Source: Candidatus Bathyarchaeota archaeon (GTDB taxonomy: Archaea; Thermoproteota; Bathyarchaeia; TCS64). From it: 64,000 nucleotides of DNA. The first letter of the stretch is position 1; the number at the start of each line of letters is the position of its first letter. The position numbers were made by a program, and so were the translations under genes. The notes below the pieces were generated by a model that made no database searches, had not been told where the DNA came from, and worked only from the letters and a program-made list of their open reading frames with translations. Shown piece by piece: positions 1 to 64,000 of the stretch. Location: positions 320,001 through 384,000 of the forward strand of contig CAVYLP010000004.1 in assembly GCA_963769425.1 (NCBI GenBank), in the 5' to 3' direction.

Positions 1-1
1 T

Positions 2-445
2 CAGGAGAAGAGCGCCGCCGTTCTAATCGACGAGAACGAGGGCGTCCTCGGCATATTGACGCCGAAGGAGCTTCTCACACTCATAGCGGAGCCCGCGACG
101 AAGGAGGAGATGCCCATCTCCATAGTTGGCCTCGCAAACGAGGAGTTCCTGGCGAGGAGCCTCGCCGAGGAGAAGGTGAGGAAGGTCATCACCCTCGGCA
201 TGAAGATTCACCCACACATCAACGACGTTCAGGTGGTCATCAAGAAGTCGGACAAGGGCGGCGAGAACGAGAGGTACGAGATGACGGCGCGCGCCCTAAG
301 CCCCACAGAGCAGTTCCAGACCTCAAACGCGGGCTACGACCTCGTAAAGACCTTCGACGGCCTCATGTCCTCCCTAGAGAAGGAGTTCAAGGAGGCAAAG
401 CACGAGTCCTCGAAGGTCCCCCGCAGGGGCAGGGGACGCTCCTAA
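2..445 (+). CDS. C-terminal part of a CBS-domain protein with a C-terminal HPF/RaiA-like domain (5' truncated by the window edge)
   Basis: Frame 2 is open from base 2: QEKSAAVLIDENEGVLGILTPKELL is a CBS-type motif. It is followed by about 100 aa with a beta-alpha-beta-beta-beta-alpha pattern ending GYDLVKTFDGLMSSLEKEF, which resembles the HPF DLYxAID..LERQL motif. Confidence 0.6.
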   Translation, partial: QEKSAAVLIDENEGVLGILTPKELLTLIAEPATKEEMPISIVGLANEEFLARSLAEEKVRKVITLGMKIHPHINDVQVVIKKSDKGGENERYEMTARALSPTEQFQTSNAGYDLVKTFDGLMSSLEKEFKEAKHESSKVPRRGRGRS

Positions 446-484
446 GCTTCTTAACCGGTCCCGACAACTCATTCTGGATTTAGC

Positions 485-1441
485 TTGCCCCAGTGGACAG
501 TTGTAGTCACGGAGCCGATCAACGAGGCCGGAGTCAAACTCCTAGAGAATAAGGGTGTCACCGTCATCCAGCTCCCACCGGGGAGCAGGGAGGACGCCCT
601 CGCCGCCGTCGCACCCTCGGCTGACGCGCTAATCACCCGCGGCGGGATACGGGTGACGCGCGAGATCATGGCATCGAGCCCCGGACTCAGGGCCATCGGA
701 GTCCACGGAATAGGGTGCGACCACGTCGACCTCGCCGCGGCTCAGGAGCTTGGTAAGGTTGTCCTCAACACACCCGACGCCCTCTCCGTCACCGTAGCTG
801 AGATGACGGTAGCTATGATGCTATCCATGACGCGAAAGATAGCCACGGCGGACAAGGTCGTCAGAAACGGTGGCTGGAGCCGAAAATACTCCGACCTTAT
901 CGGCGTCGAGCTGATGGGGAAAACCATCGGCCTCATTGGTCTCGGTCGGATAGGGGCTGCCACGGCGAGGCGGCTCAAGGCATTCGACGTTAAGCTACTC
1001 TACTGGAGCAGGACTCGCCACCCAGAGTTGGAACATGAACTCGGCTTAGAGTGGGTGGAGTTCACCGAACTCCTCGGCAGGAGCGACATCGTGAGCCTCC
1101 ATGTCCCGGGCACCGCTGAGACGCACCACCTCCTAGGCTCAAAGGAATTCGCGTGCATGAAGCGTGGCGCGATGATTGTAAACACAGCACGCGGTAGAAT
1201 CATCGACGAGGCAGCACTCGTGGAGGCGCTGAGGGGCGGACAAATATCCGCAGCGGCCCTCGACGTCTTCGAACAGGAGCCGGTGAAGCCCGACAACCAG
1301 CTGCTCGCCATGGATAACGTAGTGCTAGCCCCCCACCTCGGGGCCAGCAGCTTAGAGGCCATGAAGCGGATAGCTATACAGGTCGCACAGGGCGTTCTCG
1401 ACGTGCTGGAAAGCAAAGAGCCTCGGAATAGAGTCGCATAA
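485..1441 (+). CDS. D-isomer-specific 2-hydroxyacid dehydrogenase (SerA/phosphoglycerate dehydrogenase-like, no ACT domain)
   Basis: GLIGLGRIG Rossmann motif, VNTARG, AALDVFEQEP and PHLGAS catalytic motifs. Confidence 0.9.
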   Translation: MPQWTVVVTEPINEAGVKLLENKGVTVIQLPPGSREDALAAVAPSADALITRGGIRVTREIMASSPGLRAIGVHGIGCDHVDLAAAQELGKVVLNTPDALSVTVAEMTVAMMLSMTRKIATADKVVRNGGWSRKYSDLIGVELMGKTIGLIGLGRIGAATARRLKAFDVKLLYWSRTRHPELEHELGLEWVEFTELLGRSDIVSLHVPGTAETHHLLGSKEFACMKRGAMIVNTARGRIIDEAALVEALRGGQISAAALDVFEQEPVKPDNQLLAMDNVVLAPHLGASSLEAMKRIAIQVAQGVLDVLESKEPRNRVA

Positions 1442-1527
1442 GAACTCAAAAAGCAGTCGCCAATCCAGGTCACCCCCTAAGGAAATGGTTTTAAAGCCTC
1501 GACCCCCCGGATAGGAGAGGTGTGAAT

Positions 1528-1710
1528 ATGCCTACAGTCACAGTAGACAAGAACAAGTGTGATGGAGAGGGCACATGCGTGGACGTCTGCCCAATGAACG
1601 TCTACGACATGGTCAACAAAAAATCCGAGCCCACACGGGCCGCAGACTGCATCGCATGCATGGCATGCGTCAACAGCTGCCCCACACAGGCAATAACCGT
1701 CGAGCCGTAA
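1528..1710 (+). CDS. Dicluster-type ferredoxin
   Basis: CDGEGTCVDVCP and CIACMACVNSCP motifs; GAGGTG Shine-Dalgarno before the ATG at 1528. Confidence 0.9.
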   Translation: MPTVTVDKNKCDGEGTCVDVCPMNVYDMVNKKSEPTRAADCIACMACVNSCPTQAITVEP

Positions 1711-1744
1711 AAAGCTCAAAAACCGTCCTTTTTAACTCCCGTTT

Positions 1745-2416
1745 TTAACGAGGCCTAACCGAGACAGCCCTTACTATGTCGGCCGTGTTCTCGCACCAAT
1801 CGGCGACCGTCTCCAAGGCGTCCAGGAACTCGTTGAGGAGTATGAGAGAACCCATGCTCCACCCCTTAAACTCCAGATTAGCTAGGTGCTGCCTAGCCTG
1901 GCTGTAGAGTTCGTCGATGTCCTCCTCTAGCATCTCGACCTTGTTGGCTAGGTTTATGGCCTCCTTCGGATCTGTCGAGATGACCTTAAGGCAATCGTCG
2001 AGTACCGTTACGCAGTCGGCATCGGCCTTCGCCATGTTCAGGGCGGCTTCCCTCATCTCCTGCGGGGCCCTGTCGAGGTGGATAACGTTCATTATTCTCC
2101 CAGCCTCCTTGCTCCAGTCGGCTATCCAGTCGACCGCGCGGACCATCTCCATAAGGTCATCCCGCTCCTCGGGGAACATCTCGCTCTTCGTGAGGGCGTC
2201 GACCATCTGCCTCCTTAACTCGTCGGCCTCCATCTCCATCCGGCTAAGGCTGATGTAGTGCGTGGAGCACTTCTCAGCATCGCAGTGCGCCGCGGCGTCG
2301 ACCATGCTGTACATCTCCATGACCGCACCCTTAGTGAGTTCAAGGTGCTTCTCCGCCATCGCGAGAACTTCTTCGCCGCGCTTAGGGGCGAACCATCCGA
2401 AGAGTTTCCTAGACAA
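1745..2416 (-). CDS. DUF47/PhoU-like phosphate transport regulator
   Basis: Repeated helical E..AD / DW.AD motifs; lies downstream of the Na/Pi transporter. Confidence 0.85.
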   Translation of the reverse strand: MSRKLFGWFAPKRGEEVLAMAEKHLELTKGAVMEMYSMVDAAAHCDAEKCSTHYISLSRMEMEADELRRQMVDALTKSEMFPEERDDLMEMVRAVDWIADWSKEAGRIMNVIHLDRAPQEMREAALNMAKADADCVTVLDDCLKVISTDPKEAINLANKVEMLEEDIDELYSQARQHLANLEFKGWSMGSLILLNEFLDALETVADWCENTADIVRAVSVRPR

Positions 2417-2467
2417 TCTTCCCGTCTATCCCTCTGAACATTAGTTTATGAAACCTTCCCCCGAAGC

Positions 2468-3547
2468 TCATACCCTGAGGAAATAGTAGAGGATAACAGA
2501 AGCGGGGACGAGATGGAAGACCACCGTGATGACGAGGGTGAGCTTTGGCGACGCCGCGACCTTGTCGGCTGTGACCTTGATCATCTTGCTGAACGGCTTC
2601 ATTAAGGGGAGGAAGATGAGGGCTCCGATGACGTTGATGCTAAGGTGGACGAGCCAGACCCCCATCGCCACCGGGTCGCCGGTCGCCATCGCGGCTATCA
2701 TTACGTCAAAGACCGTTCCTATATTGGCGCCGAGTATGTAGGGCAAAATGTAGTAGTCGGCGCTGAGGACGCCACTCGTGGCGAGAGGTATCAGCAGAGA
2801 AACCATTACCGTGGTACTCGGGATGAGCATGGTGAACAGGAACCCTGCCAGGAAGGAGCGCAGAGGCTTCTGGAATGTCGCCCTGATGAGGTTCCAGGAC
2901 CTCGGCATGTTGAATATCTCGGTCATGTACTTCTCGACACCTCCGAGGGCGAGGACTAGCATGGCGGCGCCAGCGATTATCCCTAGCCAGGGTGGGATAT
3001 ACCTCAGAACTACGGGGACCCACGGTGTGGCGACCTCGAGTACGTCAGGGATGGCGTTGAGCCATGGCGCTTTCACGAAGATATTGCTCCCCTGAAGCGC
3101 GATGAAGGTGAGGAACCCGAAGAACAGCTCGGCGGGGAAGAAAATCATCAGACAGATGAGGTTATAGAGTACGTGGGTTAACGTCACGTTAAAGGCCGCA
3201 CCCTGGTTCTTCTTCCCCCTGATTTGATTGAGGACCGAGATCAGGAAGGGGGTAACGGTTGTCCCGAGCTCCGCTCCGAGTATGGATGAGACGGCTAAGC
3301 TAAGTGGCATAGCACCCGAGGAGACGAAGGCAACGACTATGCTGTCGAAGGCTCCGCTGCTGTGGACTAGTGCGGTTCCGATCCAACCAGCGAAGACAGC
3401 GCTTGTTGTGTCCCTGATGATTAGCACTATGCCCTCTGTCAGGGCCGTCGCCATCATCGATGCAGAGTCCTTGATGAGCATTATAGCGGAGATGAAGAAG
3501 TACAGCGCACCCAAGGAGCCCAGTACGTTCCAATACTTGGAACCCAA
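2468..3547 (-). CDS. Na/Pi cotransporter family protein
   Basis: Hydrophobic; duplicated VHSSG...ILGAELGTT and ILGANIGT motifs. Confidence 0.85.
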   Translation of the reverse strand: MGSKYWNVLGSLGALYFFISAIMLIKDSASMMATALTEGIVLIIRDTTSAVFAGWIGTALVHSSGAFDSIVVAFVSSGAMPLSLAVSSILGAELGTTVTPFLISVLNQIRGKKNQGAAFNVTLTHVLYNLICLMIFFPAELFFGFLTFIALQGSNIFVKAPWLNAIPDVLEVATPWVPVVLRYIPPWLGIIAGAAMLVLALGGVEKYMTEIFNMPRSWNLIRATFQKPLRSFLAGFLFTMLIPSTTVMVSLLIPLATSGVLSADYYILPYILGANIGTVFDVMIAAMATGDPVAMGVWLVHLSINVIGALIFLPLMKPFSKMIKVTADKVAASPKLTLVITVVFHLVPASVILYYFLRV

Positions 3548-3606
3548 AGCGATCCTTATTCGATTTCGGGTATATAATTAAGTGTAATCTATATAGAATA
3601 TTGTGA

Positions 3607-4206
3607 TTATATAGGCGTGGTTTTATATTTTAGGGTGTTTAGGCCGGCGTCTTTGAGCATATCGTGCAGTAGACTCAGGGGTAGGCCGACGACGTTGTAA
3701 AAGCAGCCCTCAACGCCCTCGATTGTCACCGCGCCGATCCCTTGGGCGGCGTATGCGCCCGCCTTATCCATTGGCTCCCCCGTGGCGACGTAGGCGTCGA
3801 TCTCGTCCTCGCCCAGCCGACGCATCGAGACCTTCGTCTCTTCTGTCTGGATGTCGCATAAGCTTTTTTCCTTAATGACGACTGCTACCGCCGATATTAC
3901 CGTGTGTATTCTGCCACTGAGAACCAGGAGCATGCGTTTAGCATCATCGGCGTCCTTAGGTTTCTCAATGATTCTACCGTCTAAGACCACGATTGTGTCC
4001 GCCGCCACGACGATTCGATCGGGGTATCTGGCCGAAACCGCCTCCACCTTCTTCAATGCGTTCTCCCTGACATGCATAATCGGATCGGATGACTCACTAT
4101 TCTCAACGTCGCCTGGGTCTACAACCTCGAAGGCGATTTCCAGCTGCCTCAAAAGGGACGCCCTGCGGGGGGAGGTCGACGCGAGCACCAGCACTTGACC
4201 GTTCAA
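3607..4206 (-). CDS. maf: Maf-family nucleoside triphosphate pyrophosphatase
   Basis: LASTSPRR, AADTIV, KP, DKAGAY and NVVGLP motifs. Confidence 0.95.
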   Translation of the reverse strand: MNGQVLVLASTSPRRASLLRQLEIAFEVVDPGDVENSESSDPIMHVRENALKKVEAVSARYPDRIVVAADTIVVLDGRIIEKPKDADDAKRMLLVLSGRIHTVISAVAVVIKEKSLCDIQTEETKVSMRRLGEDEIDAYVATGEPMDKAGAYAAQGIGAVTIEGVEGCFYNVVGLPLSLLHDMLKDAGLNTLKYKTTPI

Positions 4207-4275
4207 AGATTATCACCCTCAGCGTTTTATCTCGGAGCGGGATTCACAGAGATGGGGTAAGCCGCGGGTATAAGA

Positions 4276-4836
4276 GTGATTGTGATGGAGAAAATATACT
4301 ACTCGGCGCTTGAGACGCCACTAGGAAGGATGTGGGTAGCCGCCTCGGAGCGCGGGCTAGTCCAGTTCGACATGACGGACGATAAAGAGGGCTTCATGAG
4401 AGAGCTGAAAGAGAGGATCAAGGCTGAATACGTCGAAGATCCTAGTAAGTTCAAGCAGCTGCGGGCCGAGCTCGAACGTTACTTCAGTGGAGAGAAGCTC
4501 ATCTTCAAAGGTCCATTCGACATGAGGGGAACGCCCTTCCAAGTGGATGTCTGGAAGGCGATCCACTCCATCCCCAACGGGAAACTGACTAGCTACGGCG
4601 GGATAGCGAAGCAGATCGGGCGGCCGAAGGCGGTCCGTGCAGTTGGAAACGCCGTGGGTGACAACCCAATGGGACTTATAGTCCCTTGCCATAGGGTGGT
4701 ATCCTCGGACGGGGGCATCGGCGGCTTCAGCACAGGCCTCGAGTGGAAGAGGAAGCTCCTCGCTCAAGAGGGCATCCTAGGGTCCTCCGAGGGAAAGCCC
4801 GAGACGGGCCTCGACCTGCGCAAGTTCTTCAAGTGA
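4276..4836 (+). CDS. ogt: Methylated-DNA--protein-cysteine methyltransferase
   Basis: GTPFQ..VW, RAVGNA and the PCHRV active-site motif. Confidence 0.95.
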   Translation: MIVMEKIYYSALETPLGRMWVAASERGLVQFDMTDDKEGFMRELKERIKAEYVEDPSKFKQLRAELERYFSGEKLIFKGPFDMRGTPFQVDVWKAIHSIPNGKLTSYGGIAKQIGRPKAVRAVGNAVGDNPMGLIVPCHRVVSSDGGIGGFSTGLEWKRKLLAQEGILGSSEGKPETGLDLRKFFK

Positions 4837-4873
4837 CCGCTAGTATTTTCCCGCGCCGAGGTGTTCCTCATCC

Positions 4874-6385
4874 ATGGCTACAAAGAGGATCGTGCTCGGC
4901 ACCTTCAGCCACGAGACAAACGTGCTGTCGAACATCAAGACGGACCTCTCTGAGTTCCGGAAGAGGCACCTGTTCCACGGGGACGAGATCCCGCCCCACT
5001 TCCGAGGGACGAAGACCGCCGCGGGAGGTCTGATCGATGGGTGCGAGAAGAACGGGTTCGAGTTTGTAGAGACTGTGCACGCGTCAGCTACACCCAGCGG
5101 CATCATCGTAGAGGAGGCTTACGAGCACATCCTCGGCGCGATGCTCGACGGGATCAAGGCGGCGAAGCCCTTCGACGCCGTAGCCCTCCATCTTCACGGT
5201 GCTGCCGTCGCCGAGGGGCACGACGATGTCGAGGGGGACGTCCTCAGCGAGGTTCGGAAGCTCATAGGAAAGAAGCCACTCGTCGCCAGCTTCGACCTCC
5301 ACGCCAACTACACCGAGAAGATGGTAAGGGAGGCAGACATCTCAGTCGGCTACGACACCTACCCCCATATAGACGAGTACGAGCGCGCCGTAGAGTCCGT
5401 CGACTTGCTTGCCAAGATGCTCGACGGCAAGCTGAAGCCTACGAGGGCGCTGAGGCAACCCCCGATGCTCCCCGCACTACAGGCACAGTTCACGGGGAGG
5501 TACCCGATGGCGAAGCTTCTCGAAGAGGCTCACCGGATGGAGCAGCTACCCGGAGTCGAGGCGGTCACTGTCGCCGCGGGCTTCCCCTGGAGCGACATAA
5601 AGGAGGCTGGCATGAGCTTCATAGTCATCACGAACAACGACCAGAAGCAGGCAGACGCCCTCGCCGAGGAGCTAAGCGACCTCGCGTGGTCGATCCGTAG
5701 GGACTTTCTAGTCAAGCCGATGCCCGTGAGGGACGCTTTGAAGAAAGTGAAGGCGGCCAAGGAGGGGCCTATCGTCCTTGCAGACATCGGTGATAACCCC
5801 GGGGGCGGCACCCCCTGCGACGGCACATTCGTCCTCAAGGCAGTCCTCGAGGAGGGATTAACCAGCGGCATCTTCGGCGTCATCTGGGACCCCGCAGCCG
5901 CGGCGAAAGCAGCAAGAGCCGGGCCAGGGAAGGAGATTGAGGTAAACCTCGGTGGTCACACGGACCGGCTCCACGGAAAACCGATCAGGGTCAAGGCGCA
6001 CGTGAAGAGCGTAAGCGACGGGAAGTGGCTGGTAAAGGGTCCGATGGGCACCGGTTCGCTCACCGAGATGGGCCTCACAGCCGTCCTGAATGTCGCCGGA
6101 AATGACTTGATAGTCACGTCGCTCCGACTCCAGCCACTGGACCTAGAGCTATACCGTAGCCAGGGGATTGAGCCGACATCGGCGAAGTTCATCGTTGTGA
6201 AGTCGAGTGTTCACTATCGCGCAAGCCACGAACCCGTCGCCAAGGAGATAATCGAGCTCGACACACCCGGCCTAACATCGCCACGTCTCGCGGGCTTCAA
6301 GTTCCGCAAGATTAGGCGACCTATCTTTCCCCTCGACTTCGAGATGCTTGGAATAACCGAGCTCAAGAGGATGGACGAGGAGTAG
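4874..6385 (+). CDS. M81-family metallopeptidase (MlrC-like)
   Basis: HETN, LHLHGA, DLHAN, YPHID, DNPGGG and VKSSVHYRA motifs. Confidence 0.9.
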   Translation: MATKRIVLGTFSHETNVLSNIKTDLSEFRKRHLFHGDEIPPHFRGTKTAAGGLIDGCEKNGFEFVETVHASATPSGIIVEEAYEHILGAMLDGIKAAKPFDAVALHLHGAAVAEGHDDVEGDVLSEVRKLIGKKPLVASFDLHANYTEKMVREADISVGYDTYPHIDEYERAVESVDLLAKMLDGKLKPTRALRQPPMLPALQAQFTGRYPMAKLLEEAHRMEQLPGVEAVTVAAGFPWSDIKEAGMSFIVITNNDQKQADALAEELSDLAWSIRRDFLVKPMPVRDALKKVKAAKEGPIVLADIGDNPGGGTPCDGTFVLKAVLEEGLTSGIFGVIWDPAAAAKAARAGPGKEIEVNLGGHTDRLHGKPIRVKAHVKSVSDGKWLVKGPMGTGSLTEMGLTAVLNVAGNDLIVTSLRLQPLDLELYRSQGIEPTSAKFIVVKSSVHYRASHEPVAKEIIELDTPGLTSPRLAGFKFRKIRRPIFPLDFEMLGITELKRMDEE

Positions 6386-7466
6386 AGAGGACGCGCTCGT
6401 AGGCAGCTAGGTGCTGGTCGATGACATTCCCCACCTCGTGAACGGATGAGACGTAGCGTCTGCCCTTCTCCCCAAGCTCCTTCCAATTCCCCTCCAGCAG
6501 CCACCGGAGCCCCGAGGCGTAGTCGCCCCCCTTCACGTGGTAGCCGAACCCGCTGGCGAAGCCGTCGGGGTCGTGCGGGCTGAGGATGGCGCACCCGTGG
6601 GCGGCCGCCTCGAGGAAGCTGACGGGTAGGCACTCGCTCACGCTCGTGTTCACGAGGACCCAGCTCGACGACAGCAGTGCCTCCTTTTCGATTCCCTCGA
6701 TGAAGCCGGGGAACTCGAGGTTTCGCACGGGGTAGTACTTCCTCACGAGGTTATCGTCACGGCTCTTGCTGTTGGCTTTCCCCGCGGCGACGAACCTTAC
6801 ACCGGGGAACTCCTTTGCTAGCTCGAAGAACGTCTCGGGCCTCTTCTCCCTGTCGAACCTGCCGAGAAAGCAGACCATGGGTGTCTTCGCTTTGGTGGGG
6901 GTTCTCTTCGGTACCCTCACGGGATTCGGGAGAAACAACGGGTCCTCCGCAAGATTGTATAGTGCCTTTGTCTTGGGTACGATGTACTTGGCCTGGCAGT
7001 AGACGGCGTCGAGCCTCTTGACGCAACCATCGACGCCTGGGCAGATGAAGGCATTATAGAGCTTGCGCCTAAGAGGGTAGTACCTCTCGACCATACGCCA
7101 GTCTTCCCTCGTCTTCGGGTTCTGCGAGGTAGCGACATGTTTCGAGCCGGGGACCGCCTCAAGCGCTATCTTCGTACCCCAACTCGGCTCCTCCGAGTGG
7201 TAGATGTCCGCCTTTATCCCACTGTAGATGTCGCCAGTCGAGGGGTATCTCGTGAGGGGAAAGGAGTGGACTGCCATGCCGTCCAGTTCCTCCAGTCTCC
7301 CCTGTCTTTTCCCGGCGGGGACGACGACGGAGACGTCGACGCCCCTCTTCGCGAGCTCCCTGCCTATCATCCTCGTCGCCGCCCCGAAGCCGCCCTTCCT
7401 TCCCCAGGCGAAGAGCTCGGTGGCGACTAGGCAGAGGTGTAGATCCATAATAATATTTACTTTCAA
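6363..7466 (-). CDS. GT4-family glycosyltransferase
   Basis: FLGRFDREKRPE and NTSVSECLPVSFLEAAAHG (E-x7-E) motifs. Confidence 0.9.
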   Translation of the reverse strand: MKVNIIMDLHLCLVATELFAWGRKGGFGAATRMIGRELAKRGVDVSVVVPAGKRQGRLEELDGMAVHSFPLTRYPSTGDIYSGIKADIYHSEEPSWGTKIALEAVPGSKHVATSQNPKTREDWRMVERYYPLRRKLYNAFICPGVDGCVKRLDAVYCQAKYIVPKTKALYNLAEDPLFLPNPVRVPKRTPTKAKTPMVCFLGRFDREKRPETFFELAKEFPGVRFVAAGKANSKSRDDNLVRKYYPVRNLEFPGFIEGIEKEALLSSSWVLVNTSVSECLPVSFLEAAAHGCAILSPHDPDGFASGFGYHVKGGDYASGLRWLLEGNWKELGEKGRRYVSSVHEVGNVIDQHLAAYERVLSTPRPSS

Positions 7467-7482
7467 CTATCTTTTATAAATC

Positions 7483-8622
7483 ATGTGCCCGCGGGTGTTA
7501 GTAATCACCCCCTGTTATCCGCGTTTCCCGGGGGACTTTAACGGTGGGTTCGTGAGGGACCTCTGCCTCCGTCTCGCGGCGAGAGGGGTGGAGCTCTCGG
7601 TGCTCGCGCCAAGAAGCAGGACGATGGGGGACCAGGTGGCGCCTTACCCGGTAAAGCGCTTCCCCTATCTCCCCCTGAGGAGGCTTGAGTCCCTGCCAGA
7701 GGAGACCATGAAAGGGGCACCAATAGGAAGGCTCGCCCAACTTCTCCCCTACATGGCATCATGTCTCCTTCACGCCTCGGCCGCCTCTCCCATGCTCATC
7801 CACAGCCACCTAGCTATCCCCCTCGGCTTCGTCGCCTCCTTCGCTCCCGTCAAGGCGCCTAAGATAATCACCTGCCACGGCAGCGACTGCACGTTACCTC
7901 TCGACAACCCCGCGTACCTCCCTTTCACCCGACACGCCCTACGAGATGCTGATCTCGTCGTCGCCGTTTCTCGATACGTCGAGTGCCTCTCTAGGAGGCT
8001 CGGAGCGAGGAAAACAGAGACAATCTACCTCGGCGTTGACACCCGCCGCTTCAAGCCACCCACGGATCGCTCCGAACTCAGGATAAAGGCGGGAATTCCT
8101 AAGGATGCACTTGTCGTAGGTACCCTGGGGCGGCTCGTCCGAGAGAAGAGGATACTAGACATCATCGAAGCCTCCGGGCTGGTCTCGAAGAAATTGGAAG
8201 CGATGTTTCTAATTGGCGGGGATGGACCTGAGAAGCGGAGCCTTGAGGCTTTCACGAGGGCGAGGGGGTTCGACAACGTCCGATTTATGGGAACCATTAA
8301 CGACACGCCATCCTTCCTCGGCTTGCTGGACATATTCGTTCTAGCCTCCTCCCGTGAGGGACTCTCACTGAGCCTGCAGGAAGCCATGGCTTCCAAATGC
8401 GTCCCGGTTGCAGCCGAGGGACACGGTTCGGAGGAGCTTATCACAGACGGGCGTAATGGCCTACTCTACGCCGGTGGTCCTACAGAGTTGGGGGATCGAA
8501 TAATCGAGGCCGCGGACTCCCTTTCAATGGGTAGTAGAGCCAGGGAGACGATCATCGAAGGATTCGACGCCGAGGCGGGCGCGGACAAGTACGCGGAGCT
8601 CTACAGCCGGCTAGCCTTTTAA
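7483..8622 (+). CDS. GT4-family glycosyltransferase
   Basis: HGSD, GRLVREK and SSREGLSLSLQEAMA motifs. Confidence 0.9.
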   Translation: MCPRVLVITPCYPRFPGDFNGGFVRDLCLRLAARGVELSVLAPRSRTMGDQVAPYPVKRFPYLPLRRLESLPEETMKGAPIGRLAQLLPYMASCLLHASAASPMLIHSHLAIPLGFVASFAPVKAPKIITCHGSDCTLPLDNPAYLPFTRHALRDADLVVAVSRYVECLSRRLGARKTETIYLGVDTRRFKPPTDRSELRIKAGIPKDALVVGTLGRLVREKRILDIIEASGLVSKKLEAMFLIGGDGPEKRSLEAFTRARGFDNVRFMGTINDTPSFLGLLDIFVLASSREGLSLSLQEAMASKCVPVAAEGHGSEELITDGRNGLLYAGGPTELGDRIIEAADSLSMGSRARETIIEGFDAEAGADKYAELYSRLAF

Positions 8623-8628
8623 TCGGAG

Positions 8629-9315
8629 GTGACTCATCTCTCAGTCATGAGGGTCGCTGGGGTCGACGAGGCGGGGAGAGGCAGCGCAATCGGCCCTCTC
8701 GTCGTCGCTGGTGCCTCATTCCCCTCGGAGCACATAAAGACCCTTGTGGAGCTTGGCGTCAAGGACTCGAAGCAGTTAACCGCCAAGAGGCGTGAGGAGC
8801 TTGCGCCCCAGATCGAGGCACTCGCTACGGGGGTCAGATACTTTGACCTCCAGCCACGCTCCATCGACTCCGTCGTGAACCGCGGCGTCAGGCTGAAGAG
8901 ACTCAACTACCTCGAAGCCGCCGCGATGGCGAGGGTGTTGAGAGAGCTCGACCCTGAGGAGGCCTATGTCGACGCCTCGGATGTGGACGAGGTCCGCTAC
9001 GGCGAGACGATACTCCGCCTCCTCCCCGCCAAGCCTAGGATCGTCTCTGAGCACAAGGCGGACTCAACGTACCCCGTTGTGTCCGCAGCCTCTGTTCTAG
9101 CTAAGGTGAGGAGGGACGCCCTAGTCGCGGCTCTGCGCGTGGAGTACGGGGACTTCAACTCCGGTTACCCTAGCGACGAGAGGGCGATAGAATGGCTTGA
9201 GTCATGGTATAAGGAGCATAGGAGCTGGCCCAGCATAGTGCGCCACAGTTGGGAGCCGGTGAAGAGGATCCGTCTCGACGCCGCTCAGACGAGGCTCGCG
9301 AGCGCCAGCGCATGA
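8629..9315 (+). CDS. rnhB: Ribonuclease HII
   Basis: GVDEAGRG, VKDSKQL, KAD..YPVVSAASVLAKV and SGYPSD motifs; C-terminal QTRL resembles a PIP box. Confidence 0.97.
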   Translation: MTHLSVMRVAGVDEAGRGSAIGPLVVAGASFPSEHIKTLVELGVKDSKQLTAKRREELAPQIEALATGVRYFDLQPRSIDSVVNRGVRLKRLNYLEAAAMARVLRELDPEEAYVDASDVDEVRYGETILRLLPAKPRIVSEHKADSTYPVVSAASVLAKVRRDALVAALRVEYGDFNSGYPSDERAIEWLESWYKEHRSWPSIVRHSWEPVKRIRLDAAQTRLASASA

Positions 9316-9971
9316 TCCAACTCGTAGGGGTCGAGCTCGATGACCTCCTCGACCCTGAATCCACCGGCCTCTAGGATTTTGACCTGGTCCTTGTATATCT
9401 CTGCAGGGTCCCTGCTAACGTCGATGCTCCTCGACTTAATTGAGAGCATCACGTAGCCTCCCTTCTTGAGGAACAGGCGCGCGTTCTTCACGACTATATC
9501 TGCCTGGTCGGGCTGCGCCACATCAGCGAAAATTGTATCTACCTTTGACACCTGGAAAGCGTAGCTTTGGGGCTGGCGAGCGTCGCTGAGGATTGGAGTC
9601 AGGTTCTTCCTGTACTTCGCGACCTGGTCGATTAGGTCCCTTATCGGGCGGGGGGCGAAGTCGACTCCCCAGACATGGCCCGATTCGCCGATTATGTCGG
9701 AGACGTGGCTGCAGGTGGTACCAGAGGCAACACCCAGGTAAAGGACCTTAGCACCGGGGATGATGGGGTTCCTCTTCAGCCCCTTCATGATGGCGGCACC
9801 GAGCTTGCTGCGGGAGGGGTTCCAGAGGCGGTATTCGACACCGCTTAGGTTGATTAGTTCTTCCCCGTACACTCTCTTCCCTGGAGCTAAGTTACGGGTG
9901 GCTAGGAGCCTCTGCCCGTTTTGAGTTATGAAGTAAACTCCTGGCGTGTGCTCGGCAATTGTGGGCCCCAA
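9285..9971 (-). CDS. flpA: Fibrillarin (box C/D rRNA 2'-O-methyltransferase)
   Basis: VYGE, WNPSRSKLGAAI, VLYLGVASGTTCSHVSD, DVAQPDQ and IKSRSID motifs. Confidence 0.97.
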   Translation of the reverse strand: MGPTIAEHTPGVYFITQNGQRLLATRNLAPGKRVYGEELINLSGVEYRLWNPSRSKLGAAIMKGLKRNPIIPGAKVLYLGVASGTTCSHVSDIIGESGHVWGVDFAPRPIRDLIDQVAKYRKNLTPILSDARQPQSYAFQVSKVDTIFADVAQPDQADIVVKNARLFLKKGGYVMLSIKSRSIDVSRDPAEIYKDQVKILEAGGFRVEEVIELDPYELDHALALASLV

Positions 9972-9977
9972 TCGGGG

Positions 9978-10241
9978 CTACCTCGGCGTCGGGTCAGCCG
10001 CCTCTGCGTCAGGGCTGTCGGCGTCAACCACCCTAGCTTGGTCTATAGCGAGCTTCTGTAGCCAAGTCATCGGAACCTGAAGCTCGCCGACCCTCTTTGC
10101 GAAGTGGTGACAGTTGGGGTAAGCCGGCGTCTTGCAGACCCTCGCGAAGAAGTCCTTAGTTATCTCAACGTTGCAGTCGAAGATGAATGGGCAGTCCTTA
10201 CGCCCGAACTTCTCCTGGAACGCCTCTGAGAACGTGGACAC
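9978..10241 (-). CDS. Small Cys/His-rich hypothetical protein
   Basis: 87-aa ORF between nop5 and flpA with core-like codon usage; C-x5-C...C-x6-CHH pattern. Confidence 0.7.
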   Translation of the reverse strand: MSTFSEAFQEKFGRKDCPFIFDCNVEITKDFFARVCKTPAYPNCHHFAKRVGELQVPMTWLQKLAIDQARVVDADSPDAEAADPTPR

Positions 10242-10289
10242 CCGCAGACCCTCTGGAAAGATACGCTGGGTCCCCGCATTTTAAACCTT

Positions 10290-11450
10290 TCAGGGCTCCG
10301 TACGGCGCCTCGACTCATTAGCCTGTGATGCGGCCTCGTCCAGATCCTTCTTGAGCTGCTCAGCGATCATGCTACCACTGAAGGCGTCTGCCCTCGCAGC
10401 TATGGAGAGCTTCGCGGCTAGGTGGCGGGCGCGTAGCCCGCGGAGGCCGCGTGGGGCCGCGTTCACATAGGGGTGCTGGAAGATAAGTCCATGCTTTGGG
10501 GGTTTCGCATGGGTCTTCACGGCCCTATAGAGCGCCTTCTCGGCGCCGAGTATCTGTAGGGTGCTGGAGGGCATCATTGCGAGGCGCTTAAGGCCGCCCG
10601 CCCTCTCGATGAGCTTTGCGGCGAGAGTTGGCCCGGCGAGGGCTGAGACATTTGGGGCAGCCTCCGCGGCGATGCCGGAGATGTACTCCGTCAGCTTGCC
10701 CCTGTACTCATAGAGTGAGAGGACTTGGTTCGCGAGGCGCTGCACCTCAGTGAGCTCGTCGCCACTTAGCGGAGCACCCATTGAGCCCTCTGCCCCCCTT
10801 ATGATGCTCGTCGCCTCCCTGCGCTGCAGCCCAAGGGCCTCGACCTTCTCCTGGGTGGCCGAGGAGCGGTCACCAATCTCCTTAATGAACCTGAGATAGC
10901 TCTCGTGGTCGCGCACGATCCTACTCAGCTCCGGGTAGTGGAGACCATACCACTCCCTGACGCGGCTGCTGAGACCGTTTAGGCTTGTATCGAGTTCGCC
11001 GAGTAGCTGGACAGTCTGTGTGATCTGGGCCTCCTTTCCGCCGAGAGCATCCTGAACAGCGCCTCGGGTTAGGATGGTGGAGACTTGGCGCCCGAGGTCA
11101 TAGTAACCCTCCTCGTCGTGGACGATATTGTTCTGGCGGGCGATCTCGGGGAGCTGCTCCCTTAGCTCGTCCCCGGGGCCTGAGTCGACGACGCTGATGT
11201 CGAGGCTGAACTCACCGCGGAGGGTCTCGGCGAGCTCTGGGTTCGTGGTGGTTATGCCGTCGAAGCCCCTCTTGATGATGCCCTCTATGACCCGGGTGAC
11301 CTCCTTTGTGACCTCGCCGTTCCTTTGTCTCGTTATGGTGCGGGCGATCTTCTCGGGCTCTTTTGGGTACAGCGCCTTCTCTATCACCCTGCCGTCGGCT
11401 GTTATGGCGAACACGCCGATTAGGGTCTCCTCTATGTGGGCTCTTGTCAA
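10290..11450 (-). CDS. nop5: Nop5 (Nop56/58) box C/D sRNP protein
   Basis: REWYGLHYPEL, APNV..LAG, PSSTLQILGAEKAL, PKHGLIF and LAAKLSIAARAD motifs. Confidence 0.97.
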   Translation of the reverse strand: MTRAHIEETLIGVFAITADGRVIEKALYPKEPEKIARTITRQRNGEVTKEVTRVIEGIIKRGFDGITTTNPELAETLRGEFSLDISVVDSGPGDELREQLPEIARQNNIVHDEEGYYDLGRQVSTILTRGAVQDALGGKEAQITQTVQLLGELDTSLNGLSSRVREWYGLHYPELSRIVRDHESYLRFIKEIGDRSSATQEKVEALGLQRREATSIIRGAEGSMGAPLSGDELTEVQRLANQVLSLYEYRGKLTEYISGIAAEAAPNVSALAGPTLAAKLIERAGGLKRLAMMPSSTLQILGAEKALYRAVKTHAKPPKHGLIFQHPYVNAAPRGLRGLRARHLAAKLSIAARADAFSGSMIAEQLKKDLDEAASQANESRRRTEP

Positions 11451-11532
11451 GTCGTTCGCCTGGTCGTCGCTTCAGTGATCGGCGTGGTGTTTCTAAACGT
11501 TATTGGGCAGTAGCAAGTTAGCGGCCCAAATT

Positions 11533-11928
11533 TCATCGAATCCCCGTGTCTATGTCGATCTGGAGGACAATCGTGCTGCCCTGCTTCACGGTCACTGTAA
11601 TTGGCAGTACGCGTGAGCAGCCGAGGAAGGTGCAGTTACTCATGGTGAGGCTGTATGTGCCCGGTTTCACCTGAGCAGTGAAGTATCCGGTGCCGTTCAT
11701 TGGTATCTCGACCCGTGGCAGAAAAGTGCCCTCTAGGATGATGCGCCTTGATGTGTAGACCTCTGGTGGCGGGTGGCTGCCACCGACGGGCTCCACGGGT
11801 GTCCAGGGCCCTATAGTCACCGTGCCCTGTATGATACCGACGCCGTAGCTTGAGGAGTAGAACAAGGAAACAACCAGGATCGCAGCGAGGCCGACGGCGA
11901 TTATAAGAGTGATGTTGCCTGCCTTCAT
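11533..11928 (-). CDS. Membrane-anchored/secreted protein with a transthyretin/carboxypeptidase-regulatory-like beta domain
   Basis: N-terminal hydrophobic helix, then G.I.GTVTIGP...GYF...PGTY...IDTGIR; the likely start is the ATG at 11928. Confidence 0.65.
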   Translation of the reverse strand: MKAGNITLIIAVGLAAILVVSLFYSSSYGVGIIQGTVTIGPWTPVEPVGGSHPPPEVYTSRRIILEGTFLPRVEIPMNGTGYFTAQVKPGTYSLTMSNCTFLGCSRVLPITVTVKQGSTIVLQIDIDTGIR

Positions 11929-12012
11929 TGGTATCCATGCAACACCGGGGTTCGGCTCTTTATAGACCCTGCAGTGTATGGACACCTTTAATTTTAGGAG
12001 GGTTAAGTTACA

Positions 12013-12939
12013 GTGGTCAGCTTGGCTGGCGAAGGTTTAGCCGTTGAAGTCGCTGGGCTCAAGCTCCGCTCTCCGACGATGAACGCCTCGGGTGTCCTCG
12101 GGATGTCCGCATTGCTTCTCAAGCGTGTATACGACTCGGGCGCGGGTGCCGTGGTAACTAAGAGTCTAGGCCCAGCCCCTAGGCCTGGACACATAAACCC
12201 GACGGTCGTTGAGGTCGAGGGAGGCATCTTAAACGCGATGGGCCTCCCCAACCCAGGCGTTGAGGGTTATCTGGAGGAGCTCCGCGAGCTGAAGGGCGAG
12301 GGTGTACCCATTGTGGCGAGTTTCTTCGCCTCGACAGTTCAGGAGTTTCAGTCAGACGCCAAAGCGCTGGCGAGGGCCGGAGCCGATGCACTAGAACTTA
12401 ACCTCAGTTGCCCGAATGTGGGGGGAGAGCCTGGGATGTGCGCCGCCGACGATGTGAGCGTCGAGAGGGTCACGCGCTCCGTGAAGCAGGTTGTCAAGAT
12501 CCCTGTGTTCGTGAAGCTATCCCCCAACGTCACGGATATAGCGGGGATAGCAGTCGCGGCGGAGAAAGGCGGGGCTGACGCCATCACTGCCGTGAACACC
12601 CTGAAGGCGATGGCTATCGACGCCGACTTCAGACGCCCGGTCCTTTCAAACGTCACCGGCGGGCTATCCGGCTCCGCTATCAAGTCGGTCGCCCTCCGCT
12701 GCGTCTGGGAGATTGCCGAGGTTGTCAAGGTGCCGATAATCGGCTGCGGGGGCGTATCCAATTGGCGCGACGCCATCGAGTACATGCTCGCGGGGGCCTC
12801 AGCGGTCGAGATCGGGACCGCGGTGATGAACCACGGCTTCGAGGTCTACGGTAATGTAAACGATGGTGTGGCACGTTACTTGAGCGAGAATGGGTTCGGC
12901 TCAGTATCAGAGGCGGTCGGCCTCGCCCACAAGCGGTGA
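12013..12939 (+). CDS. pyrD: Dihydroorotate dehydrogenase family 1B, catalytic subunit
   Basis: NASG, TKS, NAMGLPNPG, ELNLSCPN, VKLSPNV and GGLSG motifs. Confidence 0.97.
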   Translation: MVSLAGEGLAVEVAGLKLRSPTMNASGVLGMSALLLKRVYDSGAGAVVTKSLGPAPRPGHINPTVVEVEGGILNAMGLPNPGVEGYLEELRELKGEGVPIVASFFASTVQEFQSDAKALARAGADALELNLSCPNVGGEPGMCAADDVSVERVTRSVKQVVKIPVFVKLSPNVTDIAGIAVAAEKGGADAITAVNTLKAMAIDADFRRPVLSNVTGGLSGSAIKSVALRCVWEIAEVVKVPIIGCGGVSNWRDAIEYMLAGASAVEIGTAVMNHGFEVYGNVNDGVARYLSENGFGSVSEAVGLAHKR

Positions 12940-12943
12940 TACC

Positions 12944-13726
12944 ATGACAACCGTGAAGATCGAGAGGGTGGTGAAGGAGACGCCAGACATCTACACACTC
13001 TACTTTCCCGCGGTCGCGGGCGCACGCCCCGGCCAGTACGTCATGGTATGGCTCCCCGGCGTCGACGAGGTGCCGATGAGCCTCTCAACGATCGGTAGGG
13101 CTTCGAGCATCACCGTCAGGGTGGTTGGCGATGCGACGCGGACAATGTCGGAGCTAAAAACGGGAGATCGAATTGGACTACGTGGGCCTTTCGGGAACGG
13201 CTATACTGCAAAGGGGAGTAACCCCATTATGGTCGGGGGCGGCACGGGAATAGCTTCCCTCACGCCCCTAGCCGAGGAGATGACCTCGAAGGGCGTTAAG
13301 CCCACCTTCATAATCGGCGCCCGCAGCAAGGACCAGCTTCTCTTCAAGGACCGGCTAAGCCACCTCCTCGGGTTCAACCTCGTCGTCTCCACGGACGACG
13401 GCTCCGAAGGCTACCACGGCTACGCCAGCAACCTTGCCGCAGAGATCATGTCACATGGGAAATTCGACCAGCTATACGTCTGCGGCCCCGAGATCATGGC
13501 CGTCAAGACCTGGGCGGAGGCGGATAGGCTCGGGGTACCCACGCAGGCCAGCCTTGAGCGGCTCTGCAAGTGCGCTGTCGGTCTCTGCGGGAGTTGCGCC
13601 ATAGGCCCATACAGGGTATGCAGGGACGGCCCCGTCTTCGACTCAGCGAAGCTGCGGGAGGTCGCCGTCGACTTCGGTAAGAGGCGGATGGACGCCTCGG
13701 GCCGGATGATCCGGGTCGACCACTGA
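12944..13726 (+). CDS. pyrK: Dihydroorotate dehydrogenase electron transfer subunit
   Basis: PGQYVMVW, RGPFGNG, GGGTG, CGP and CKCAVGLCGSC...VCRDGPVF [2Fe-2S] motifs; follows pyrD. Confidence 0.95.
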   Translation: MTTVKIERVVKETPDIYTLYFPAVAGARPGQYVMVWLPGVDEVPMSLSTIGRASSITVRVVGDATRTMSELKTGDRIGLRGPFGNGYTAKGSNPIMVGGGTGIASLTPLAEEMTSKGVKPTFIIGARSKDQLLFKDRLSHLLGFNLVVSTDDGSEGYHGYASNLAAEIMSHGKFDQLYVCGPEIMAVKTWAEADRLGVPTQASLERLCKCAVGLCGSCAIGPYRVCRDGPVFDSAKLREVAVDFGKRRMDASGRMIRVDH

Positions 13727-13762
13727 GGAAACCGTTTTCTATATCTAAACCACCATCGATCC

Positions 13763-14491
13763 ATGTCCAGCGACAAGGCGAGGGTGGACGTCCTCTTCGA
13801 GTGTTTCTACATGAGTCTCGGTGTCCGCGAGGGGCACCCGATGCTGACCTTCAGGTGGCCCCTGACCCCGATGCCGCCGCCAGCAATCGGTCAGACTTAC
13901 AACGGGGTCACCTTCAACCTCACGTCCACGAACACCCTGCTCCTCAGGGACGGGGGAAAGAACATCGTAGTCGATCCGGGCATAATACAGCTCGGGCGCT
14001 ACGGGTGCCTCCCCAAGAGGCTCGCGGAGTTCGGCCTAAAGCCGGGGGACATAGACCTCGTCATCAACACCCACTGCCACTACGACCACACCGAGTCCAA
14101 CTACATGTGGCGGGGGAAGCCACTCATCATTCACGAGGCCGAATATGAGTACGCGGCGGAGCTATACTGGCCGGAGTGGCGGAAGGCGTTCATCGATGTC
14201 CTCGACGTTAGGACCTTCAAGGGGGAGAGGCAGGTCACGAATAACATTCGCCTCATAGAGACGTTCGGCCACACACCGGGCAGTGTCTCCGCCCTTGTCG
14301 AGACCGCCGAGGGCCTCGTAGCGTGCATAGGCGACGCCGCAATCGTGAAGGAGGACTACCTAGAATTCAGGGAGCCGATGGTGGTGACTAAGAACATCAG
14401 CGGTGCGACCGCTGTGGAGAGCCTGAAGAGGATCGCCGGTTACAAGCCGATGCTCGTGATCCCGGGCCACGACGCCCCGTTCAGGCCCTAG
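13763..14491 (+). CDS. MBL-fold metallo-hydrolase
   Basis: THCHYDH, GHTPG, GDA and PGHD motifs. Confidence 0.9.
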   Translation: MSSDKARVDVLFECFYMSLGVREGHPMLTFRWPLTPMPPPAIGQTYNGVTFNLTSTNTLLLRDGGKNIVVDPGIIQLGRYGCLPKRLAEFGLKPGDIDLVINTHCHYDHTESNYMWRGKPLIIHEAEYEYAAELYWPEWRKAFIDVLDVRTFKGERQVTNNIRLIETFGHTPGSVSALVETAEGLVACIGDAAIVKEDYLEFREPMVVTKNISGATAVESLKRIAGYKPMLVIPGHDAPFRP

Positions 14492-14535
14492 AAAGGTTTA
14501 TAGTCTTACGCCCTCCCAGAAGACGGCGGTAAAGT

Positions 14536-14715
14536 ATGCCGACTCACGGTTCGCTGACGAAGGCCGGTAAGGTCAGGGCGCAGACGCCGAAGATCGAGGC
14601 GCAGCCCAGGACCCACCTCGCCCCCAAGAGGAAGACGAGGGCAAACTACATCAAGAGAGTAGTCCACGCGCCACGCGATGATCGCCGCGGCGGCGACCGC
14701 AGACAGCGTTTTTAA
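14536..14715 (+). CDS. rps30e: 30S ribosomal protein S30e (59 aa, absent from the ORF track)
   Basis: Manual translation MPTHGSLTKAGKVRAQTPKIEAQPR...; HGSL.KAGKVR.QTPK is the eS30 signature. Confidence 0.95.
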   Translation: MPTHGSLTKAGKVRAQTPKIEAQPRTHLAPKRKTRANYIKRVVHAPRDDRRGGDRRQRF

Positions 14716-14731
14716 GCCCCTCCAACCCTAG

Positions 14732-16306
14732 TTGGACTCGGTTTTGAATAGCGCCCTCAGGGAGATCGTAGAGAAGCTTCTTCAGGTAAAAGACCCAACG
14801 AAGGCTGACCTAGATCGGGTAAAGATCGAGGTCGCCCGGGCACACGGTCTTCCGCAGATACCCCGCAACTCGGAGATACTCGCTACCCTCACTGAGGAGG
14901 AGGCAGAGATTCTACTGCCCATTCTCAGGAGGAAGGAGGCGCGCGCCCTAAGCGGGGTGAGCGTCGTCGCTGTGATGACTGAGCCCTACGCTTGCCCCCA
15001 CGGGCGCTGCGCCTACTGCCCCGGCGGCCCCGACGAGGACAGCCCCCAGAGCTACACGGGCTACGAGCCAGCCGCAATGAGGGGCGCGCAGAACGAGTAC
15101 GATCCCTACAGGCAGGTCAAGGCGCGGATCAAGCAGTTGAAGACCATCGGGCACGTCGTCGACAAGGTCGACCTCATAATCATGGGCGGGACCTTCCCCG
15201 CGTCGCCCCGTGCCTATCAGGAGGGCTTCGTGAAGGGGCTCTTAGACGCACTCACCGACGTGCCATCCGCTGACCTCGCCGAGGCGAAGCTTCATGCCGA
15301 GGACTCGGGCGTGAGGAACGTCGGCATAACCGTCGAGACACGACCCGACTGCATAAAGGAGGCGGATGTGAACGGGATGCTGGAGCTGGGCGTCACACGC
15401 GTGGAGCTCGGCGTCCAGAACGTCTACGACGACATCTACCAGAAGGTCAACCGGGGCCACTCGGTGCAGGACGTGGTAGACGCCACGGCCTGCCTCAAGG
15501 ACTCCGCCCTCAAGATATGCTACCACATGATGCCCGGCCTCCCCGGTTCAAACCCGGAGAGGGACTTGGAGGGCTTCAGAACAATCTTCGAGGACCCTCG
15601 CTTCAAGCCGGACATGCTCAAGATATACCCCACCCTAGTCGTGAAGGGTACGCGCCTCTACGACTGGTGGAAGAAGGGCGAGTACACGCCCCTTGAGACG
15701 GAGGAGGCGGCTGAGCTGGTGTCCAAGGTGATGGAGATCACGCCACCGTGGGTCAGGATAATGCGTGTCCAGCGTGACATACCCCTCCCCAGGATAGACG
15801 CGGGGGTCGACATGAGCAACCTCAGGCAGCTAGCCGAGGACCGCCTCGTGGCGAGGGGCGGTCGTTGCAGGTGCATCCGATGCCGCGAGGCTGGCCACTC
15901 CGCGAAGAAGGCCGACTCGGGTAAGGTCGAGTTAACCCACACAGTCTACGAAGCCTCGGGGGGCACCGAGGACTTCATACAGGCCGAGGACAGGGAGGCG
16001 GACGCCCTCATAGGCTTCGTCAGGCTCAGGATACCTACTGAGCCCTTCAGGCCCGAGCTGGACACCCAAACTGGGCTGATCCGAGAGCTACACGTCTACG
16101 GGCGCATGGTCCCCGTCGGTGAGAGGCGGGGCGACGCGTGGCAGCACAGGGGCTGGGGTGAGGCACTCATGGATGAGGCCGAGAAGGCCGCCTCTGAGAG
16201 GTTCGATATGCGGAGGATGGTAGTGATGAGCGCCCTCGGAACGAAGCAGTACTATGCCCGCCTCGGCTACGCGAAGCAGGGCGTCTATGTCTCCAAGCCC
16301 CTCTGA
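14732..16306 (+). CDS. elp3: tRNA wobble-uridine acetyltransferase Elp3 (radical SAM + KAT domains)
   Basis: CPHGRCAYCPGG, QSYTG.EPA.MR, ETRPD, KIYPTLV, RELHVYG and QHRGWG motifs. Confidence 0.97.
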   Translation: MDSVLNSALREIVEKLLQVKDPTKADLDRVKIEVARAHGLPQIPRNSEILATLTEEEAEILLPILRRKEARALSGVSVVAVMTEPYACPHGRCAYCPGGPDEDSPQSYTGYEPAAMRGAQNEYDPYRQVKARIKQLKTIGHVVDKVDLIIMGGTFPASPRAYQEGFVKGLLDALTDVPSADLAEAKLHAEDSGVRNVGITVETRPDCIKEADVNGMLELGVTRVELGVQNVYDDIYQKVNRGHSVQDVVDATACLKDSALKICYHMMPGLPGSNPERDLEGFRTIFEDPRFKPDMLKIYPTLVVKGTRLYDWWKKGEYTPLETEEAAELVSKVMEITPPWVRIMRVQRDIPLPRIDAGVDMSNLRQLAEDRLVARGGRCRCIRCREAGHSAKKADSGKVELTHTVYEASGGTEDFIQAEDREADALIGFVRLRIPTEPFRPELDTQTGLIRELHVYGRMVPVGERRGDAWQHRGWGEALMDEAEKAASERFDMRRMVVMSALGTKQYYARLGYAKQGVYVSKPL

Positions 16307-16353
16307 CCCGCATCTCTTAATACCCGGAGCAGCGGTAGAAATCCTGATTCTAG

Positions 16354-17685
16354 ATGGCTACCGAGACTCTCCCCGGCTACAGAGGGAAGCTCAGGGAGCT
16401 TCTCACCCGCGCTAGGGTCGGCGTGGGGGACGTGGTCAGGGTAAACAAGGGTGGCGAGGCATACGAGGGCACGCTCCTCCCCCGCGTCGAGAACGCCGAC
16501 GACTGGCACCTAATCATCAAGCAGAAGACCGGCTACAACATAGGGATCGCCCTCGTCAACGACCTACGCGTCGAGAAGATCGGGGAGGCCGTGAAGCCCG
16601 AGTTCAGGCCACCACCACTCCCCCCCGTGAAGGAGGGGCTGCCCAAGGTCAGCATCATAAGCACAGGCGGCACCATCGCAAGCCGCGTCGACTACGTAAC
16701 CGGCGGCGTCTATGCCGCGATGTCGAGTCGGGACCTACTCAGCATCGTCCCAGAGCTCGCAGACATCGCCCAGATCGAGGCGGACATCCTCTATAGCGTC
16801 TTCAGCGAGAACATCAACTCGGACCATTGGGAGGGCATTGCGAAGAGGGTGGCAGAGAAGATCAAGCAGGGCGCGGACGGCGTCATCATCACACACGGGA
16901 CAGACACGATGGGGTACAGCACCGCCGCACTCACGCTGGCGATCCAGAACCTCCCCGTCCCCGTCATCTTCGTCGGTAGCCAACGCAGTAGCGACCGCCC
17001 CAGCAGCGACTCCGCCACGAACCTAGTCGCAGTTGTCAACGCGGCGGCCCACGCCCCCTTCGCCGAGGTTGTCCTAGGCATGCACGAGGGCACGGGCGAC
17101 GACTCCATAATCTTCCACCCCGGCGCCAAGGTCCGCAAGTGCCACTCAAGCGCCCGCTACGCCTTCCAGACGGTGAACGCGAGCCCCGTAGCCCGATTCA
17201 GGGACGGTAAGATGGAGATGCTAGCCGAGCATTACCGGCCACGCCAGGACTCGGAGCCCATCATCATGAACAAGTTCGAGAAGAAGGTGGCGCTCGTCAA
17301 GTTCCACCCCGGATTCAACCCAATAATAATCGACGCCCTCATAGACGCGGGCTTCCGCGGCCTCGTCTTCGAGGGGACGGGCCTCGGCCACGTCTCCGAG
17401 ACGCTCTACGACGCCATCGGGCGCGCGGGGAAGGCGGGTTTGCTTATGGGTATGACGAGCCAGTGCATCTGGGGCCGCGTAAACATGAACGTCTACAGCA
17501 TGGGGCGGGAGCTAACACGCCGCGGCGTCGAGCCTCTTGAGGACATGCTCCCCGAGACCGCCTTAGTCAAGATGATGTGGAGCCTCGGCAACACGGGCAC
17601 CGCCGAGGAGGCGAAGAAGCTCCTCAAGACAAACGTCGCGGGGGAGTACAACCCCCGGACCCCGTACGCGAGGAGGGAGAAGTGA
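16354..17685 (+). CDS. gatD: Glu-tRNA(Gln) amidotransferase subunit D
   Basis: STGGTIASRVDY.TG, HGTDTM, GSQRSSDRPSSD and GTGLGH motifs. Confidence 0.97.
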   Translation: MATETLPGYRGKLRELLTRARVGVGDVVRVNKGGEAYEGTLLPRVENADDWHLIIKQKTGYNIGIALVNDLRVEKIGEAVKPEFRPPPLPPVKEGLPKVSIISTGGTIASRVDYVTGGVYAAMSSRDLLSIVPELADIAQIEADILYSVFSENINSDHWEGIAKRVAEKIKQGADGVIITHGTDTMGYSTAALTLAIQNLPVPVIFVGSQRSSDRPSSDSATNLVAVVNAAAHAPFAEVVLGMHEGTGDDSIIFHPGAKVRKCHSSARYAFQTVNASPVARFRDGKMEMLAEHYRPRQDSEPIIMNKFEKKVALVKFHPGFNPIIIDALIDAGFRGLVFEGTGLGHVSETLYDAIGRAGKAGLLMGMTSQCIWGRVNMNVYSMGRELTRRGVEPLEDMLPETALVKMMWSLGNTGTAEEAKKLLKTNVAGEYNPRTPYARREK

Positions 17686-19584
17686 TGGACTACAAGAAGA
17701 TAGGGCTAAAGGTCGGCATAGAGGTCCACCAGGAGCTCGCCACCGAGCACAAGCTCTTCTGCAGCTGCCCCCCGAGGCTCAGCGAGTCGGAGCCCGAGTT
17801 CAGGTTCCTGCGCCGCCTCCGTCCGAGCCAGAGTGAACTAGGCGAGTTCGACCCAGCCGCCCTATTCGAGTTCCTCAAGGGCAAGACTATACAGTACGAG
17901 GGCGACAGCGCCACAACATGTCTCGTCGAGATGGACGAGGAGCCCCCAGGACCCCTAGACCCCGAGACGCTTGAGCTGACCCTGAGCTTCGCCCTCATGG
18001 TGGGGAGCAAGCCTGTGGACGAGGTCCACGTGATGCGTAAGACCGTCGTGGATGGCAGCAACACGGGCGGGTTCCAGCGAACATGCGTCGTCAGCCTCGG
18101 TGGAGGCATTGAGGTCGACGGCAAACCGTACGGTATCCAGCAGATCAGTCTCGAGGAGGACGCCGCGAGGAACGTCGGCGAGGAGGGGAGCATCGTCCGC
18201 TACCGCCTCGACCGCCTCGGGATACCCCTCATGGAGATCGCTACTGCGCCTGACATGCACAACCCAGCGGAGGTCCAGGCAGTAGCACTCAGGATCGGTA
18301 GCTTACTCCGCGCCACCGGGAAGGTACGTAGGGGCCTTGGCACAATCCGCCAGGACGTGAACGTCTCGATAATGAACGGGAGAGGTCGTCGAGATCAAGG
18401 GCGTCCAGGATCTACCCCTGATGCCCACCATAGTCGAGTACGAGGCTCAGCGCCAGTGGAGCCTCCTAGAGATCAAGGAGGAGCTCCTTAAGCGCGGCGT
18501 GAAGCCCGAACACATTAAGGACGAGCAGCTCGACGTATCCACCATCTTCAAGGCGACCGAGTCAAAGATACTAAAGGGCGCGCTGAAGAATGGGGGTGTT
18601 GTTAGGGCGGTGAGACTCCCCGGCTTCGCAGGCCTGACCGGCAGGGAGCTATGCCCCAACAGACGCCTCGGCACCGAAATGAGCGACCACGCCAAGTACA
18701 AGGGCGGGGTCAAGGGAATCTTCCACACAGACGAGCTACCCGGCTACAGCATCACACAGGCCGAGGTCGACGCCCTACGCTCCGCCGCCCACGCCGCGGA
18801 GGGGGACGCCGTCGTCATAGTCGCTGATGAAGCGGAGAAGAGCAGACGAGCCCTGACGGCAGTAGTGGAGCGGGCACGGGATGTCTTCAACGGGATACCC
18901 TTGGAGACCCGGGCGGCGAACCCCGACGGGACTACCCGATTTACGCGGCCACGCCCCGGCGCAGCGCGCATGTACCCAGAGACGGATGTAAAGGCCATAA
19001 CCATAACCCCCGAGCACCTAGAGAAGCTCAGGGCGAGCCTACCCGAGATGCCGGAGGCCAAACTCAAGCGCTTCCAGAGTGACTACGGCCTCAACGAGAA
19101 GCTGGCGAGGCAGATCGTCGACAGCGAGTACATGGGCCTCTTCGAGGAGTTGACGCGCGAGTACAAGGCTCTTACTACACTCGCTGCGGTGACTCTTACT
19201 GAGGACCTGAAGAAGCTACAGAGGGACGGCGTCCCAGTTGAGGCGCTTACGGACAATGCCATACGCGGTACCTTCGCCCTTGTGGATTGCGGGGATACCG
19301 TGAAGGAGTCGGTCCCAGTAATACTCACGTGGCTCGTCCAGAACCCTTCCAGGAAGGCGAGGGATGCTATCACCGCCCTCGGGCTAGGTGTACTATCGGA
19401 AGAGAAGCTCGCTTCTGTCGTCGACGCGAAGATCAAGGCGAACACCGCGATGATCGCCAAGATAGGGGAGAAGGCTGCGGGGCCGATAATGGGTGCAGTC
19501 ATGGCGGAGGTACGCGGGAAGGCGAAGGCCACTGACGTGCAGGATATGATCGCGAGAAAGCTTAAGGAAGCACTCGCGAAGTAA
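17685..19584 (+). CDS. gatE: Glu-tRNA(Gln) amidotransferase subunit E, split by a single-base frameshift near 18378-18381
   Basis: MDYKKIGLKVGIEVHQ, DGSNTGGFQRT and GTIRQDVNVSI, then VVEIKGVQ and RPRPGAARMYPETD in the next frame; removing one G restores SIMNGEVVEIKGVQ. Confidence 0.93.
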
Positions 19585-19821
19585 TCCTTATTTTATAATA
19601 TTCGCTCATTCATAAGCGTATTATGATCAGGCTATGTATATCATCTCATAATTCTGAGACGTTATGCATTAAATCAGGATAATAATCTTGAATAAAGACC
19701 AAAAAACAACGATTTTTCATATTTAATCGCCTTTTTTAAAAAGGGTAACAAAACGCCGCAAGTTGTTCGACAACTGTTATAAGCCCCATAATACCAAGAG
19801 TAATACGAGTTGTGAGGATCC

Positions 19822-20265
19822 ATGAGCCGCCCGCTGTTTCATCTCAAAGTTAAGATCGGGGAGATGGAGGTAGAGCTAGGCGGGGACAAGGCAGAGGTCC
19901 TCAGCGCCCTCGACGAGCTCCCGAGTATAGTCGAGAAGGTCTCCGCGAGCTTCCAGGGTGAGTCCTCCGGTCACAGGCCACGCCCCCGGAAGCAGCCGGA
20001 GAACGGGGCCCCCGAGGCGTTGCCTCAGATTCCCCGGACCACCCAGTGCAGCGAGGCAGTGACCGCGCTCCTCGCGGACCCGTGGGGGAAGACTCCCCGA
20101 ACCATCGCGGAACTCAGGGAGGCTATGGAGGCAAACGCCGTCTTCTTCCCCAAAACGACCCTATCCGGGGTCCTCGTTTGGATGGTGAAGAAGGGGACCG
20201 TCAGAAGGTGGAAGGACAAGAAGAGGGGATACCTCTACACGATGAATACGCCGGAGCCCGAGTAG
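19822..20265 (+). CDS. Hypothetical protein: N-terminal beta-hairpin domain plus C-terminal winged helix
   Basis: LKVKIGEMEVELGG N-terminus; PRTIAELREAM...LSGVLVWMVKKGTVRR...GYLY wHTH pattern. Confidence 0.75.
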   Translation: MSRPLFHLKVKIGEMEVELGGDKAEVLSALDELPSIVEKVSASFQGESSGHRPRPRKQPENGAPEALPQIPRTTQCSEAVTALLADPWGKTPRTIAELREAMEANAVFFPKTTLSGVLVWMVKKGTVRRWKDKKRGYLYTMNTPEPE

Positions 20266-20266
20266 T

Positions 20267-20749
20267 ATGCCGAAGATAACGCTGACCGTCAAGACCCAGT
20301 TCGGGGACATACAGGTGTCGGGGGAGAACCCCGAGGAGCTTCTCAGCGGCCTAGACTGGCTCACACAAGAGTACGTAGCGCAGCTCAATGAGAAGGTCTC
20401 CGTGGTTGTCTCAAAGCAAGCCCTCGACCACCTGAAGGACATAGTCGAGATGAGGCGGGACGGCCCAATACTCGTCTGCAAGGAGGAGATAAGCCACTAC
20501 GAGGCTATCGGGTTACTCCTCTACGCGATGAAGGGTTACCAGGCGACGGGGAAGGAGTTGAAGGCTTTCCTCAACGAGAGCGGGCGCAAGGTGATAGTGC
20601 CCGCTCGGCTTCACGAGATGGTGAAGAAGGGCGTGCTCTTCCGCCCCGAGGGGAGGGGGAGTATCTACAAGCTGACGGCGAAGGGCGTCAACTGGGTGGA
20701 GAAGGAGGTTCTTCCGCCGATTCGGGAGAAGCAGGCTGCGTTGGCCTAG
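20267..20749 (+). CDS. Hypothetical protein: N-terminal beta-hairpin domain plus C-terminal winged helix
   Basis: ITLTVKTQFGDIQVSG N-terminus; ARLHEMVKKGVLF...YKLTAKG wing motif. Confidence 0.75.
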   Translation: MPKITLTVKTQFGDIQVSGENPEELLSGLDWLTQEYVAQLNEKVSVVVSKQALDHLKDIVEMRRDGPILVCKEEISHYEAIGLLLYAMKGYQATGKELKAFLNESGRKVIVPARLHEMVKKGVLFRPEGRGSIYKLTAKGVNWVEKEVLPPIREKQAALA

Positions 20750-21062
20750 GGTGTGCCCTTTCGTAGTCCTCGTACATGTCGGAAACAGTGACGAGTAGAC
20801 TGAGTATGATCTGCTTAGCTTCGCAGGTGTAGCCTCCGTCCTTGAATGGGCTGCGCTGTATGAGATTCTTCTCGAGGAGCTTCGACACCGCCCTCTCCGT
20901 CGCCTTGGGCGTGAGGTTGAGTTCCGTCGAGATCTCCTTCACCGTCATCGTCCTCGCAGTCCCCAGTAGGTGGAATACTATCTGGAACTGGCTCGGCGCC
21001 TTCCGTAGCTTGAGGAGCGTGTCCGTCCTGTCCCTTAGCTCGGCAAGCTGCTTCTCAGACAT
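20688..21062 (-). CDS. Small winged-helix (TrmB/MarR-like) protein
   Basis: MTVKEISTELNLTPKATERAVSKLLEKNLIQR. Confidence 0.8.
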   Translation of the reverse strand: MSEKQLAELRDRTDTLLKLRKAPSQFQIVFHLLGTARTMTVKEISTELNLTPKATERAVSKLLEKNLIQRSPFKDGGYTCEAKQIILSLLVTVSDMYEDYERAHPRPTQPASPESAEEPPSPPS

Positions 21063-21141
21063 CTTTTCCCGATGCCACTTTCTCTCATGACCTTTTAAAT
21101 GATACCTATCGGCGTGGAGCAGGGAGGTGGTCGAAAGTGGC

Positions 21142-21399
21142 TTACTTGTGCCCCATGTCCCGGTAGAGCTTCATGATCAAATCATAAGGCGTCACGACGG
21201 CGACGTAGCCCTCGGGGCGTGCCTCGACTAGGCCCTGCTTCTTCAACTCCGCGAGGCGCGCTCGGACCGTGGAGCCGTTCTCCCCCAGAACCACAGCGAT
21301 CTCCTGCGGCTTGAGGATGCTCCCCCTAAAGGCTAGGTGGCAGAGTATCTTGTAGGCTGAGGTCTCGGGTTCTAGCTGGTCGAGCTTCTCGGCGCTCAT
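21142..21399 (-). CDS. Small winged-helix protein
   Basis: LKPQEIAVVLGENGSTVRARLAELKKQGLV. Confidence 0.85.
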   Translation of the reverse strand: MSAEKLDQLEPETSAYKILCHLAFRGSILKPQEIAVVLGENGSTVRARLAELKKQGLVEARPEGYVAVVTPYDLIMKLYRDMGHK

Positions 21400-21662
21400 T
21401 TGGTGAAATACTCCTTGAGGAGCGTGACTAGGATGGGGCCGAGCTTGTAGCGGTAGACTCCGCGGCTGACGGGGTCGACGAGCCCCTTGTTCTTGAGATT
21501 GAAGAGGGCGATGTTGACGGCGTTGACGGTGAGCTTGAGTTTCTCGGCGATCTCCTGACTCGACATGGCCTCGCCGCTCTCAACGAGGCAGAGTAGCACC
21601 TGCTGCTGGCTTTCTGCTCGCCTCAGGCCCTCAAGCTCGTCCGCGCCAACCAACCCGGTCAC
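21396..21662 (-). CDS. Small winged-helix protein
   Basis: MSSQEIAEKLKLTVNAVNIALFNLKNKGLV..VSRGVY. Confidence 0.85.
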   Translation of the reverse strand: MTGLVGADELEGLRRAESQQQVLLCLVESGEAMSSQEIAEKLKLTVNAVNIALFNLKNKGLVDPVSRGVYRYKLGPILVTLLKEYFTK

Positions 21663-21916
21663 TTCTTCGCGAAGATGTATGAAACGAAGTCGGTGAAGGG
21701 GATGGCGCTTCTGTAGGTACCGTCTTCTTGCTGCTTGACGTAACCCTTGTCGAGGAGGCTACGGAGCGCTGGACGTACTGTGCCTGGGGCGATGCCTGTC
21801 TCCTCGCTAATAGCTCCAGGGAGGCTCGCGCCACGGAATGCCAGGTATGTTAGGGTCTTGAATTGCGCCGTATCCGGTTTGAGCTCTTGCGTCGCCTTAT
21901 CGATCAGCTCTGCCAA
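21659..21916 (-). CDS. Small winged-helix protein
   Basis: PGAISEETGIAPGTVRPALRSLLDKGYV. Confidence 0.85.
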   Translation of the reverse strand: MAELIDKATQELKPDTAQFKTLTYLAFRGASLPGAISEETGIAPGTVRPALRSLLDKGYVKQQEDGTYRSAIPFTDFVSYIFAKK

Positions 21917-21917
21917 T

Positions 21918-22163
21918 CTACTTCACCTGCTTCTCCAGTGCCTCAATTCTCTCCATTAGATGGATGACGATCCCTGCGTAGTTAGGCTCGTAGTTGCCCC
22001 GCCCGCTCCTTTGGAGGAGCCCTTCACGGGCCAGCTTGGCGAAGGCGTCCTTGACAGAGTTGTACTTAGCGTCGAGCTTGGCCGCCATCTGCTCGGGGCC
22101 GAGTGTTGGGTCTTGGAGGAAGCTGCGGAAAACCTTGTCCTTTAGGCTCAAATCCTCGGACAT
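21918..22163 (-). CDS. Small winged-helix protein
   Basis: GPEQMAAKLDAKYNSVKDAFAKLAREGLL..SGRGNY. Confidence 0.8.
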   Translation of the reverse strand: MSEDLSLKDKVFRSFLQDPTLGPEQMAAKLDAKYNSVKDAFAKLAREGLLQRSGRGNYEPNYAGIVIHLMERIEALEKQVK

Positions 22164-22333
22164 TTGATTAAAACTGGCCCGTACTTCTTATTAACTTTGT
22201 TTTTGACCTGGCGATGTCGGATCGCTCGTGGAGTGGTTTTACCGAGCGTTATCATTTCTTTATTTATATATAAAATGGCGTTTAAACCAAATTACGCTCT
22301 ATGCATTCGATCACTTTATATGTCTAGGAAAAA

Positions 22334-23431
22334 ATGTGTTGTGCAGGGACAGTTCTGGGGGTTAATCGTCGAGTGCTAAGTCTTGAGGAGCGGGCGGGGG
22401 TAATTGAGGGAGTACGGAGGCCGGGGGAGAGTCTGAGCCTCTCCATAAGGGACCTCCTGCTGGGCGAGATTTCGAGTGACGTGGCGTCTGAGCAACCCGC
22501 CGTCGCTGCCTTAGCTGCTAGGATCAGGGAGGAGATGAGCCTCTTCCCCATGACGAAGCATGAGGTATTCAAGAGAGTGGCTGGTGTGGACGCGGGGAGC
22601 CAGATCCTGCCCCTTGCATCGAAGAGGTATGGCGTCGTCAGCGCACTCGCCTACGGGCTTCCGGGGGGAGCTAAATTTTGGATGCGCCCCGAGTCGATGT
22701 CGCTTCCGTACGGTGTCGCGGGGAATAGGTTCGAGGGGATGGTGAACGCGAGGAGGGAGGCGAAGCTCTACGAGACCGCAGCCGTCTACCTAATTGCCCA
22801 CCCCGAGACCGAGCTACTCCTAGTCGACGGTCCACTCGCCTTCAGCGACTGGTGGAGGATGACGGGCTGCCACAAGGACCAGAAGAGGCTCCTCGACGCC
22901 GTCAACAATCTTCTTCACCTCGGCAGGGAAGCTGGTGTCGCCCTCGCCGGCGTCGTGAAGAGGCCGAGCGCCAGGTACCTCCTTTACCATCTCGGCATGC
23001 AGGGGGAGACTCAACTACCCGACAGCTTCCTCCTCCTCCACGCGCTGAGGCCGGGGGAGAGGACGGACATCTTCTCGCCGAAGTCCGCGCTGGCGCAGGC
23101 GAGCAGGCCCGCCGCCTTCATGGGCTCCCTAGACGTCCCCATCTACAGCTTCTATGCAAGGATGACACGGGAGTGGAGCCTCCCCCCCATTAGGGTGGAC
23201 CTCCCCGCCCACTGCCTCGGGGGGCTCGACGACGTCGCCGACTACTGCTATGGGACGGCGCTAAACAACGGCATACCTCTCCCCCTAGTGAAGGCGGACG
23301 AGGAGGTCAAGATAACCCGCCGCTTCATGGCGGAGGTCTACGGGGAGATACTGAGCAGGGTGAGCAGGCGCACCGGGGAGGTACGGGGGCTCGCGCCGTA
23401 CTGGGGTGAGGGCAGATGGATGGGGGCTTGA
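22334..23431 (+). CDS. NurA-domain nuclease (true start probably further downstream)
   Basis: VAGVDAGS, LLLVDGPL, GVVKR and GIPLPLVKADEEVKI motifs match the NurA RNase H-fold pattern. Confidence 0.8.
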   Translation: MCCAGTVLGVNRRVLSLEERAGVIEGVRRPGESLSLSIRDLLLGEISSDVASEQPAVAALAARIREEMSLFPMTKHEVFKRVAGVDAGSQILPLASKRYGVVSALAYGLPGGAKFWMRPESMSLPYGVAGNRFEGMVNARREAKLYETAAVYLIAHPETELLLVDGPLAFSDWWRMTGCHKDQKRLLDAVNNLLHLGREAGVALAGVVKRPSARYLLYHLGMQGETQLPDSFLLLHALRPGERTDIFSPKSALAQASRPAAFMGSLDVPIYSFYARMTREWSLPPIRVDLPAHCLGGLDDVADYCYGTALNNGIPLPLVKADEEVKITRRFMAEVYGEILSRVSRRTGEVRGLAPYWGEGRWMGA

Positions 23432-24930
23432 AGGTAGGGCATACCTACAGCCTGACGGGCGAGTACAGCATCGATAAGATCACTGTGCTCCTCATGAGGG
23501 GACGTGAGTTGGCGAAGGGCGACCTCGTCTACGTCAAGCACCCTAAGAACGGGTCACCCGTCGTTTACCAGGTCGTCAAGGTCTACCCCCACAAGCGGGT
23601 CCGCGAGTACGAGGAGGCCCTGCTCACAGAGGGGCGAGTCATAGACGACGCCGAGGACTCCAGTCTGCACGCAGAGGCGTACCAGTGGGGGTGGATGGAC
23701 GGGGAGGGCAGCCTCAGGCCGCTACGGTACCCACTCGCCCCAAACACGCAGGTCTTCGCGGCGGAGCGCGACCTTGTCGCGAAGTTCACGAAGCCGAACG
23801 GGGAGTGGAAGTTCCTACTCGGCACGGACCCGACGACCGACCTCGATGTTGAACTGGGTCTCTACCCGTTGATCCGGCAGAGCTGTCTCATCTGCGGGGC
23901 GGTTGGGACAGGGAAGACGACGACGGCAGTAAGCATGGTGGCACGCGCTGCAAACGCGAATCCCCCTGTCCGCTTCTTTATAGTCGATAAGGACGGGGAG
24001 TACAGCAGCTTAACCGACCGCCTCGGGGCGGGCGCCGTCCTCAAGGTACCTTGGAGCAGCTTCTTCCAGCCCGGTGACATCCCCTGGGACGACTACGTCG
24101 CCGAGTTCGGGTGGCAGAAGACGTGGTGGAACGCTAAGATACTCGTCCAGGCGCTGAAAGTCCTCTACGCGCAGGCCGCCACCGTCACGAAGGCGAACCT
24201 ACGTCGGGCTGTCACCATCGTAAGCCCCGAGAACCTGGGATTCAACAAGAAGTCGGAGGAGTGGGAGCTATACAGGGCACAGGTGGAGAACGCCATAAAC
24301 GCGAGCCGACTCATCCCCGAGGGCGAAGCCACCGTCCTAGACCCAGTCCAGCTCCTCAAGGAGAGGAAGATAATCATCATGGACCTTAGCGACGGCAAGG
24401 ACACTTGGGAGCAGAAGCACCTTGTTGTGGCTCAGGTTCTCCGGAAGATCTTCGGTGAGGCCCTGGAGAACAGGAAGTTCGGATGCATCGTACTGCTCGA
24501 GGAGGCGATGTACTACGCGCCTCAGCACGGCGTCTTCGAGATAGGTGAGAAGGAGAGCCGGGGGAAGCTACTTAGTGTCATCAAGGAGATCGCTACGAAC
24601 GGTGGGCGTAACGGCGTCGGCCTCTGGGCGGTGACGCAGCGCCTCGCTACCGTGGAGAAGACCGTAGTTACCCAGTGCGCTAACAACATTATCTGTCATG
24701 GTCTCGAGGACCTCGACAAGCAGCGCCTCGCAGAGATAATGGGGGACGAGTTTACGCAGCTCATAGGCGACTTGCCCCCGGGGGAGGCTATAGTGAAGGG
24801 AACCGCATTAAAGTGTCGGTTTCCTATCTGGGTCAAGGTGCTCCCCGAGGTCTACCCCGCGTCGAGCCTGAGTACCCCGATGAGTCGCTTTGTCCACATG
24901 GCATTGACCGAGGCGGCCGCTCCCCAATAA
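23428..24930 (+). CDS. HerA/FtsK-family ATPase (HAS-barrel-like N-terminus, DUF87-type)
   Basis: Walker A GAVGTGKT, IVDKDGEY, Walker B LLEEAMYYAP, GVGLWAVTQR and LPPGEAIV; the TTG start overlaps the nurA stop. Confidence 0.85.
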   Translation: MKVGHTYSLTGEYSIDKITVLLMRGRELAKGDLVYVKHPKNGSPVVYQVVKVYPHKRVREYEEALLTEGRVIDDAEDSSLHAEAYQWGWMDGEGSLRPLRYPLAPNTQVFAAERDLVAKFTKPNGEWKFLLGTDPTTDLDVELGLYPLIRQSCLICGAVGTGKTTTAVSMVARAANANPPVRFFIVDKDGEYSSLTDRLGAGAVLKVPWSSFFQPGDIPWDDYVAEFGWQKTWWNAKILVQALKVLYAQAATVTKANLRRAVTIVSPENLGFNKKSEEWELYRAQVENAINASRLIPEGEATVLDPVQLLKERKIIIMDLSDGKDTWEQKHLVVAQVLRKIFGEALENRKFGCIVLLEEAMYYAPQHGVFEIGEKESRGKLLSVIKEIATNGGRNGVGLWAVTQRLATVEKTVVTQCANNIICHGLEDLDKQRLAEIMGDEFTQLIGDLPPGEAIVKGTALKCRFPIWVKVLPEVYPASSLSTPMSRFVHMALTEAAAPQ

Positions 24931-24962
24931 TTATTAATAAAACACCCACAGCCGGGGGATAC

Positions 24963-25948
24963 ATGGGTGCAGCGCAGACAACAAGGCACAGACGCGTAGA
25001 CTACGGTCGGAGCCTCCTCAAGATCATCGTGCTGTTTGTTCTACTCAGTGCCTGTCTGAGCATCGTCGTTATCCTATTCCAGTGGCAGGACGTGCAGCAG
25101 CTGCCCGTGTTCCTCAGACCATACGCTCCGATACTGCTCGCCATCAGCCCACACCTCCGCTACATAAACGCGGTGATAATCATCGTCCTCGGTTACTTAA
25201 TCGTCGGTGAGGTGGGGCACATAGTCTACGCATATATGCGCGGCTTCGCTGACCAGTCCTCTGCGGCAACGGTCCAAAACATCACGAGGATCGTGGGATT
25301 CGGCGTCCTCCTGGCGGTGTTAGCCTCCGTGTTCAGCGTCGACCCCGCAGCGGCACTCACCCTCGGCGGGTTCGGGGGCTAGTCGTAGGCTTCGCGACGC
25401 AGACGTTCCTATCTAATACAATTGCGGGCATCTTCGTCCTGGTAACCCGCCCCTTCACATTCGGCGATGTTGTCACGATATCAGGAAATTGCGGTACCGT
25501 CAAGGAGATCAGGATCATGCACCTACTTCTGGAGTCATCCGACGGCTCCAAGGATATACTGATACCAAACAGCCTCGTGCTTAGCCAGGTGATCCTGAAG
25601 AACAGGCCCGGGGTGAGGATGGGGCCGACCCCGACGCTGCTCACACTCGACCCGCTTCCTGAGAAGGTGAAGATTGGCGAGAAGATAGTGTTCACGGGGA
25701 GGTTGACGGATACGACGAATGGGAAGCCGATGGCTGAGGCGACCGTATTAATCCTTGACAGGGACATTGGAAAGGACGACCTGCTCGGGGAGGGGGTAAC
25801 CGACGCCGAGGGAGCCTACCGCGTCGAGTGGGAGGCCCGAAAGGTGGACGAGTTCGACGACACAGCCGAGGTATACGCCAAGTTCGAGGGGGACGAAGAT
25901 CACAGATCCTGTCACACGAAGCGGTACGTCGTCGAGATACTGAAGTGA
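24963..25948 (+). CDS. mscS: MscS-family mechanosensitive channel with an extra C-terminal Ig-like domain, frameshifted at about 25374-25379
   Basis: TM helices, GGFGG/LVVGFATQTFLSNTIAG, RPFTFGDVV and IPNS motifs; adding one G to the G5 run joins the frames. Confidence 0.8.
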
Positions 25949-25998
25949 GTCATTAAGGCTTAAACAGCGGCGTCGGCGCCACTCTCATGGTGTGATCG

Positions 25999-26430
25999 AT
26001 GAGTCCTAGCCGCCTCTATCCTGAGCGCCCCATGATCGGTGTGGGTACGCTGATCCGAAAGGGCGAGGAGTACCTCCTGATCAAGCGCGCATCCGAGCCC
26101 GATAAGGGGCTCTGGTCAGTCCCCGGGGGGATGGTGGAGCTTGGAGAGAAGACGAGGGAGGCCGCCGTGAGGGAGGCGGAGGAGGAGACGGGGCTCGTAG
26201 TGGAGATTCTTGAGGACCTCGGCGTCGTCGACAAGATAGTGAGGGATGAGGCGGGGAGGGTGAGGTACCACTTCGTGATAATCGACTACCTCGCGGAGCC
26301 GGTCTCGGGGGTGATGCACCACCACGATGACGCCTTAGACGCCCGCTGGGTTCACCCGCGTGACTTCAGGAAGTACGAGATGTCCCCGACGCTTGTTGAT
26401 CTATTGAAGAAGATCGACCTGTACCCCTAG
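25999..26430 (+). CDS. Nudix hydrolase
   Basis: Nudix box GGMVELGEKTREAAVREAEEETGL. Confidence 0.95.
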   Translation: MSPSRLYPERPMIGVGTLIRKGEEYLLIKRASEPDKGLWSVPGGMVELGEKTREAAVREAEEETGLVVEILEDLGVVDKIVRDEAGRVRYHFVIIDYLAEPVSGVMHHHDDALDARWVHPRDFRKYEMSPTLVDLLKKIDLYP

Positions 26431-26480
26431 ACCTGAGCCCCTCACGCTTTTAAGGAGAGAAACCCACCTGAGTTGCCGTA

Positions 26481-27416
26481 GTGATTGCTTTGGTTAAGGC
26501 ATCCGACTTCAAGGGGAAGGACGTACTGTCCATGCGGGACTACGGCCGCGAGGAGATCGACTTCATCCTCGACGAGTCCACGAAGATGGTTAAGGTGGCG
26601 GAGAAGCCCAGCGCCCTCTGCGCGGGCAAGGTGATGGCGGCGCTATTCTGGGAGCCGAGCACGCGCACTCGCCTCAGCTTCGAGACGGCGATGCTCCGCC
26701 TCGGCGGAGGAGTCACGGGCTTCAGCGACCCGAGCGCCAGCTCGGTGAAGAAGGGGGAGACGCTGGAGGATACGATAAAGACGGTGGAGTGCTACGCGGA
26801 CATAATCGCGATGCGCCACCCGGAGATCGACTCCGCTGCGAGAGCAGCGGCTGCAGCTAGCATCCCGATCCTCAACGGTGGGGCGGGCTCGGGCGAGCAC
26901 CCGACTCAAGCCCTCCTCGACCTGCACACGATGAAGTATGCGAAGGGGAAGATCGACGGGCTGAAGATCGGGCTCTGCGGCGACCTCCTCTACGGGCGTA
27001 CCACACACAGCCTCGCACTTGCCCTGAACCACTTCGACGTGGAGCTATACCTCATCGCCCCCAAGGAGCTGTCGATGAAGGAGGACATCAGGAAAGACCT
27101 CAAGATGAAGGTCAACGAGGGGACCGACTTAGCCAAGGTCATCCCCAAGCTCGACGTCCTCTACGACACGCGCATCCAGAAGGAGCGCTTCACAGACCCG
27201 GCGAAGTACGAGGAGCTGAAGAACGCGTACATCATCGACCCCGCGATGGTGAGAAGAGGGAAGAAGGACCTCGTCCTCATGCACCCGCTCCCCCGCGTCA
27301 ACGAGATCACGACGGACGTTGACTCGATGCCGAACGCGTGGTACTTCAAACAGGTGAAGCACGGCGTCTACGTGAGGATGGCGCTCATCGCCCTCCTCCT
27401 CGGAGCCATCAAGTGA
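26481..27416 (+). CDS. pyrB: Aspartate carbamoyltransferase catalytic subunit
   Basis: EPSTRTRLSF, HPTQALLD, TRIQKERF and MHPLPR motifs. Confidence 0.97.
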   Translation: MIALVKASDFKGKDVLSMRDYGREEIDFILDESTKMVKVAEKPSALCAGKVMAALFWEPSTRTRLSFETAMLRLGGGVTGFSDPSASSVKKGETLEDTIKTVECYADIIAMRHPEIDSAARAAAAASIPILNGGAGSGEHPTQALLDLHTMKYAKGKIDGLKIGLCGDLLYGRTTHSLALALNHFDVELYLIAPKELSMKEDIRKDLKMKVNEGTDLAKVIPKLDVLYDTRIQKERFTDPAKYEELKNAYIIDPAMVRRGKKDLVLMHPLPRVNEITTDVDSMPNAWYFKQVKHGVYVRMALIALLLGAIK

Positions 27417-27424
27417 CCTTTTTT

Positions 27425-28045
27425 CTAGCCTACCCATAAGTAGGCAAGGGAGAGACAACCAAAGCCAGCGATTATCAGGCCGGACCCCATGTTCACGGCC
27501 CTCATCCACCGGTCGTCGAACCTGCCCCTGAGCAGCCCCACGTCGAGGGTCAGCACTACCCACCAGCAGGCTGATCCGAGGAAGACGCCAAGCGTCACAA
27601 TCGCTGCCTGATCGAGCCCCACCAAGGCGACGCCGAAGCCCGCGAAGACCGCCGTGAACATCAGTATGGTGAGCGGATTCGTCACCGTTAACAGGAGTGT
27701 GGAGAGGTAGTTTGTGAGGAGGCCCCCACCCTTAGCCTCTGCAGCCCTCTCCAGGGGGCGCGACCTGAAGGTCTGGGCGCCGAGGTAGACTAGGAAGGCA
27801 CCCCCGATTAACCTCAGCCACGTCTGCTGTCCGATGAGGAAACTGGAGACGAATGAGAGGCCGAAAGCCGCGACTCCCCCATAGGACGCGTCGCCTGTTG
27901 CCGCGCCTAGCCCTGTGACTAGTCCCTTGAGTCTCCCCTCGGCGAGGGTCCTCCTGATGCAGAGGACGCCGATTGGCCCGACGGGTATGGCTATGCTCAA
28001 CCCGATTATGAAACCTCGGGCGAGGAGGTCGAGCGTCGGGGCCAT
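27425..28045 (-). CDS. LysE-family translocator
   Basis: IPVGPIGVLCIRRTL, GGAFLVYLG and TNPLT motifs. Confidence 0.92.
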   Translation of the reverse strand: MAPTLDLLARGFIIGLSIAIPVGPIGVLCIRRTLAEGRLKGLVTGLGAATGDASYGGVAAFGLSFVSSFLIGQQTWLRLIGGAFLVYLGAQTFRSRPLERAAEAKGGGLLTNYLSTLLLTVTNPLTILMFTAVFAGFGVALVGLDQAAIVTLGVFLGSACWWVVLTLDVGLLRGRFDDRWMRAVNMGSGLIIAGFGCLSLAYLWVG

Positions 28046-28086
28046 GGAGAAACTTGGCCGCGACTCGTTAAAAGATGCTCGACCGG

Positions 28087-28524
28087 CTAGGGTGTGACCA
28101 TGAAGTCGAAATTCTTGCCCTTGACTATCTTTGCCTCCTCTGGGCAGACGTTTATGATAACCCTCTCGTGTAGGTGGCTACCCTGCGTGAACCATGGGTA
28201 CTTGGCGAACTCGGGATGCCAGAAGAGCATCCACCACTTCCACTTCTGGCGGACTTCCTCCTCGGGGGCCAGGGTGGCTGAGCCGGTTATCTCGTACATA
28301 TCTCCCTCCCTGTTGCTCGGGAAGGTGATCTTGATCCTGGGGTTCTTCGTTATTTGCTCGACCTTGTTCGTCTGCCTGAAGGTGGCGAACCAGATGGTGC
28401 TGTAGGGGTCCTCGTTGTAGTTGGTCATCGGCCTGTGGAACTGCTTGCCGCGCTCGCCGATGGTTGTTACGTAGACGACCCTCGCGTTCTTGAAATCCTC
28501 ATCCATTCCCTCTATCTTGTTCAT
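28087..28524 (-). CDS. Pyridoxamine 5'-phosphate oxidase-like FMN-binding protein
   Basis: RPM, IWFAT...NKVEQI..NP and ITGSA motifs. Confidence 0.8.
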   Translation of the reverse strand: MNKIEGMDEDFKNARVVYVTTIGERGKQFHRPMTNYNEDPYSTIWFATFRQTNKVEQITKNPRIKITFPSNREGDMYEITGSATLAPEEEVRQKWKWWMLFWHPEFAKYPWFTQGSHLHERVIINVCPEEAKIVKGKNFDFMVTP

Positions 28525-28570
28525 GTCGGGTAATATTTTGAGGAATCTTTTTTTAAACAGGTGAGATGGC

Positions 28571-29227
28571 TCAGCCCTTGTCGACGCGTGTGAACATGTC
28601 GCGTACCCGCCTCCACCTGTTCTCTTCCTCGTTGGTTTGTGGTGCTTTTGCTTCCTTTGTGTATGCCTCGGGGATTCGGTAGAGGAACATCTTGTGGCTC
28701 CCCATAACGTGGGGGGAGCCGTCGGGTTGGTCGGTGACCCAGCCGTGGATGGGAAAGTCGTGGCTCACGACCCTAGCGCCGGGCTTGAGCTCGGCCTCCA
28801 GCTTCGGGCGGAGCTTGGCGTTCCCGCTTGTGGTTAGGTAGAGGGTCACTATCGTGGCGGGGCTGAGGTCCACCTCCATGAAGTTGGTCTGGATCGCGGC
28901 TATGCGCCCGACCATCCCAGATTCCTTTATCTTCTTCTCCAGCGCCTCGACCATTTCATGGTCGAGGTCGTAGCCGACGGCCCGGGTGACGTTGAACTCC
29001 TGCACGGCGGTGAATAGTACGCGCCCGTCGCCGCAGCCGAGGTCGTAGACGACGTCCCCGGGGCCCGCGCCGGCGAGTGTGAGCATCTCGCGGACTATGT
29101 TTTGGGGGGTTGGCACGTAGGGGGCGAGGCTGTCGGGGTGGTCTCCCCAGAAGGTGGCGCGGACCCAGTCCGGCACCTTGCGCTCCTGCTCCTCGGGGCG
29201 CCGCTCATCGACCATAAGTGAAGACAC
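28571..29227 (-). CDS. Class I SAM-dependent methyltransferase (protein-lysine methyltransferase-like)
   Basis: PYVPTP, YDLGCGDGR, TLYL and GARVVSHDF motifs. Confidence 0.88.
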   Translation of the reverse strand: MSSLMVDERRPEEQERKVPDWVRATFWGDHPDSLAPYVPTPQNIVREMLTLAGAGPGDVVYDLGCGDGRVLFTAVQEFNVTRAVGYDLDHEMVEALEKKIKESGMVGRIAAIQTNFMEVDLSPATIVTLYLTTSGNAKLRPKLEAELKPGARVVSHDFPIHGWVTDQPDGSPHVMGSHKMFLYRIPEAYTKEAKAPQTNEEENRWRRVRDMFTRVDKG

Positions 29228-29294
29228 GCCCTAACCCGTTCATATACCCTGCGAGGGGTCTCAAGTTTTAAGCCCAACAGGCGGAGGATCATTC

Positions 29295-29777
29295 ATGGAG
29301 TTCAAGGTCGTTAGGGTGGAGGCCCCGCAGGACTGTAACCTCATCCTCGGGCAGAGCCACTTCATAAAGACGGTCGAGGACGTCTACGAGGCTCTCGCCT
29401 CGTCGGCGGCCGGGATCAAGTTTGGGCTCGCCTTCTGCGAGTCGAGCGGGGAGTGTCTGGTCCGCCATGATGGGAACGACGCAGAGCTAAGGAGGAAGGC
29501 GGCGGAGGCGGCCCTCGCCATCGGTTGCGGGCACAGCTTCATAGTCTTCCTCAAGGGAGCCTACCCGATCAACGTCCTCACCCAGCTGAAGGCTGTACCC
29601 GAGGTCTGCGGCATCTACGCCGCGACCTCCAACCCCCTAGAGGTCATCGTTGTAGAGACGGATCAGGGCCGCGGCATCATGGGCGTCGTCGATGGAGCTA
29701 AGCCGAGGGGCGTCGAGGACGAGGTCGGGATCAAGTGGCGCAGGGACTTCCTCAGGAAGATTGGGTACAAGACCTGA
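29295..29777 (+). CDS. Adenosine-specific kinase family protein (DUF355)
   Basis: NLILGQSHFIKTVED, FCESSG, YPINVL and GRGIMGVVDG motifs. Confidence 0.9.
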   Translation: MEFKVVRVEAPQDCNLILGQSHFIKTVEDVYEALASSAAGIKFGLAFCESSGECLVRHDGNDAELRRKAAEAALAIGCGHSFIVFLKGAYPINVLTQLKAVPEVCGIYAATSNPLEVIVVETDQGRGIMGVVDGAKPRGVEDEVGIKWRRDFLRKIGYKT

Positions 29778-29796
29778 TCCTCAGGGAGATGGTTTC

Positions 29797-30205
29797 ATGG
29801 AGTTCGACACCAAGATAGTCGTGATCATCCGTGAGGACCTCGCCACTATGGCAGAAGCTCAACGTCACGGCCTTCACCGTAAGCGGCTTAGCGGGCACTG
29901 AGCAGATAGTCGGCGAGAACTACGTGGACGCCTCAGGGAACAAGTACCTCCCCATGAGCAGGCAGCCCATACTCGTCTTCGGAGCCACCCGCGAGCAGAT
30001 GAGGGAGGTCTACAACCGCGCCATGAAGAGGAACATGCGCTTTACAATCTACACCGAGGAGCTCTTCAAGACCTACAATGACGACGACAACCGGGCCGCC
30101 GTCGCGACGGTCAAGGCAGAGGATCTGAACCTCGTTGGGATGGCGATCAGGAGCACAAAGAGGCAGATAGACACAGTTGTAAAGGGGCTCAGACTACACC
30201 CATAG
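29797..30205 (+). CDS. DUF2000-family protein, single-base frameshift near 29845-29849
   Basis: MEFDTKIVVIIREDLA joins WQKLNVTAF...DDDNRAAV...LVGMAI. Confidence 0.75.
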
Positions 30206-30209
30206 AGGA

Positions 30210-30740
30210 GTGAATGTGTTGGAAGTCTACGAGGCTGTACAAAGGCGAAAGTCTGTGCGCGCATACGAGTCGACACCCATCCCGAAGGAGGTTATGGAAA
30301 GGGTCATGGAGGCCGCCCGGATCTCCCCCTCGGCTAGCAACCGCCAACCCTGGCACTTCATAATCGTCACCGACCCCGAGAAGAGGAAAGCACTCTCAAA
30401 AGGGCTCTACGCAAAGTTCGTCCACGAGGCACCCACAGTAATCGTGGCCTGCGGCGACGCGAAAGCGTCCCCCAACTGGTACGCCGTGGACACCGCGATA
30501 GCCATCCAGAGCATGGTCCTCGTCGCCACGGGGGAGGGACTCGGCACGTGCTGGATCGGTAGCTTCGACGAAACGGATGTCAAGAAACTCCTAGACATCC
30601 CCGACCACCTCAGGGTCGTCGCCCTGCTCCCCCTCGGTTACCCCCGCGACAAGATCGATCTAGTTAAGGTACTAAACCAGACCATGAGGAAGAGGAAGAC
30701 GCTAAACGAGATATTTAACCAAGAAAGATACAATGCGTAG
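30210..30740 (+). CDS. Nitroreductase-family protein
   Basis: RKSVRAY, SPSASNRQPW and GLGTCWIG motifs. Confidence 0.95.
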   Translation: MNVLEVYEAVQRRKSVRAYESTPIPKEVMERVMEAARISPSASNRQPWHFIIVTDPEKRKALSKGLYAKFVHEAPTVIVACGDAKASPNWYAVDTAIAIQSMVLVATGEGLGTCWIGSFDETDVKKLLDIPDHLRVVALLPLGYPRDKIDLVKVLNQTMRKRKTLNEIFNQERYNA

Positions 30741-31108
30741 TTATCAAATAGCTAAGCTCGACGAATGGAGCCTAGCGCTTCCTGCATAGACAAAACGGCC
30801 GATTCCTTATCTCTCCTCAAGCTCACGTACAAGTTCTTCCCTGTTTTTTCAACTCATCTAAGGATCATTTCCGTCCGCCAACTCTTGGGTTCCCAGAGCA
30901 GAGTATGCGCATCTCTTTTCTGCTCCTCGCGGGCTTTTTCTTATCCCTTACCATGAATTATTCTTAGTGCTTTATCTTGGGAATAAATTGAATATATCTC
31001 ACCTTTTTTTTGGATATGATTTTCAAGCTTCCGAATTAAGAACCAACATCTAGTTAGTCGCCCAATCTGATTCGGAAAAATTTATCTTTATCTAGTGTTG
31101 ACGCATGA

Positions 31109-31758
31109 TCAGCCGTGGCCGAGTACTCGCCTCAGGGCGGCGGGCAGCTCTTTCAGATCGATGTCTCCCCTGATGGTCTTGATCTCCCCCCTCTTCTCGT
31201 AGAAGTCGAGGAGGGGTCGTGTCTTCTCCCTGTATACCTCGAGCCTCCGTCCTTATGACCTCGGGCTTGTCGTCGTTCCTCTGAACGAGGGCTGTGGCGC
31301 AGACGTCGCATTTGCCACTCGATCTCGGCGGCTTGTTCTCTAGGTGGAAGATGGCCCCGCACTTTGGGCAGCTCCTCCTCTTGCTTAGCCTGTCGATGAT
31401 GACCTCGTCTTCTAGGTTGACGTGGAGTACGTGGTCGAGTCTTTTCCCTGTCTGCTTTGAGTACATTCTCCAGCGTGTCCGCTTGCCTCGGGCTCCGGGG
31501 ATAGCCGTCTAGAATGAAGCCGTTCGCTGTGTCGGGCTCCCTGAGCCTCTCCGCGACGAGGTCGTTCACAAGGTCGTCGGGAACCAACTCGCCCCGCTCC
31601 ATGTACCCTTTAGCGGTTACTCCAAGCGGCGTCGCCTTGGCAACAGCCGCCCTCAGCATATCCCCCGTTGTGATGACGGGCACGCCATACATCTCACCGA
31701 TGATTTTAGCACATGTCCCCTTGCCGGACCCAGGCGGACCGAGAAGCACGACCCTCAA
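31109..31758 (-). CDS. adk: Adenylate kinase (bacterial type, Zn-lid), with two single-base frameshifts
   Basis: LGPPGSGKGT, TGDMLR, LDGYPR, CPKC...CDVC lid, RNDD and RLEVY motifs; TTG start with GGAGG; frame breaks near 31457 and 31250. Confidence 0.9.
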
Positions 31759-31844
31759 AGAACAGCCTCCAAGAGCACGCAGATACCCGTCCAAGCGATT
31801 ATAACGTTTACGGGGCCCCAAACAAGAAAGAAATTATAATCTGA

Positions 31845-32132
31845 CTAAAAGCCTCTGGGATAGAGTTTTAGCATCGACTGTATGAATGGCCAGTGCTGGG
31901 GCGATAAATAGGATGGGTAACTATACATTCTGGTCATCTGTCCATTCGTATCCAGTCTCAGCTTCGCGGATGTCTTGCTCAAGAGTTCGATGTCTCTCTT
32001 GATGGGGTTGAGGTTTCTCCTCACCCTCGTGAAGAGCTTCTTCGTCTCGTTGTCCTCCGCACCCGTCTCCAGCCAAACCTTCAGTCGTCGCCTCTCAGCC
32101 TCCGTGAAAACATACTTTCTCAACGTAACCAT
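31845..32132 (-). CDS. Hypothetical helical protein
   Basis: ORF at the core/accessory junction; the N-terminal two-thirds looks protein-like. Confidence 0.5.
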   Translation of the reverse strand: MVTLRKYVFTEAERRRLKVWLETGAEDNETKKLFTRVRRNLNPIKRDIELLSKTSAKLRLDTNGQMTRMYSYPSYLSPQHWPFIQSMLKLYPRGF

Positions 32133-32666
32133 CCCGAGCTATCGCGGTGGCTAGGAATCGGATTCCATGTAGGGTGGTATAACACACTGGCTGGTTGGGC
32201 GCTTATGCCTCGCTGGTAGGGATAAGGAAAAATCATTATTTTTACACCTGTGGCAAGGAATTGCCTTTTTCCTCGGTTGCCCGATTTCTCCAGTAGTAGT
32301 AAGTCTTTGACTGTGATAGAACTGAGAGTGTCTTTAGACTCTGGGCTAAGCGGTTTGGGCCTTGTTTCGCCAGCCACTTCTGCATGGTCTCACGTTTGAT
32401 GAACGCCCTGTTTGTGCTGCCTAGTCGCTTGTAGTAGATCGCTTTTACATTCAGGAGGATGCGGCGAACCTCTGAAAAATCAAGTTTCTAACATGTTGGA
32501 CAATTCCTTTGGAAAAGTGTTTTGATGTATTGGAAGAGATTATTAAATAATATTTTTAATAACAATATAGGAGTAGTCCCACTTTACTTGCGAGCAAGAT
32601 TTCGATCACTCTCTGAGTAAATTTTGGAAAAAAGTTAAAAGATAGTTCAGGGCGTGCATCATTAGA

Positions 32667-33035
32667 ATGAACGGACTAGAATTCGACACGTCACAATCAG
32701 GCTTCAATGCTGTTCTGAAGGACTGGCAGCTCAAGGCTATGAAGGTTGTCTGGGCTTCTCCAGAGGGCGCTAATAGTAGGACGGTTTGGATTAAGGTGAA
32801 CCAAGCTCTTCACGGCGAGACCATCTCTAGAGCCAGCATCATCAACTTCCTCGAGGCGATGCGAGAGATGGGTGTGATCTCGGGTGAGGAGAAGACGGGT
32901 AAGGGTGGCCATCACTGGGTCTACTTCCCTAAGCTGGATGAGACCGGGTTCAAGAAGTATATTGTAGAGAAGATGTTAGAAATCCTGATGCGCGACTTCC
33001 CAGATGAGACTAGGCAGATTATTAAAAAACTTTAA
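32667..33035 (+). CDS. Winged-helix regulator (BlaI/Lrs14/TrmB-like)
   Basis: ISRASIINFLEAM...TGKGGHHWVY wing; paralog at 49908-50279. Confidence 0.85.
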   Translation: MNGLEFDTSQSGFNAVLKDWQLKAMKVVWASPEGANSRTVWIKVNQALHGETISRASIINFLEAMREMGVISGEEKTGKGGHHWVYFPKLDETGFKKYIVEKMLEILMRDFPDETRQIIKKL

Positions 33036-33157
33036 ACCTGAACGGCGCAGAAGCAGAGTACGCCGTGGTCGGATTATTAAGCTCGATCTGCGAGTAACAT
33101 ATCAGGCCTCGCCGAATCGGCAAGGACCCCGGGTCATCGTGAGGTATGGAACAGTCG

Positions 33158-33425
33158 TGGAACTATGGTTGTTGCTCTCGATCACAGTCGTAGTGATACT
33201 CGTCCCCTTCCTCAAGGGCAGGAAGGACAGAAAATTCGCTCGACGAAAGGCGGCGGCTATCATAGCGGCAGCCTGATCTTGTTCGTCCTCAGTGGCCTCT
33301 TTTTAGCAAACATCCTCCTCAATCTCGTCGAGAGCTTCCCATACCAATTAGGTGCAGCCCTGACCTTAATTACCTCCCCGACGCTTATGTTGTCAGGAAT
33401 CGTCACATACATCGCATCTCCATAA
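33158..33425 (+). pseudogene. Small membrane protein split across two frames
   Basis: The hydrophobic segment VELWLLLSITVVVILVPF in one frame is continued by GSLILFVLSGLFL in another. Confidence 0.35.
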
Positions 33426-33712
33426 AAAAAGAAGCCCGATGTTCACATCATCTCGACGATAAAACACAGTGTGAAGAGCCCGCCTTGAATGGTGAGAAAG
33501 GCCTATGTGTTTTTCATAATGAGGCTGGGAAAACATACGCCACTGACATCAGGAGCAGAGTTTTGATCCTTCTTAAAGTACAAAGTTTTGGAGTGAAGGA
33601 TTATAATTTTATAATAATTAGTTAAATATACTAAAAAAAGTAATTAGAAACCGATATATTCTATCATATTTCAGAAGTACATAGCCAGGATATTTAGTCA
33701 CAATATTCCAAG

Positions 33713-34123
33713 ATGGAGAGAATCGACTTGACTTGGGGAAATACTGACAATCTCAAAGATCTAGTTTGGTTATTATGCGACCTACAACCTCATAGTAAAA
33801 CCATTATTAGGCATGGATGGAGAACAGGTCTTCCCCAGGAAAAGGCTCCGATATGGGTTTTTTGCCCTCTTCTAAGATCAAACTTCCCAAGAGATCGAGA
33901 GTTAATCGAAAAATGTGAAAAGTGTTCTCATTGTAAAGGCCTAGGATTTCCCAATAGCGGAGTGGAAGATAACTCGAGAATGACATCGAATCTAAAAACG
34001 ATTAAAAAAGAAACGAGTACTTCTAAAAGAGTATTCAGTAAAGAAGAGCTGGAGAGAGCCGAGCACCTCAGCAAGATAGAAGATCAGGAATGGCTCGATG
34101 AGGAGAAGAAGCTGCAGGGATAA
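33713..34123 (+). CDS. Cys-rich hypothetical protein (possible Zn-binding)
   Basis: FCPLL...KCEKCSHCKG; charged C-terminal helix. Confidence 0.65.
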   Translation: MERIDLTWGNTDNLKDLVWLLCDLQPHSKTIIRHGWRTGLPQEKAPIWVFCPLLRSNFPRDRELIEKCEKCSHCKGLGFPNSGVEDNSRMTSNLKTIKKETSTSKRVFSKEELERAEHLSKIEDQEWLDEEKKLQG

Positions 34124-34209
34124 CTTTTTCATTGCAGCAACGTCAGTGGTTTAATGATTAGAATAATATAACGTAAATTTTCGATAGGCTACAGTCACAT
34201 TTTAATGGA

Positions 34210-34452
34210 TCAAGTTGTCGTAGACTGTTCGCATGGAATTTTCTTAGTAACTCGACTCCTTATTTTGGCGTCCCACTCCTCCATGACACCATAGTCAATC
34301 ATTGTCGTCATACCCGCAATTGCTGCTCTCAAACTGACACCAACCAAGGGTATTTCGGCCACCGTTATAATGAGGTCAGCGTGCAAGATCACTCCTTTTT
34401 CCAGGATCAAATCTAAGAGATCTACCAAAGCTCCTTCTCTTGTAGGCTCCAT
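34210..34452 (-). CDS. gvpM: Gas vesicle protein GvpM
   Basis: MEPT...ADLIITVAEIPLVGVSLRAAIAGMTTMIDYG..EEWD matches haloarchaeal GvpM. Confidence 0.9.
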   Translation of the reverse strand: MEPTREGALVDLLDLILEKGVILHADLIITVAEIPLVGVSLRAAIAGMTTMIDYGVMEEWDAKIRSRVTKKIPCEQSTTT

Positions 34453-34456
34453 GGTT

Positions 34457-36376
34457 TTAGGCCTCCTCCTCGAGTTCTAGCATTAATAGCGCCTCCCTGA
34501 GATGCTTAACCTCAGATTCAACTTTCCTGCCAGATTCTGTCTTAATCTTCCTAATTGAATTCTCAATTAGAGTCCGGTTTTTATTCGACTTACCGCTTGG
34601 AAATCTGAGTGCTGAGGAAGCTAGAAGACTCATACGTTCCACAGTATTCGCCTTTGACTTTGAGACTTCAACTATGTTAGTCAGTGCATCTGATGATTTT
34701 TTCATTTCCTTAATGTTTTCGTTTGTAATGGAGATCTCTAGTCTGCTCATAGCCTCCAAATAACCTATCTTCTCCTTCTCAGTGAGGGATTTTTCTACAT
34801 CCTCGAATAGCCTTTTAGCACCGAATAAAATAGCCTTGGCATTTTCCGCGGATTTAATATCTGCCACTACTTTAGAGTCTGCATCATCGAATTTTGTAGC
34901 CTCGATGATTTTTAAAGCAATTTCACTCTCTGTAATCTCTTTTGCACTTCTGACGGGGACATCATAACATAACCCGGTCGATAGTACCTCAGCGGAGACT
35001 TTGAGGATACCATCCGCGTCGACTTTAAAGGCGACTTCAACCTCCTGTCCAAACCTAGGTGCAGGTGGGATACCATCTATCTTCAGTAATCCCAAAGAGG
35101 TATTGCCACGTGCAACATCCCTCTCACCCTGTAGAACATGGATGATCATTGTTGATTGTTGGTCTTCTTCCGTAGAAAAATTCCGTCTCGCTAACGTCGG
35201 AATAGTTGTGTTTCTCTGGATCAACCTGGTAAATATTCCTCCAGCAGTCTCCACGCCAAGAGAGAGAGGTATAACATCCATTAGTAGCATATCCCTTATC
35301 TCGCCGCTCATGATGATACCCTGTGTTAGGGCTCCCATTGCCACAACGTTCATTGGGTCTATGCCCTCCTCCGCCTCTCTCCCGAAGATCTTGAGGATTT
35401 GTCTACGCACCACTGGCATCTTCGTAGGGCCTCCGACTAGCACCAGCTTGTCGATATCCTCGATAGATAGTGATGAGTCTTCGAGAGCTTGCATGATTGG
35501 CTGACGCAGTCTATTGGTCAACCCAGCAACTAGTAATTCGAGTCTACTACGGGTTAAGACCAATCTTGGTTTTAGTATCTTATCTCCAATAGACAGTATG
35601 GGGGTAACCGTGACTCTCTCAAGACTGGAGAGTTTTATCTTCATTTGTTCCGCTGCATCTCGGAGTGTGTTCAGGCTTTGGGGATCCGAGCTCAAATCTA
35701 TGGAACACTTTCTCTCTATTTCCTTGATGAGGTAGTTGAGGATGGCATCGTCCATATCCTTCCCTCCGAGAACAGTGTCTCCACAGGTTGATCGAACTTT
35801 GAAGATCCCCTGCCTCATCTCCAGTATTGTGATGTCGAAGGTTCCGGCTCCGAGATCGAGCACGGCGATGTCAAGATCTGCGTCTCTTTGGTTAAGGCCG
35901 TAAGCAAGTGCCGCTGCTGTGGGTTCGCTCACGATCCTTAGTACATTGAATCCGGCGAGCTCCCCCGCCTGTCTAGTCGCATTACGCTGACTATTATTGA
36001 AGTAGGCGGGCACCGTGATCACAGCCTGGTTAATTGTCTCCCCGATGAATCTCTCGGAGTCGAGCTTAATCTTCTTCAAGATGAACGAGGAAATTACCTG
36101 TGGCGTATACGATACACCGTCGACATTGAAGGTGTAATCAGAGCCCATTTGTCTCTTGACCCATCGGACGACCCTATCTGAATGAACATTAGAGTATTCT
36201 AGAGCCTTCTTACCCACGACTACTTCGCCGTCCTCTCTAAAGGCTACTGCAGATAGGAACATTTTACCATGAGCAGTCTCCCCATCCTCCGAGGGCACGA
36301 CCCTGATCTTTCCATCCTTTAAAATAGCGGCTGAAGAGTTGCTGGTCCCAAGATCGATACCCAACGTACGTTTCAA
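34457..36376 (-). CDS. dnaK: Hsp70/DnaK paralog inside the gvp operon
   Basis: GIDLGTSNS, TVPAYFN, EPTAAALAYG, DLGAGTFD, LVGGPTKMP, linker MLLMDVIPLSLGVET and substrate-binding-domain RNTTIPT...LQGER. Confidence 0.95.
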   Translation of the reverse strand: MKRTLGIDLGTSNSSAAILKDGKIRVVPSEDGETAHGKMFLSAVAFREDGEVVVGKKALEYSNVHSDRVVRWVKRQMGSDYTFNVDGVSYTPQVISSFILKKIKLDSERFIGETINQAVITVPAYFNNSQRNATRQAGELAGFNVLRIVSEPTAAALAYGLNQRDADLDIAVLDLGAGTFDITILEMRQGIFKVRSTCGDTVLGGKDMDDAILNYLIKEIERKCSIDLSSDPQSLNTLRDAAEQMKIKLSSLERVTVTPILSIGDKILKPRLVLTRSRLELLVAGLTNRLRQPIMQALEDSSLSIEDIDKLVLVGGPTKMPVVRRQILKIFGREAEEGIDPMNVVAMGALTQGIIMSGEIRDMLLMDVIPLSLGVETAGGIFTRLIQRNTTIPTLARRNFSTEEDQQSTMIIHVLQGERDVARGNTSLGLLKIDGIPPAPRFGQEVEVAFKVDADGILKVSAEVLSTGLCYDVPVRSAKEITESEIALKIIEATKFDDADSKVVADIKSAENAKAILFGAKRLFEDVEKSLTEKEKIGYLEAMSRLEISITNENIKEMKKSSDALTNIVEVSKSKANTVERMSLLASSALRFPSGKSNKNRTLIENSIRKIKTESGRKVESEVKHLREALLMLELEEEA

Positions 36377-36387
36377 GCAACTTCACC

Positions 36388-37374
36388 TTAAGATAGGACC
36401 CGACGACCTGCCAGGGAGACGATCAGCCTGTCTTCAACTAGCTGGTCATCGGTATTGCAGGGATAATTCTCGCAGTACTCGACTAAGAGATCTCTAGCGC
36501 TTTTTAGGGCCCTGAACTCGTGTTCAGTATCTGGGCTTGTGTTATCGTCTGGGTGACAAAGCCGAATCAATTTCTTGAAAACGATTTCAACGTCAGATAA
36601 TGAGAAAGGGTCATCTAAACCTAGGAGTTTCTTTGCCTTTGATACCTGCTCGAAACTAACTTTTTTTACACTGAGATTAACGAAATCGTAGGGAGGTAGT
36701 GGTGTAACACATCGGAATTTGAGCACCTCCTGGTAAGCATCTTCCAGTTCATCTATTTTTAAGAGGAAATCGGTTGAATCCCTGTCTTTCACTAGGAATG
36801 AGTTGTTGAAAATCATATCGCTATTTTCAATCTTTCTCTCTTTGCATCCAATCGCTAGGGCATTCAAGGAGTTAAGGATCCCTGGGATCAGCTTCCTCTC
36901 CTCTGACGTGAGAGACTCTTTTATTCTTCGACCTAGCTCAATTTTTAATGCTACGCTATTAGGTGCCTCTTTGAGTTTCTCGAAGGATAACTTCACGTTC
37001 TTCTCATTCATGACGTTGGATAGAACTTGATTATTCCAAGAAACCCTGATATCCACCTGAAATGTTCCCCTTAAACGTTCGATTGTTTCCTTGAAGGGGA
37101 TTAAACCCTGCTTCAAGATGTCTTTGATATCTTTTTCGTTTCTTGCGAATAGCCCAAAACCAACGGGCACCACCGAGCCCTCTTTCATAGCTCGTAAAAT
37201 GACTTTTTCATGTGTCAAAGCATCTACTGGCTTCATTTCTTCCGTGTCAGGAAATTGACTTGATAATATGCAGATTTCTTTAAATGAGATCGTTGAAACC
37301 TCGGCTCCACGAATTCCAATATTTCCTAAGCTGTGATTTCTAGGTTCACTCGCTACACAGTAGATGTAGTTCAT
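36388..37374 (-). CDS. GvpL/GvpF-family protein fused to a C-terminal J-domain
   Basis: YIYCV, HEKVI, VVPVGFG and PLPPYDFV, then AKKLLGL...VFKKLIRLCHPDD...FRALKSARDLL (J-domain with HPD). Confidence 0.88.
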   Translation of the reverse strand: MNYIYCVASEPRNHSLGNIGIRGAEVSTISFKEICILSSQFPDTEEMKPVDALTHEKVILRAMKEGSVVPVGFGLFARNEKDIKDILKQGLIPFKETIERLRGTFQVDIRVSWNNQVLSNVMNEKNVKLSFEKLKEAPNSVALKIELGRRIKESLTSEERKLIPGILNSLNALAIGCKERKIENSDMIFNNSFLVKDRDSTDFLLKIDELEDAYQEVLKFRCVTPLPPYDFVNLSVKKVSFEQVSKAKKLLGLDDPFSLSDVEIVFKKLIRLCHPDDNTSPDTEHEFRALKSARDLLVEYCENYPCNTDDQLVEDRLIVSLAGRRVLS

Positions 37375-38162
37375 TTACCGACCACCCTATCGCTACCAGA
37401 AAAGACAAAGGAGTAGGGTGGCCAAGGGCCAGTGAACTTTACGGTTAAACCATCTTTCTCGATGAAGGTTGAGAGCATTTTTCCGAGAGGCTTGACGTTC
37501 TCCGTATTAACGAGGCATGAAATTTTTAGTATCATTTGGGATTTTTCTTCGAGTGATGGAGTCTCCTGATGAACCTCATCGGAAAAAACCTTAATCTTCT
37601 GAAATTTCTCCTCGGCAATGGCTCGAGCTTCCACCTCCCTGAAGACTCTTGTTTTCTGCTCCAGTTTTTTTTGCAGGAGGTATGATGCACCCTTCGGTTT
37701 ATTCTCTAGAGCTTCCTTGAGAGCAGATACTTCGGGGTGTTTATTGACAAGTTCTCCGAGGACGCCATCATCTATGCTGATCTTAATGCTATACTCCGCT
37801 TTATTTTTGAACGTCTCTAGTAGACTAATCAGTCTGTCATGCTCCTCATTGAGCCAATTAATCACCTCTTCGTCTCCTCCCTTGAAGATTGTGTTAAACT
37901 TCAGGGGAACAACGGTCTCGTAACGATGCATCGCGAGGTCAACGATATTTTGGTGGGACATCACCCACTCTCTCGCAATTTTATCATCAGTGGTATCATA
38001 TGGTTCGGAGCTGCATTGGTGAACGATTCCGCTGATACCGTTGGTCGAGACGGAGTGAACTTGTTGTCCGTTTATTCCAGGGAAACTCAGATCTCTCTCT
38101 TTCGGAATATGATTTGTGACACAGTAGAGATATGTTCCAAGTCCACTGGTCCCATTACCCAA
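37371..38162 (-). CDS. gvpL: Gas vesicle protein GvpL (GvpL/F family)
   Basis: YLYCV, WVMSHQNIVD, VPLKFNTIF, GASYLLQKKLE and FTGPWPPYSF; follows gvpK. Confidence 0.88.
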   Translation of the reverse strand: MGNGTSGLGTYLYCVTNHIPKERDLSFPGINGQQVHSVSTNGISGIVHQCSSEPYDTTDDKIAREWVMSHQNIVDLAMHRYETVVPLKFNTIFKGGDEEVINWLNEEHDRLISLLETFKNKAEYSIKISIDDGVLGELVNKHPEVSALKEALENKPKGASYLLQKKLEQKTRVFREVEARAIAEEKFQKIKVFSDEVHQETPSLEEKSQMILKISCLVNTENVKPLGKMLSTFIEKDGLTVKFTGPWPPYSFVFSGSDRVVGK

Positions 38163-38481
38163 TTTTCCTTACCTCCCTCGAGGATTGAGGATTCACTAAG
38201 TCAATACTGTCTTCAACCAGCTTATTCAGTTCACCGCGGACATTCCTAACGACATCTGTAAGATTATTCTCAATTTTTATCAAATCTATTGCTTTATCTA
38301 ACTCAATTAGACTCAATCCAAGTCTATCTATCTCATCATCAGTTAGCTGTAAACTATCCATTCTCCTTACTGCCTCTTTCTCAAGTACATCTTTTATTAT
38401 CTCTACTAATGCGACAACCAATCCCAGTAGACCGGATTTAAGATTGTCCTCGTCTATTTTAATCATAGTTTTAAGCTCCAC
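38155..38481 (-). CDS. gvpK: Gas vesicle protein GvpK
   Basis: GLLGLVVALVEII.DVLEKEAVRRM...LTDDEIDRLG. Confidence 0.93.
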   Translation of the reverse strand: MELKTMIKIDEDNLKSGLLGLVVALVEIIKDVLEKEAVRRMDSLQLTDDEIDRLGLSLIELDKAIDLIKIENNLTDVVRNVRGELNKLVEDSIDLVNPQSSREVRKIG

Positions 38482-38500
38482 TGTTGATTAAGATTATTTC

Positions 38501-38848
38501 TTACTTCCAAATTTCTTGTTCTTTCCAGCCACACATACATTCATTTTTCTTTAGTGCGTTTTCGAAAATCTTTCCACAGTTGGGGCAAGCCTCTTTAGCT
38601 GCCAAAGCCTTCCAGGCTGGCGCGTTTAGGTTCGTCCCCGAAGGAAATTCGAGGCCGAATTTCGCCGCCGTCTCGAATGAAGCAAGTGCCGCCCTTATCT
38701 TAACTCCTAGAAGCTCCACACCAACGACACTTACCATAATGTCCGCGTTAATTACCAGACCTTTATCGAGGATCATACCGATAGCATCTGCAAGACCCGT
38801 TGGTCCTTCTTTTTCAGGGCTCAGGATTAGTTCATTTGTGTTCATCAA
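38501..38848 (-). CDS. gvpJ: Gas vesicle protein GvpJ with a C-terminal Cys cluster
   Basis: ILDKGLVINADIMVSV..VELLGVKIRAALASFETAAKFGLEFPSG; CPNC...CMC tail. Confidence 0.92.
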   Translation of the reverse strand: MMNTNELILSPEKEGPTGLADAIGMILDKGLVINADIMVSVVGVELLGVKIRAALASFETAAKFGLEFPSGTNLNAPAWKALAAKEACPNCGKIFENALKKNECMCGWKEQEIWK

Positions 38849-38961
38849 TCTCCCTCATCTTATTAACATTAGATTTCTATCTACTCTATCCAAGTCTATA
38901 TCATACTTAAGTAATGCTAAATATTTTGATACGAATTCTGTTTCGAAATTCGAAATATTAA

Positions 38962-39276
38962 CTAATTTACTTTAACGTCGTTATGTATATCGTTAAGAAG
39001 ATTAATTCTTAAAGAGTTTAAATTGTTAAGTTCTTCAATATCTCTTAATTTAAGGTTTAATTCTTTATTTTTTCTTACGTACTCTTCCCTTGTTATTTCT
39101 CCGAGCTCATAAAAGAGGCTATTTTCCTTCAAATTATCAAGTACCCATTTTTTTACTTCCTTTTGATAGGCCTCTTCTGCGTTACTCGAAATGGTTTCCA
39201 TCAACCATATCATGTCAAATGGGGGAAGCGAGAGACCTACAGAGCGTAGCAGAATATCATCTATAAAAAAAACCAT
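38962..39276 (-). CDS. gvpG: Gas vesicle protein GvpG
   Basis: FFIDDIL...LKENSLFYELGEITREEY...L pattern; follows gvpF. Confidence 0.88.
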   Translation of the reverse strand: MVFFIDDILLRSVGLSLPPFDMIWLMETISSNAEEAYQKEVKKWVLDNLKENSLFYELGEITREEYVRKNKELNLKLRDIEELNNLNSLRINLLNDIHNDVKVN

Positions 39277-39288
39277 TCACATCAAGAC

Positions 39289-40095
39289 CTATCGCTTAAA
39301 CTCTATGCCTTCTTTTCCGATCTTGATGTGAATAAAATTATAGGGTGCCCAAGGACCGCTATATAGAAGCTTCACCATCGGATACATCGATCTCAACCGA
39401 GCAACTTCCTCCGAGAACGGGGGTAAACTATCTTTCTTTACCAAGAATGATTCATTGAATAATAACCGGTCACTAAATAATTCACCAGACACCGATTTAA
39501 TTGCCAAACATTTTAGAGGTTCAAGAATTTCAGTAGGTTTTAAATCTTGAGTGTCAGTTAGATCCTTCATAATTACCCCCTTAACTCCTAGCTCAACGCA
39601 ATTCTCGACGGATCTAAGTGCCTCCGTGATGTGGGTACTCGCCTTTTCAAGGAGTTGCTTGAGAACTACTCCAGACTGGAGCACTGTTTCGAACTCGGCT
39701 GGAATAACTGTATTAGATTCCAAGAGAAGTCGAAGTACCTCGTTATGTCTCTTCGCATTCGCTTCAGTGAGCTCATATTCCCCTTTTTCAGTGTCGCTTA
39801 CGACGCCGGCTAAGCCTTCATATTGAATTACATAAACTTCTTCGTCGAGTATACCTATTTTCCCGAAATTCGCTTTTCCGTTATTGAATATTATTGCGTA
39901 GAGGTATTTTCCGGATTGCATATTTCCAACATAGGTTACTTTTGCAGATCGATTTTCTTCATTAATTTTGATATCTGTTATAGTTTCAGTATCAGCAATA
40001 ACTGTTCCCGATTCTTCACTTTTAGGTATTATCTTATAAGCTGTTTGTGTCTCCACCGTTGAGCTCAAAGTGAGTTCATTGTTAGGTTCAATCAA
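39289..40095 (-). CDS. gvpF: Gas vesicle protein GvpF
   Basis: YLYAII, LAGVVSD, HNEVL, TVIPAEF, ELGVK and YSGPWAPYNF. Confidence 0.9.
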   Translation of the reverse strand: MIEPNNELTLSSTVETQTAYKIIPKSEESGTVIADTETITDIKINEENRSAKVTYVGNMQSGKYLYAIIFNNGKANFGKIGILDEEVYVIQYEGLAGVVSDTEKGEYELTEANAKRHNEVLRLLLESNTVIPAEFETVLQSGVVLKQLLEKASTHITEALRSVENCVELGVKGVIMKDLTDTQDLKPTEILEPLKCLAIKSVSGELFSDRLLFNESFLVKKDSLPPFSEEVARLRSMYPMVKLLYSGPWAPYNFIHIKIGKEGIEFKR

Positions 40096-40984
40096 GCCAT
40101 GGATCTCTCCTTCTGTTCGAATTTAGTCTTACTGTGTTGTCAACCAGTTGACCGGCTTCCATTTGAAGGTTCGATCTACTTTGAAGATAATTATTTAACA
40201 TTTTTCGGGCTTGTATTTGGTCAGAGATTAGTTGCTGTATTTCACTCTCGGATTCGCTAGTGGTTTTGTATATCCGCTCCTTTCCCATTCTCATGGAAGA
40301 AAGTAGCCCCTTTTTCTGTAGAGAATCTAGTAGGGGATAGACGGCGCCTGGACTTAGTAGAACATTGAACTCCATATTTATCGTTTTCATTATGTCTAAC
40401 CCAGTCATCATTTTCTCCTGCATTAATGAGAGAATAATTATGTCCAAATTATCTTTCACATTCTTTTTTATGGAGTCATAAGATACCTGAAGCGATTCTA
40501 TAAATTCTCCAGAAATGAGGGCCAGATCGTTCGTCGTTAGCTGTAAGAGAGTGTGAAGTTTGGAGAGTGGTTTGATCATTTGTTCAGATAAGGCGTTTAT
40601 TCGATACGTGCAAAGGCATCTGATGGGATTCTTAGCGATTAATCCGATAATATTCTGTTCTCGCTCCCAGATCTGCTCATATGTCTGACTCGGTAGAGAT
40701 CCTGTATCGATGATTAGACGTATCTTGGTTTTTTTATCTGATTCATCGTTCAGACTATTTAATCCATCGAAGCTAAGGACTTTCAAGTTAACATTGGCTA
40801 AGTCTAATTCGTTTATGATTTTCCCTTGTTCGTCTGATGAAATTATTATTGCATCTTCATCGTCTTCCATAGAATCAAAAAAAGACTTGTGTATTAGTTG
40901 TTTATTCACCTTTGATGAATATAGGTGTAAAATATGCTCTGAAGATTTAGTGTCTATAATACAACTTAAATCATTACTAATCAT
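40088..40984 (-). CDS. MEDS-like sensor domain fused to a PadR-type wHTH (GvpE-like regulator)
   Basis: EHILHLY...WEREQ...CLCTY (MEDS-like) followed by LDIIILSL...LLSPGAVYPLL.SL.KKGLL. Confidence 0.75.
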   Translation of the reverse strand: MISNDLSCIIDTKSSEHILHLYSSKVNKQLIHKSFFDSMEDDEDAIIISSDEQGKIINELDLANVNLKVLSFDGLNSLNDESDKKTKIRLIIDTGSLPSQTYEQIWEREQNIIGLIAKNPIRCLCTYRINALSEQMIKPLSKLHTLLQLTTNDLALISGEFIESLQVSYDSIKKNVKDNLDIIILSLMQEKMMTGLDIMKTINMEFNVLLSPGAVYPLLDSLQKKGLLSSMRMGKERIYKTTSESESEIQQLISDQIQARKMLNNYLQSRSNLQMEAGQLVDNTVRLNSNRRRDPWLD

Positions 40985-41059
40985 ATATATTCATCCATCA
41001 CTAGCAATTGGTTTCTCTTCCTGATATTGAATTATTAACTTTAACATTGTGAAAGTTCT

Positions 41060-41347
41060 TTATCCTGAGTAGTGATCAAAGCGTTTACGGATCAATATCT
41101 GCTTCCAGCCCAAAATCTTGCCACTTGCATTGAAGTTAACCTGGTAACGACTGAGAAGATCTTGAGAGTCGGGCATACCCTTTCTTTCGAGAGCCTCAAC
41201 GATTACGTACCAGCCATCCTTGGACTCCTCGATACTTACAACCGTCTCAGCTTTACGTAGAATCGTATTTTTCACTATATCCATTGCTGACATCACAAAA
41301 AATTCGATTGGGGGAGTATTCTGCATCATAGCTTCGTTACTTGACAA
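41060..41347 (-). CDS. gvpO: Gas vesicle protein GvpO
   Basis: DGWYVIVEALERKGMPDSQDLLSRYQV. Confidence 0.92.
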   Translation of the reverse strand: MSSNEAMMQNTPPIEFFVMSAMDIVKNTILRKAETVVSIEESKDGWYVIVEALERKGMPDSQDLLSRYQVNFNASGKILGWKQILIRKRFDHYSG

Positions 41348-41349
41348 GT

Positions 41350-42363
41350 TTATTGATCCTTCCTGTAGACATCCCTCAATACATCGTCAACTAAGGTGAT
41401 GTACTTCGAATCCGATTCGGGACCTGAGATCTTTGAGGAAAGTACATCGAGGTATATCTGCTGAATGTCCTCGAACTCTCGACTCATCATTACTCTTAGC
41501 CCCCTTCCAACCATTATAGCCGCTCGGGTTCCCGGCTTCGACTCAAGGGGCATTTTATCCCTAATATGCCTCATCGAAGTAACTACTTTTCCCGCGTCTT
41601 CGTCATTAAGCCCAGTGTGCTTCATCACAATATCGAGCTCTGTGGGGAAATCGTAATAGTCCATGTAAATGTGAATCATGCGATCCAGAAGGGCATCTTG
41701 TGGCCTGTGAACACCAGCATACTCGATGGAGTTGCTTGTGAATATTACACTGAAGTTAGGATGCACCTTCACGTAGCGTTGTGCACCAAACATCATTGGA
41801 AGCTCGAGAATGCCCTCTTCGAGGACTGAAAGTAGCACGTTGTTGGCCATCGGCTTTGCTCGAGAAAACTCGTTATAGATTAGAGTGTAGCCATACTTAC
41901 ATGCGATCGTAAGTGGGTTATCCACCCACATGTATTTACTCTTGTCCTTCGCGACGACGACGTTGTGTACGTACCTATCCCTAATTATGGATGTCTCCAT
42001 CTCGGAGTACCCTCCGATCAGGTCTCCAGTTGTCATTTGATCGTCTCCGTTTACCCATAGAATGGGTTGGCCCATTTTCCTGGCTACGGCTAGCGCTAGC
42101 GTCGTCTTCCCACACCCGGTTGGACCTATTAGATGTGGAGAATACCCAACATCGGTCCACTTCACTACTCGCTCAATTATCTTGCTGACTTGTTCTGTCT
42201 CCACGAAATTCTCATTGGCTGGAACCAGAAACTCGAAATCTACTTTATCAATTTTTATAGGTTCTTCGTTTTTCACTCTTTTCTTCTTATCTGAGTGCTC
42301 CTTCATCGTGTCATGTATTTTTGACCCAATCACTCGTCGAGGATGCGCTTCCTTGTAATACAT
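41350..42363 (-). CDS. gvpN: Gas vesicle AAA+ ATPase GvpN
   Basis: HLIGPTGCGKT, VDNPLT, YNEFSR, TSNSIEYAGVH.PQDALLDR. Confidence 0.96.
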   Translation of the reverse strand: MYYKEAHPRRVIGSKIHDTMKEHSDKKKRVKNEEPIKIDKVDFEFLVPANENFVETEQVSKIIERVVKWTDVGYSPHLIGPTGCGKTTLALAVARKMGQPILWVNGDDQMTTGDLIGGYSEMETSIIRDRYVHNVVVAKDKSKYMWVDNPLTIACKYGYTLIYNEFSRAKPMANNVLLSVLEEGILELPMMFGAQRYVKVHPNFSVIFTSNSIEYAGVHRPQDALLDRMIHIYMDYYDFPTELDIVMKHTGLNDEDAGKVVTSMRHIRDKMPLESKPGTRAAIMVGRGLRVMMSREFEDIQQIYLDVLSSKISGPESDSKYITLVDDVLRDVYRKDQ

Positions 42364-42493
42364 TCCTTTCTTATCACCTGAGAATGAGGGCTCCTTAGCC
42401 TTTTTAACTAATATTTAGAAAATAGTTATGAGTATTGAGTCGAGTTTGGAAACATTAACAATAAACGAATAAGTGAAAAAACTAAGAAATAGG

Positions 42494-42652
42494 TTATGTC
42501 GCCTTTTGCTTATTTTCCATATTACTCTTCAGCCATATGGTCCTTACACACTGTGGGCGAGGAACAACTGACATATGTTGAGTCATTTCTCTGAATTTCT
42601 TTGACCAGAGTAACTGTTTTATCCTTTTTGGATTCTTACTTGCTATAGACAT
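42494..42652 (-). CDS. Small basic protein (52 aa), positional GvpI-like candidate
   Basis: Manual translation MSIASKNPKRIKQLLWSKKFREMTQHMSVVPRPQCVRTIWLKSNMENKQKAT; GAAGGT just upstream and a TTATATA box further up. Confidence 0.5.
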   Translation of the reverse strand: MSIASKNPKRIKQLLWSKKFREMTQHMSVVPRPQCVRTIWLKSNMENKQKAT

Positions 42653-42860
42653 ATTTCTTAACCTTCTACACTGAGCTAAAACGATTCTCTGAAAGTATAT
42701 AACAAATATTCAAGGAGATGAAACGTAAATTGTTTCGAATCCGGATGTTCCTTTTGATTAATGATAATGAAGTTTGTTTAAAAGAGTTTTTTTGATAAAT
42801 CTATTGATAAATATAATATGAGTGACAAAGAGCGAGTAAATAGTTTATTTTTTGATATTT

Positions 42861-43574
42861 TTAGATTGTCTTTAACTTTTTTAAAGTTATTTCTAAAATA
42901 CCATTTTCGTATTTCTTTTTAACATCAGTTTTATCGGCTTTTTCAGGGAGGTTTATTTCGATGAGGTTATTGTCATTTAGACCAGTATTTATTTTTAGCT
43001 TATCCCGATCGACTTCGACTGTTATTTTCTTTTCGTCCAAGTTTGGTAGCTCAGCTATTATGGTGATGTAGTCGACATTTTCCGTTATTTCGATTAAGGG
43101 TTCGTTATTATCTAGGGATTTGGGTAAATCTCCGAGTTTTAAGTTGAGGGATGGCTCTTTTCCAGGACGTTTACTGTTAAGACTGCTGTGGCCAACGATA
43201 TGACCTTTCAGAGGTCTGGCGTTTATTTTATATTCGAAGACACCTTTTTTTCCTGCTACCTCAAATTCCTTTTTAACATATTCCGTTTTTTCTGATAGTT
43301 CAGATAATCTGTTAATAATATCTATAAATCCGCCGTTTTTATTATTATCACTCGCCTTTCCAGAAATTCCCATAGTGTTAAAAGTTAAATTGAATAGATC
43401 TGATACCTCATTCACCATTTTCTTTAAATCACTATTTTCATCTACTTGTTTATTTTTTTGCATCTTTTCATTTAATTCTTGTAAGCTTTTTTCAATTTTC
43501 TCGATTTCATTTTTCCTTTGTTTTACTTCTTCCGATAAGTCCTCTATTTTTTTTCTGATGTCATCATTTGACAA
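42861..43574 (-). CDS. Hsp20/alpha-crystallin-domain protein with an N-terminal coiled coil (GvpH-like)
   Basis: EPLIEI...IIAELP...YENGILEITL motif; heptad-rich N-terminus. Confidence 0.8.
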   Translation of the reverse strand: MSNDDIRKKIEDLSEEVKQRKNEIEKIEKSLQELNEKMQKNKQVDENSDLKKMVNEVSDLFNLTFNTMGISGKASDNNKNGGFIDIINRLSELSEKTEYVKKEFEVAGKKGVFEYKINARPLKGHIVGHSSLNSKRPGKEPSLNLKLGDLPKSLDNNEPLIEITENVDYITIIAELPNLDEKKITVEVDRDKLKINTGLNDNNLIEINLPEKADKTDVKKKYENGILEITLKKLKTI

Positions 43575-43589
43575 TTCATTAACACACTC

Positions 43590-43958
43590 TTAGACATTAT
43601 TCGCGTTCAAATTTTTTAATAAATGTATATTTACAAAACTGAATATTCTTTCACTATGTTTTTGATACGAATCATTAATTATATGTACCCTTATTTGACC
43701 TTTCTCAGTGAGAGAATATAATTTTCTTCTATCCATGGAGTTAACTTCTATAAATCCCTCCTTCTCAAGATGATATAGAAGAGGGTACAGAGTCCCTGGG
43801 CTAAGTAAAACGCCGAACGACTTGTGTAATTCTCCGATTAATTTGTATCCGTATATGGGTTCGCCATTCAGCATAGCAAGTACTATTACGTCTAAAAATG
43901 TCTTGATCATGCTGTCGTTTAGTTTTTCCGAAGTATATTCTGGATACATCGTGGTCAT
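43590..43958 (-). CDS. PadR-family regulator (GvpE-like)
   Basis: LDVIVLAML...YGYKLI...LLSPGTLYPLL..LEKEG...RRKLYSLTEKG. Confidence 0.9.
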   Translation of the reverse strand: MTTMYPEYTSEKLNDSMIKTFLDVIVLAMLNGEPIYGYKLIGELHKSFGVLLSPGTLYPLLYHLEKEGFIEVNSMDRRKLYSLTEKGQIRVHIINDSYQKHSERIFSFVNIHLLKNLNANNV

Positions 43959-44125
43959 GGTAGGTACAACAGTTAGTTTGTTATTAAACAGTTATGAATG
44001 CCATATTTATGTAAAATATACATCCAGATGAATTATCAATCTATACAAGAAAATCATGTAAATTAAACATCTATAATAAGGATATTATGTTTAATGATTT
44101 ATAGTATATTTTCTGATTTGATATA

Positions 44126-44157
44126 AGAAACGGATATCTAAATATTGCTTATATAAA
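44126..44157 (+). promoter_or_regulatory. Putative gvpA promoter (TATA box plus upstream motif)
   Basis: TTATATAAA at 44149-44157, preceded by AGAAACGGATAT at 44126-44137. Confidence 0.45.
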
Positions 44158-44235
44158 GAAAGGGAATGTTCTGTGTTTAGGCGAGTCGAGAACGAAGAGT
44201 CGCCGACAAAACAAAAAAAGGAGTAATGAATGAAA

Positions 44236-44460
44236 ATGGTAAGTCAAACCCCAGATGCAAGCAGTCTCGCAGAAGTTATCGACAGGATACTGGACAAAGG
44301 TCTAGTCGTGGACGTATGGGCCAGGGCTTCACTGGTTGGGATAGAGATCCTGACCATCGAGGCTCGCGTGGTCGCAGCCAGCGTTGACACGTTCCTCCAC
44401 TACGCTGAGGAGATGACAAAGGTCGAGCAAGCGGCCATTGCCGTTGCCCCAGCTGCGTAG
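44236..44460 (+). CDS. gvpA: Major gas vesicle structural protein GvpA
   Basis: [51 protein letters not shown]; alternative start at 44230. Confidence 0.98.
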
Positions 44461-44499
44461 AGGATACCTACCACCTACTGACCTCTTCTGTTGAGGTGT

Positions 44500-45015
44500 A
44501 TGACCACGGCCGAATACAATGAAGCCAAAGAAACGTATATCAAGGAGCTAGCAAGCAACAACTCAAGGAAAAAGTTGGATGAGATAGCATCGGCTTTGGA
44601 CCTTGACCCCAAGAAGTACGCGAGCAAGAGGGAGATTGCATTAGCAATCATGCTGGCTGGCAGTCAAGCTCTGTTGTATAGGTCTAACGTCGACACCGCC
44701 GATACAGAAGAGGAAAAAAAGGAGATGAGTAAACAAATGAGTTCCGTGAAAAGCATCAGAAAAGCCATCAACGACGAAGCAGAGAGTTTCATGACATTCT
44801 ATAAGGGCGAGTTTATGACCAACATAGCAGCGTTCCATGATGCCACTCAGATGTTCAGAGAGGACATCAAAAAGCAGGTGAAGGAGAACAACGACTTTGA
44901 TCATGAATTTGGTCAGAGTGTCAAGAAATATCAGGACAGCATAGAAATCTTCAGACGCAGCATACTAGAACAGTCAAAAGAGAACCAAAAATACATCAGA
45001 CAGTTCTACGGCTAA
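44500..45015 (+). CDS. GvpC-like helical repeat protein with an extra N-terminal domain
   Basis: Directly after gvpA; two approximately 32-aa amphipathic repeats (F..............FR..I..Q.KEN..(F/Y)...F); GAGGTG Shine-Dalgarno before ATG 44500. Confidence 0.6.
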   Translation: MTTAEYNEAKETYIKELASNNSRKKLDEIASALDLDPKKYASKREIALAIMLAGSQALLYRSNVDTADTEEEKKEMSKQMSSVKSIRKAINDEAESFMTFYKGEFMTNIAAFHDATQMFREDIKKQVKENNDFDHEFGQSVKKYQDSIEIFRRSILEQSKENQKYIRQFYG

Positions 45016-45020
45016 TAGTC

Positions 45021-45048
45021 TCCCTTTTTTCACTTAATATTTTTCTTT
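45021..45048 (+). terminator. Oligo-T archaeal-type terminator after gvpAC
   Basis: CCCTTTTTT and TTTTTCTTT right after the stop codon. Confidence 0.4.
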
Positions 45049-45067
45049 GAGTAAATTTAACCAGGTA

Positions 45068-45410
45068 ACTAATTCGTATTTTTTTTAATAGTTTAGGAAG
45101 GGGATCAATAATTTATATAATTTAATGTGATTCTTAATAATATCTTTTAATAAGTAAATTTGTTGAATAGTATTGGAAATAATTTCCTTATTGATATTTA
45201 TTTCTTACTATCTTTTCTTATAACCTTAACGATGATTACTACTAATTCGTATTTTTTTTAATAGTTTAGGAAAGGGATCAATAATTTATATAATTTAATG
45301 TGATTCTTATAATATCTTTTAATAAGTAAATTTGTTGAATGGTATTGGAAATAATTTCTTTATTAATATTTATTTATTACTATCTTTTCTTATAACCTTA
45401 ACGATGATTA
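45068..45410. repeat. Tandem duplication, 2 x about 172 bp
   Basis: Copies start ACTAATTCGTATTTT at 45068 and 45241; about 6 differences counted by eye. Confidence 0.95.
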
Positions 45411-45534
45411 TCTCACCTAATTTTAAATTGAGTTCTCTAACGATATTTACAGGTATTGTAATTATTGAGCTAGCACATTGATATCTAACTTTACCTTCGA
45501 ACTTCTTTGAGAATTCATTGATTTCGTTCTCTGT
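45370..45534 (-). pseudogene. AbrB/MazE/SpoVT-like DNA-binding protein lacking an in-frame start
   Basis: Manual translation TENEINEFSKKFEGKVRYQCASSIITIPVNIVRELNLKLGEIIIVKVIRKDSNK*. Confidence 0.7.
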
Positions 45535-45780
45535 TTATAAGAACTGATGTGTGAACCTTAATTTAATATTCTTCGTGGTTTAATAACTCACAATAATTGT
45601 AAAGGCTTTAAATTTACCTCATTTCCACTCTCCCAGTTAATTCTTAGAGCAGGATCGATTGAAACACCATTTAATCTCTTTAACCTCATACATCCGACAA
45701 AACCATGGGAAAGTCTCGCGAGCGAGTTATCAACAGGGAACGGGCACTACTAAATAATTCTCATTGCGCGAAATATTTAA

Positions 45781-46032
45781 TCAACCATTAGCCCAGGTGT
45801 TATTTTTGGCTTTAGCCGCTTTCGCAGGAGCAAAAATCTCACTCTCTATACCAACTAAATGTTTAGCCTCTTGGAAGGAAATCAAGAAATCCTTTCCCTT
45901 CTCAGTGATCATGTAATGCTTCCTCTTCCCTATGCCTTCCTCAGCAGGGGTACGGTACTTCAAAAGTCCCTGATCTAGGGAGTCGTATAAGTGAGAACCT
46001 ACTTGTTTCCAGTTGCAGCTCGCCATGTACAT
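45781..46032 (-). pseudogene. N-terminally truncated archaeal winged-helix regulator
   Basis: MYMASCNW....HL..L...GLL...YMITEKGKDFL. Confidence 0.6.
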
Positions 46033-46406
46033 GATCGATTTTTAGTGAAATCGATTAAAACTGAACCTATTTGTTTCATATCCGAAATAATAATTGCCTC
46101 TCATTATTTATAAAAATATTTAATAAAATCGATATTAACCCGTATCGTTTTTCGATACAATTATCGATAATAATTTAGAAAATTCGAGATTATAACATAT
46201 TTGAGCAGTCTCTCAACTTCTAACGAGCGCTCTCACTAACTCCAGTTTCTGCTTCCATTCACTTCTTTTCCACGATGGAGATTATCCGATTCTTTAAAAC
46301 CAATTGGTTTATAGGGTCGGTTCTCTTTCTAGTGAAAGTACTCTTCATATTATTAACTGGATAATAGTGGAGAAGTATTGATATCTTGACAAAAGCGAAG
46401 ATCAAA

Positions 46407-46679
46407 TTAATTGGTTTTTTTGAATCCAATAACTGGATAGAGGTTTTTCAACTCTTTTTCTCTCTCATCTAATTGTTTTTCAATCAGTTCTAATAGTTGT
46501 TCAGGTGAAAATGGTTTTACAATGTACTCGTGTACCCCATAGCGGATAGCCTCCTGAGCGGTCTCAATGGAAGGATAGCCTGTAATGATTAATTTCCGGA
46601 TTACTGGCTTAGTGTCCTCAATAAAACCTATTAATTTTACTCCATCCATATCAGAGAGTTTAACGTCAACAATAATCAA
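46407..46679 (-). pseudogene. Response regulator receiver domain, N-terminally truncated
   Basis: IIVDVKLSDMDG, IITGY and YIVKPF motifs; the first acidic-pocket strand is missing. Confidence 0.75.
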
Positions 46680-46945
46680 TGAATAAAATTTATGAGATGT
46701 TTAATATAATGTTTAAGAAGATCTTCAGTCTTTTCTTTTCCATATGGTGTGAGTTTATATGATATTTTTATTGCTTTCCGTCACTACTATTTTTCGTTTA
46801 AATCGGGTTTCCGTCAACTCTACTATTAATCGAATTAAATTGTCTTTTTCCATTCTGTAAAGAAGTGGATACATGGTACCCGGACTCAGTAGGACGCCAA
46901 ATTGTTTGTGCCTGCTATTATCTTTTTCCCAAATTATGTTTATGT

Positions 46946-47077
46946 AGAGAGAAAAAAAATAGCGTCCCAGTAGGGTTCGCGGGTAAAGTTCGATATCAGT
47001 GTGCTAGTTCTATAATTACTATACCTGTAAGTATTGTCCGAGGTCTTAACCTGAAATTAGGTGATACTGTTATGTGA
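46946..47077 (+). pseudogene. AbrB/SpoVT-like paralog with a premature stop or frameshift
   Basis: FAGKVRYQCASSIITIPVSIVRGLNLKLGDTVM*, nearly identical to the core of 45370-45534. Confidence 0.65.
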
Positions 47078-47621
47078 GTGTCAAAAGATGATAGTAAGGA
47101 TAATTTGCAGACTAAGTAAACTAGTTAGATATTTTAACCGAGATAATATGTAATAGATATCCAATAGATCACACGCCTTATCTTTCACAGTGTCATCAAT
47201 CTAACCATTTAAAAAAATCATTTGATTTCAATCTAAAAAATAGTCTTAACTTCAATACTATACGATATGATACATCGATATACTTTTAAAAAACTACATA
47301 TTCAGATCTGAACGACATTACAGAACGTTAAAAATTCAAAAGTAAAAATTAATCCTCTATCCAACATTTTATTGATAGCTTCTGTCATACTGAATGCCTC
47401 TACGGCGACTTACCGTTTTTTTCATATATATATATTTATTTTTTTCTACGAGCCTTTTTTTGACTCGCTTAAACAAATTATATTATATTTGTTTATGCAC
47501 ATCTGCTATTATCTTGTAACCATATGCAGGTTCGTTTTTTAATATGATGAGAATTATAATATCTAAAAGGGATTTTATAAGTTGGTCGTCGAGGTTTACT
47601 TCGATTCGATTTTGTGGATAT

Positions 47622-47786
47622 AACATTAAAGTAATACACCTTCATTGGAGGCAATGTTAAACTTTAGACACGATCTCCAAGTTAAGAAGCCTCATCCCAA
47701 AAAAAAAAAACATTAACGTAATACACCTTCGTTGTAGGCTATGGTAAACTTTAGCACGCTCTCCACGTTAAGAAACCTGATCCCAA
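47622..47786. repeat. Imperfect tandem repeat, 2 x about 79 bp, separated by an A tract
   Basis: AACATTAA.GTAATACACCTTC...TCCCAA at 47622 and 47709. Confidence 0.9.
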
Positions 47787-48477
47787 ACATATTTACACAG
47801 TCATCTTTGATGCAACTTGGTTCTTCGACCCGAGTTAATTCGGCTCGTAATGAGTTTTCACTTATTTCCTTACCGAGTAACTCAAAACTAGGTTAATATA
47901 ATTTTAACTGTTATTCATCAAGAATCTATAAATATTCACATTCTCGTTAAATAAATATTTTCTGTTAATCGATTCGAAATCGTATCGAAATCCGATAATT
48001 CAATTATATATTTATTATATATGGAGAAAAATACAACATAATATTAATGAAAAATATACTTAACGGGTTAATAATCGCCTTAGACTGAAATTTTTATACT
48101 CTCGAAGTTTTAAAGGTCTCTGCGTTGCATTGGTGACCTTGAAAGCTTTAAAGTTTAATTTAGTTTGATTTGTATAGCACCTTTGGTCGAGTTTTGATCT
48201 TGATCGTGAAATAAGTTGCGCGCGCGAATGATAGTATCGTATGAAAGTTTCAATTCCATAATCTTTAGAATAGTGATATGATTGTTGCCCGTATGGAGAT
48301 AAATAGAATCATTGTTGCGTTTACCCTTTTCAGACGGAACGAGACTTACTGGGATATTTTAGAAAGGTGAAGAGCACTAATGCGATTACATTTAGGATAT
48401 GAAATTAGATAGCTATCATTTGGATAATTTCAGATTTTCTTCTAAATCGATAAATTTATACATTCACAATTCACTTT

Positions 48478-48717
48478 TTGTTTATGATTTCCGTGGTAAC
48501 CTGGAGATACACCATATCCATTGTGGGACTTAACTTACTCTTTGTACATCTCCTTGAGATAAACCTACATGAATTTCAGAGTACAGTACACATCATCTTG
48601 GTTTATTCCACAGGTGCAATTGGGTCAATTCTCGTCCTAGTTGGATCGTACTACGTGATCAAATTTTGGCTACTGCACCGCAAGTTCATGCGGGAGTTGG
48701 ATAAGTTTTTTTCCTGA
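48478..48717 (+). CDS. Small two-TM membrane protein
   Basis: Two hydrophobic segments and a basic tail. Confidence 0.45.
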   Translation: MFMISVVTWRYTISIVGLNLLFVHLLEINLHEFQSTVHIILVYSTGAIGSILVLVGSYYVIKFWLLHRKFMRELDKFFS

Positions 48718-48889
48718 TATTCGTGATGGCTAGGTGTGTACACTTTATTCGACCAATAATCGATACCCCCAGAGATCCAGTCATCACGCGCTGAGTTTGT
48801 TTAGAAATTAATATTTACAAACACTCTCCTTAAAAAAGATGGTAATATGAATCGGGTATGAGGCTAGGTTTAGACATTGGCTTTTACGT

Positions 48890-49276
48890 CTAAACTCTGC
48901 GTTTAATCAGACTTCTGATCTCCTCGGCGACAGTGTCGCGGATACGTAAGCTCTTTAAAATGAATCTATTTGCACCCGCGGATAGCGCGGCCTCCGCGAC
49001 CTTATCATCGTCCACCATGCTGTAGACTATTATCGGAACATTCGAGGTACGGCGGATACTTCTCACCAACTCGATTCCATTCATTTCCTTCATCAAACAG
49101 TCGGTCACAACGCAGTCGAACTCGTTGCGGTGGATCTCATCTACTGTCTCGTTGGGTGAGGAGCAAAATCTAACGAGCATATCGTCTTCTGGCTCGAAGA
49201 ATAGCTTCATTGCTTCTAACTGATAAGCGTCGTCGTCGACGCAGAGAACTCTTATTTTTTCCTTACGTTTGGACAT
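48890..49276 (-). CDS. Stand-alone response regulator receiver protein
   Basis: VLCVDDD, VVTDCLMKEMNG (phospho-Asp), IIVYS and FILK. Confidence 0.9.
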   Translation of the reverse strand: MSKRKEKIRVLCVDDDAYQLEAMKLFFEPEDDMLVRFCSSPNETVDEIHRNEFDCVVTDCLMKEMNGIELVRSIRRTSNVPIIVYSMVDDDKVAEAALSAGANRFILKSLRIRDTVAEEIRSLIKRRV

Positions 49277-49451
49277 TGGATTTCTATGTTTATTATTTTT
49301 ATCATTATATGTTAAAAGCTTTAGCCTGTGAGGATTCGATAGGGATGATTTATGCGCTTACCTATTTCGAAGCATTCAACATGATGACCTTTTCTAAACA
49401 AAGCTAGCACACTACTCTGGGTAACGGAGTCAATTTTAACCCTGCTTTTTC

Positions 49452-49796
49452 CTAACCAATTATCGCCTGGATTTGTTCCTGCAACCTCGTAACGTTTGCC
49501 ATAAGTTGCTGCAACATGGTCCCCTGAGTTTCGATGAGTATGCTCTGGGCCTGAAGTTGTGCGGCTTGAGCTTGAATCTGTACATCTTGGGCCTGAATCT
49601 GTGCATCTTTGGCCAGAAGTTGAGCGTCCTTTGCTTGAAGCAGTGCATCTTTCGCGGTTATCTCCGCGTCTTGGCTCTGAAGTCTGGCTTGAGAGGCGAC
49701 GTTTTGATTTTGGATAGATGTTGAGGCAATGATGTATCCTCCAACCAGGCCCCCAGTCAAACAGATTATCGCTAGGATATAGAGTTTCGAATCCAT
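49452..49796 (-). CDS. Membrane-anchored heptad-repeat coiled-coil protein
   Basis: N-terminal TM helix, then AKDALLQ/AKDAQLL/AKDAQIQ/AQDVQIQ/AQAAQLQ repeats. Confidence 0.75.
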   Translation of the reverse strand: MDSKLYILAIICLTGGLVGGYIIASTSIQNQNVASQARLQSQDAEITAKDALLQAKDAQLLAKDAQIQAQDVQIQAQAAQLQAQSILIETQGTMLQQLMANVTRLQEQIQAIIG

Positions 49797-49907
49797 GGAA
49801 CTAGGTTGTGGAAGAGAAGTTAAGTTTTATGACGATTAATCTTATCAATGTTAAATCAACCGTGAACTGATCACTTTTAAAAGCTCTTGCGCCGTGTGTG
49901 CCCGTCA

Positions 49908-50279
49908 TTACAATATCTTTGAGATAGCTTTCCTCGTCTCAGCGGGGAAGTTCTCCAATAAGCAAGTCAACATTGTTTCAACTATGTATTTTCTAAATCC
50001 TTCTTCATCCAATGGAGGGTGATAGACGTAGTGATGACCACCTTTACCGGTCGCGTCATCCCCTCGTATTACCAACATTTCACGCATTGCTTCAAGGAAA
50101 TTGATGATGCTCGCTTTACTGATAGGTTCATTATTGAGGGCCTTGACCACGGAGTTCCAGACAGTACTGCTGGATACTCCCTCGGGATGACTCCAAACCA
50201 CCTTTATCGTCTCAAGTTGCCAGTCCTTGATGACCGCAAGGAAGCCGATCCGAGACGTATCGAATTCGATTTCGTTCAT
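49908..50279 (-). CDS. Winged-helix regulator (BlaI/Lrs14/TrmB-like), paralog of 32667-33035
   Basis: ISKASIINFLEAMREM...TGKGGHHYVY. Confidence 0.85.
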   Translation of the reverse strand: MNEIEFDTSRIGFLAVIKDWQLETIKVVWSHPEGVSSSTVWNSVVKALNNEPISKASIINFLEAMREMLVIRGDDATGKGGHHYVYHPPLDEEGFRKYIVETMLTCLLENFPAETRKAISKIL

Positions 50280-50558
50280 CCTAATTAATTAAACATCTAG
50301 GTTAGTTTTAAATATTTATCAAAATTAAATTAAGATTGCTATTTGCTTAATCGCGCATATAAAACCTGGAGGAGAACTCCTACGATTTCTTGCCAATCTA
50401 TTTGGAAGTACTACGTCTGACGGGGAAAATGGGAGCCGCTAATTAATTCTGCAAAGGATCCTCTTTAACGCCACATCCAGAAAAGATTTCCTCGTAGAAA
50501 AAATCGATATATTTATTTAAAAAATATTTGACGCCCGTGCTGTCTGTTTCCTATACAA

Positions 50559-50969
50559 TCATTTATAGTCCTTCATATGGGGCAGAGGTAGTGGATGTAT
50601 CTCATATTTTGGTTCGTTTTCTTCTGCTGTTGGTTCGCTGCTCTGCTGATTGATGTCTAATTCATCTAGCTTAGCCTGGCGTTCCTTAATGCATCTCGGG
50701 CAATGGAGTATCATGTAGTGCCCACTTGGGGTTGTGATCTGGAAACCATGATCTTCGCACTCTATGAGATAACAGGGTATCTCCGACTTCCATCCACTCA
50801 TGCGAATGTAGCCAACCTCAACGTTGCCTTGGAGTCTTAGGGTGAGTCTCTGAACGACGCTCAGCTTTTCGACTACTCTTTCAATTACAAAGGGATCGAA
50901 GTTGCCGAGTTTAGCCACACCGCTGAAATCGATGCCCGAGGAGCCCCTAGCCATTCCAATCAGTATCAC
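50559..50969 (-). CDS. Hypothetical protein with a CxxH...CxxC Zn-ribbon
   Basis: CEDHG...LHCPRC. Confidence 0.6.
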   Translation of the reverse strand: MILIGMARGSSGIDFSGVAKLGNFDPFVIERVVEKLSVVQRLTLRLQGNVEVGYIRMSGWKSEIPCYLIECEDHGFQITTPSGHYMILHCPRCIKERQAKLDELDINQQSSEPTAEENEPKYEIHPLPLPHMKDYK

Positions 50970-51104
50970 ATTTTAGTGTACAAGTAAACCAATTGCGGAT
51001 CGTGACTCCATATCAATAATATGTACTAATTTGTGCTTCGTGGATTAATATAGAAGCCCAATTCATACGACCCCATCAACCCAGTTCCAAATATTAACCA
51101 TGGA

Positions 51105-52256
51105 TTAGCGAAGATAGTTGTCATTGACCTTTTTTACGCCGTCTATGATGGATTCGAGTTCGCTGTAGGATAGATATGGGTGCATAGGTAGGCTTAGTAT
51201 CATCTTAGACAGGTCCTCCGAGATGGGGCAACTCACGGGCTTCAGTAGTTCCTCGATTATGGGCTGCTTGTTGAGGGGCGTCGGGTAATGGACTCCGCAG
51301 TCGATGTTCTCAGCTTGGAGTGCCTTCATGAATTCGTCTCGGGTACATTTGAGGTGGTCCAGATCCAGCCTGATGCTGAAGTAGCTGTAGCTGGGGTTTG
51401 TGGATGGTGTAATCTTCTGTGGATGGACTGCCTCAGAGTTGCTGAGACCTTTGATGAGGGTCTTCGCGTTAGCTCTTCGCTTAGCTAGGAATTCGTTTAG
51501 CTGGGCCAGCTGGTTTAGGCCGATCACCGACATTATGTCGGTGATCCTGTAGTTCAACCCCAGAATAACATGGTGGTACCTGCCGTCATCGCCGTGGCTG
51601 CGTATAAGCGAGCCCAGTCGATGTAGCTCGTCGTCGTTTGTTGTGACAATGCCTCCCTCTCCGGTGGTCAGTGTCTTCGTGGGGTAGAAGCTGTAGCAGC
51701 TTATGTCTGGCCATGAGCCAAGGTCTTTGCTCATGTATTCGGTGCCGTGGGCCTGTGCGCAGTCGTTGATTATTCTGAGGTTGTGATCCTTAGCGATCTC
51801 CGCTAGTGCCTTCATGTCGCAGCTGTTACCGAAGAGGTGAACTGGGGCTATTGCCTTCGTCTTGTTACTGATCTTTTCTTTAACTTTCTCCGGGTCGAGG
51901 AGGAAGGTTTCGGGGTCGACGTCGGCTAGGATGGGCTTAGCGTTGCTGTAGATTATGGTGCTGATGGTGGCGATGAATGTGAAGGCGGGGGCGATGACCT
52001 CATCTCCGGGTTTTAGGGTGGATAGGTATGCGCAGTGGAGAGCCGCTGTGCCGTTGGAGACGGCGTAGGCGTGCTTCGCACCTACCCTCTCTGCGAATGT
52101 GTCTTCGAATTGTTTCGTGTATGGTCCTTGGCGGACATAGCCCGATTTCAGGACCTTTGCGATGTCGTCCGCGTCCTTCTGGCTGAAGAGGGGTTTGGCG
52201 AGGGGGATCTTGTGATCGGAGGCGGGTCTCCCGCCGTCGATGGCTAGTTTATCCAT
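51105..52256 (-). CDS. DegT/DnrJ/EryC1/StrS-family aminotransferase
   Basis: SNGTAALH, FTFIAT, DCAQAHG and SFYPTKTLTTGEGG motifs. Confidence 0.95.
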   Translation of the reverse strand: MDKLAIDGGRPASDHKIPLAKPLFSQKDADDIAKVLKSGYVRQGPYTKQFEDTFAERVGAKHAYAVSNGTAALHCAYLSTLKPGDEVIAPAFTFIATISTIIYSNAKPILADVDPETFLLDPEKVKEKISNKTKAIAPVHLFGNSCDMKALAEIAKDHNLRIINDCAQAHGTEYMSKDLGSWPDISCYSFYPTKTLTTGEGGIVTTNDDELHRLGSLIRSHGDDGRYHHVILGLNYRITDIMSVIGLNQLAQLNEFLAKRRANAKTLIKGLSNSEAVHPQKITPSTNPSYSYFSIRLDLDHLKCTRDEFMKALQAENIDCGVHYPTPLNKQPIIEELLKPVSCPISEDLSKMILSLPMHPYLSYSELESIIDGVKKVNDNYLR

Positions 52257-52807
52257 GTTAACTTCTTGATCATCGGATGATTTAATAGATGTAGTCTTAC
52301 CAAACCATTTCTTCAGACTTCGGGATTGTTGGAGAGGACCAGTGTGCTGGCGAGTGTTAATCTAATCATGTTTGACTTGGAGCACATGAGTTACAGAAAA
52401 TCACTCAAACTTAATTAGCTCAATTCTCTTGATATCTTTGTATTAGTACACTGGAGGCAAAAAAGATTCTGAAAATCACTCCAGAGCAAGAAGAGGAGCT
52501 CGGCATCGTAACGGATAGGAATATCTTCGAGTTTTGGAAGGAGGAGGTTTTAAGACTCTACCAGAAGGGGTGAAAGGAACCCCATGCCGGAAATCTCAAG
52601 CGGGCACTCCAAAGAAGCACGTAGATTGATGGTGGGAAGAATCAATATACTTGGAGTGAGAGGGGATTGGCGCTCATCGAGGCAGAGTTGAGGAGTAAGG
52701 ATATTGTTGTCGAGCGCACAGGTCATTCCGCTGGAGATAGATATTGCACACTTACAAATTTCTACGTGCAGGGCCTGTGATTTTAATTACGGGTAGTTCA
52801 CCTACCC

Positions 52808-54037
52808 TCAGATTAGAATCATCGAGGCTCCAGCTGCCAATGGGATGAGCAGGTTATCATCGATTGGTAGGGGGATTGTCTCGATCAGGAGACCAGATGC
52901 TGCGCCCATTATGGCGGTAACCGGATCCACGAATAACAGCGCGCCCAAGAGTGCGAAGACGAAGCCGAATATTGAGCCTTCGACACTCTTTCCCCGATTG
53001 AAGGGGATCTTCGTTTTCCCAAATCTCTTGCCGAGTATTGAGGCTGAGCTGTCGCCGAGCGTTAGCACGGCTATCGCGGCGTATCCTATCCTCGCCGGAA
53101 ATATTAGTAGGGCTAGAGCTATACCCATTGCATGGAATATTGGTGCGGTGTTGAACTCCTGAAGCTCTGATCTGTCAGCGGCCCAAAGGGTGATCCTTGA
53201 GATTAAGGGTACATTGGTTCCATGGATTCTAAGCAGCTCGGAGGCGGAGTAGATTAGCGCCGCTACGATTAGTAGCGCCGCTACTGTCTGGTTGTTGAGC
53301 AGATAGATGCAGAGGAATGGGATTAACAGTCCGCTGGTGTGGATCGCCTCTCGAATCACGTTGCCTGTGGTTATTTGGGTGTCATGCATAGCCTCTCCTG
53401 TTAGTATTCGCGGGATCTCTGAGAGGTCCTCCTTCACAACGTAATCTGCCCCTCTACCAATCACATAGTCTGGGTTGAAGCCGATGCTGAGCCCGCAGAT
53501 CCTCAGCAGTTGCATGTTGTTTAGGTCGTCTACGACGATTGCGCAGTTCTCTGAGGAGAGACCCTCACTAGCAATTATCTCCTCGAGGGCAGCAACCTTG
53601 CCTTTCTCCTTGATCACATTCCCTGATATTTCGCCTGTGAGTACGCCGTCTCGAGTCTCTACACGTATCCCGGTAGAGTAGTCCGCTCCGAGATGCCTCG
53701 CTAAGTCAGCTACCATCTCATCGGGGAGACCCGAGCTTATTAACGCGGTTTTAAACCCCAGGCTCTTTAAATCGGTAAAGAGCTTCTCGGACCCCGGCAT
53801 GAGTGGGATGTCTTCGAAGGCCGTTGATAGTTCTCCAATCTGTGTTCCCTTGAGTGATCTGAAGACGGATCTTAGAGAACGCTCCAGCGAGAGGAGCCCC
53901 ATCGAGTAGAGAGCCCCGATTGTTGCGAACTTAATGAAGGATGTAATTGCGTGACCTCTTCGTGCCCCGAATAGTAGGAAGCGTCTCTTTGGTATGAGCA
54001 CTCCCTCTACGTCGAATACTACTAGTTTGATGGGCAA
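52808..54037 (-). CDS. HAD (SerB-like) domain fused to a dolichol/phytol kinase-like (CTP-dependent) membrane domain
   Basis: VVFDVEGVL, LISSG and K motifs; then REAIH, LGDSSASILGKRFG, KSVEGS and IDDNLLIP. Confidence 0.85.
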   Translation of the reverse strand: MPIKLVVFDVEGVLIPKRRFLLFGARRGHAITSFIKFATIGALYSMGLLSLERSLRSVFRSLKGTQIGELSTAFEDIPLMPGSEKLFTDLKSLGFKTALISSGLPDEMVADLARHLGADYSTGIRVETRDGVLTGEISGNVIKEKGKVAALEEIIASEGLSSENCAIVVDDLNNMQLLRICGLSIGFNPDYVIGRGADYVVKEDLSEIPRILTGEAMHDTQITTGNVIREAIHTSGLLIPFLCIYLLNNQTVAALLIVAALIYSASELLRIHGTNVPLISRITLWAADRSELQEFNTAPIFHAMGIALALLIFPARIGYAAIAVLTLGDSSASILGKRFGKTKIPFNRGKSVEGSIFGFVFALLGALLFVDPVTAIMGAASGLLIETIPLPIDDNLLIPLAAGASMILI

Positions 54038-54370
54038 TTCGCTCTTCTCTAGTCTGGTCGCGTAGTATCTTTTAAAACGTACAGTGCTCTATATCCACTT
54101 CTCTAGGACCGTTGGGTAAGATTTCAATTTGTAATAATCTGAGTTCGGAAATTATTGATGGGAAATGTGCAGTAGTTATTTCAAAGATTTTGTCTTCTTA
54201 AGGCTGCTTAAGATTAATACACGTGAATTGTATGATTCTAATTAGGATGCTGTTATTGAGTCGACTAAGTTGGCGCGAATTTTAATAGCACCACTCATTA
54301 ATCTATGAATTAGCTGGGGATATTAATTGCACTACTAAAGCACGGATTCCAGAGATAAGGTTAAGATTAT

Positions 54371-54541
54371 GTGGATTTGCATCGTATTAAGTATTTAACG
54401 TCTCAAACTAGTAGCGTCGTCTTCGCAGTCGATTTCCTACATCTGGGAGTTGTAGCGGTTTTCTTGATTATTACTTTGTTTTTAGCTGTTCTCCTTCGTA
54501 GGAGAGGCGGAAACAGGGAGACCTCTTCAGAGAAGAAGTAG
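54371..54541 (+). CDS. Possible small single-pass membrane protein (56 aa)
   Basis: Manual translation from GTG: ...FLHLGVVAVFLIITLFLAVLLRRR... Confidence 0.35.
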   Translation: MDLHRIKYLTSQTSSVVFAVDFLHLGVVAVFLIITLFLAVLLRRRGGNRETSSEKK

Positions 54542-54751
54542 GAGCAGACGTTACCTCAACCTTAAACCCTCCAAATGGACTGTTCCACAATCTACTCCAG
54601 AATCTTCAGAAAGAAGGAGTGGATAGTCTTCTGCGCCAACGTGGCGATTGAGGTTTACGAAGTGGATGATCGTGATTAGGATCGCGCATGTGGTCAGGTA
54701 GGTGCCGCCCAACTAGGAATTGGATCAATGCGGCATTAATCACAAGTTGTT

Positions 54752-55009
54752 TTAAAGATTAGTTTTTCTTCCCCAGTAACTGCACCAGTTTTTTTGTCGC
54801 ATCTCTCCATATTGATCTTTATTTATACATGAAATCTCAAAGTAATCTTTGGTTAGCTTTTCTCCGTTATTAAACCTGCATCTCAAGCAAATCAAAATTG
54901 TTGTATCCCAATCTGGATCGTGGTAACCAACCCGTACAAACATAGATTTGCTATTCGGGGCCTCATGGAAGCGTTCTAATGGTATGTATGCCCCCGAACC
55001 AGACTCCAT
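54752..55009 (-). CDS. Hypothetical Cys-containing protein
   Basis: 85-aa ORF with CLRC and further Cys. Confidence 0.45.
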   Translation of the reverse strand: MESGSGAYIPLERFHEAPNSKSMFVRVGYHDPDWDTTILICLRCRFNNGEKLTKDYFEISCINKDQYGEMRQKNWCSYWGRKTNL

Positions 55010-55120
55010 AGAAAAAATAAATTAACCTATTTTTATAAACACGACTCTTTGAATCCTTAATTTATTTGACTAAAGACTAATTTTTTAAACTGATGTTTCT
55101 GTGTCGATTTCAAGCGCCAA

Positions 55121-55315
55121 TTAAGGTCGAGGGAAAATCGTTTTGCATTTAATACACTTTAAAATCTGTTTTCTCTTGTTGTCGACATCGACACTTGCAA
55201 AGATTGATTTCTTGGCTCCGCATATCGGACAATCACCGCCCCATTCGACTTTCTTATCACTATGAGAATTGGACAATTCGAAAACCACCCGGATGAGGTG
55301 TACGATACTTTTCAC
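55121..55315 (-). CDS. Small Zn-ribbon protein
   Basis: CPICG...CIKC. Confidence 0.55.
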   Translation of the reverse strand: MKSIVHLIRVVFELSNSHSDKKVEWGGDCPICGAKKSIFASVDVDNKRKQILKCIKCKTIFPRP

Positions 55316-55627
55316 CGGAGTTTATATTAGTTTAGCTAAGTAAGCACGGGCAAGTGCTAGATGCGATTACAACGTCCCGTTAAGCATTCTTCACTAAGGA
55401 ACGGATATCGTGCATTGTAGGTCTCATCGGATATCGTCAATGTTCTATGACCCTGTGTATGCACATACGTGGCGCTCGCTGTATACAAAATTCCGTATCA
55501 TATTTTGAAATAATTACAATATATTGGATTATACGGATATATTTTTTGTAATTATTGTGAGTTTTTTCATAATAAATTTATTAACCTCAACTACGTACGC
55601 TGTGGAAGAACAAGTATCTTAGCGGAC

Positions 55628-56635
55628 TTGAACACGAGGAAGCATCCATTGAAAACGGAACTAACCACAGGCGGAAGCCAAGTCGCGTCAGACATCCCGA
55701 GGCCTCTTGATCAGCTCTCTGAAGTGGAGCTTGAGAGAAAGTCCTGCATCGGCAGGGTAATGACATACACATTGAGTAATCTCACCAATTACTTCACAGT
55801 GAACGGATTCCAGTGGCTACTTCCCGTCGCCCTCTCCAGATCGACGGACCCGCTTTGGCCCGACCCAGGGGCATCGATCGATAAGCGGATCGAGGTGGAC
55901 ATCTATGGTGAGACGGTCCGGACAACTTCGAGCATGATCGTTCACAAGTTAATTGCCGCCTCCCTCGCTTATCCTAAACTATTCATCCTGTCCCCAAACA
56001 TCAGGATCGAGAAGGCTGAGCGTGCGAAGACGGGGAAGCACGTCTACGAGTTCACTCAATTGGACTTCGAAGCCAGAGACGCCACGTCCGCGGATGTCAT
56101 GAGGCTCGTGGAGGGCGCTGTCTGTGGGCTGGTTGAAAATCTGAGGAGATATGAGGCGGAGGACCTAAGACGCCTTGAGAGATTCGACGAGCTGAGTGTT
56201 CCCAAGAAGCCGTTCACCGTTTACGACGCTGCTCAGTTGGAGGCTGAGTTCGGTGCTGGATGGGAGACGAAGCTGGTCGGTGAGATCAAGGCGCCTGTGT
56301 GGTTAACTAACATCCCCCGTGAGTTCTACGACTTTGAGGACTTCGAGTCGGGGAGGTGGGATAATTACGATCTTCTGATGCCGGGTTACGGTGAGGTTCT
56401 CTCGGGCGCCAAGAGGGAGTGGGAGTACCAGAAGATGCTGAGGAAGATGGAGAGGGACGGCGTCAGGAAGGAAAACTTTGCATTGATACTGAGGCTGGCG
56501 AAGGAGGGAAGGATCAAGCCTACCGCGGGCGCCGGCATCGGGGTTGAGAGAATCGTAGGCTGGATAACGGGGGCTAAACACATCGGGGAGACCCAGCCAT
56601 TCCCGAAGGTCCCTGGCACGGTTTATGAACTATAA
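55628..56635 (+). CDS. asnA: Archaeal asparagine synthetase A (AsnRS-like catalytic domain without an anticodon domain)
   Basis: TDPLWPDP, SMIVHK, SPNIRIE, EFTQLDFE, GEVLSG..REWEY and GAGIGVER motifs. Confidence 0.85.
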   Translation: MNTRKHPLKTELTTGGSQVASDIPRPLDQLSEVELERKSCIGRVMTYTLSNLTNYFTVNGFQWLLPVALSRSTDPLWPDPGASIDKRIEVDIYGETVRTTSSMIVHKLIAASLAYPKLFILSPNIRIEKAERAKTGKHVYEFTQLDFEARDATSADVMRLVEGAVCGLVENLRRYEAEDLRRLERFDELSVPKKPFTVYDAAQLEAEFGAGWETKLVGEIKAPVWLTNIPREFYDFEDFESGRWDNYDLLMPGYGEVLSGAKREWEYQKMLRKMERDGVRKENFALILRLAKEGRIKPTAGAGIGVERIVGWITGAKHIGETQPFPKVPGTVYEL

Positions 56636-56834
56636 TCTCCGAGTTTTTTTGTGTGGGTGGAAGTCTAGGTAGTTTTACCCTTACTCGTGCGTGCTGAGAT
56701 TAGATGATTACTAGCAGGAAATACTTGTTAAGCAGATTAGGTGTATAAAACGAGGATTTCCATCCCACAAACGGGATCGTTATGTTATACTAGTAAGAGC
56801 AGAGTTCATCGAGTAGACCCTGGCTGGTAGGCCA

Positions 56835-57092
56835 ATGAAGGAGTCCATGAGCTGGATAGAGGAGGTAATCCACCCGAGCATTGGAATGCTCGAGAAGGCG
56901 TCTATGGACAAGAAGCTGCTAAGAGGCACGCTCGCAGGTGGACGAGAAGGTGTTTTCGTATTGGAGGCTTCCTCAAATGAGGAAGTCGGAAAATTCCTTC
57001 GAAATTTGCCCTTTTGGTTTGCCATGAAGTGGTCGATTATTCCTCTCCAGTCCTTCAGGAGCACCGAGACTATTGTTCGGATTTTTCATTGA
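56835..57092 (+). CDS. Muconolactone-isomerase/YCII-like small protein, possibly partial
   Basis: AGGREGVFVLEASSNEEV..FL.NLPFW. Confidence 0.5.
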   Translation: MKESMSWIEEVIHPSIGMLEKASMDKKLLRGTLAGGREGVFVLEASSNEEVGKFLRNLPFWFAMKWSIIPLQSFRSTETIVRIFH

Positions 57093-57143
57093 ACTGTTAA
57101 CATCCGCATAAAATTAAAGTTATTAACACGACCGGCGCGCGCC

Positions 57144-57757
57144 GCCTTGTCCCTTTATTGGATAATACCGGTTTTAAACGGTCATACCCCCCATCACCGG
57201 CTGAGAGGATCAACTGAATCCCTTCCCCGAGTTATCCCCCCGCCAACCCACCCGCCACGACGTTTCCCTGTAAGTGGTAACCACTAATAAGGTGTTTCCA
57301 CGGGACACCCTTCACACCGATGAATGAACACATCCAAACCGGGTTACGCCTACGATTGAATAGCGTCCACCCACCCCGCCTCTATTCACATCGTTCAATG
57401 AAGCGCGATCCACGCCCTTCAATGGATTGTTGAAGGCACACGGAATGCAACGGTTTTCAATCGATATTCAACGGTTTTTAACACGTTTCAGGTGGTTCCG
57501 GCGACGCGTCCCCGATGACGTCGCTATATATAGCTGAGTCTGTGGAGGAGAATGCAACGGGATTTTTTTGAGAAGCCTATGTGATTGCGGGTGAGGGGAA
57601 AGGAAGCCGTTGAATTAGTTTTAAGGTACCTCGCTAATTTTGTCGTTTCTTTGGTGGTTCAGGATCTCGGTGTCAGAAGGGTCTATTTGGTGCCTTATTT
57701 GGCGTGATGGTGTTTAGGACCGTTTTAAACCGTCTGTTATCAATTTAGGGACAAGGC
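57144..57757. other. 614-bp non-coding element bounded by 54-bp imperfect inverted repeats
   Basis: 57144-57197 versus the reverse complement of 57704-57757; the outer 11 bp (GCCTTGTCCCT) are identical. Confidence 0.75.
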
Positions 57758-57999
57758 AGAGTGGGGGTTCGGCCCAATCGGTAGGCTCGTTCAATGTTTA
57801 GGTGATTCGGGCATGGATTATGCCTTCATTTGGGCGTTGGCTATGAGCCTAGAACCACTCGTGGTGTTGACGTGATTATCACCATAAGCGACAATGACCT
57901 TAGGATGGTCATTGATTTTTTCCACTGCGTGTCCCTCGATATAGGTGAGCGAATGATGAATGAAGTAACCTTATCGGGCTAAAACATCGCCACATTGGT

Positions 58000-59619
58000 T
58001 TAGAAATTAGTGAGTAGGTTTTCGACGCCTCTTCTGCAGAAGACGTAGGATAGGACGAGGATAACGCAACCAACTATCAATGAGATGATGAATAATGTTA
58101 TGGTCGAGAAACCCAGTGTCGAGGTACCGATTAAGAATCCCAGTACCACAGGTGTAAACACGAGGAGGGATGTCAACCCGGCTAATAGGAAGCCGATGAG
58201 GAAACCCTTCAAGGAAACGTATCTGCTCCTCGCCCCAACGTTATAATCCGGCCACCTCGAACCCACTCCGAGACCTATGAAGCTGTTGATCACTATGACA
58301 AGAATCGCCGTCACCAAGATCTCCGAGGCATCGATTAAGCTGATAGGTGTGATGAACTCTAGGCCAAGCATCACGCCGATGGTGGCTACACCTGATATCA
58401 GCCATGCGGGGGCCAGCTTTCCCTTAATCAACTCCGTCGGCTTGATGGGTAGTGTGAGTAGGTTCATCACCGATTTACCTTCTTGGCCTATCACAATTGT
58501 TGAAAACATCAGAGGCGTTATGTAGGGTATCATCAAAGTGATAATGAACACCGGCTCCCCTAGGTCCCCCCCACCCGGAGTGAGGAGTATCGGGAGGATT
58601 GAGGAGATGATGATGACGATCGGTATCGCGATGAATCTTGCCATATCCTTTCTACGCAGCAGGGCCCTGAACTCCTTCAAGGCGAGAGCGGCCTCAAGGG
58701 GGTTGTATCCGAGCCTAAGCTTACTCGAGGAGTGGGGTATGTACTTCGTGGAGGAGTCGAAGGAGATTGAAATTGGGATGGGGGACCAGTAGATTCGCCT
58801 CAGTTGAGAGGCGGCTTCGTAGACTAGGAGGGTGAACCCCACCGATAACCCGGAGAAGAGTGCTGCTCTTAGGAGGTCTCTACCCGTGAAGCTGATCAAA
58901 GCTATGGCTGGCCAGACGATTGGTAAAACCCATATCGTTTCGACTCCGGCGGTTAACTGTCCCAGAACGTAGTATAGTAAGTAGGGTTGAAAGGCGATCT
59001 GAATAACTACGAATAGTAGGATCAGGGCCACTAGCCTCGAAATCATTCCTAGTCGGCTACTCTTCCTGTAGACGGTCGATGAAACCCTGTTCATCACCGA
59101 TCTGAGTATCTCGATGATGAGCGCCCCGAGTATTAGGGAGAGCAGGGATAGCATCATAGCCGGTGACCAGAGGTCAAACAACCCAGTTCGCAGGGCCAGG
59201 GGGAGTGTGAGCCCAGCCGTGATCGCCAGAATCTCGGAGTAGACGAAGGAGGTCGATAACGCTGAGGCGACGACGTATTCGCCGGGGGTGAGGGGAAGCC
59301 AGTTCACCGCCTCGCTGGAAGATATGGCCGACCCTTGACTGAGTTCAAACATGAGGCCGGCGACGATCACAGCGGAGGTCATCAGGACTGGTATGCCGAT
59401 CATTGCTTGGGTGAGGAGCCCCGCTAACACCGTAGTCATTGATTCCGGTATCATTCCCACAATATACCACATGAATGCCAGTGGAGCCGCAAATAACGCT
59501 GCATCGACCAGGAGCATAACCCTCGGCTTAGAAAAGAATGTTATCCTACCGCCCCGACTTGATCGAAGATAGGACTTGAAGAGAGCTGAGGACAGGGCAG
59601 CAACTAGGCTGAGCCTCAC
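58000..59619 (-). CDS. Putative ABC exporter permease
   Basis: Multi-TM protein with KEFRALLR and QEGKS..LLTLPI...IKGK motifs; coupled to the ABC ATPase. Confidence 0.85.
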   Translation of the reverse strand: MRLSLVAALSSALFKSYLRSSRGGRITFFSKPRVMLLVDAALFAAPLAFMWYIVGMIPESMTTVLAGLLTQAMIGIPVLMTSAVIVAGLMFELSQGSAISSSEAVNWLPLTPGEYVVASALSTSFVYSEILAITAGLTLPLALRTGLFDLWSPAMMLSLLSLILGALIIEILRSVMNRVSSTVYRKSSRLGMISRLVALILLFVVIQIAFQPYLLYYVLGQLTAGVETIWVLPIVWPAIALISFTGRDLLRAALFSGLSVGFTLLVYEAASQLRRIYWSPIPISISFDSSTKYIPHSSSKLRLGYNPLEAALALKEFRALLRRKDMARFIAIPIVIIISSILPILLTPGGGDLGEPVFIITLMIPYITPLMFSTIVIGQEGKSVMNLLTLPIKPTELIKGKLAPAWLISGVATIGVMLGLEFITPISLIDASEILVTAILVIVINSFIGLGVGSRWPDYNVGARSRYVSLKGFLIGFLLAGLTSLLVFTPVVLGFLIGTSTLGFSTITLFIISLIVGCVILVLSYVFCRRGVENLLTNF

Positions 59620-60380
59620 AGCCTAAGGGCCTCCACAAGCTTCGCCGTGTCCTCTCCACCGGTTAGCTTCAGGAAGACGTCCTCGAGGCTCGAACCCTTT
59701 AGGCCAGCCATATCCTTGATCTCCTGAGGGGTTCCTTTGGCTACGACTGAACCGTCGCCAATTATGGTAATCGCGTTGCAGATCGCGTCCGCAATCTCCA
59801 GCACGTGTGTGCTGAAGAGGACTGAGACCCCCTCTGTGGCTAACCGGTGCAGGATCTCCTTTACTATTCTCGCTGATCTGGGGTCGAGTCCATTCAGGGG
59901 CTCGTCCAGTATCAGGACCTTAGGTCGGTGCATGAGCGCTGAGATCAATGCAACTTTCTGTCTCATGCCCTGCGAGTAGCCACTCATCACCTCGTTGACG
60001 TGCTTGTCCATCTGGAGGACTTGGAGGAGCTCACCCACTCTATCCTTCCGCTCCTCCGAGGATAGCCCATACGCTATACCAACGAGGTCAAGGTACTCGG
60101 CCGCGGAGAGGTACTCGTAGAGAAATGGGGTCTCAGGGACATAGCCTATCTGTTTTCTCGCCTCGACCGGATGAGCTCCGACGTCCACCCCACACACGGT
60201 GACGCTGCCCGAGTCGGGTTTGATTACTCCCATTATAATCTTCATAGTTGTGCTCTTGCCTGAGCCGTTTGGGCCAAGTAGCCCCATGATCTCGCCGGGC
60301 TCGACGCTGAGGCTGAAGTTGTTGACTGCCTTTAACTCTCCAAAGGACTTTGACACATCCACGACCGAGATATTTACCAA
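59616..60380 (-). CDS. ABC transporter ATP-binding protein
   Basis: GPNGSGKST, YSQGMRQK, ILDEP and STH motifs. Confidence 0.97.
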   Translation of the reverse strand: MVNISVVDVSKSFGELKAVNNFSLSVEPGEIMGLLGPNGSGKSTTMKIIMGVIKPDSGSVTVCGVDVGAHPVEARKQIGYVPETPFLYEYLSAAEYLDLVGIAYGLSSEERKDRVGELLQVLQMDKHVNEVMSGYSQGMRQKVALISALMHRPKVLILDEPLNGLDPRSARIVKEILHRLATEGVSVLFSTHVLEIADAICNAITIIGDGSVVAKGTPQEIKDMAGLKGSSLEDVFLKLTGGEDTAKLVEALRL

Positions 60381-60555
60381 GATTTACCCCTGCGATGCTC
60401 GCTGATTCAGGGTTGCATTTATTAACCTTTGTCATAACCCACCTCTGACACATGTTTATTTTAAAAATAAGTTCAAGAGGCCACGTCGAGCGCCATCCCG
60501 AGAGACGCAACTAGTACATCATATAAATGTACACACCAAACTTTAATCGAATATA

Positions 60556-61530
60556 ATGTACAAGCCAACCCTCAAAGACGTATTAGATGCCAGGAAACGA
60601 ATACAACTCTACCTGGCGAAGACCCCTCTACGCGATTATGGTGCACTCTCCGAGGCAGTAGGCTGTGAGATGTATGTTAAACATGAAAACTACCAGCCCA
60701 CGTGTGCATTCAAGATCAGAGGCGGGATCAACCTAGTCAGCCAACTGAGCCCCGAGGAGAAGCGCCTCGGAGTAGTAACCGCTTCCACCGGTAATCACGG
60801 TCAATCGATAGCTTTAGCGTCGAAGATGTTCGGCGTGAAGGCGATCATATGCGTGCCAAGGAACCCTAACCCCGATAAGGTCCGTGCTATCAAGGGCTAC
60901 GGGGCTGAGATCGTCGAGGAGGGGGCGGATTTTGAGGAGGCTAAGAATAACGCTGAGAGGCTCGCTCATGAACATGGCTACAGGTACATACACAGCGGAA
61001 ATGAGCCTCACCTCATCGCGGGTGTCGGGACGATCGGCCTCGAGATGATTGAGGATCAGCCGGCACTCGACGCTGTTATTGTTCCGGTGGGGGGAGGCTC
61101 TGGCGCCTCAGGGGTCTCAACCGTCTATAAGACGATGTCTCCTGAGACGAGAATTATCGGTGTTCAGGCCGAGGAGGCGCAGAGCGTCTTCCTGAGCTGG
61201 AGGAGCGGCAGGATGGAGAGCACGGGGAAGTCGAGGACCTTCGCCGATGGGTTAGCGACGAGGAGTGCCTTCGAGCTCCCGCTGGAGATTATGAGGGAGA
61301 ATCTAGACGACTTCGTGCTGGTCTCTGAGGATGAGATGAAGGCGGCCATCAGGCTCTACGTTGAGAAGGCTCATACGATAGCCGAGGGGGCTGGGGCCGC
61401 CTCTCTCGCGGCGGCTATTAAGATGCGTGATATGCTGAGGGGTAAAAAAGTGGGTGTTGTTCTCAGTGGTGGAAATCTCACCGCGGATATGCTCCGAGAC
61501 ATATTGAATGGTTCGAACCCGACTCCATGA
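60556..61530 (+). CDS. Threonine/serine dehydratase (PLP fold II, no ACT domain)
   Basis: KHEN.QPT.AFKIRG, ASTGNHGQ, PVGGGSG and SGGN motifs. Confidence 0.93.
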   Translation: MYKPTLKDVLDARKRIQLYLAKTPLRDYGALSEAVGCEMYVKHENYQPTCAFKIRGGINLVSQLSPEEKRLGVVTASTGNHGQSIALASKMFGVKAIICVPRNPNPDKVRAIKGYGAEIVEEGADFEEAKNNAERLAHEHGYRYIHSGNEPHLIAGVGTIGLEMIEDQPALDAVIVPVGGGSGASGVSTVYKTMSPETRIIGVQAEEAQSVFLSWRSGRMESTGKSRTFADGLATRSAFELPLEIMRENLDDFVLVSEDEMKAAIRLYVEKAHTIAEGAGAASLAAAIKMRDMLRGKKVGVVLSGGNLTADMLRDILNGSNPTP

Positions 61531-61780
61531 AAATTTCGATCCAATGAATATGGAAACCATATTCCTTTTATTCAATTCTTAGTTTAAAAGTAAACTGTAA
61601 AATTCATCACAGGGGTAGAATGAGAGATTAAGCGTGACTTAGTAAAAAGGGGATTTGATATTCACCACATAGACGGTAAAAGCCCGAGGGAGATCCTCAG
61701 AATTTGAATGACCCTGAAATATGTAGACATGTTCATGAAGCGCATCAGAAGAATAGAAGCACTTCGAAGCGTCGCCGTCT

Positions 61781-62896
61781 GTGGGGTTAAAAAGAAATCA
61801 TTTGATTCTAGTTGTGGTAGTTCTAATTGCCGCTTTCAGTGTCGCCATCTTTCTGAAGATGCCACTCTTACATGAGCAGTTTACCCAGAGCACAGCCGAT
61901 GCGTTGAATGAACAGATAATTAATACCCCGCCGGGGAGTAGCTCGGAGAGCCGCAGAGACCTGCTTCTGAGCTTTGACGACTTCATCTCGAAGAATTTTC
62001 CAGTCACACTCACTCAGGGCGCGGTGGCGAATCTACTCGAACTCAGAACAAAGCGAGCCATTGAGGAGATCCGCTCCACCAGTGTCCAGGAGGGGAGCAT
62101 GAGGGTCTGGTACATATACAACATGGGGGTTGTCATCAAGACGGCGAACGCCACTATAGGCATAGACGTAGCAGGCACGTATGTGGCCCCCTCCATCGCC
62201 GACGTCGGAGGGCTCCTCGACGTGCTCATCGTGACCCACCCCCACGGAGACCATCTCGACGCGAAGGTCGCAGCCGCCGCGGCGAAGGCCGGGGCTAAGA
62301 TTGTCGTAGCTGACGAGAGGGTAAGGGTCGACTACCTGAATCAGAATAACCTAGTGAGGGACCCTAATGGGGAGAGTATGGTCAAGGTCCTCACCGGGTC
62401 AGCCTTGGCAGCTCAGGCATTGGTCGGTTTGGAGCCGGGGGGGACAATTGACGTGAAGGGTGTCAGGATCACGGCGTACCCCGCGGAGCACAGTACTCCG
62501 AATGACACTGAGGACGCCTTCTCGGCGACGCCTACGGATTGGTTCTACGTCGAGGTCTCGGGTTTCTGCATCCTTCATACCGGGGACGGCTTCTTCAATG
62601 GCTTAAAGCCTGATTTCTCGGGTAAACGTGTGGACCTCTACATTATTCACTACGTTGACGGGATGATCACAGAGGACTACTATAAGCTGGTTCCGCAGAG
62701 CCGCGTCATGTTCCCGCTTCATCTCCATGAGCTCGGCCACGGTAGGGGGATACTTGACTATGCGATGTTCAGTAACGCCCTCGGGCAGGAGAGGAATGGT
62801 GATCTCTGGCTCAGCCATACAGTGCCTCAGGATACGGGGATGCGCTACGTCCCTCTCGTCTGGGGTGAGAGCTTGGAAATGAGTGTCGGCAAATGA
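61781..62896 (+). CDS. Membrane-anchored MBL-fold metallo-hydrolase
   Basis: N-terminal TM helix; THPHGDHLD, HTGD and PLHLHE motifs. Confidence 0.85.
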   Translation: MGLKRNHLILVVVVLIAAFSVAIFLKMPLLHEQFTQSTADALNEQIINTPPGSSSESRRDLLLSFDDFISKNFPVTLTQGAVANLLELRTKRAIEEIRSTSVQEGSMRVWYIYNMGVVIKTANATIGIDVAGTYVAPSIADVGGLLDVLIVTHPHGDHLDAKVAAAAAKAGAKIVVADERVRVDYLNQNNLVRDPNGESMVKVLTGSALAAQALVGLEPGGTIDVKGVRITAYPAEHSTPNDTEDAFSATPTDWFYVEVSGFCILHTGDGFFNGLKPDFSGKRVDLYIIHYVDGMITEDYYKLVPQSRVMFPLHLHELGHGRGILDYAMFSNALGQERNGDLWLSHTVPQDTGMRYVPLVWGESLEMSVGK

Positions 62897-62988
62897 GAGA
62901 ACGTGTTTTCTAACTACGCACTTATACTTCTCCACTTCTCCTGCATATTATCAGCAGTTTCAAAACCTTTCACAGGAAAAATTCTACG

Positions 62989-63507
62989 TTACTTTAACTC
63001 GGGTTTAATTGCCTTGTTTCGACCGTCGCCGTGGACTCTGTCCCCAAGAGCTGCCTTTAGGACTCTCATGTCCTGCGGGTCTGCGTCAAAGACATACTTG
63101 TATTCACCCTGATTGGATACCAGGGTTAACAAGTACCTGTCCACTTGGATGTGGGAGTCCTCATCTTTTCCCTCATTCTCGTAGTCTACGTAGGCTCTTG
63201 TTACCTCTGGTAGATCTAAGGCAATGTTTCCTGGTGTTTCAGCTAAGATTTGTTCGGGGCTCATCTTAAGATATTTGCGTGAATACTCCACTATGTCCTG
63301 GGGAAGCAGAACCTTACCGGCTAATAGTTTACCCATGAACCCTTTCGCACGGACTTTAGACATTGCTAAAGCCTCCTGCATCTGTGGGCCGCCGAACTGA
63401 GTAAGTAGAATCCTATGCTCCGTGGTGACCAACATCCAGCCTTTTGTGGTGGGTTTTCCGGTTGCCTGTATGAGATGTTGGATGACACCTACTACTTGTT
63501 CGACCAT
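62989..63507 (-). CDS. Hypothetical protein (PH-like beta-rich pattern)
   Basis: 172-aa ORF with LVTTEHRILL; protein-like composition. Confidence 0.65.
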   Translation of the reverse strand: MVEQVVGVIQHLIQATGKPTTKGWMLVTTEHRILLTQFGGPQMQEALAMSKVRAKGFMGKLLAGKVLLPQDIVEYSRKYLKMSPEQILAETPGNIALDLPEVTRAYVDYENEGKDEDSHIQVDRYLLTLVSNQGEYKYVFDADPQDMRVLKAALGDRVHGDGRNKAIKPELK

Positions 63508-63566
63508 GGTTATAGTTACATCCAGATATAAAAAAAATTTCTTAGAAAAAGCAATAATTTTCGCTA

Positions 63567-64000
63567 TTATCGTCTCTGCCGGAGGTATAGACCGAATATG
63601 ATTCCTATGACCAGACCTCCTAGGTGAGCGCCATGTGCGATGGTGTCAGGGGTGAATAATCCCAGCAGGTCGAGTAATGCGTAGGCTGGAACGATTACGA
63701 TTATTGGCAGGGGGAGGATGAAGCCGAGGTACACGACCTGTAGGGGGTCGAGGACGGCGAGGGCTCCCATTATGCCGTAGATTGACCCGGAGGCCCCGAG
63801 ACCCGGTATATATGGGCTGAATGATGTGATCTGGTACCCGATGTTTCCGATTATTCCGGCGAGTATGAAGATTATTAGGAAAAGTTTCGGTCCTAGGATC
63901 CGCTCAAGGTAGGTCCCGAAGATTAGAAGCACGACCATGTTTACGATTAAGTGTTCGAGGCTCGCGTGCAGGAAGATTGAGGTGATATAAACCCAGGGGT
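63567..64000 (-). CDS. Rhomboid intramembrane serine protease (5' truncated by the window edge)
   Basis: FLHA..EHLIVNM, GASG and AHLGG motifs. Confidence 0.92.
   Translation of the reverse strand, partial: PWVYITSIFLHASLEHLIVNMVVLLIFGTYLERILGPKLFLIIFILAGIIGNIGYQITSFSPYIPGLGASGSIYGIMGALAVLDPLQVVYLGFILPLPIIVIVPAYALLDLLGLFTPDTIAHGAHLGGLVIGIIFGLYLRQRR

What the first reader, a model, noticed from the sequence alone, without database searches (positions are those of the whole stretch)
34457..37374. Dedicated Hsp70 plus a GvpL/F::J-domain fusion inside the gas-vesicle operon: a candidate built-in chaperone module
Seen: a third GvpL/F paralog carries a C-terminal J-domain with an intact HPD (LIRLCHPDD). 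It overlaps gvpL by 4 bp. A full-length DnaK follows 11 bp later, and gvpM follows 4 bp after that, so all look co-transcribed. No grpE or full-length dnaJ lies nearby. The DnaK keeps its ATPase, linker and substrate-binding motifs but has a divergent lid and tail. Established: J-domains recruit and activate Hsp70 through HPD, as in the specialised HscA/HscB pair, and GvpF/L-type proteins interact with GvpA/J/M-type proteins. Inference: the fusion tethers a dedicated Hsp70 to the assembly site to handle hydrophobic shell proteins or recycle collapsed vesicles. GvpL/F-J fusions may have precedent; the operon-embedded Hsp70 partner is what looks new.
Basis: partly seen in the sequence, partly recalled or inferred. 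Interest (0 to 1): 0.88.

Follow-up and report, generated by a model that had tools for sequence, protein, structure and literature searches.

The report
Gas-vesicle cluster with own Hsp70 pair
A gas-vesicle gene cluster of an uncultured archaeon carries its own Hsp70 chaperone next to a gas-vesicle assembly protein fused to the Hsp70-activating J-domain, a conserved pair that probably handles the sticky vesicle-shell proteins.

Summary
The window is from a Bathyarchaeia genome. Its gvp cluster encodes, in order, GvpL, a GvpF/L::J-domain fusion (FJ, 36388-37374, HPD intact), a full-length Hsp70 (34457-36376) and GvpM, with gaps of -4, 11 and 4 bp.

The Hsp70 is not the housekeeping copy. A grpE-dnaK-dnaJ operon lies about 200 kb away, and the two Hsp70s are 43% identical.

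The pairing is conserved:
- FJ is directly followed by Hsp70 in 14 of 14 species-representative loci and in 18 of 18 Bathyarchaeia-type metagenome loci long enough to show it.
- In 401 sampled Bathyarchaeia genomes, GvpF/L occurs in 6, and this Hsp70 type occurs in exactly those 6.
- Two genomes (one 100% complete) have no other Hsp70, no other J-domain and no GrpE.

The gvp-type Hsp70s form their own clade. Their ATPase residues and R167 are kept, and their substrate cleft is remodelled.

FJ itself is widespread. It occurs in many metagenome gvp clusters and in Octadecabacter arcticus, usually without a linked Hsp70. HPD was present in 93 of 93 loci.

Best reading: a dedicated, GrpE-independent J/Hsp70 pair for gas-vesicle proteins. 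Function is inferred, not shown. I found no description in the papers searched.

The parts
36388..37374 (-). FJ: a GvpF/L domain (about residues 1-238) fused to a C-terminal J-domain (helices at 241-250, 259-273 and 281-303; HPD at 274-276), followed by a conserved YCENYPC tail.
   Evidence: Pfam gives GvpL_GvpF 154.3 bits and DnaJ 26.4 bits, with 28.4 bits. The AlphaFold model has pLDDT 92.2. Foldseek finds GvpF 6l5d/4qsg at E 1e-14 and J-domains including 5nro_B. HPD is present in 93 of 93 related loci.
34457..36376 (-). gvp-type Hsp70: a full-length second Hsp70 with a clade-specific substrate cleft and a clade-specific C-terminal tail.
   Evidence: PF00012 scores 528.1 bits. It is 43% identical to the genome's housekeeping DnaK. 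It falls below the NCBIfam DnaK and HscA cut-offs. It belongs to a separate clade with support 100.
34210..34452 (-). GvpM (GvpA-family hydrophobic protein), 4 bp downstream of the Hsp70.
   Evidence: Pfam Gas_vesicle 52 bits.
37371..38162 (-). GvpL; its 3' end overlaps the FJ start by 4 bp.
   Evidence: Pfam GvpL_GvpF 201.3 bits.
38155..38481 (-). GvpK.
   Evidence: Pfam GvpK 63.1 bits.
38501..38848 (-). GvpJ-like protein (GvpA family) with a Cys-rich C-terminus.
   Evidence: Pfam Gas_vesicle 49.1 bits.
38962..39276 (-). GvpG.
   Evidence: Pfam GvpG 32.1 bits.
39289..40095 (-). GvpF.
   Evidence: Pfam GvpL_GvpF 129.6 bits.
40088..40984 (-). MEDS-like plus PadR regulator. It is conserved in the Bathyarchaeia-type clusters.
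   Evidence: Pfam gives PadR 34.7 bits and a weak MEDS match. It is present in the related loci.
41060..41347 (-). GvpO.
   Evidence: Pfam GvpO 55.9 bits.
41350..42363 (-). GvpN (AAA+ ATPase).
   Evidence: Pfam AAA_5 68.6 bits. It has 55-88% identical homologs in the related clusters.
42861..43574 (-). Small heat-shock protein (Hsp20) with an N-terminal coiled-coil-like extension.
   Evidence: Pfam HSP20 22.4 bits. NCBIfam archaeal Hsp20 scores 59.4 bits, below its cut-off of 140.
43590..43958 (-). PadR-family regulator.
   Evidence: Pfam PadR 56.5 bits.
44230..44460 (+). GvpA, transcribed divergently from the accessory genes.
   Evidence: Pfam Gas_vesicle 46.8 bits.

Best explanation
FJ and the adjacent Hsp70 are a dedicated co-chaperone/chaperone pair that belongs to the Bathyarchaeia-type gas-vesicle cluster.

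Proposed mechanism:
1. The GvpF/L domain of FJ binds a hydrophobic GvpA-family protein (GvpA, GvpJ or GvpM) or the growing vesicle. Plain GvpF and GvpL do this in studied systems.
2. The J-domain of FJ, through its HPD loop, docks on the ATP-bound gvp-type Hsp70 and triggers ATP hydrolysis.
3. The Hsp70, whose substrate cleft is remodelled, clamps an exposed segment of the client.
4. The client is kept soluble and handed on for insertion. Misassembled or collapsed shell protein may be cleared in the same way.
5. Release does not need GrpE.

Shown here: the gene anatomy, the conserved pairing, the separate Hsp70 clade, intact catalytic and J-contact residues, purifying selection, and genomes in which this pair is the only Hsp70 system.

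Inferred: the physical J-Hsp70 interaction, the identity of the clients, the stage of action and GrpE independence.

In most other FJ-bearing gvp clusters seen here, which are probably bacterial, no Hsp70 is linked. There the host DnaK would be the partner. This too is inference.
For: **Not housekeeping**
- A grpE-dnaK-dnaJ operon lies at C4:155187-158038.
- The gvp Hsp70 is 43% identical to that DnaK, 246 of 571 positions.
- It scores 576.4 bits against a DnaK equivalog cut-off of 648, whereas the housekeeping copy scores 822.9.

**Conserved adjacency**
- In 14 of 14 FJ loci from GTDB species representatives, an Hsp70 starts 14-46 bp after the FJ match.
- This holds although GvpM sits after the Hsp70 in 6 loci and before FJ in 7, and was not seen in 1.
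- In 18 of 18 Bathyarchaeia-type metagenome loci with room downstream, the same adjacency is seen.

**Exclusive co-occurrence**
- GvpL/F was found in 6 of 401 sampled Bathyarchaeia genomes.
- 293 of the 401 have some Hsp70. Only those 6 have the gvp type, at 49-100% identity and aligned to about residue 632 or beyond.
- The next best hit is 46% identical and aligned only to about residue 570.

**Contrast within the phylum**
- 5 Thermoproteota genomes outside the class have a GvpF/L without a J-domain.
- None of the 5 has an Hsp70 on the same contig or near the gvp locus.

**Self-contained system**
- G039 (100% complete, 1% contamination) and G042 (the BA2 genome, quality figures not given) have no other Hsp70, no other J-domain and no GrpE.

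**Coexistence with housekeeping DnaK**
- G000, G041, G043, G199, G229 and G357 have both systems.
- So the cluster copy is not just a substitute for a missing DnaK.

**Phylogeny**
- 28 gvp-linked Hsp70s plus 14 close database hits form one clade, SH-aLRT 100, on a stem of 0.73.
- The 6 housekeeping copies form another clade, support 99.

**Residues** (E. coli DnaK numbering and residue roles are recalled, not taken from a call)
- D8, K70, E171, D194, T199, D201 and R167 are kept in 100% of 42 sequences.
- The linker reads MLL(L/M)D.
- Cleft residues differ consistently: M404 to S or A, A429E in 83%, V436M in 100%, T437M in at least 90%.

**J-domain**
- HPD is present in 93 of 93 loci and invariant in 32 diverse FJ proteins.
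- The model has pLDDT 92.2, with HPD in the loop between helices II and III.
- The model matches solved J-domains.

**Purifying selection, window against G002**
- Hsp70 dN/dS is 0.12.
- FJ dN/dS is 0.13, and 0.15 for the J-domain plus tail.

**Literature context** (passages read)
- GvpF is described as the primary, chaperone-like binder of the shell protein, and GvpL as interacting with GvpJ, GvpS and GvpK (PMC11445434).
Against: - No experiment or expression data bear on the pair.
- In this window the J-domain scores 26.4 bits in hmmscan, just under Pfam's 27.8 cut-off.
- The two closest database relatives (P0002 and P0003, 89% identical) read HTD instead of HPD. In that sublineage the J function may be weakened, or the difference may be a sequencing error.
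- In one genome (G043, locus L031) the gvp-type Hsp70 is split by a frameshift, and 3 TGA codons are reported inside it. This is either decay or an assembly error.
- In G039 and G042 the cluster Hsp70 is the only Hsp70, so a general chaperone role there cannot be excluded.
- 45 of the 80 metagenome FJ loci have at least 300 bp downstream of FJ and show no Hsp70. Of these, 26 have at least 2.5 kb of room and 11 have at least 8 kb. FJ therefore does not generally need a cluster-encoded Hsp70.
- The genomes compared are related and are not independent samples.
- The genome-contig scan used peptide patterns specific to the Bathyarchaeia-type FJ, so it is not a census.
Confidence: 0.72

Rival explanations
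1. The cluster Hsp70 is a general-purpose chaperone that travels with the gvp island. It supplies bulk Hsp70 function to hosts that lack one, and FJ is simply its only J-protein. It would then have no special tie to gas-vesicle proteins.
For: - G039 and G042 have no other Hsp70, J-domain or GrpE.
- 108 of 401 sampled Bathyarchaeia genomes show no Hsp70 at E <= 1e-30, so Hsp70-less hosts exist.
- The cluster lies in a low-GC island, 0.32-0.50 against 0.58-0.63 in the upstream flank.
Against: - The only J-domain that comes with this Hsp70 is fused to a gas-vesicle assembly domain, in every locus examined.
- The gvp type is absent from the 395 sampled genomes in which GvpL/F was not found.
- It is kept beside a complete grpE-dnaK-dnaJ operon in 6 genomes.
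- Its substrate cleft is consistently altered.
Confidence: 0.1
2. The pair acts mainly after assembly. It would extract or disaggregate GvpA-family protein from collapsed or misassembled vesicles, for recycling or detoxification, rather than helping nascent vesicles form.
For: [quoted passage not shown]
- The cluster also encodes an Hsp20. Small heat-shock proteins are known partners of Hsp70 in handling aggregates (recalled, not from a call).
Against: - No ClpB-type disaggregase was seen in the cluster.
- GvpF and GvpL relatives are described as acting early, on unassembled GvpA, GvpJ and GvpM (PMC11445434).
- Sequence data cannot separate this reading from the assembly reading.
Confidence: 0.13
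3. The J/Hsp70 pair is regulatory. It would control the activity or stability of a cluster regulator (the MEDS-PadR or PadR proteins), in the way DnaK controls sigma-32 or HspR, and so tune gvp expression.
For: - Two PadR-type regulators are conserved in the cluster.
- In bacterial-type FJ clusters an Hsp70 lies next to a histidine kinase and response regulator pair.
Against: - The J-domain is fused to a GvpF/L domain, whose studied relatives bind structural Gvp proteins and not regulators (PMC11445434).
- The FJ-Hsp70 unit sits among structural and assembly genes, between GvpL and GvpM.
Confidence: 0.05

Closest known systems
HscA/HscB of the isc operon (E. coli b2526/b2527)
   Same: A specialised Hsp70 sits beside a dedicated J-protein inside the operon of the pathway it serves. 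That pair works without GrpE (recalled). Here, two genomes carry the gvp pair with no GrpE at all.
   Different: The gvp Hsp70 fails the HscA models, 449.2 bits against a cut-off of 708.55. It does not group with E. coli HscA in the tree. The client-binding part of the J-protein is a GvpF/L domain, not the HscB C-domain.
HscC/DjlC of E. coli (b0650/b0649)
   Same: A second, divergent Hsp70 is encoded next to its own J-protein (annotation seen).
   Different: HscC is a very distant, long-branched Hsp70 in the tree. Its neighbourhood has no link to a structural organelle.
Canonical DnaK-DnaJ-GrpE
   Same: Same fold and same domain order. The catalytic residues, R167 and the hydrophobic linker are conserved. 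The gvp type resembles DnaK more than HscA or HscC.
   Different: It falls below the DnaK equivalog cut-offs. It lies on a separate long-stemmed clade. Its substrate arch and pocket are altered, and its last ~70 residues are clade-specific. It has no class A/B DnaJ partner and no adjacent grpE.
GvpF and GvpL accessory proteins (Anabaena and Microcystis GvpF structures 6L5D and 4QSG; Halobacterium and B. megaterium GvpF/L)
   Same: The N-terminal 238 residues of FJ have the GvpF fold, Foldseek E 1e-14 and TM 0.75-0.80 normalised to the target. They match PF06386.
   Different: FJ adds a J-domain and a conserved tail. It scores far below the NCBIfam GvpF and GvpL equivalog cut-offs, 79.9 against 350 and 26.5 against 200.
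FJ homologs without a linked Hsp70, e.g. Octadecabacter arcticus 238 plasmid pOA238_160, WP_015497776.1
   Same: The same GvpL_GvpF plus DnaJ architecture with HPD (DnaJ 28.0 bits). It sits inside a gvp cluster that also has GvpN and Hsp20.
   Different: No Hsp70 is annotated in or beside that cluster. The record calls the protein only 'GvpL/GvpF family gas vesicle protein'.

Membership tests
J-domain proteins (Hsp40/JDP) | An HPD tripeptide in the loop between helices II and III. | tested here: met
   HPD is at residues 274-276, between the predicted helices 259-273 and 281-303. It is present in 93 of 93 related loci and invariant in 32 diverse FJ proteins. Exception: P0002 and P0003 read HTD.
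J-domain proteins (Hsp40/JDP) | The J-domain fold, or a Pfam PF00226 match at or above the gathering score. | tested here: inconclusive
   The fold criterion is met: Foldseek finds many solved J-domains, for example 5nro_B at rmsd 1.9 over 58 columns. The Pfam score for the window protein is 26.4 by hmmscan, below 27.8, but 28.4 in the genome search. Orthologs score 44-58 bits.
J-domain proteins (Hsp40/JDP) | Stimulates the ATPase of a partner Hsp70. | not testable with these tools
   This needs biochemistry.
GvpF/GvpL family | A PF06386 match and the GvpF fold. | tested here: met
   PF06386 scores 154.3 bits. Foldseek finds GvpF 6l5d_B at E 1.3e-14.
GvpF or GvpL equivalogs (NCBIfam NF052351, NF045778) | A score at or above the curated equivalog cut-off. 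| tested here: not met
   79.9 bits against 350, and 26.5 bits against 200.
Hsp70 superfamily | A full-length PF00012 match, with the ATPase catalytic residues and the interdomain linker. | tested here: met
   PF00012 scores 528.1 bits. D8, K70, E171, D194, T199 and D201 are kept, and the linker reads MLLMD (numbering recalled).
DnaK (equivalog: NF001413, TIGR02350) | A score at or above the curated cut-off. | tested here: not met
   576.4 bits against 648, and 566.7 against 822.55. The genome's housekeeping copy scores 822.9 and 812.9.
DnaK (equivalog) | Groups with the lineage's housekeeping dnaK, in a grpE-dnaK-dnaJ context. | tested here: not met
   It forms a separate clade with support 100. 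Its neighbours are gvp genes, and grpE and dnaJ lie about 200 kb away.
HscA (TIGR01991, NF003520) | A score at or above the cut-off, and an isc or HscB context. | tested here: not met
   449.2 bits against 708.55, and 438.1 against 620. There are no isc genes nearby.
Dedicated Hsp70/J pairs (functional class, not a sequence family) | A J-protein and an Hsp70 encoded together, conserved as a unit and restricted to genomes that have the client pathway. | tested here: met
   Adjacency holds in 14 of 14 and in 18 of 18 loci. The gvp type occurs only in the 6 gvp-positive genomes of the 401 sampled.

The most novel reading that the evidence does not exclude
FJ defines a large class of J-domain co-chaperones that I did not find described in the papers searched. 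On this reading, FJ plugs ATP-driven Hsp70 chaperoning into gas-vesicle assembly across many bacteria and archaea.

Hsp70 would then be an overlooked and required assembly factor for FJ-type gvp clusters. Bacteria would use the host DnaK, or an Hsp70 encoded at the end of the cluster. The Bathyarchaeia-type island would carry its own GrpE-independent Hsp70 with a cleft tuned to GvpA-family proteins, so that the cluster can work even in Hsp70-less archaeal hosts.
Probability: 0.4. Interest if true: 0.85.

Novelty: new variant of a known kind. Interest (0 to 1): 0.72.

Why it matters
How the very hydrophobic GvpA-family proteins are kept soluble and inserted into a growing gas-filled shell is an open question. 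Accessory proteins such as GvpF are only loosely called chaperone-like (PMC11445434).

A conserved fusion of GvpF/L to a J-domain gives a direct, testable link between gas-vesicle assembly and the Hsp70 machine. In Bathyarchaeia the fusion is always paired with its own Hsp70.

Why this is useful:
- It offers a minimal system of one J-protein and one Hsp70 with no exchange factor, acting on a small set of candidate clients.
- It suggests a reason why some gvp clusters may fail, or be toxic, in foreign hosts.
- It suggests that co-expressing FJ with a matching Hsp70 could help engineered gas vesicles.
- It shows Bathyarchaeia genomes whose only Hsp70 system lies in an organelle gene cluster.

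Tried and rejected
**Complex prediction.** I sent the window Hsp70 (residues 1-530, alignment A3) with ATP and the FJ J-domain plus tail (residues 236-328, alignment A2). The answer was 'no answer', score 0.00 against a mark of 0.32.

**Expression.** The look-up of sequencing runs on window:34210-38162 listed 15 DNA-type runs with small shares (0.23 or less). No RNA holder was listed.

**Promoter and terminator scan.** The sigma-70 consensus scan of 33000-46000 gave 38 promoter-like sites against 31.4 +/- 6.0 expected, and 7 terminator-like sites against 9.6 expected. That is not informative, and the model does not fit an archaeon.

**Rfam.** The scan of 30000-57000 gave no match.

**Origin of the gvp-type Hsp70.** In the tree it is sister to the 6 Bathyarchaeia housekeeping copies with support of only 90, and E. 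coli provides the only bacterial references. I therefore draw no conclusion about duplication versus transfer.

**Are cluster-end Hsp70s the same clade?** Four other metagenome FJ loci (L067, L073, L106, L121) have an Hsp70 at the cluster end. The three of them placed in the tree (L067, L106, L121) group apart from the archaeal gvp type, with support 88, long branches and two partial sequences. They are not the same clade on this evidence.

**Literature.**
- Searches: (badly framed and flooded by Hsp70 papers).
- Passages read: PMC10972752, PMC9258230, PMC7554672, PMC2405808, PMC4046663, PMC12848028, PMC3646047, PMC11445434 and bioRxiv 10.64898/2026.05.31.729101.
- None describes an Hsp70 or a J-domain encoded in a gvp cluster.
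- Subscription papers, such as the 2012 Pfeifer review, are not in the library.
- Supplements are closed. Supplementary Figure S4C of PMC3646047, which shows the Octadecabacter gvp cluster, could not be seen and might annotate the fusion.


Full report
**Observation**

The minus strand of the window carries a complete gas-vesicle (gvp) accessory operon. In transcription order it encodes:
- PadR, 43590-43958
- Hsp20, 42861-43574
- GvpN, 41350-42363
- GvpO, 41060-41347
- a MEDS-like/PadR regulator, 40088-40984
- GvpF, 39289-40095
- GvpG, 38962-39276
- GvpJ, 38501-38848
- GvpK, 38155-38481
- GvpL, 37371-38162
- the GvpF/L::J fusion (FJ), 36388-37374
- Hsp70, 34457-36376
- GvpM, 34210-34452

gvpA (44230-44460) is transcribed divergently.

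FJ overlaps gvpL by 4 bp. The Hsp70 TTG start lies 11 bp after the FJ stop and is preceded by GGTGA. gvpM starts 4 bp after the Hsp70 stop.

FJ matches GvpL_GvpF (154.3 bits) and DnaJ. The DnaJ score is 26.4 bits by hmmscan, just under the 27.8 cut-off, and 28.4 bits in the genome search. It contains LIRLCHPDD. The Hsp70 matches PF00012 at 528.1 bits.

**Not the housekeeping chaperone**

The window is C4:320001-384000 of a 2.55-Mb, 6-contig genome, 91% complete. That genome has a second Hsp70 in a grpE-dnaK-dnaJ operon at C4:155187-158038.
- The two Hsp70s are 43% identical (246 of 571), and the alignment stops at residue 570 of 639.
- On NCBI's DnaK equivalog model NF001413 (cut-off 648), the housekeeping copy scores 822.9 bits and the gvp copy 576.4.
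- The gvp copy also fails the HscA models, 449.2 bits against 708.55.

**Conservation of the pair**

Close FJ relatives are few in the word-indexed protein database: 5 full-length proteins at 73-100% identity, counting the window's own.

A scan of GTDB species representatives, using patterns from an FJ alignment, gave 14 loci. Thirteen are labelled Bathyarchaeia or Bathyarchaeota, including BA2, and one is labelled Micrarchaeota.
- In 14 of 14, an Hsp70 that is 48-81% identical to the window's begins 14-46 bp after the FJ match, inside a full gvp cluster.
- The pair stays together although gvpM lies after the Hsp70 in 6 loci and between gvpL and FJ in 7. In 1 locus it was not seen.
- In one locus (L031, genome G043) the Hsp70 is split by a frameshift, and 3 TGA codons are reported.

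Among 80 metagenome FJ loci:
- 18 have the Hsp70 directly downstream, and all 18 are of the Bathyarchaeia cluster type;
- 4 have an Hsp70 5-9.5 kb downstream, at the end of the cluster;
- 45 have at least 300 bp of room and no Hsp70 (26 of these have at least 2.5 kb, 11 at least 8 kb);
- 13 are too short or truncated to tell.

**Survey of the class and the phylum**

In 401 sampled Bathyarchaeia genomes, the GvpL/F family was found in 6: G000, G002, G039, G199, G229 and G357. Each has three paralogs, including one of 328-340 aa with a J-domain.

Searching the same 401 genomes with the window's Hsp70 gave hits at E <= 1e-30 in 293.
- The 6 best hits are in exactly the 6 gvp-positive genomes, at 49-100% identity and aligned to residue 632 or beyond.
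- The seventh hit drops to 46% identity, aligned to residue 570.

In 401 sampled genomes of the phylum, 5 outside the class have a GvpF/L that matches only residues 2 to about 233, with no J part. None of the 5 has an Hsp70 on the same contig or near that locus.

**Genomes with no other Hsp70 system**

In G039 (100% complete, 1% contamination) and in G042 (the BA2 genome, quality figures not given), the gvp-linked genes are the only Hsp70 and the only J-domain found, and no GrpE was found. G002 also shows only the gvp copy, but it is 69% complete. G000, G041, G043, G199, G229 and G357 have both systems.

The pair is therefore self-sufficient in some hosts and is retained beside a canonical system in others.

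**Phylogeny and residues**

I built a quick maximum-likelihood tree of 54 Hsp70s, with SH-aLRT support only.
- All 28 gvp-linked sequences and 14 close database hits of unknown context fall in one clade, with support 100 and a stem length of 0.73.
- The 6 housekeeping copies form another clade, with support 99. The two clades are sisters at support 90.
- E. coli DnaK, HscA and HscC and three Hsp70s from other FJ clusters lie outside.
- Bacterial sampling is too thin to infer the origin of the gvp type.

I aligned the sequences to E. coli DnaK. The residue numbering and the roles of the residues are recalled from the literature, not taken from a call.
- The 42 gvp-clade sequences keep D8, K70, E171, D194, T199, D201 and R167 at 100%, and they keep a hydrophobic linker.
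- They share N170S (98%); M404 changed to S or A; A429E (83%); V436M (100%); and T437M (at least 90%). These are changes in the arch and central pocket of the substrate cleft.
- The last ~70 residues are alignable within the clade, with near-invariant L626, E628, L633 and E634, but not with housekeeping DnaK.
- Between the window and G002, dN/dS is 0.12 for the Hsp70: 0.10 for the NBD, 0.08 for the linker plus SBD-beta, and 0.21 for the lid and tail. It is 0.13 for FJ, and 0.15 for its J part. This is one pair, with dS about 0.9.

**The FJ fusion is widespread**

An exhaustive profile search of 1.84 billion representative proteins found 328 at E <= 1e-30. Of the 149 top hits that I inspected:
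- 130 carry HPD beyond residue 220, by the script's test;
- 6 more are fragments whose printed tails show HPD;
- 9 are plain or truncated GvpF/L without a J part;
- 4 have a J-like tail without HPD.

Further points on the fusion:
- HPD is invariant in an alignment of 32 diverse FJ proteins, and is present in 93 of 93 loci whose FJ spans the motif.
- The exceptions seen are P0002 and P0003, the closest relatives at 89% identity, which read HTD.
- Two FJ proteins come from named bacteria. One is from a Chloroflexi MAG. The other is WP_015497776.1 on plasmid pOA238_160 of Octadecabacter arcticus 238, with DnaJ at 28.0 bits, the motif SHPD, and no Hsp70 annotated in or next to the cluster.
- The AlphaFold model of the window's FJ has pLDDT 92.2 and pTM 0.83.
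- Its N-terminal part matches the GvpF crystal structures 6L5D and 4QSG at E 1e-14. Its C-terminal part matches solved J-domains, including the one bound to DnaK in 5NRO.

**Cluster-end Hsp70s in other FJ clusters**

In L121 an Hsp70 starts 23 bp after a GvpM fusion protein. In L106 and L073 it follows a histidine kinase and response regulator pair downstream of GvpM. These Hsp70s do not group with the archaeal gvp type.

**Interpretation**

The strict pairing, the exclusive co-occurrence with gvp genes, the separate clade with a remodelled cleft, purifying selection and the Hsp70-less hosts together make a dedicated J/Hsp70 pair the best reading.

GvpF is described as the primary, chaperone-like binder of the shell protein, and GvpL as a partner of GvpJ, GvpS and GvpK (PMC11445434, passages read). 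On that basis I infer that:
1. the GvpF/L part of FJ brings a GvpA-family client;
2. the J-domain fires the Hsp70;
3. release occurs without GrpE.

Whether the pair acts in nucleation, in growth or in clearing collapsed shells cannot be told from sequence. Induction of dnaK, clpB and a J-protein after vesicle collapse in Dolichospermum (bioRxiv 10.64898/2026.05.31.729101, passages read) keeps the clearance reading open.

**Novelty**

In eight searches of the library and the passages I read, no paper describes an Hsp70 or a J-domain encoded in a gvp cluster. The Octadecabacter genome paper lists gvpLF homologs without mentioning a J-domain. Its supplementary figure of the cluster could not be seen.

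The kind of system, a specialised Hsp70 with its own J-protein in the client's operon, is known from HscA/HscB. The client system and the fusion architecture are new as far as I could search. I rate it a new variant of a known kind.

Noticed in passing
window 32000-56000: The gvp cluster lies in a low-GC stretch, 0.32-0.50 against 0.58-0.63 upstream. Only 1 of 17 other genomes of the genus has GvpL/F. This looks like a horizontally acquired island.
   Followed up: partly
window 31092-31821 (-): An adenylate-kinase-like gene is split over two overlapping frames. The P-loop N-terminal part is in 31153-31821, and the zinc-finger C-terminal part is in 31092-31466. This is a frameshift or an assembly error, at the edge of the low-GC region.
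   Followed up: no
window 32667-33035 (+) and 49908-50279 (-): Two 122/123-aa winged-helix-like paralogs, 65% identical, sit in opposite orientation on either side of the gvp cluster.
   Followed up: partly
window 45015-48890: About 3.9 kb of AT-rich DNA has no ORF of 110 aa or more. It holds gene remnants: a truncated response-regulator receiver (46407-46679) and a PadR N-terminal fragment (47483-47626). It also holds a 172-bp tandem duplication at 45068-45410, with copies 96-99% identical.
   Followed up: partly
window 40088-40984 (-): A MEDS-like plus PadR fusion regulator is found in the Bathyarchaeia-type gvp loci that reach that far upstream. It is a candidate cluster regulator, in place of the haloarchaeal GvpD/GvpE.
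   Followed up: no
window 44491-45015 (+): A 174-aa ORF directly after gvpA has no Pfam or NCBIfam match. It has weak homologs (27-33% identity) at the same position in L022, L024 and L055. It may be a GvpC-like outer protein.
   Followed up: no
P0002, P0003 (closest FJ relatives, 89% identical): The HPD motif reads HTD in these two near-identical metagenome proteins, and their precomputed Pfam list lacks DnaJ.
   Followed up: partly
L031 10992-12897 (genome G043): The gvp-type Hsp70 is split into two frames at about 11638, and the genome search reports 3 TGA codons inside it. The same genome has an intact housekeeping dnaK. This is either decay or a long-read assembly error.
   Followed up: no
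L017 8704-9300; L106 14921-16030; L121 18842-19957: GvpM is extended by a C-terminal region with weak PH, GRAM or Vps36-like matches. The proteins are 198 aa in G039 and 369-371 aa in two other metagenome FJ clusters.
   Followed up: no
L106 16060-19844; L073 9009-11369; L121 19980-20993; L067 16040-16645: In four FJ clusters of the other (non-Bathyarchaeia) type, an Hsp70 lies at the cluster end. In L121 it starts 23 bp after the GvpM fusion gene, and in L067 it starts after GvpM and a 97-aa ORF. In L106 and L073 it follows a histidine kinase and response regulator pair.
   Followed up: partly
L026 (record JBDRKD010000015.1): One Bathyarchaeia-type gvp cluster with FJ-Hsp70 sits on a contig of a MAG labelled Candidatus Micrarchaeota. 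This could be mis-binning or gene transfer.
   Followed up: no
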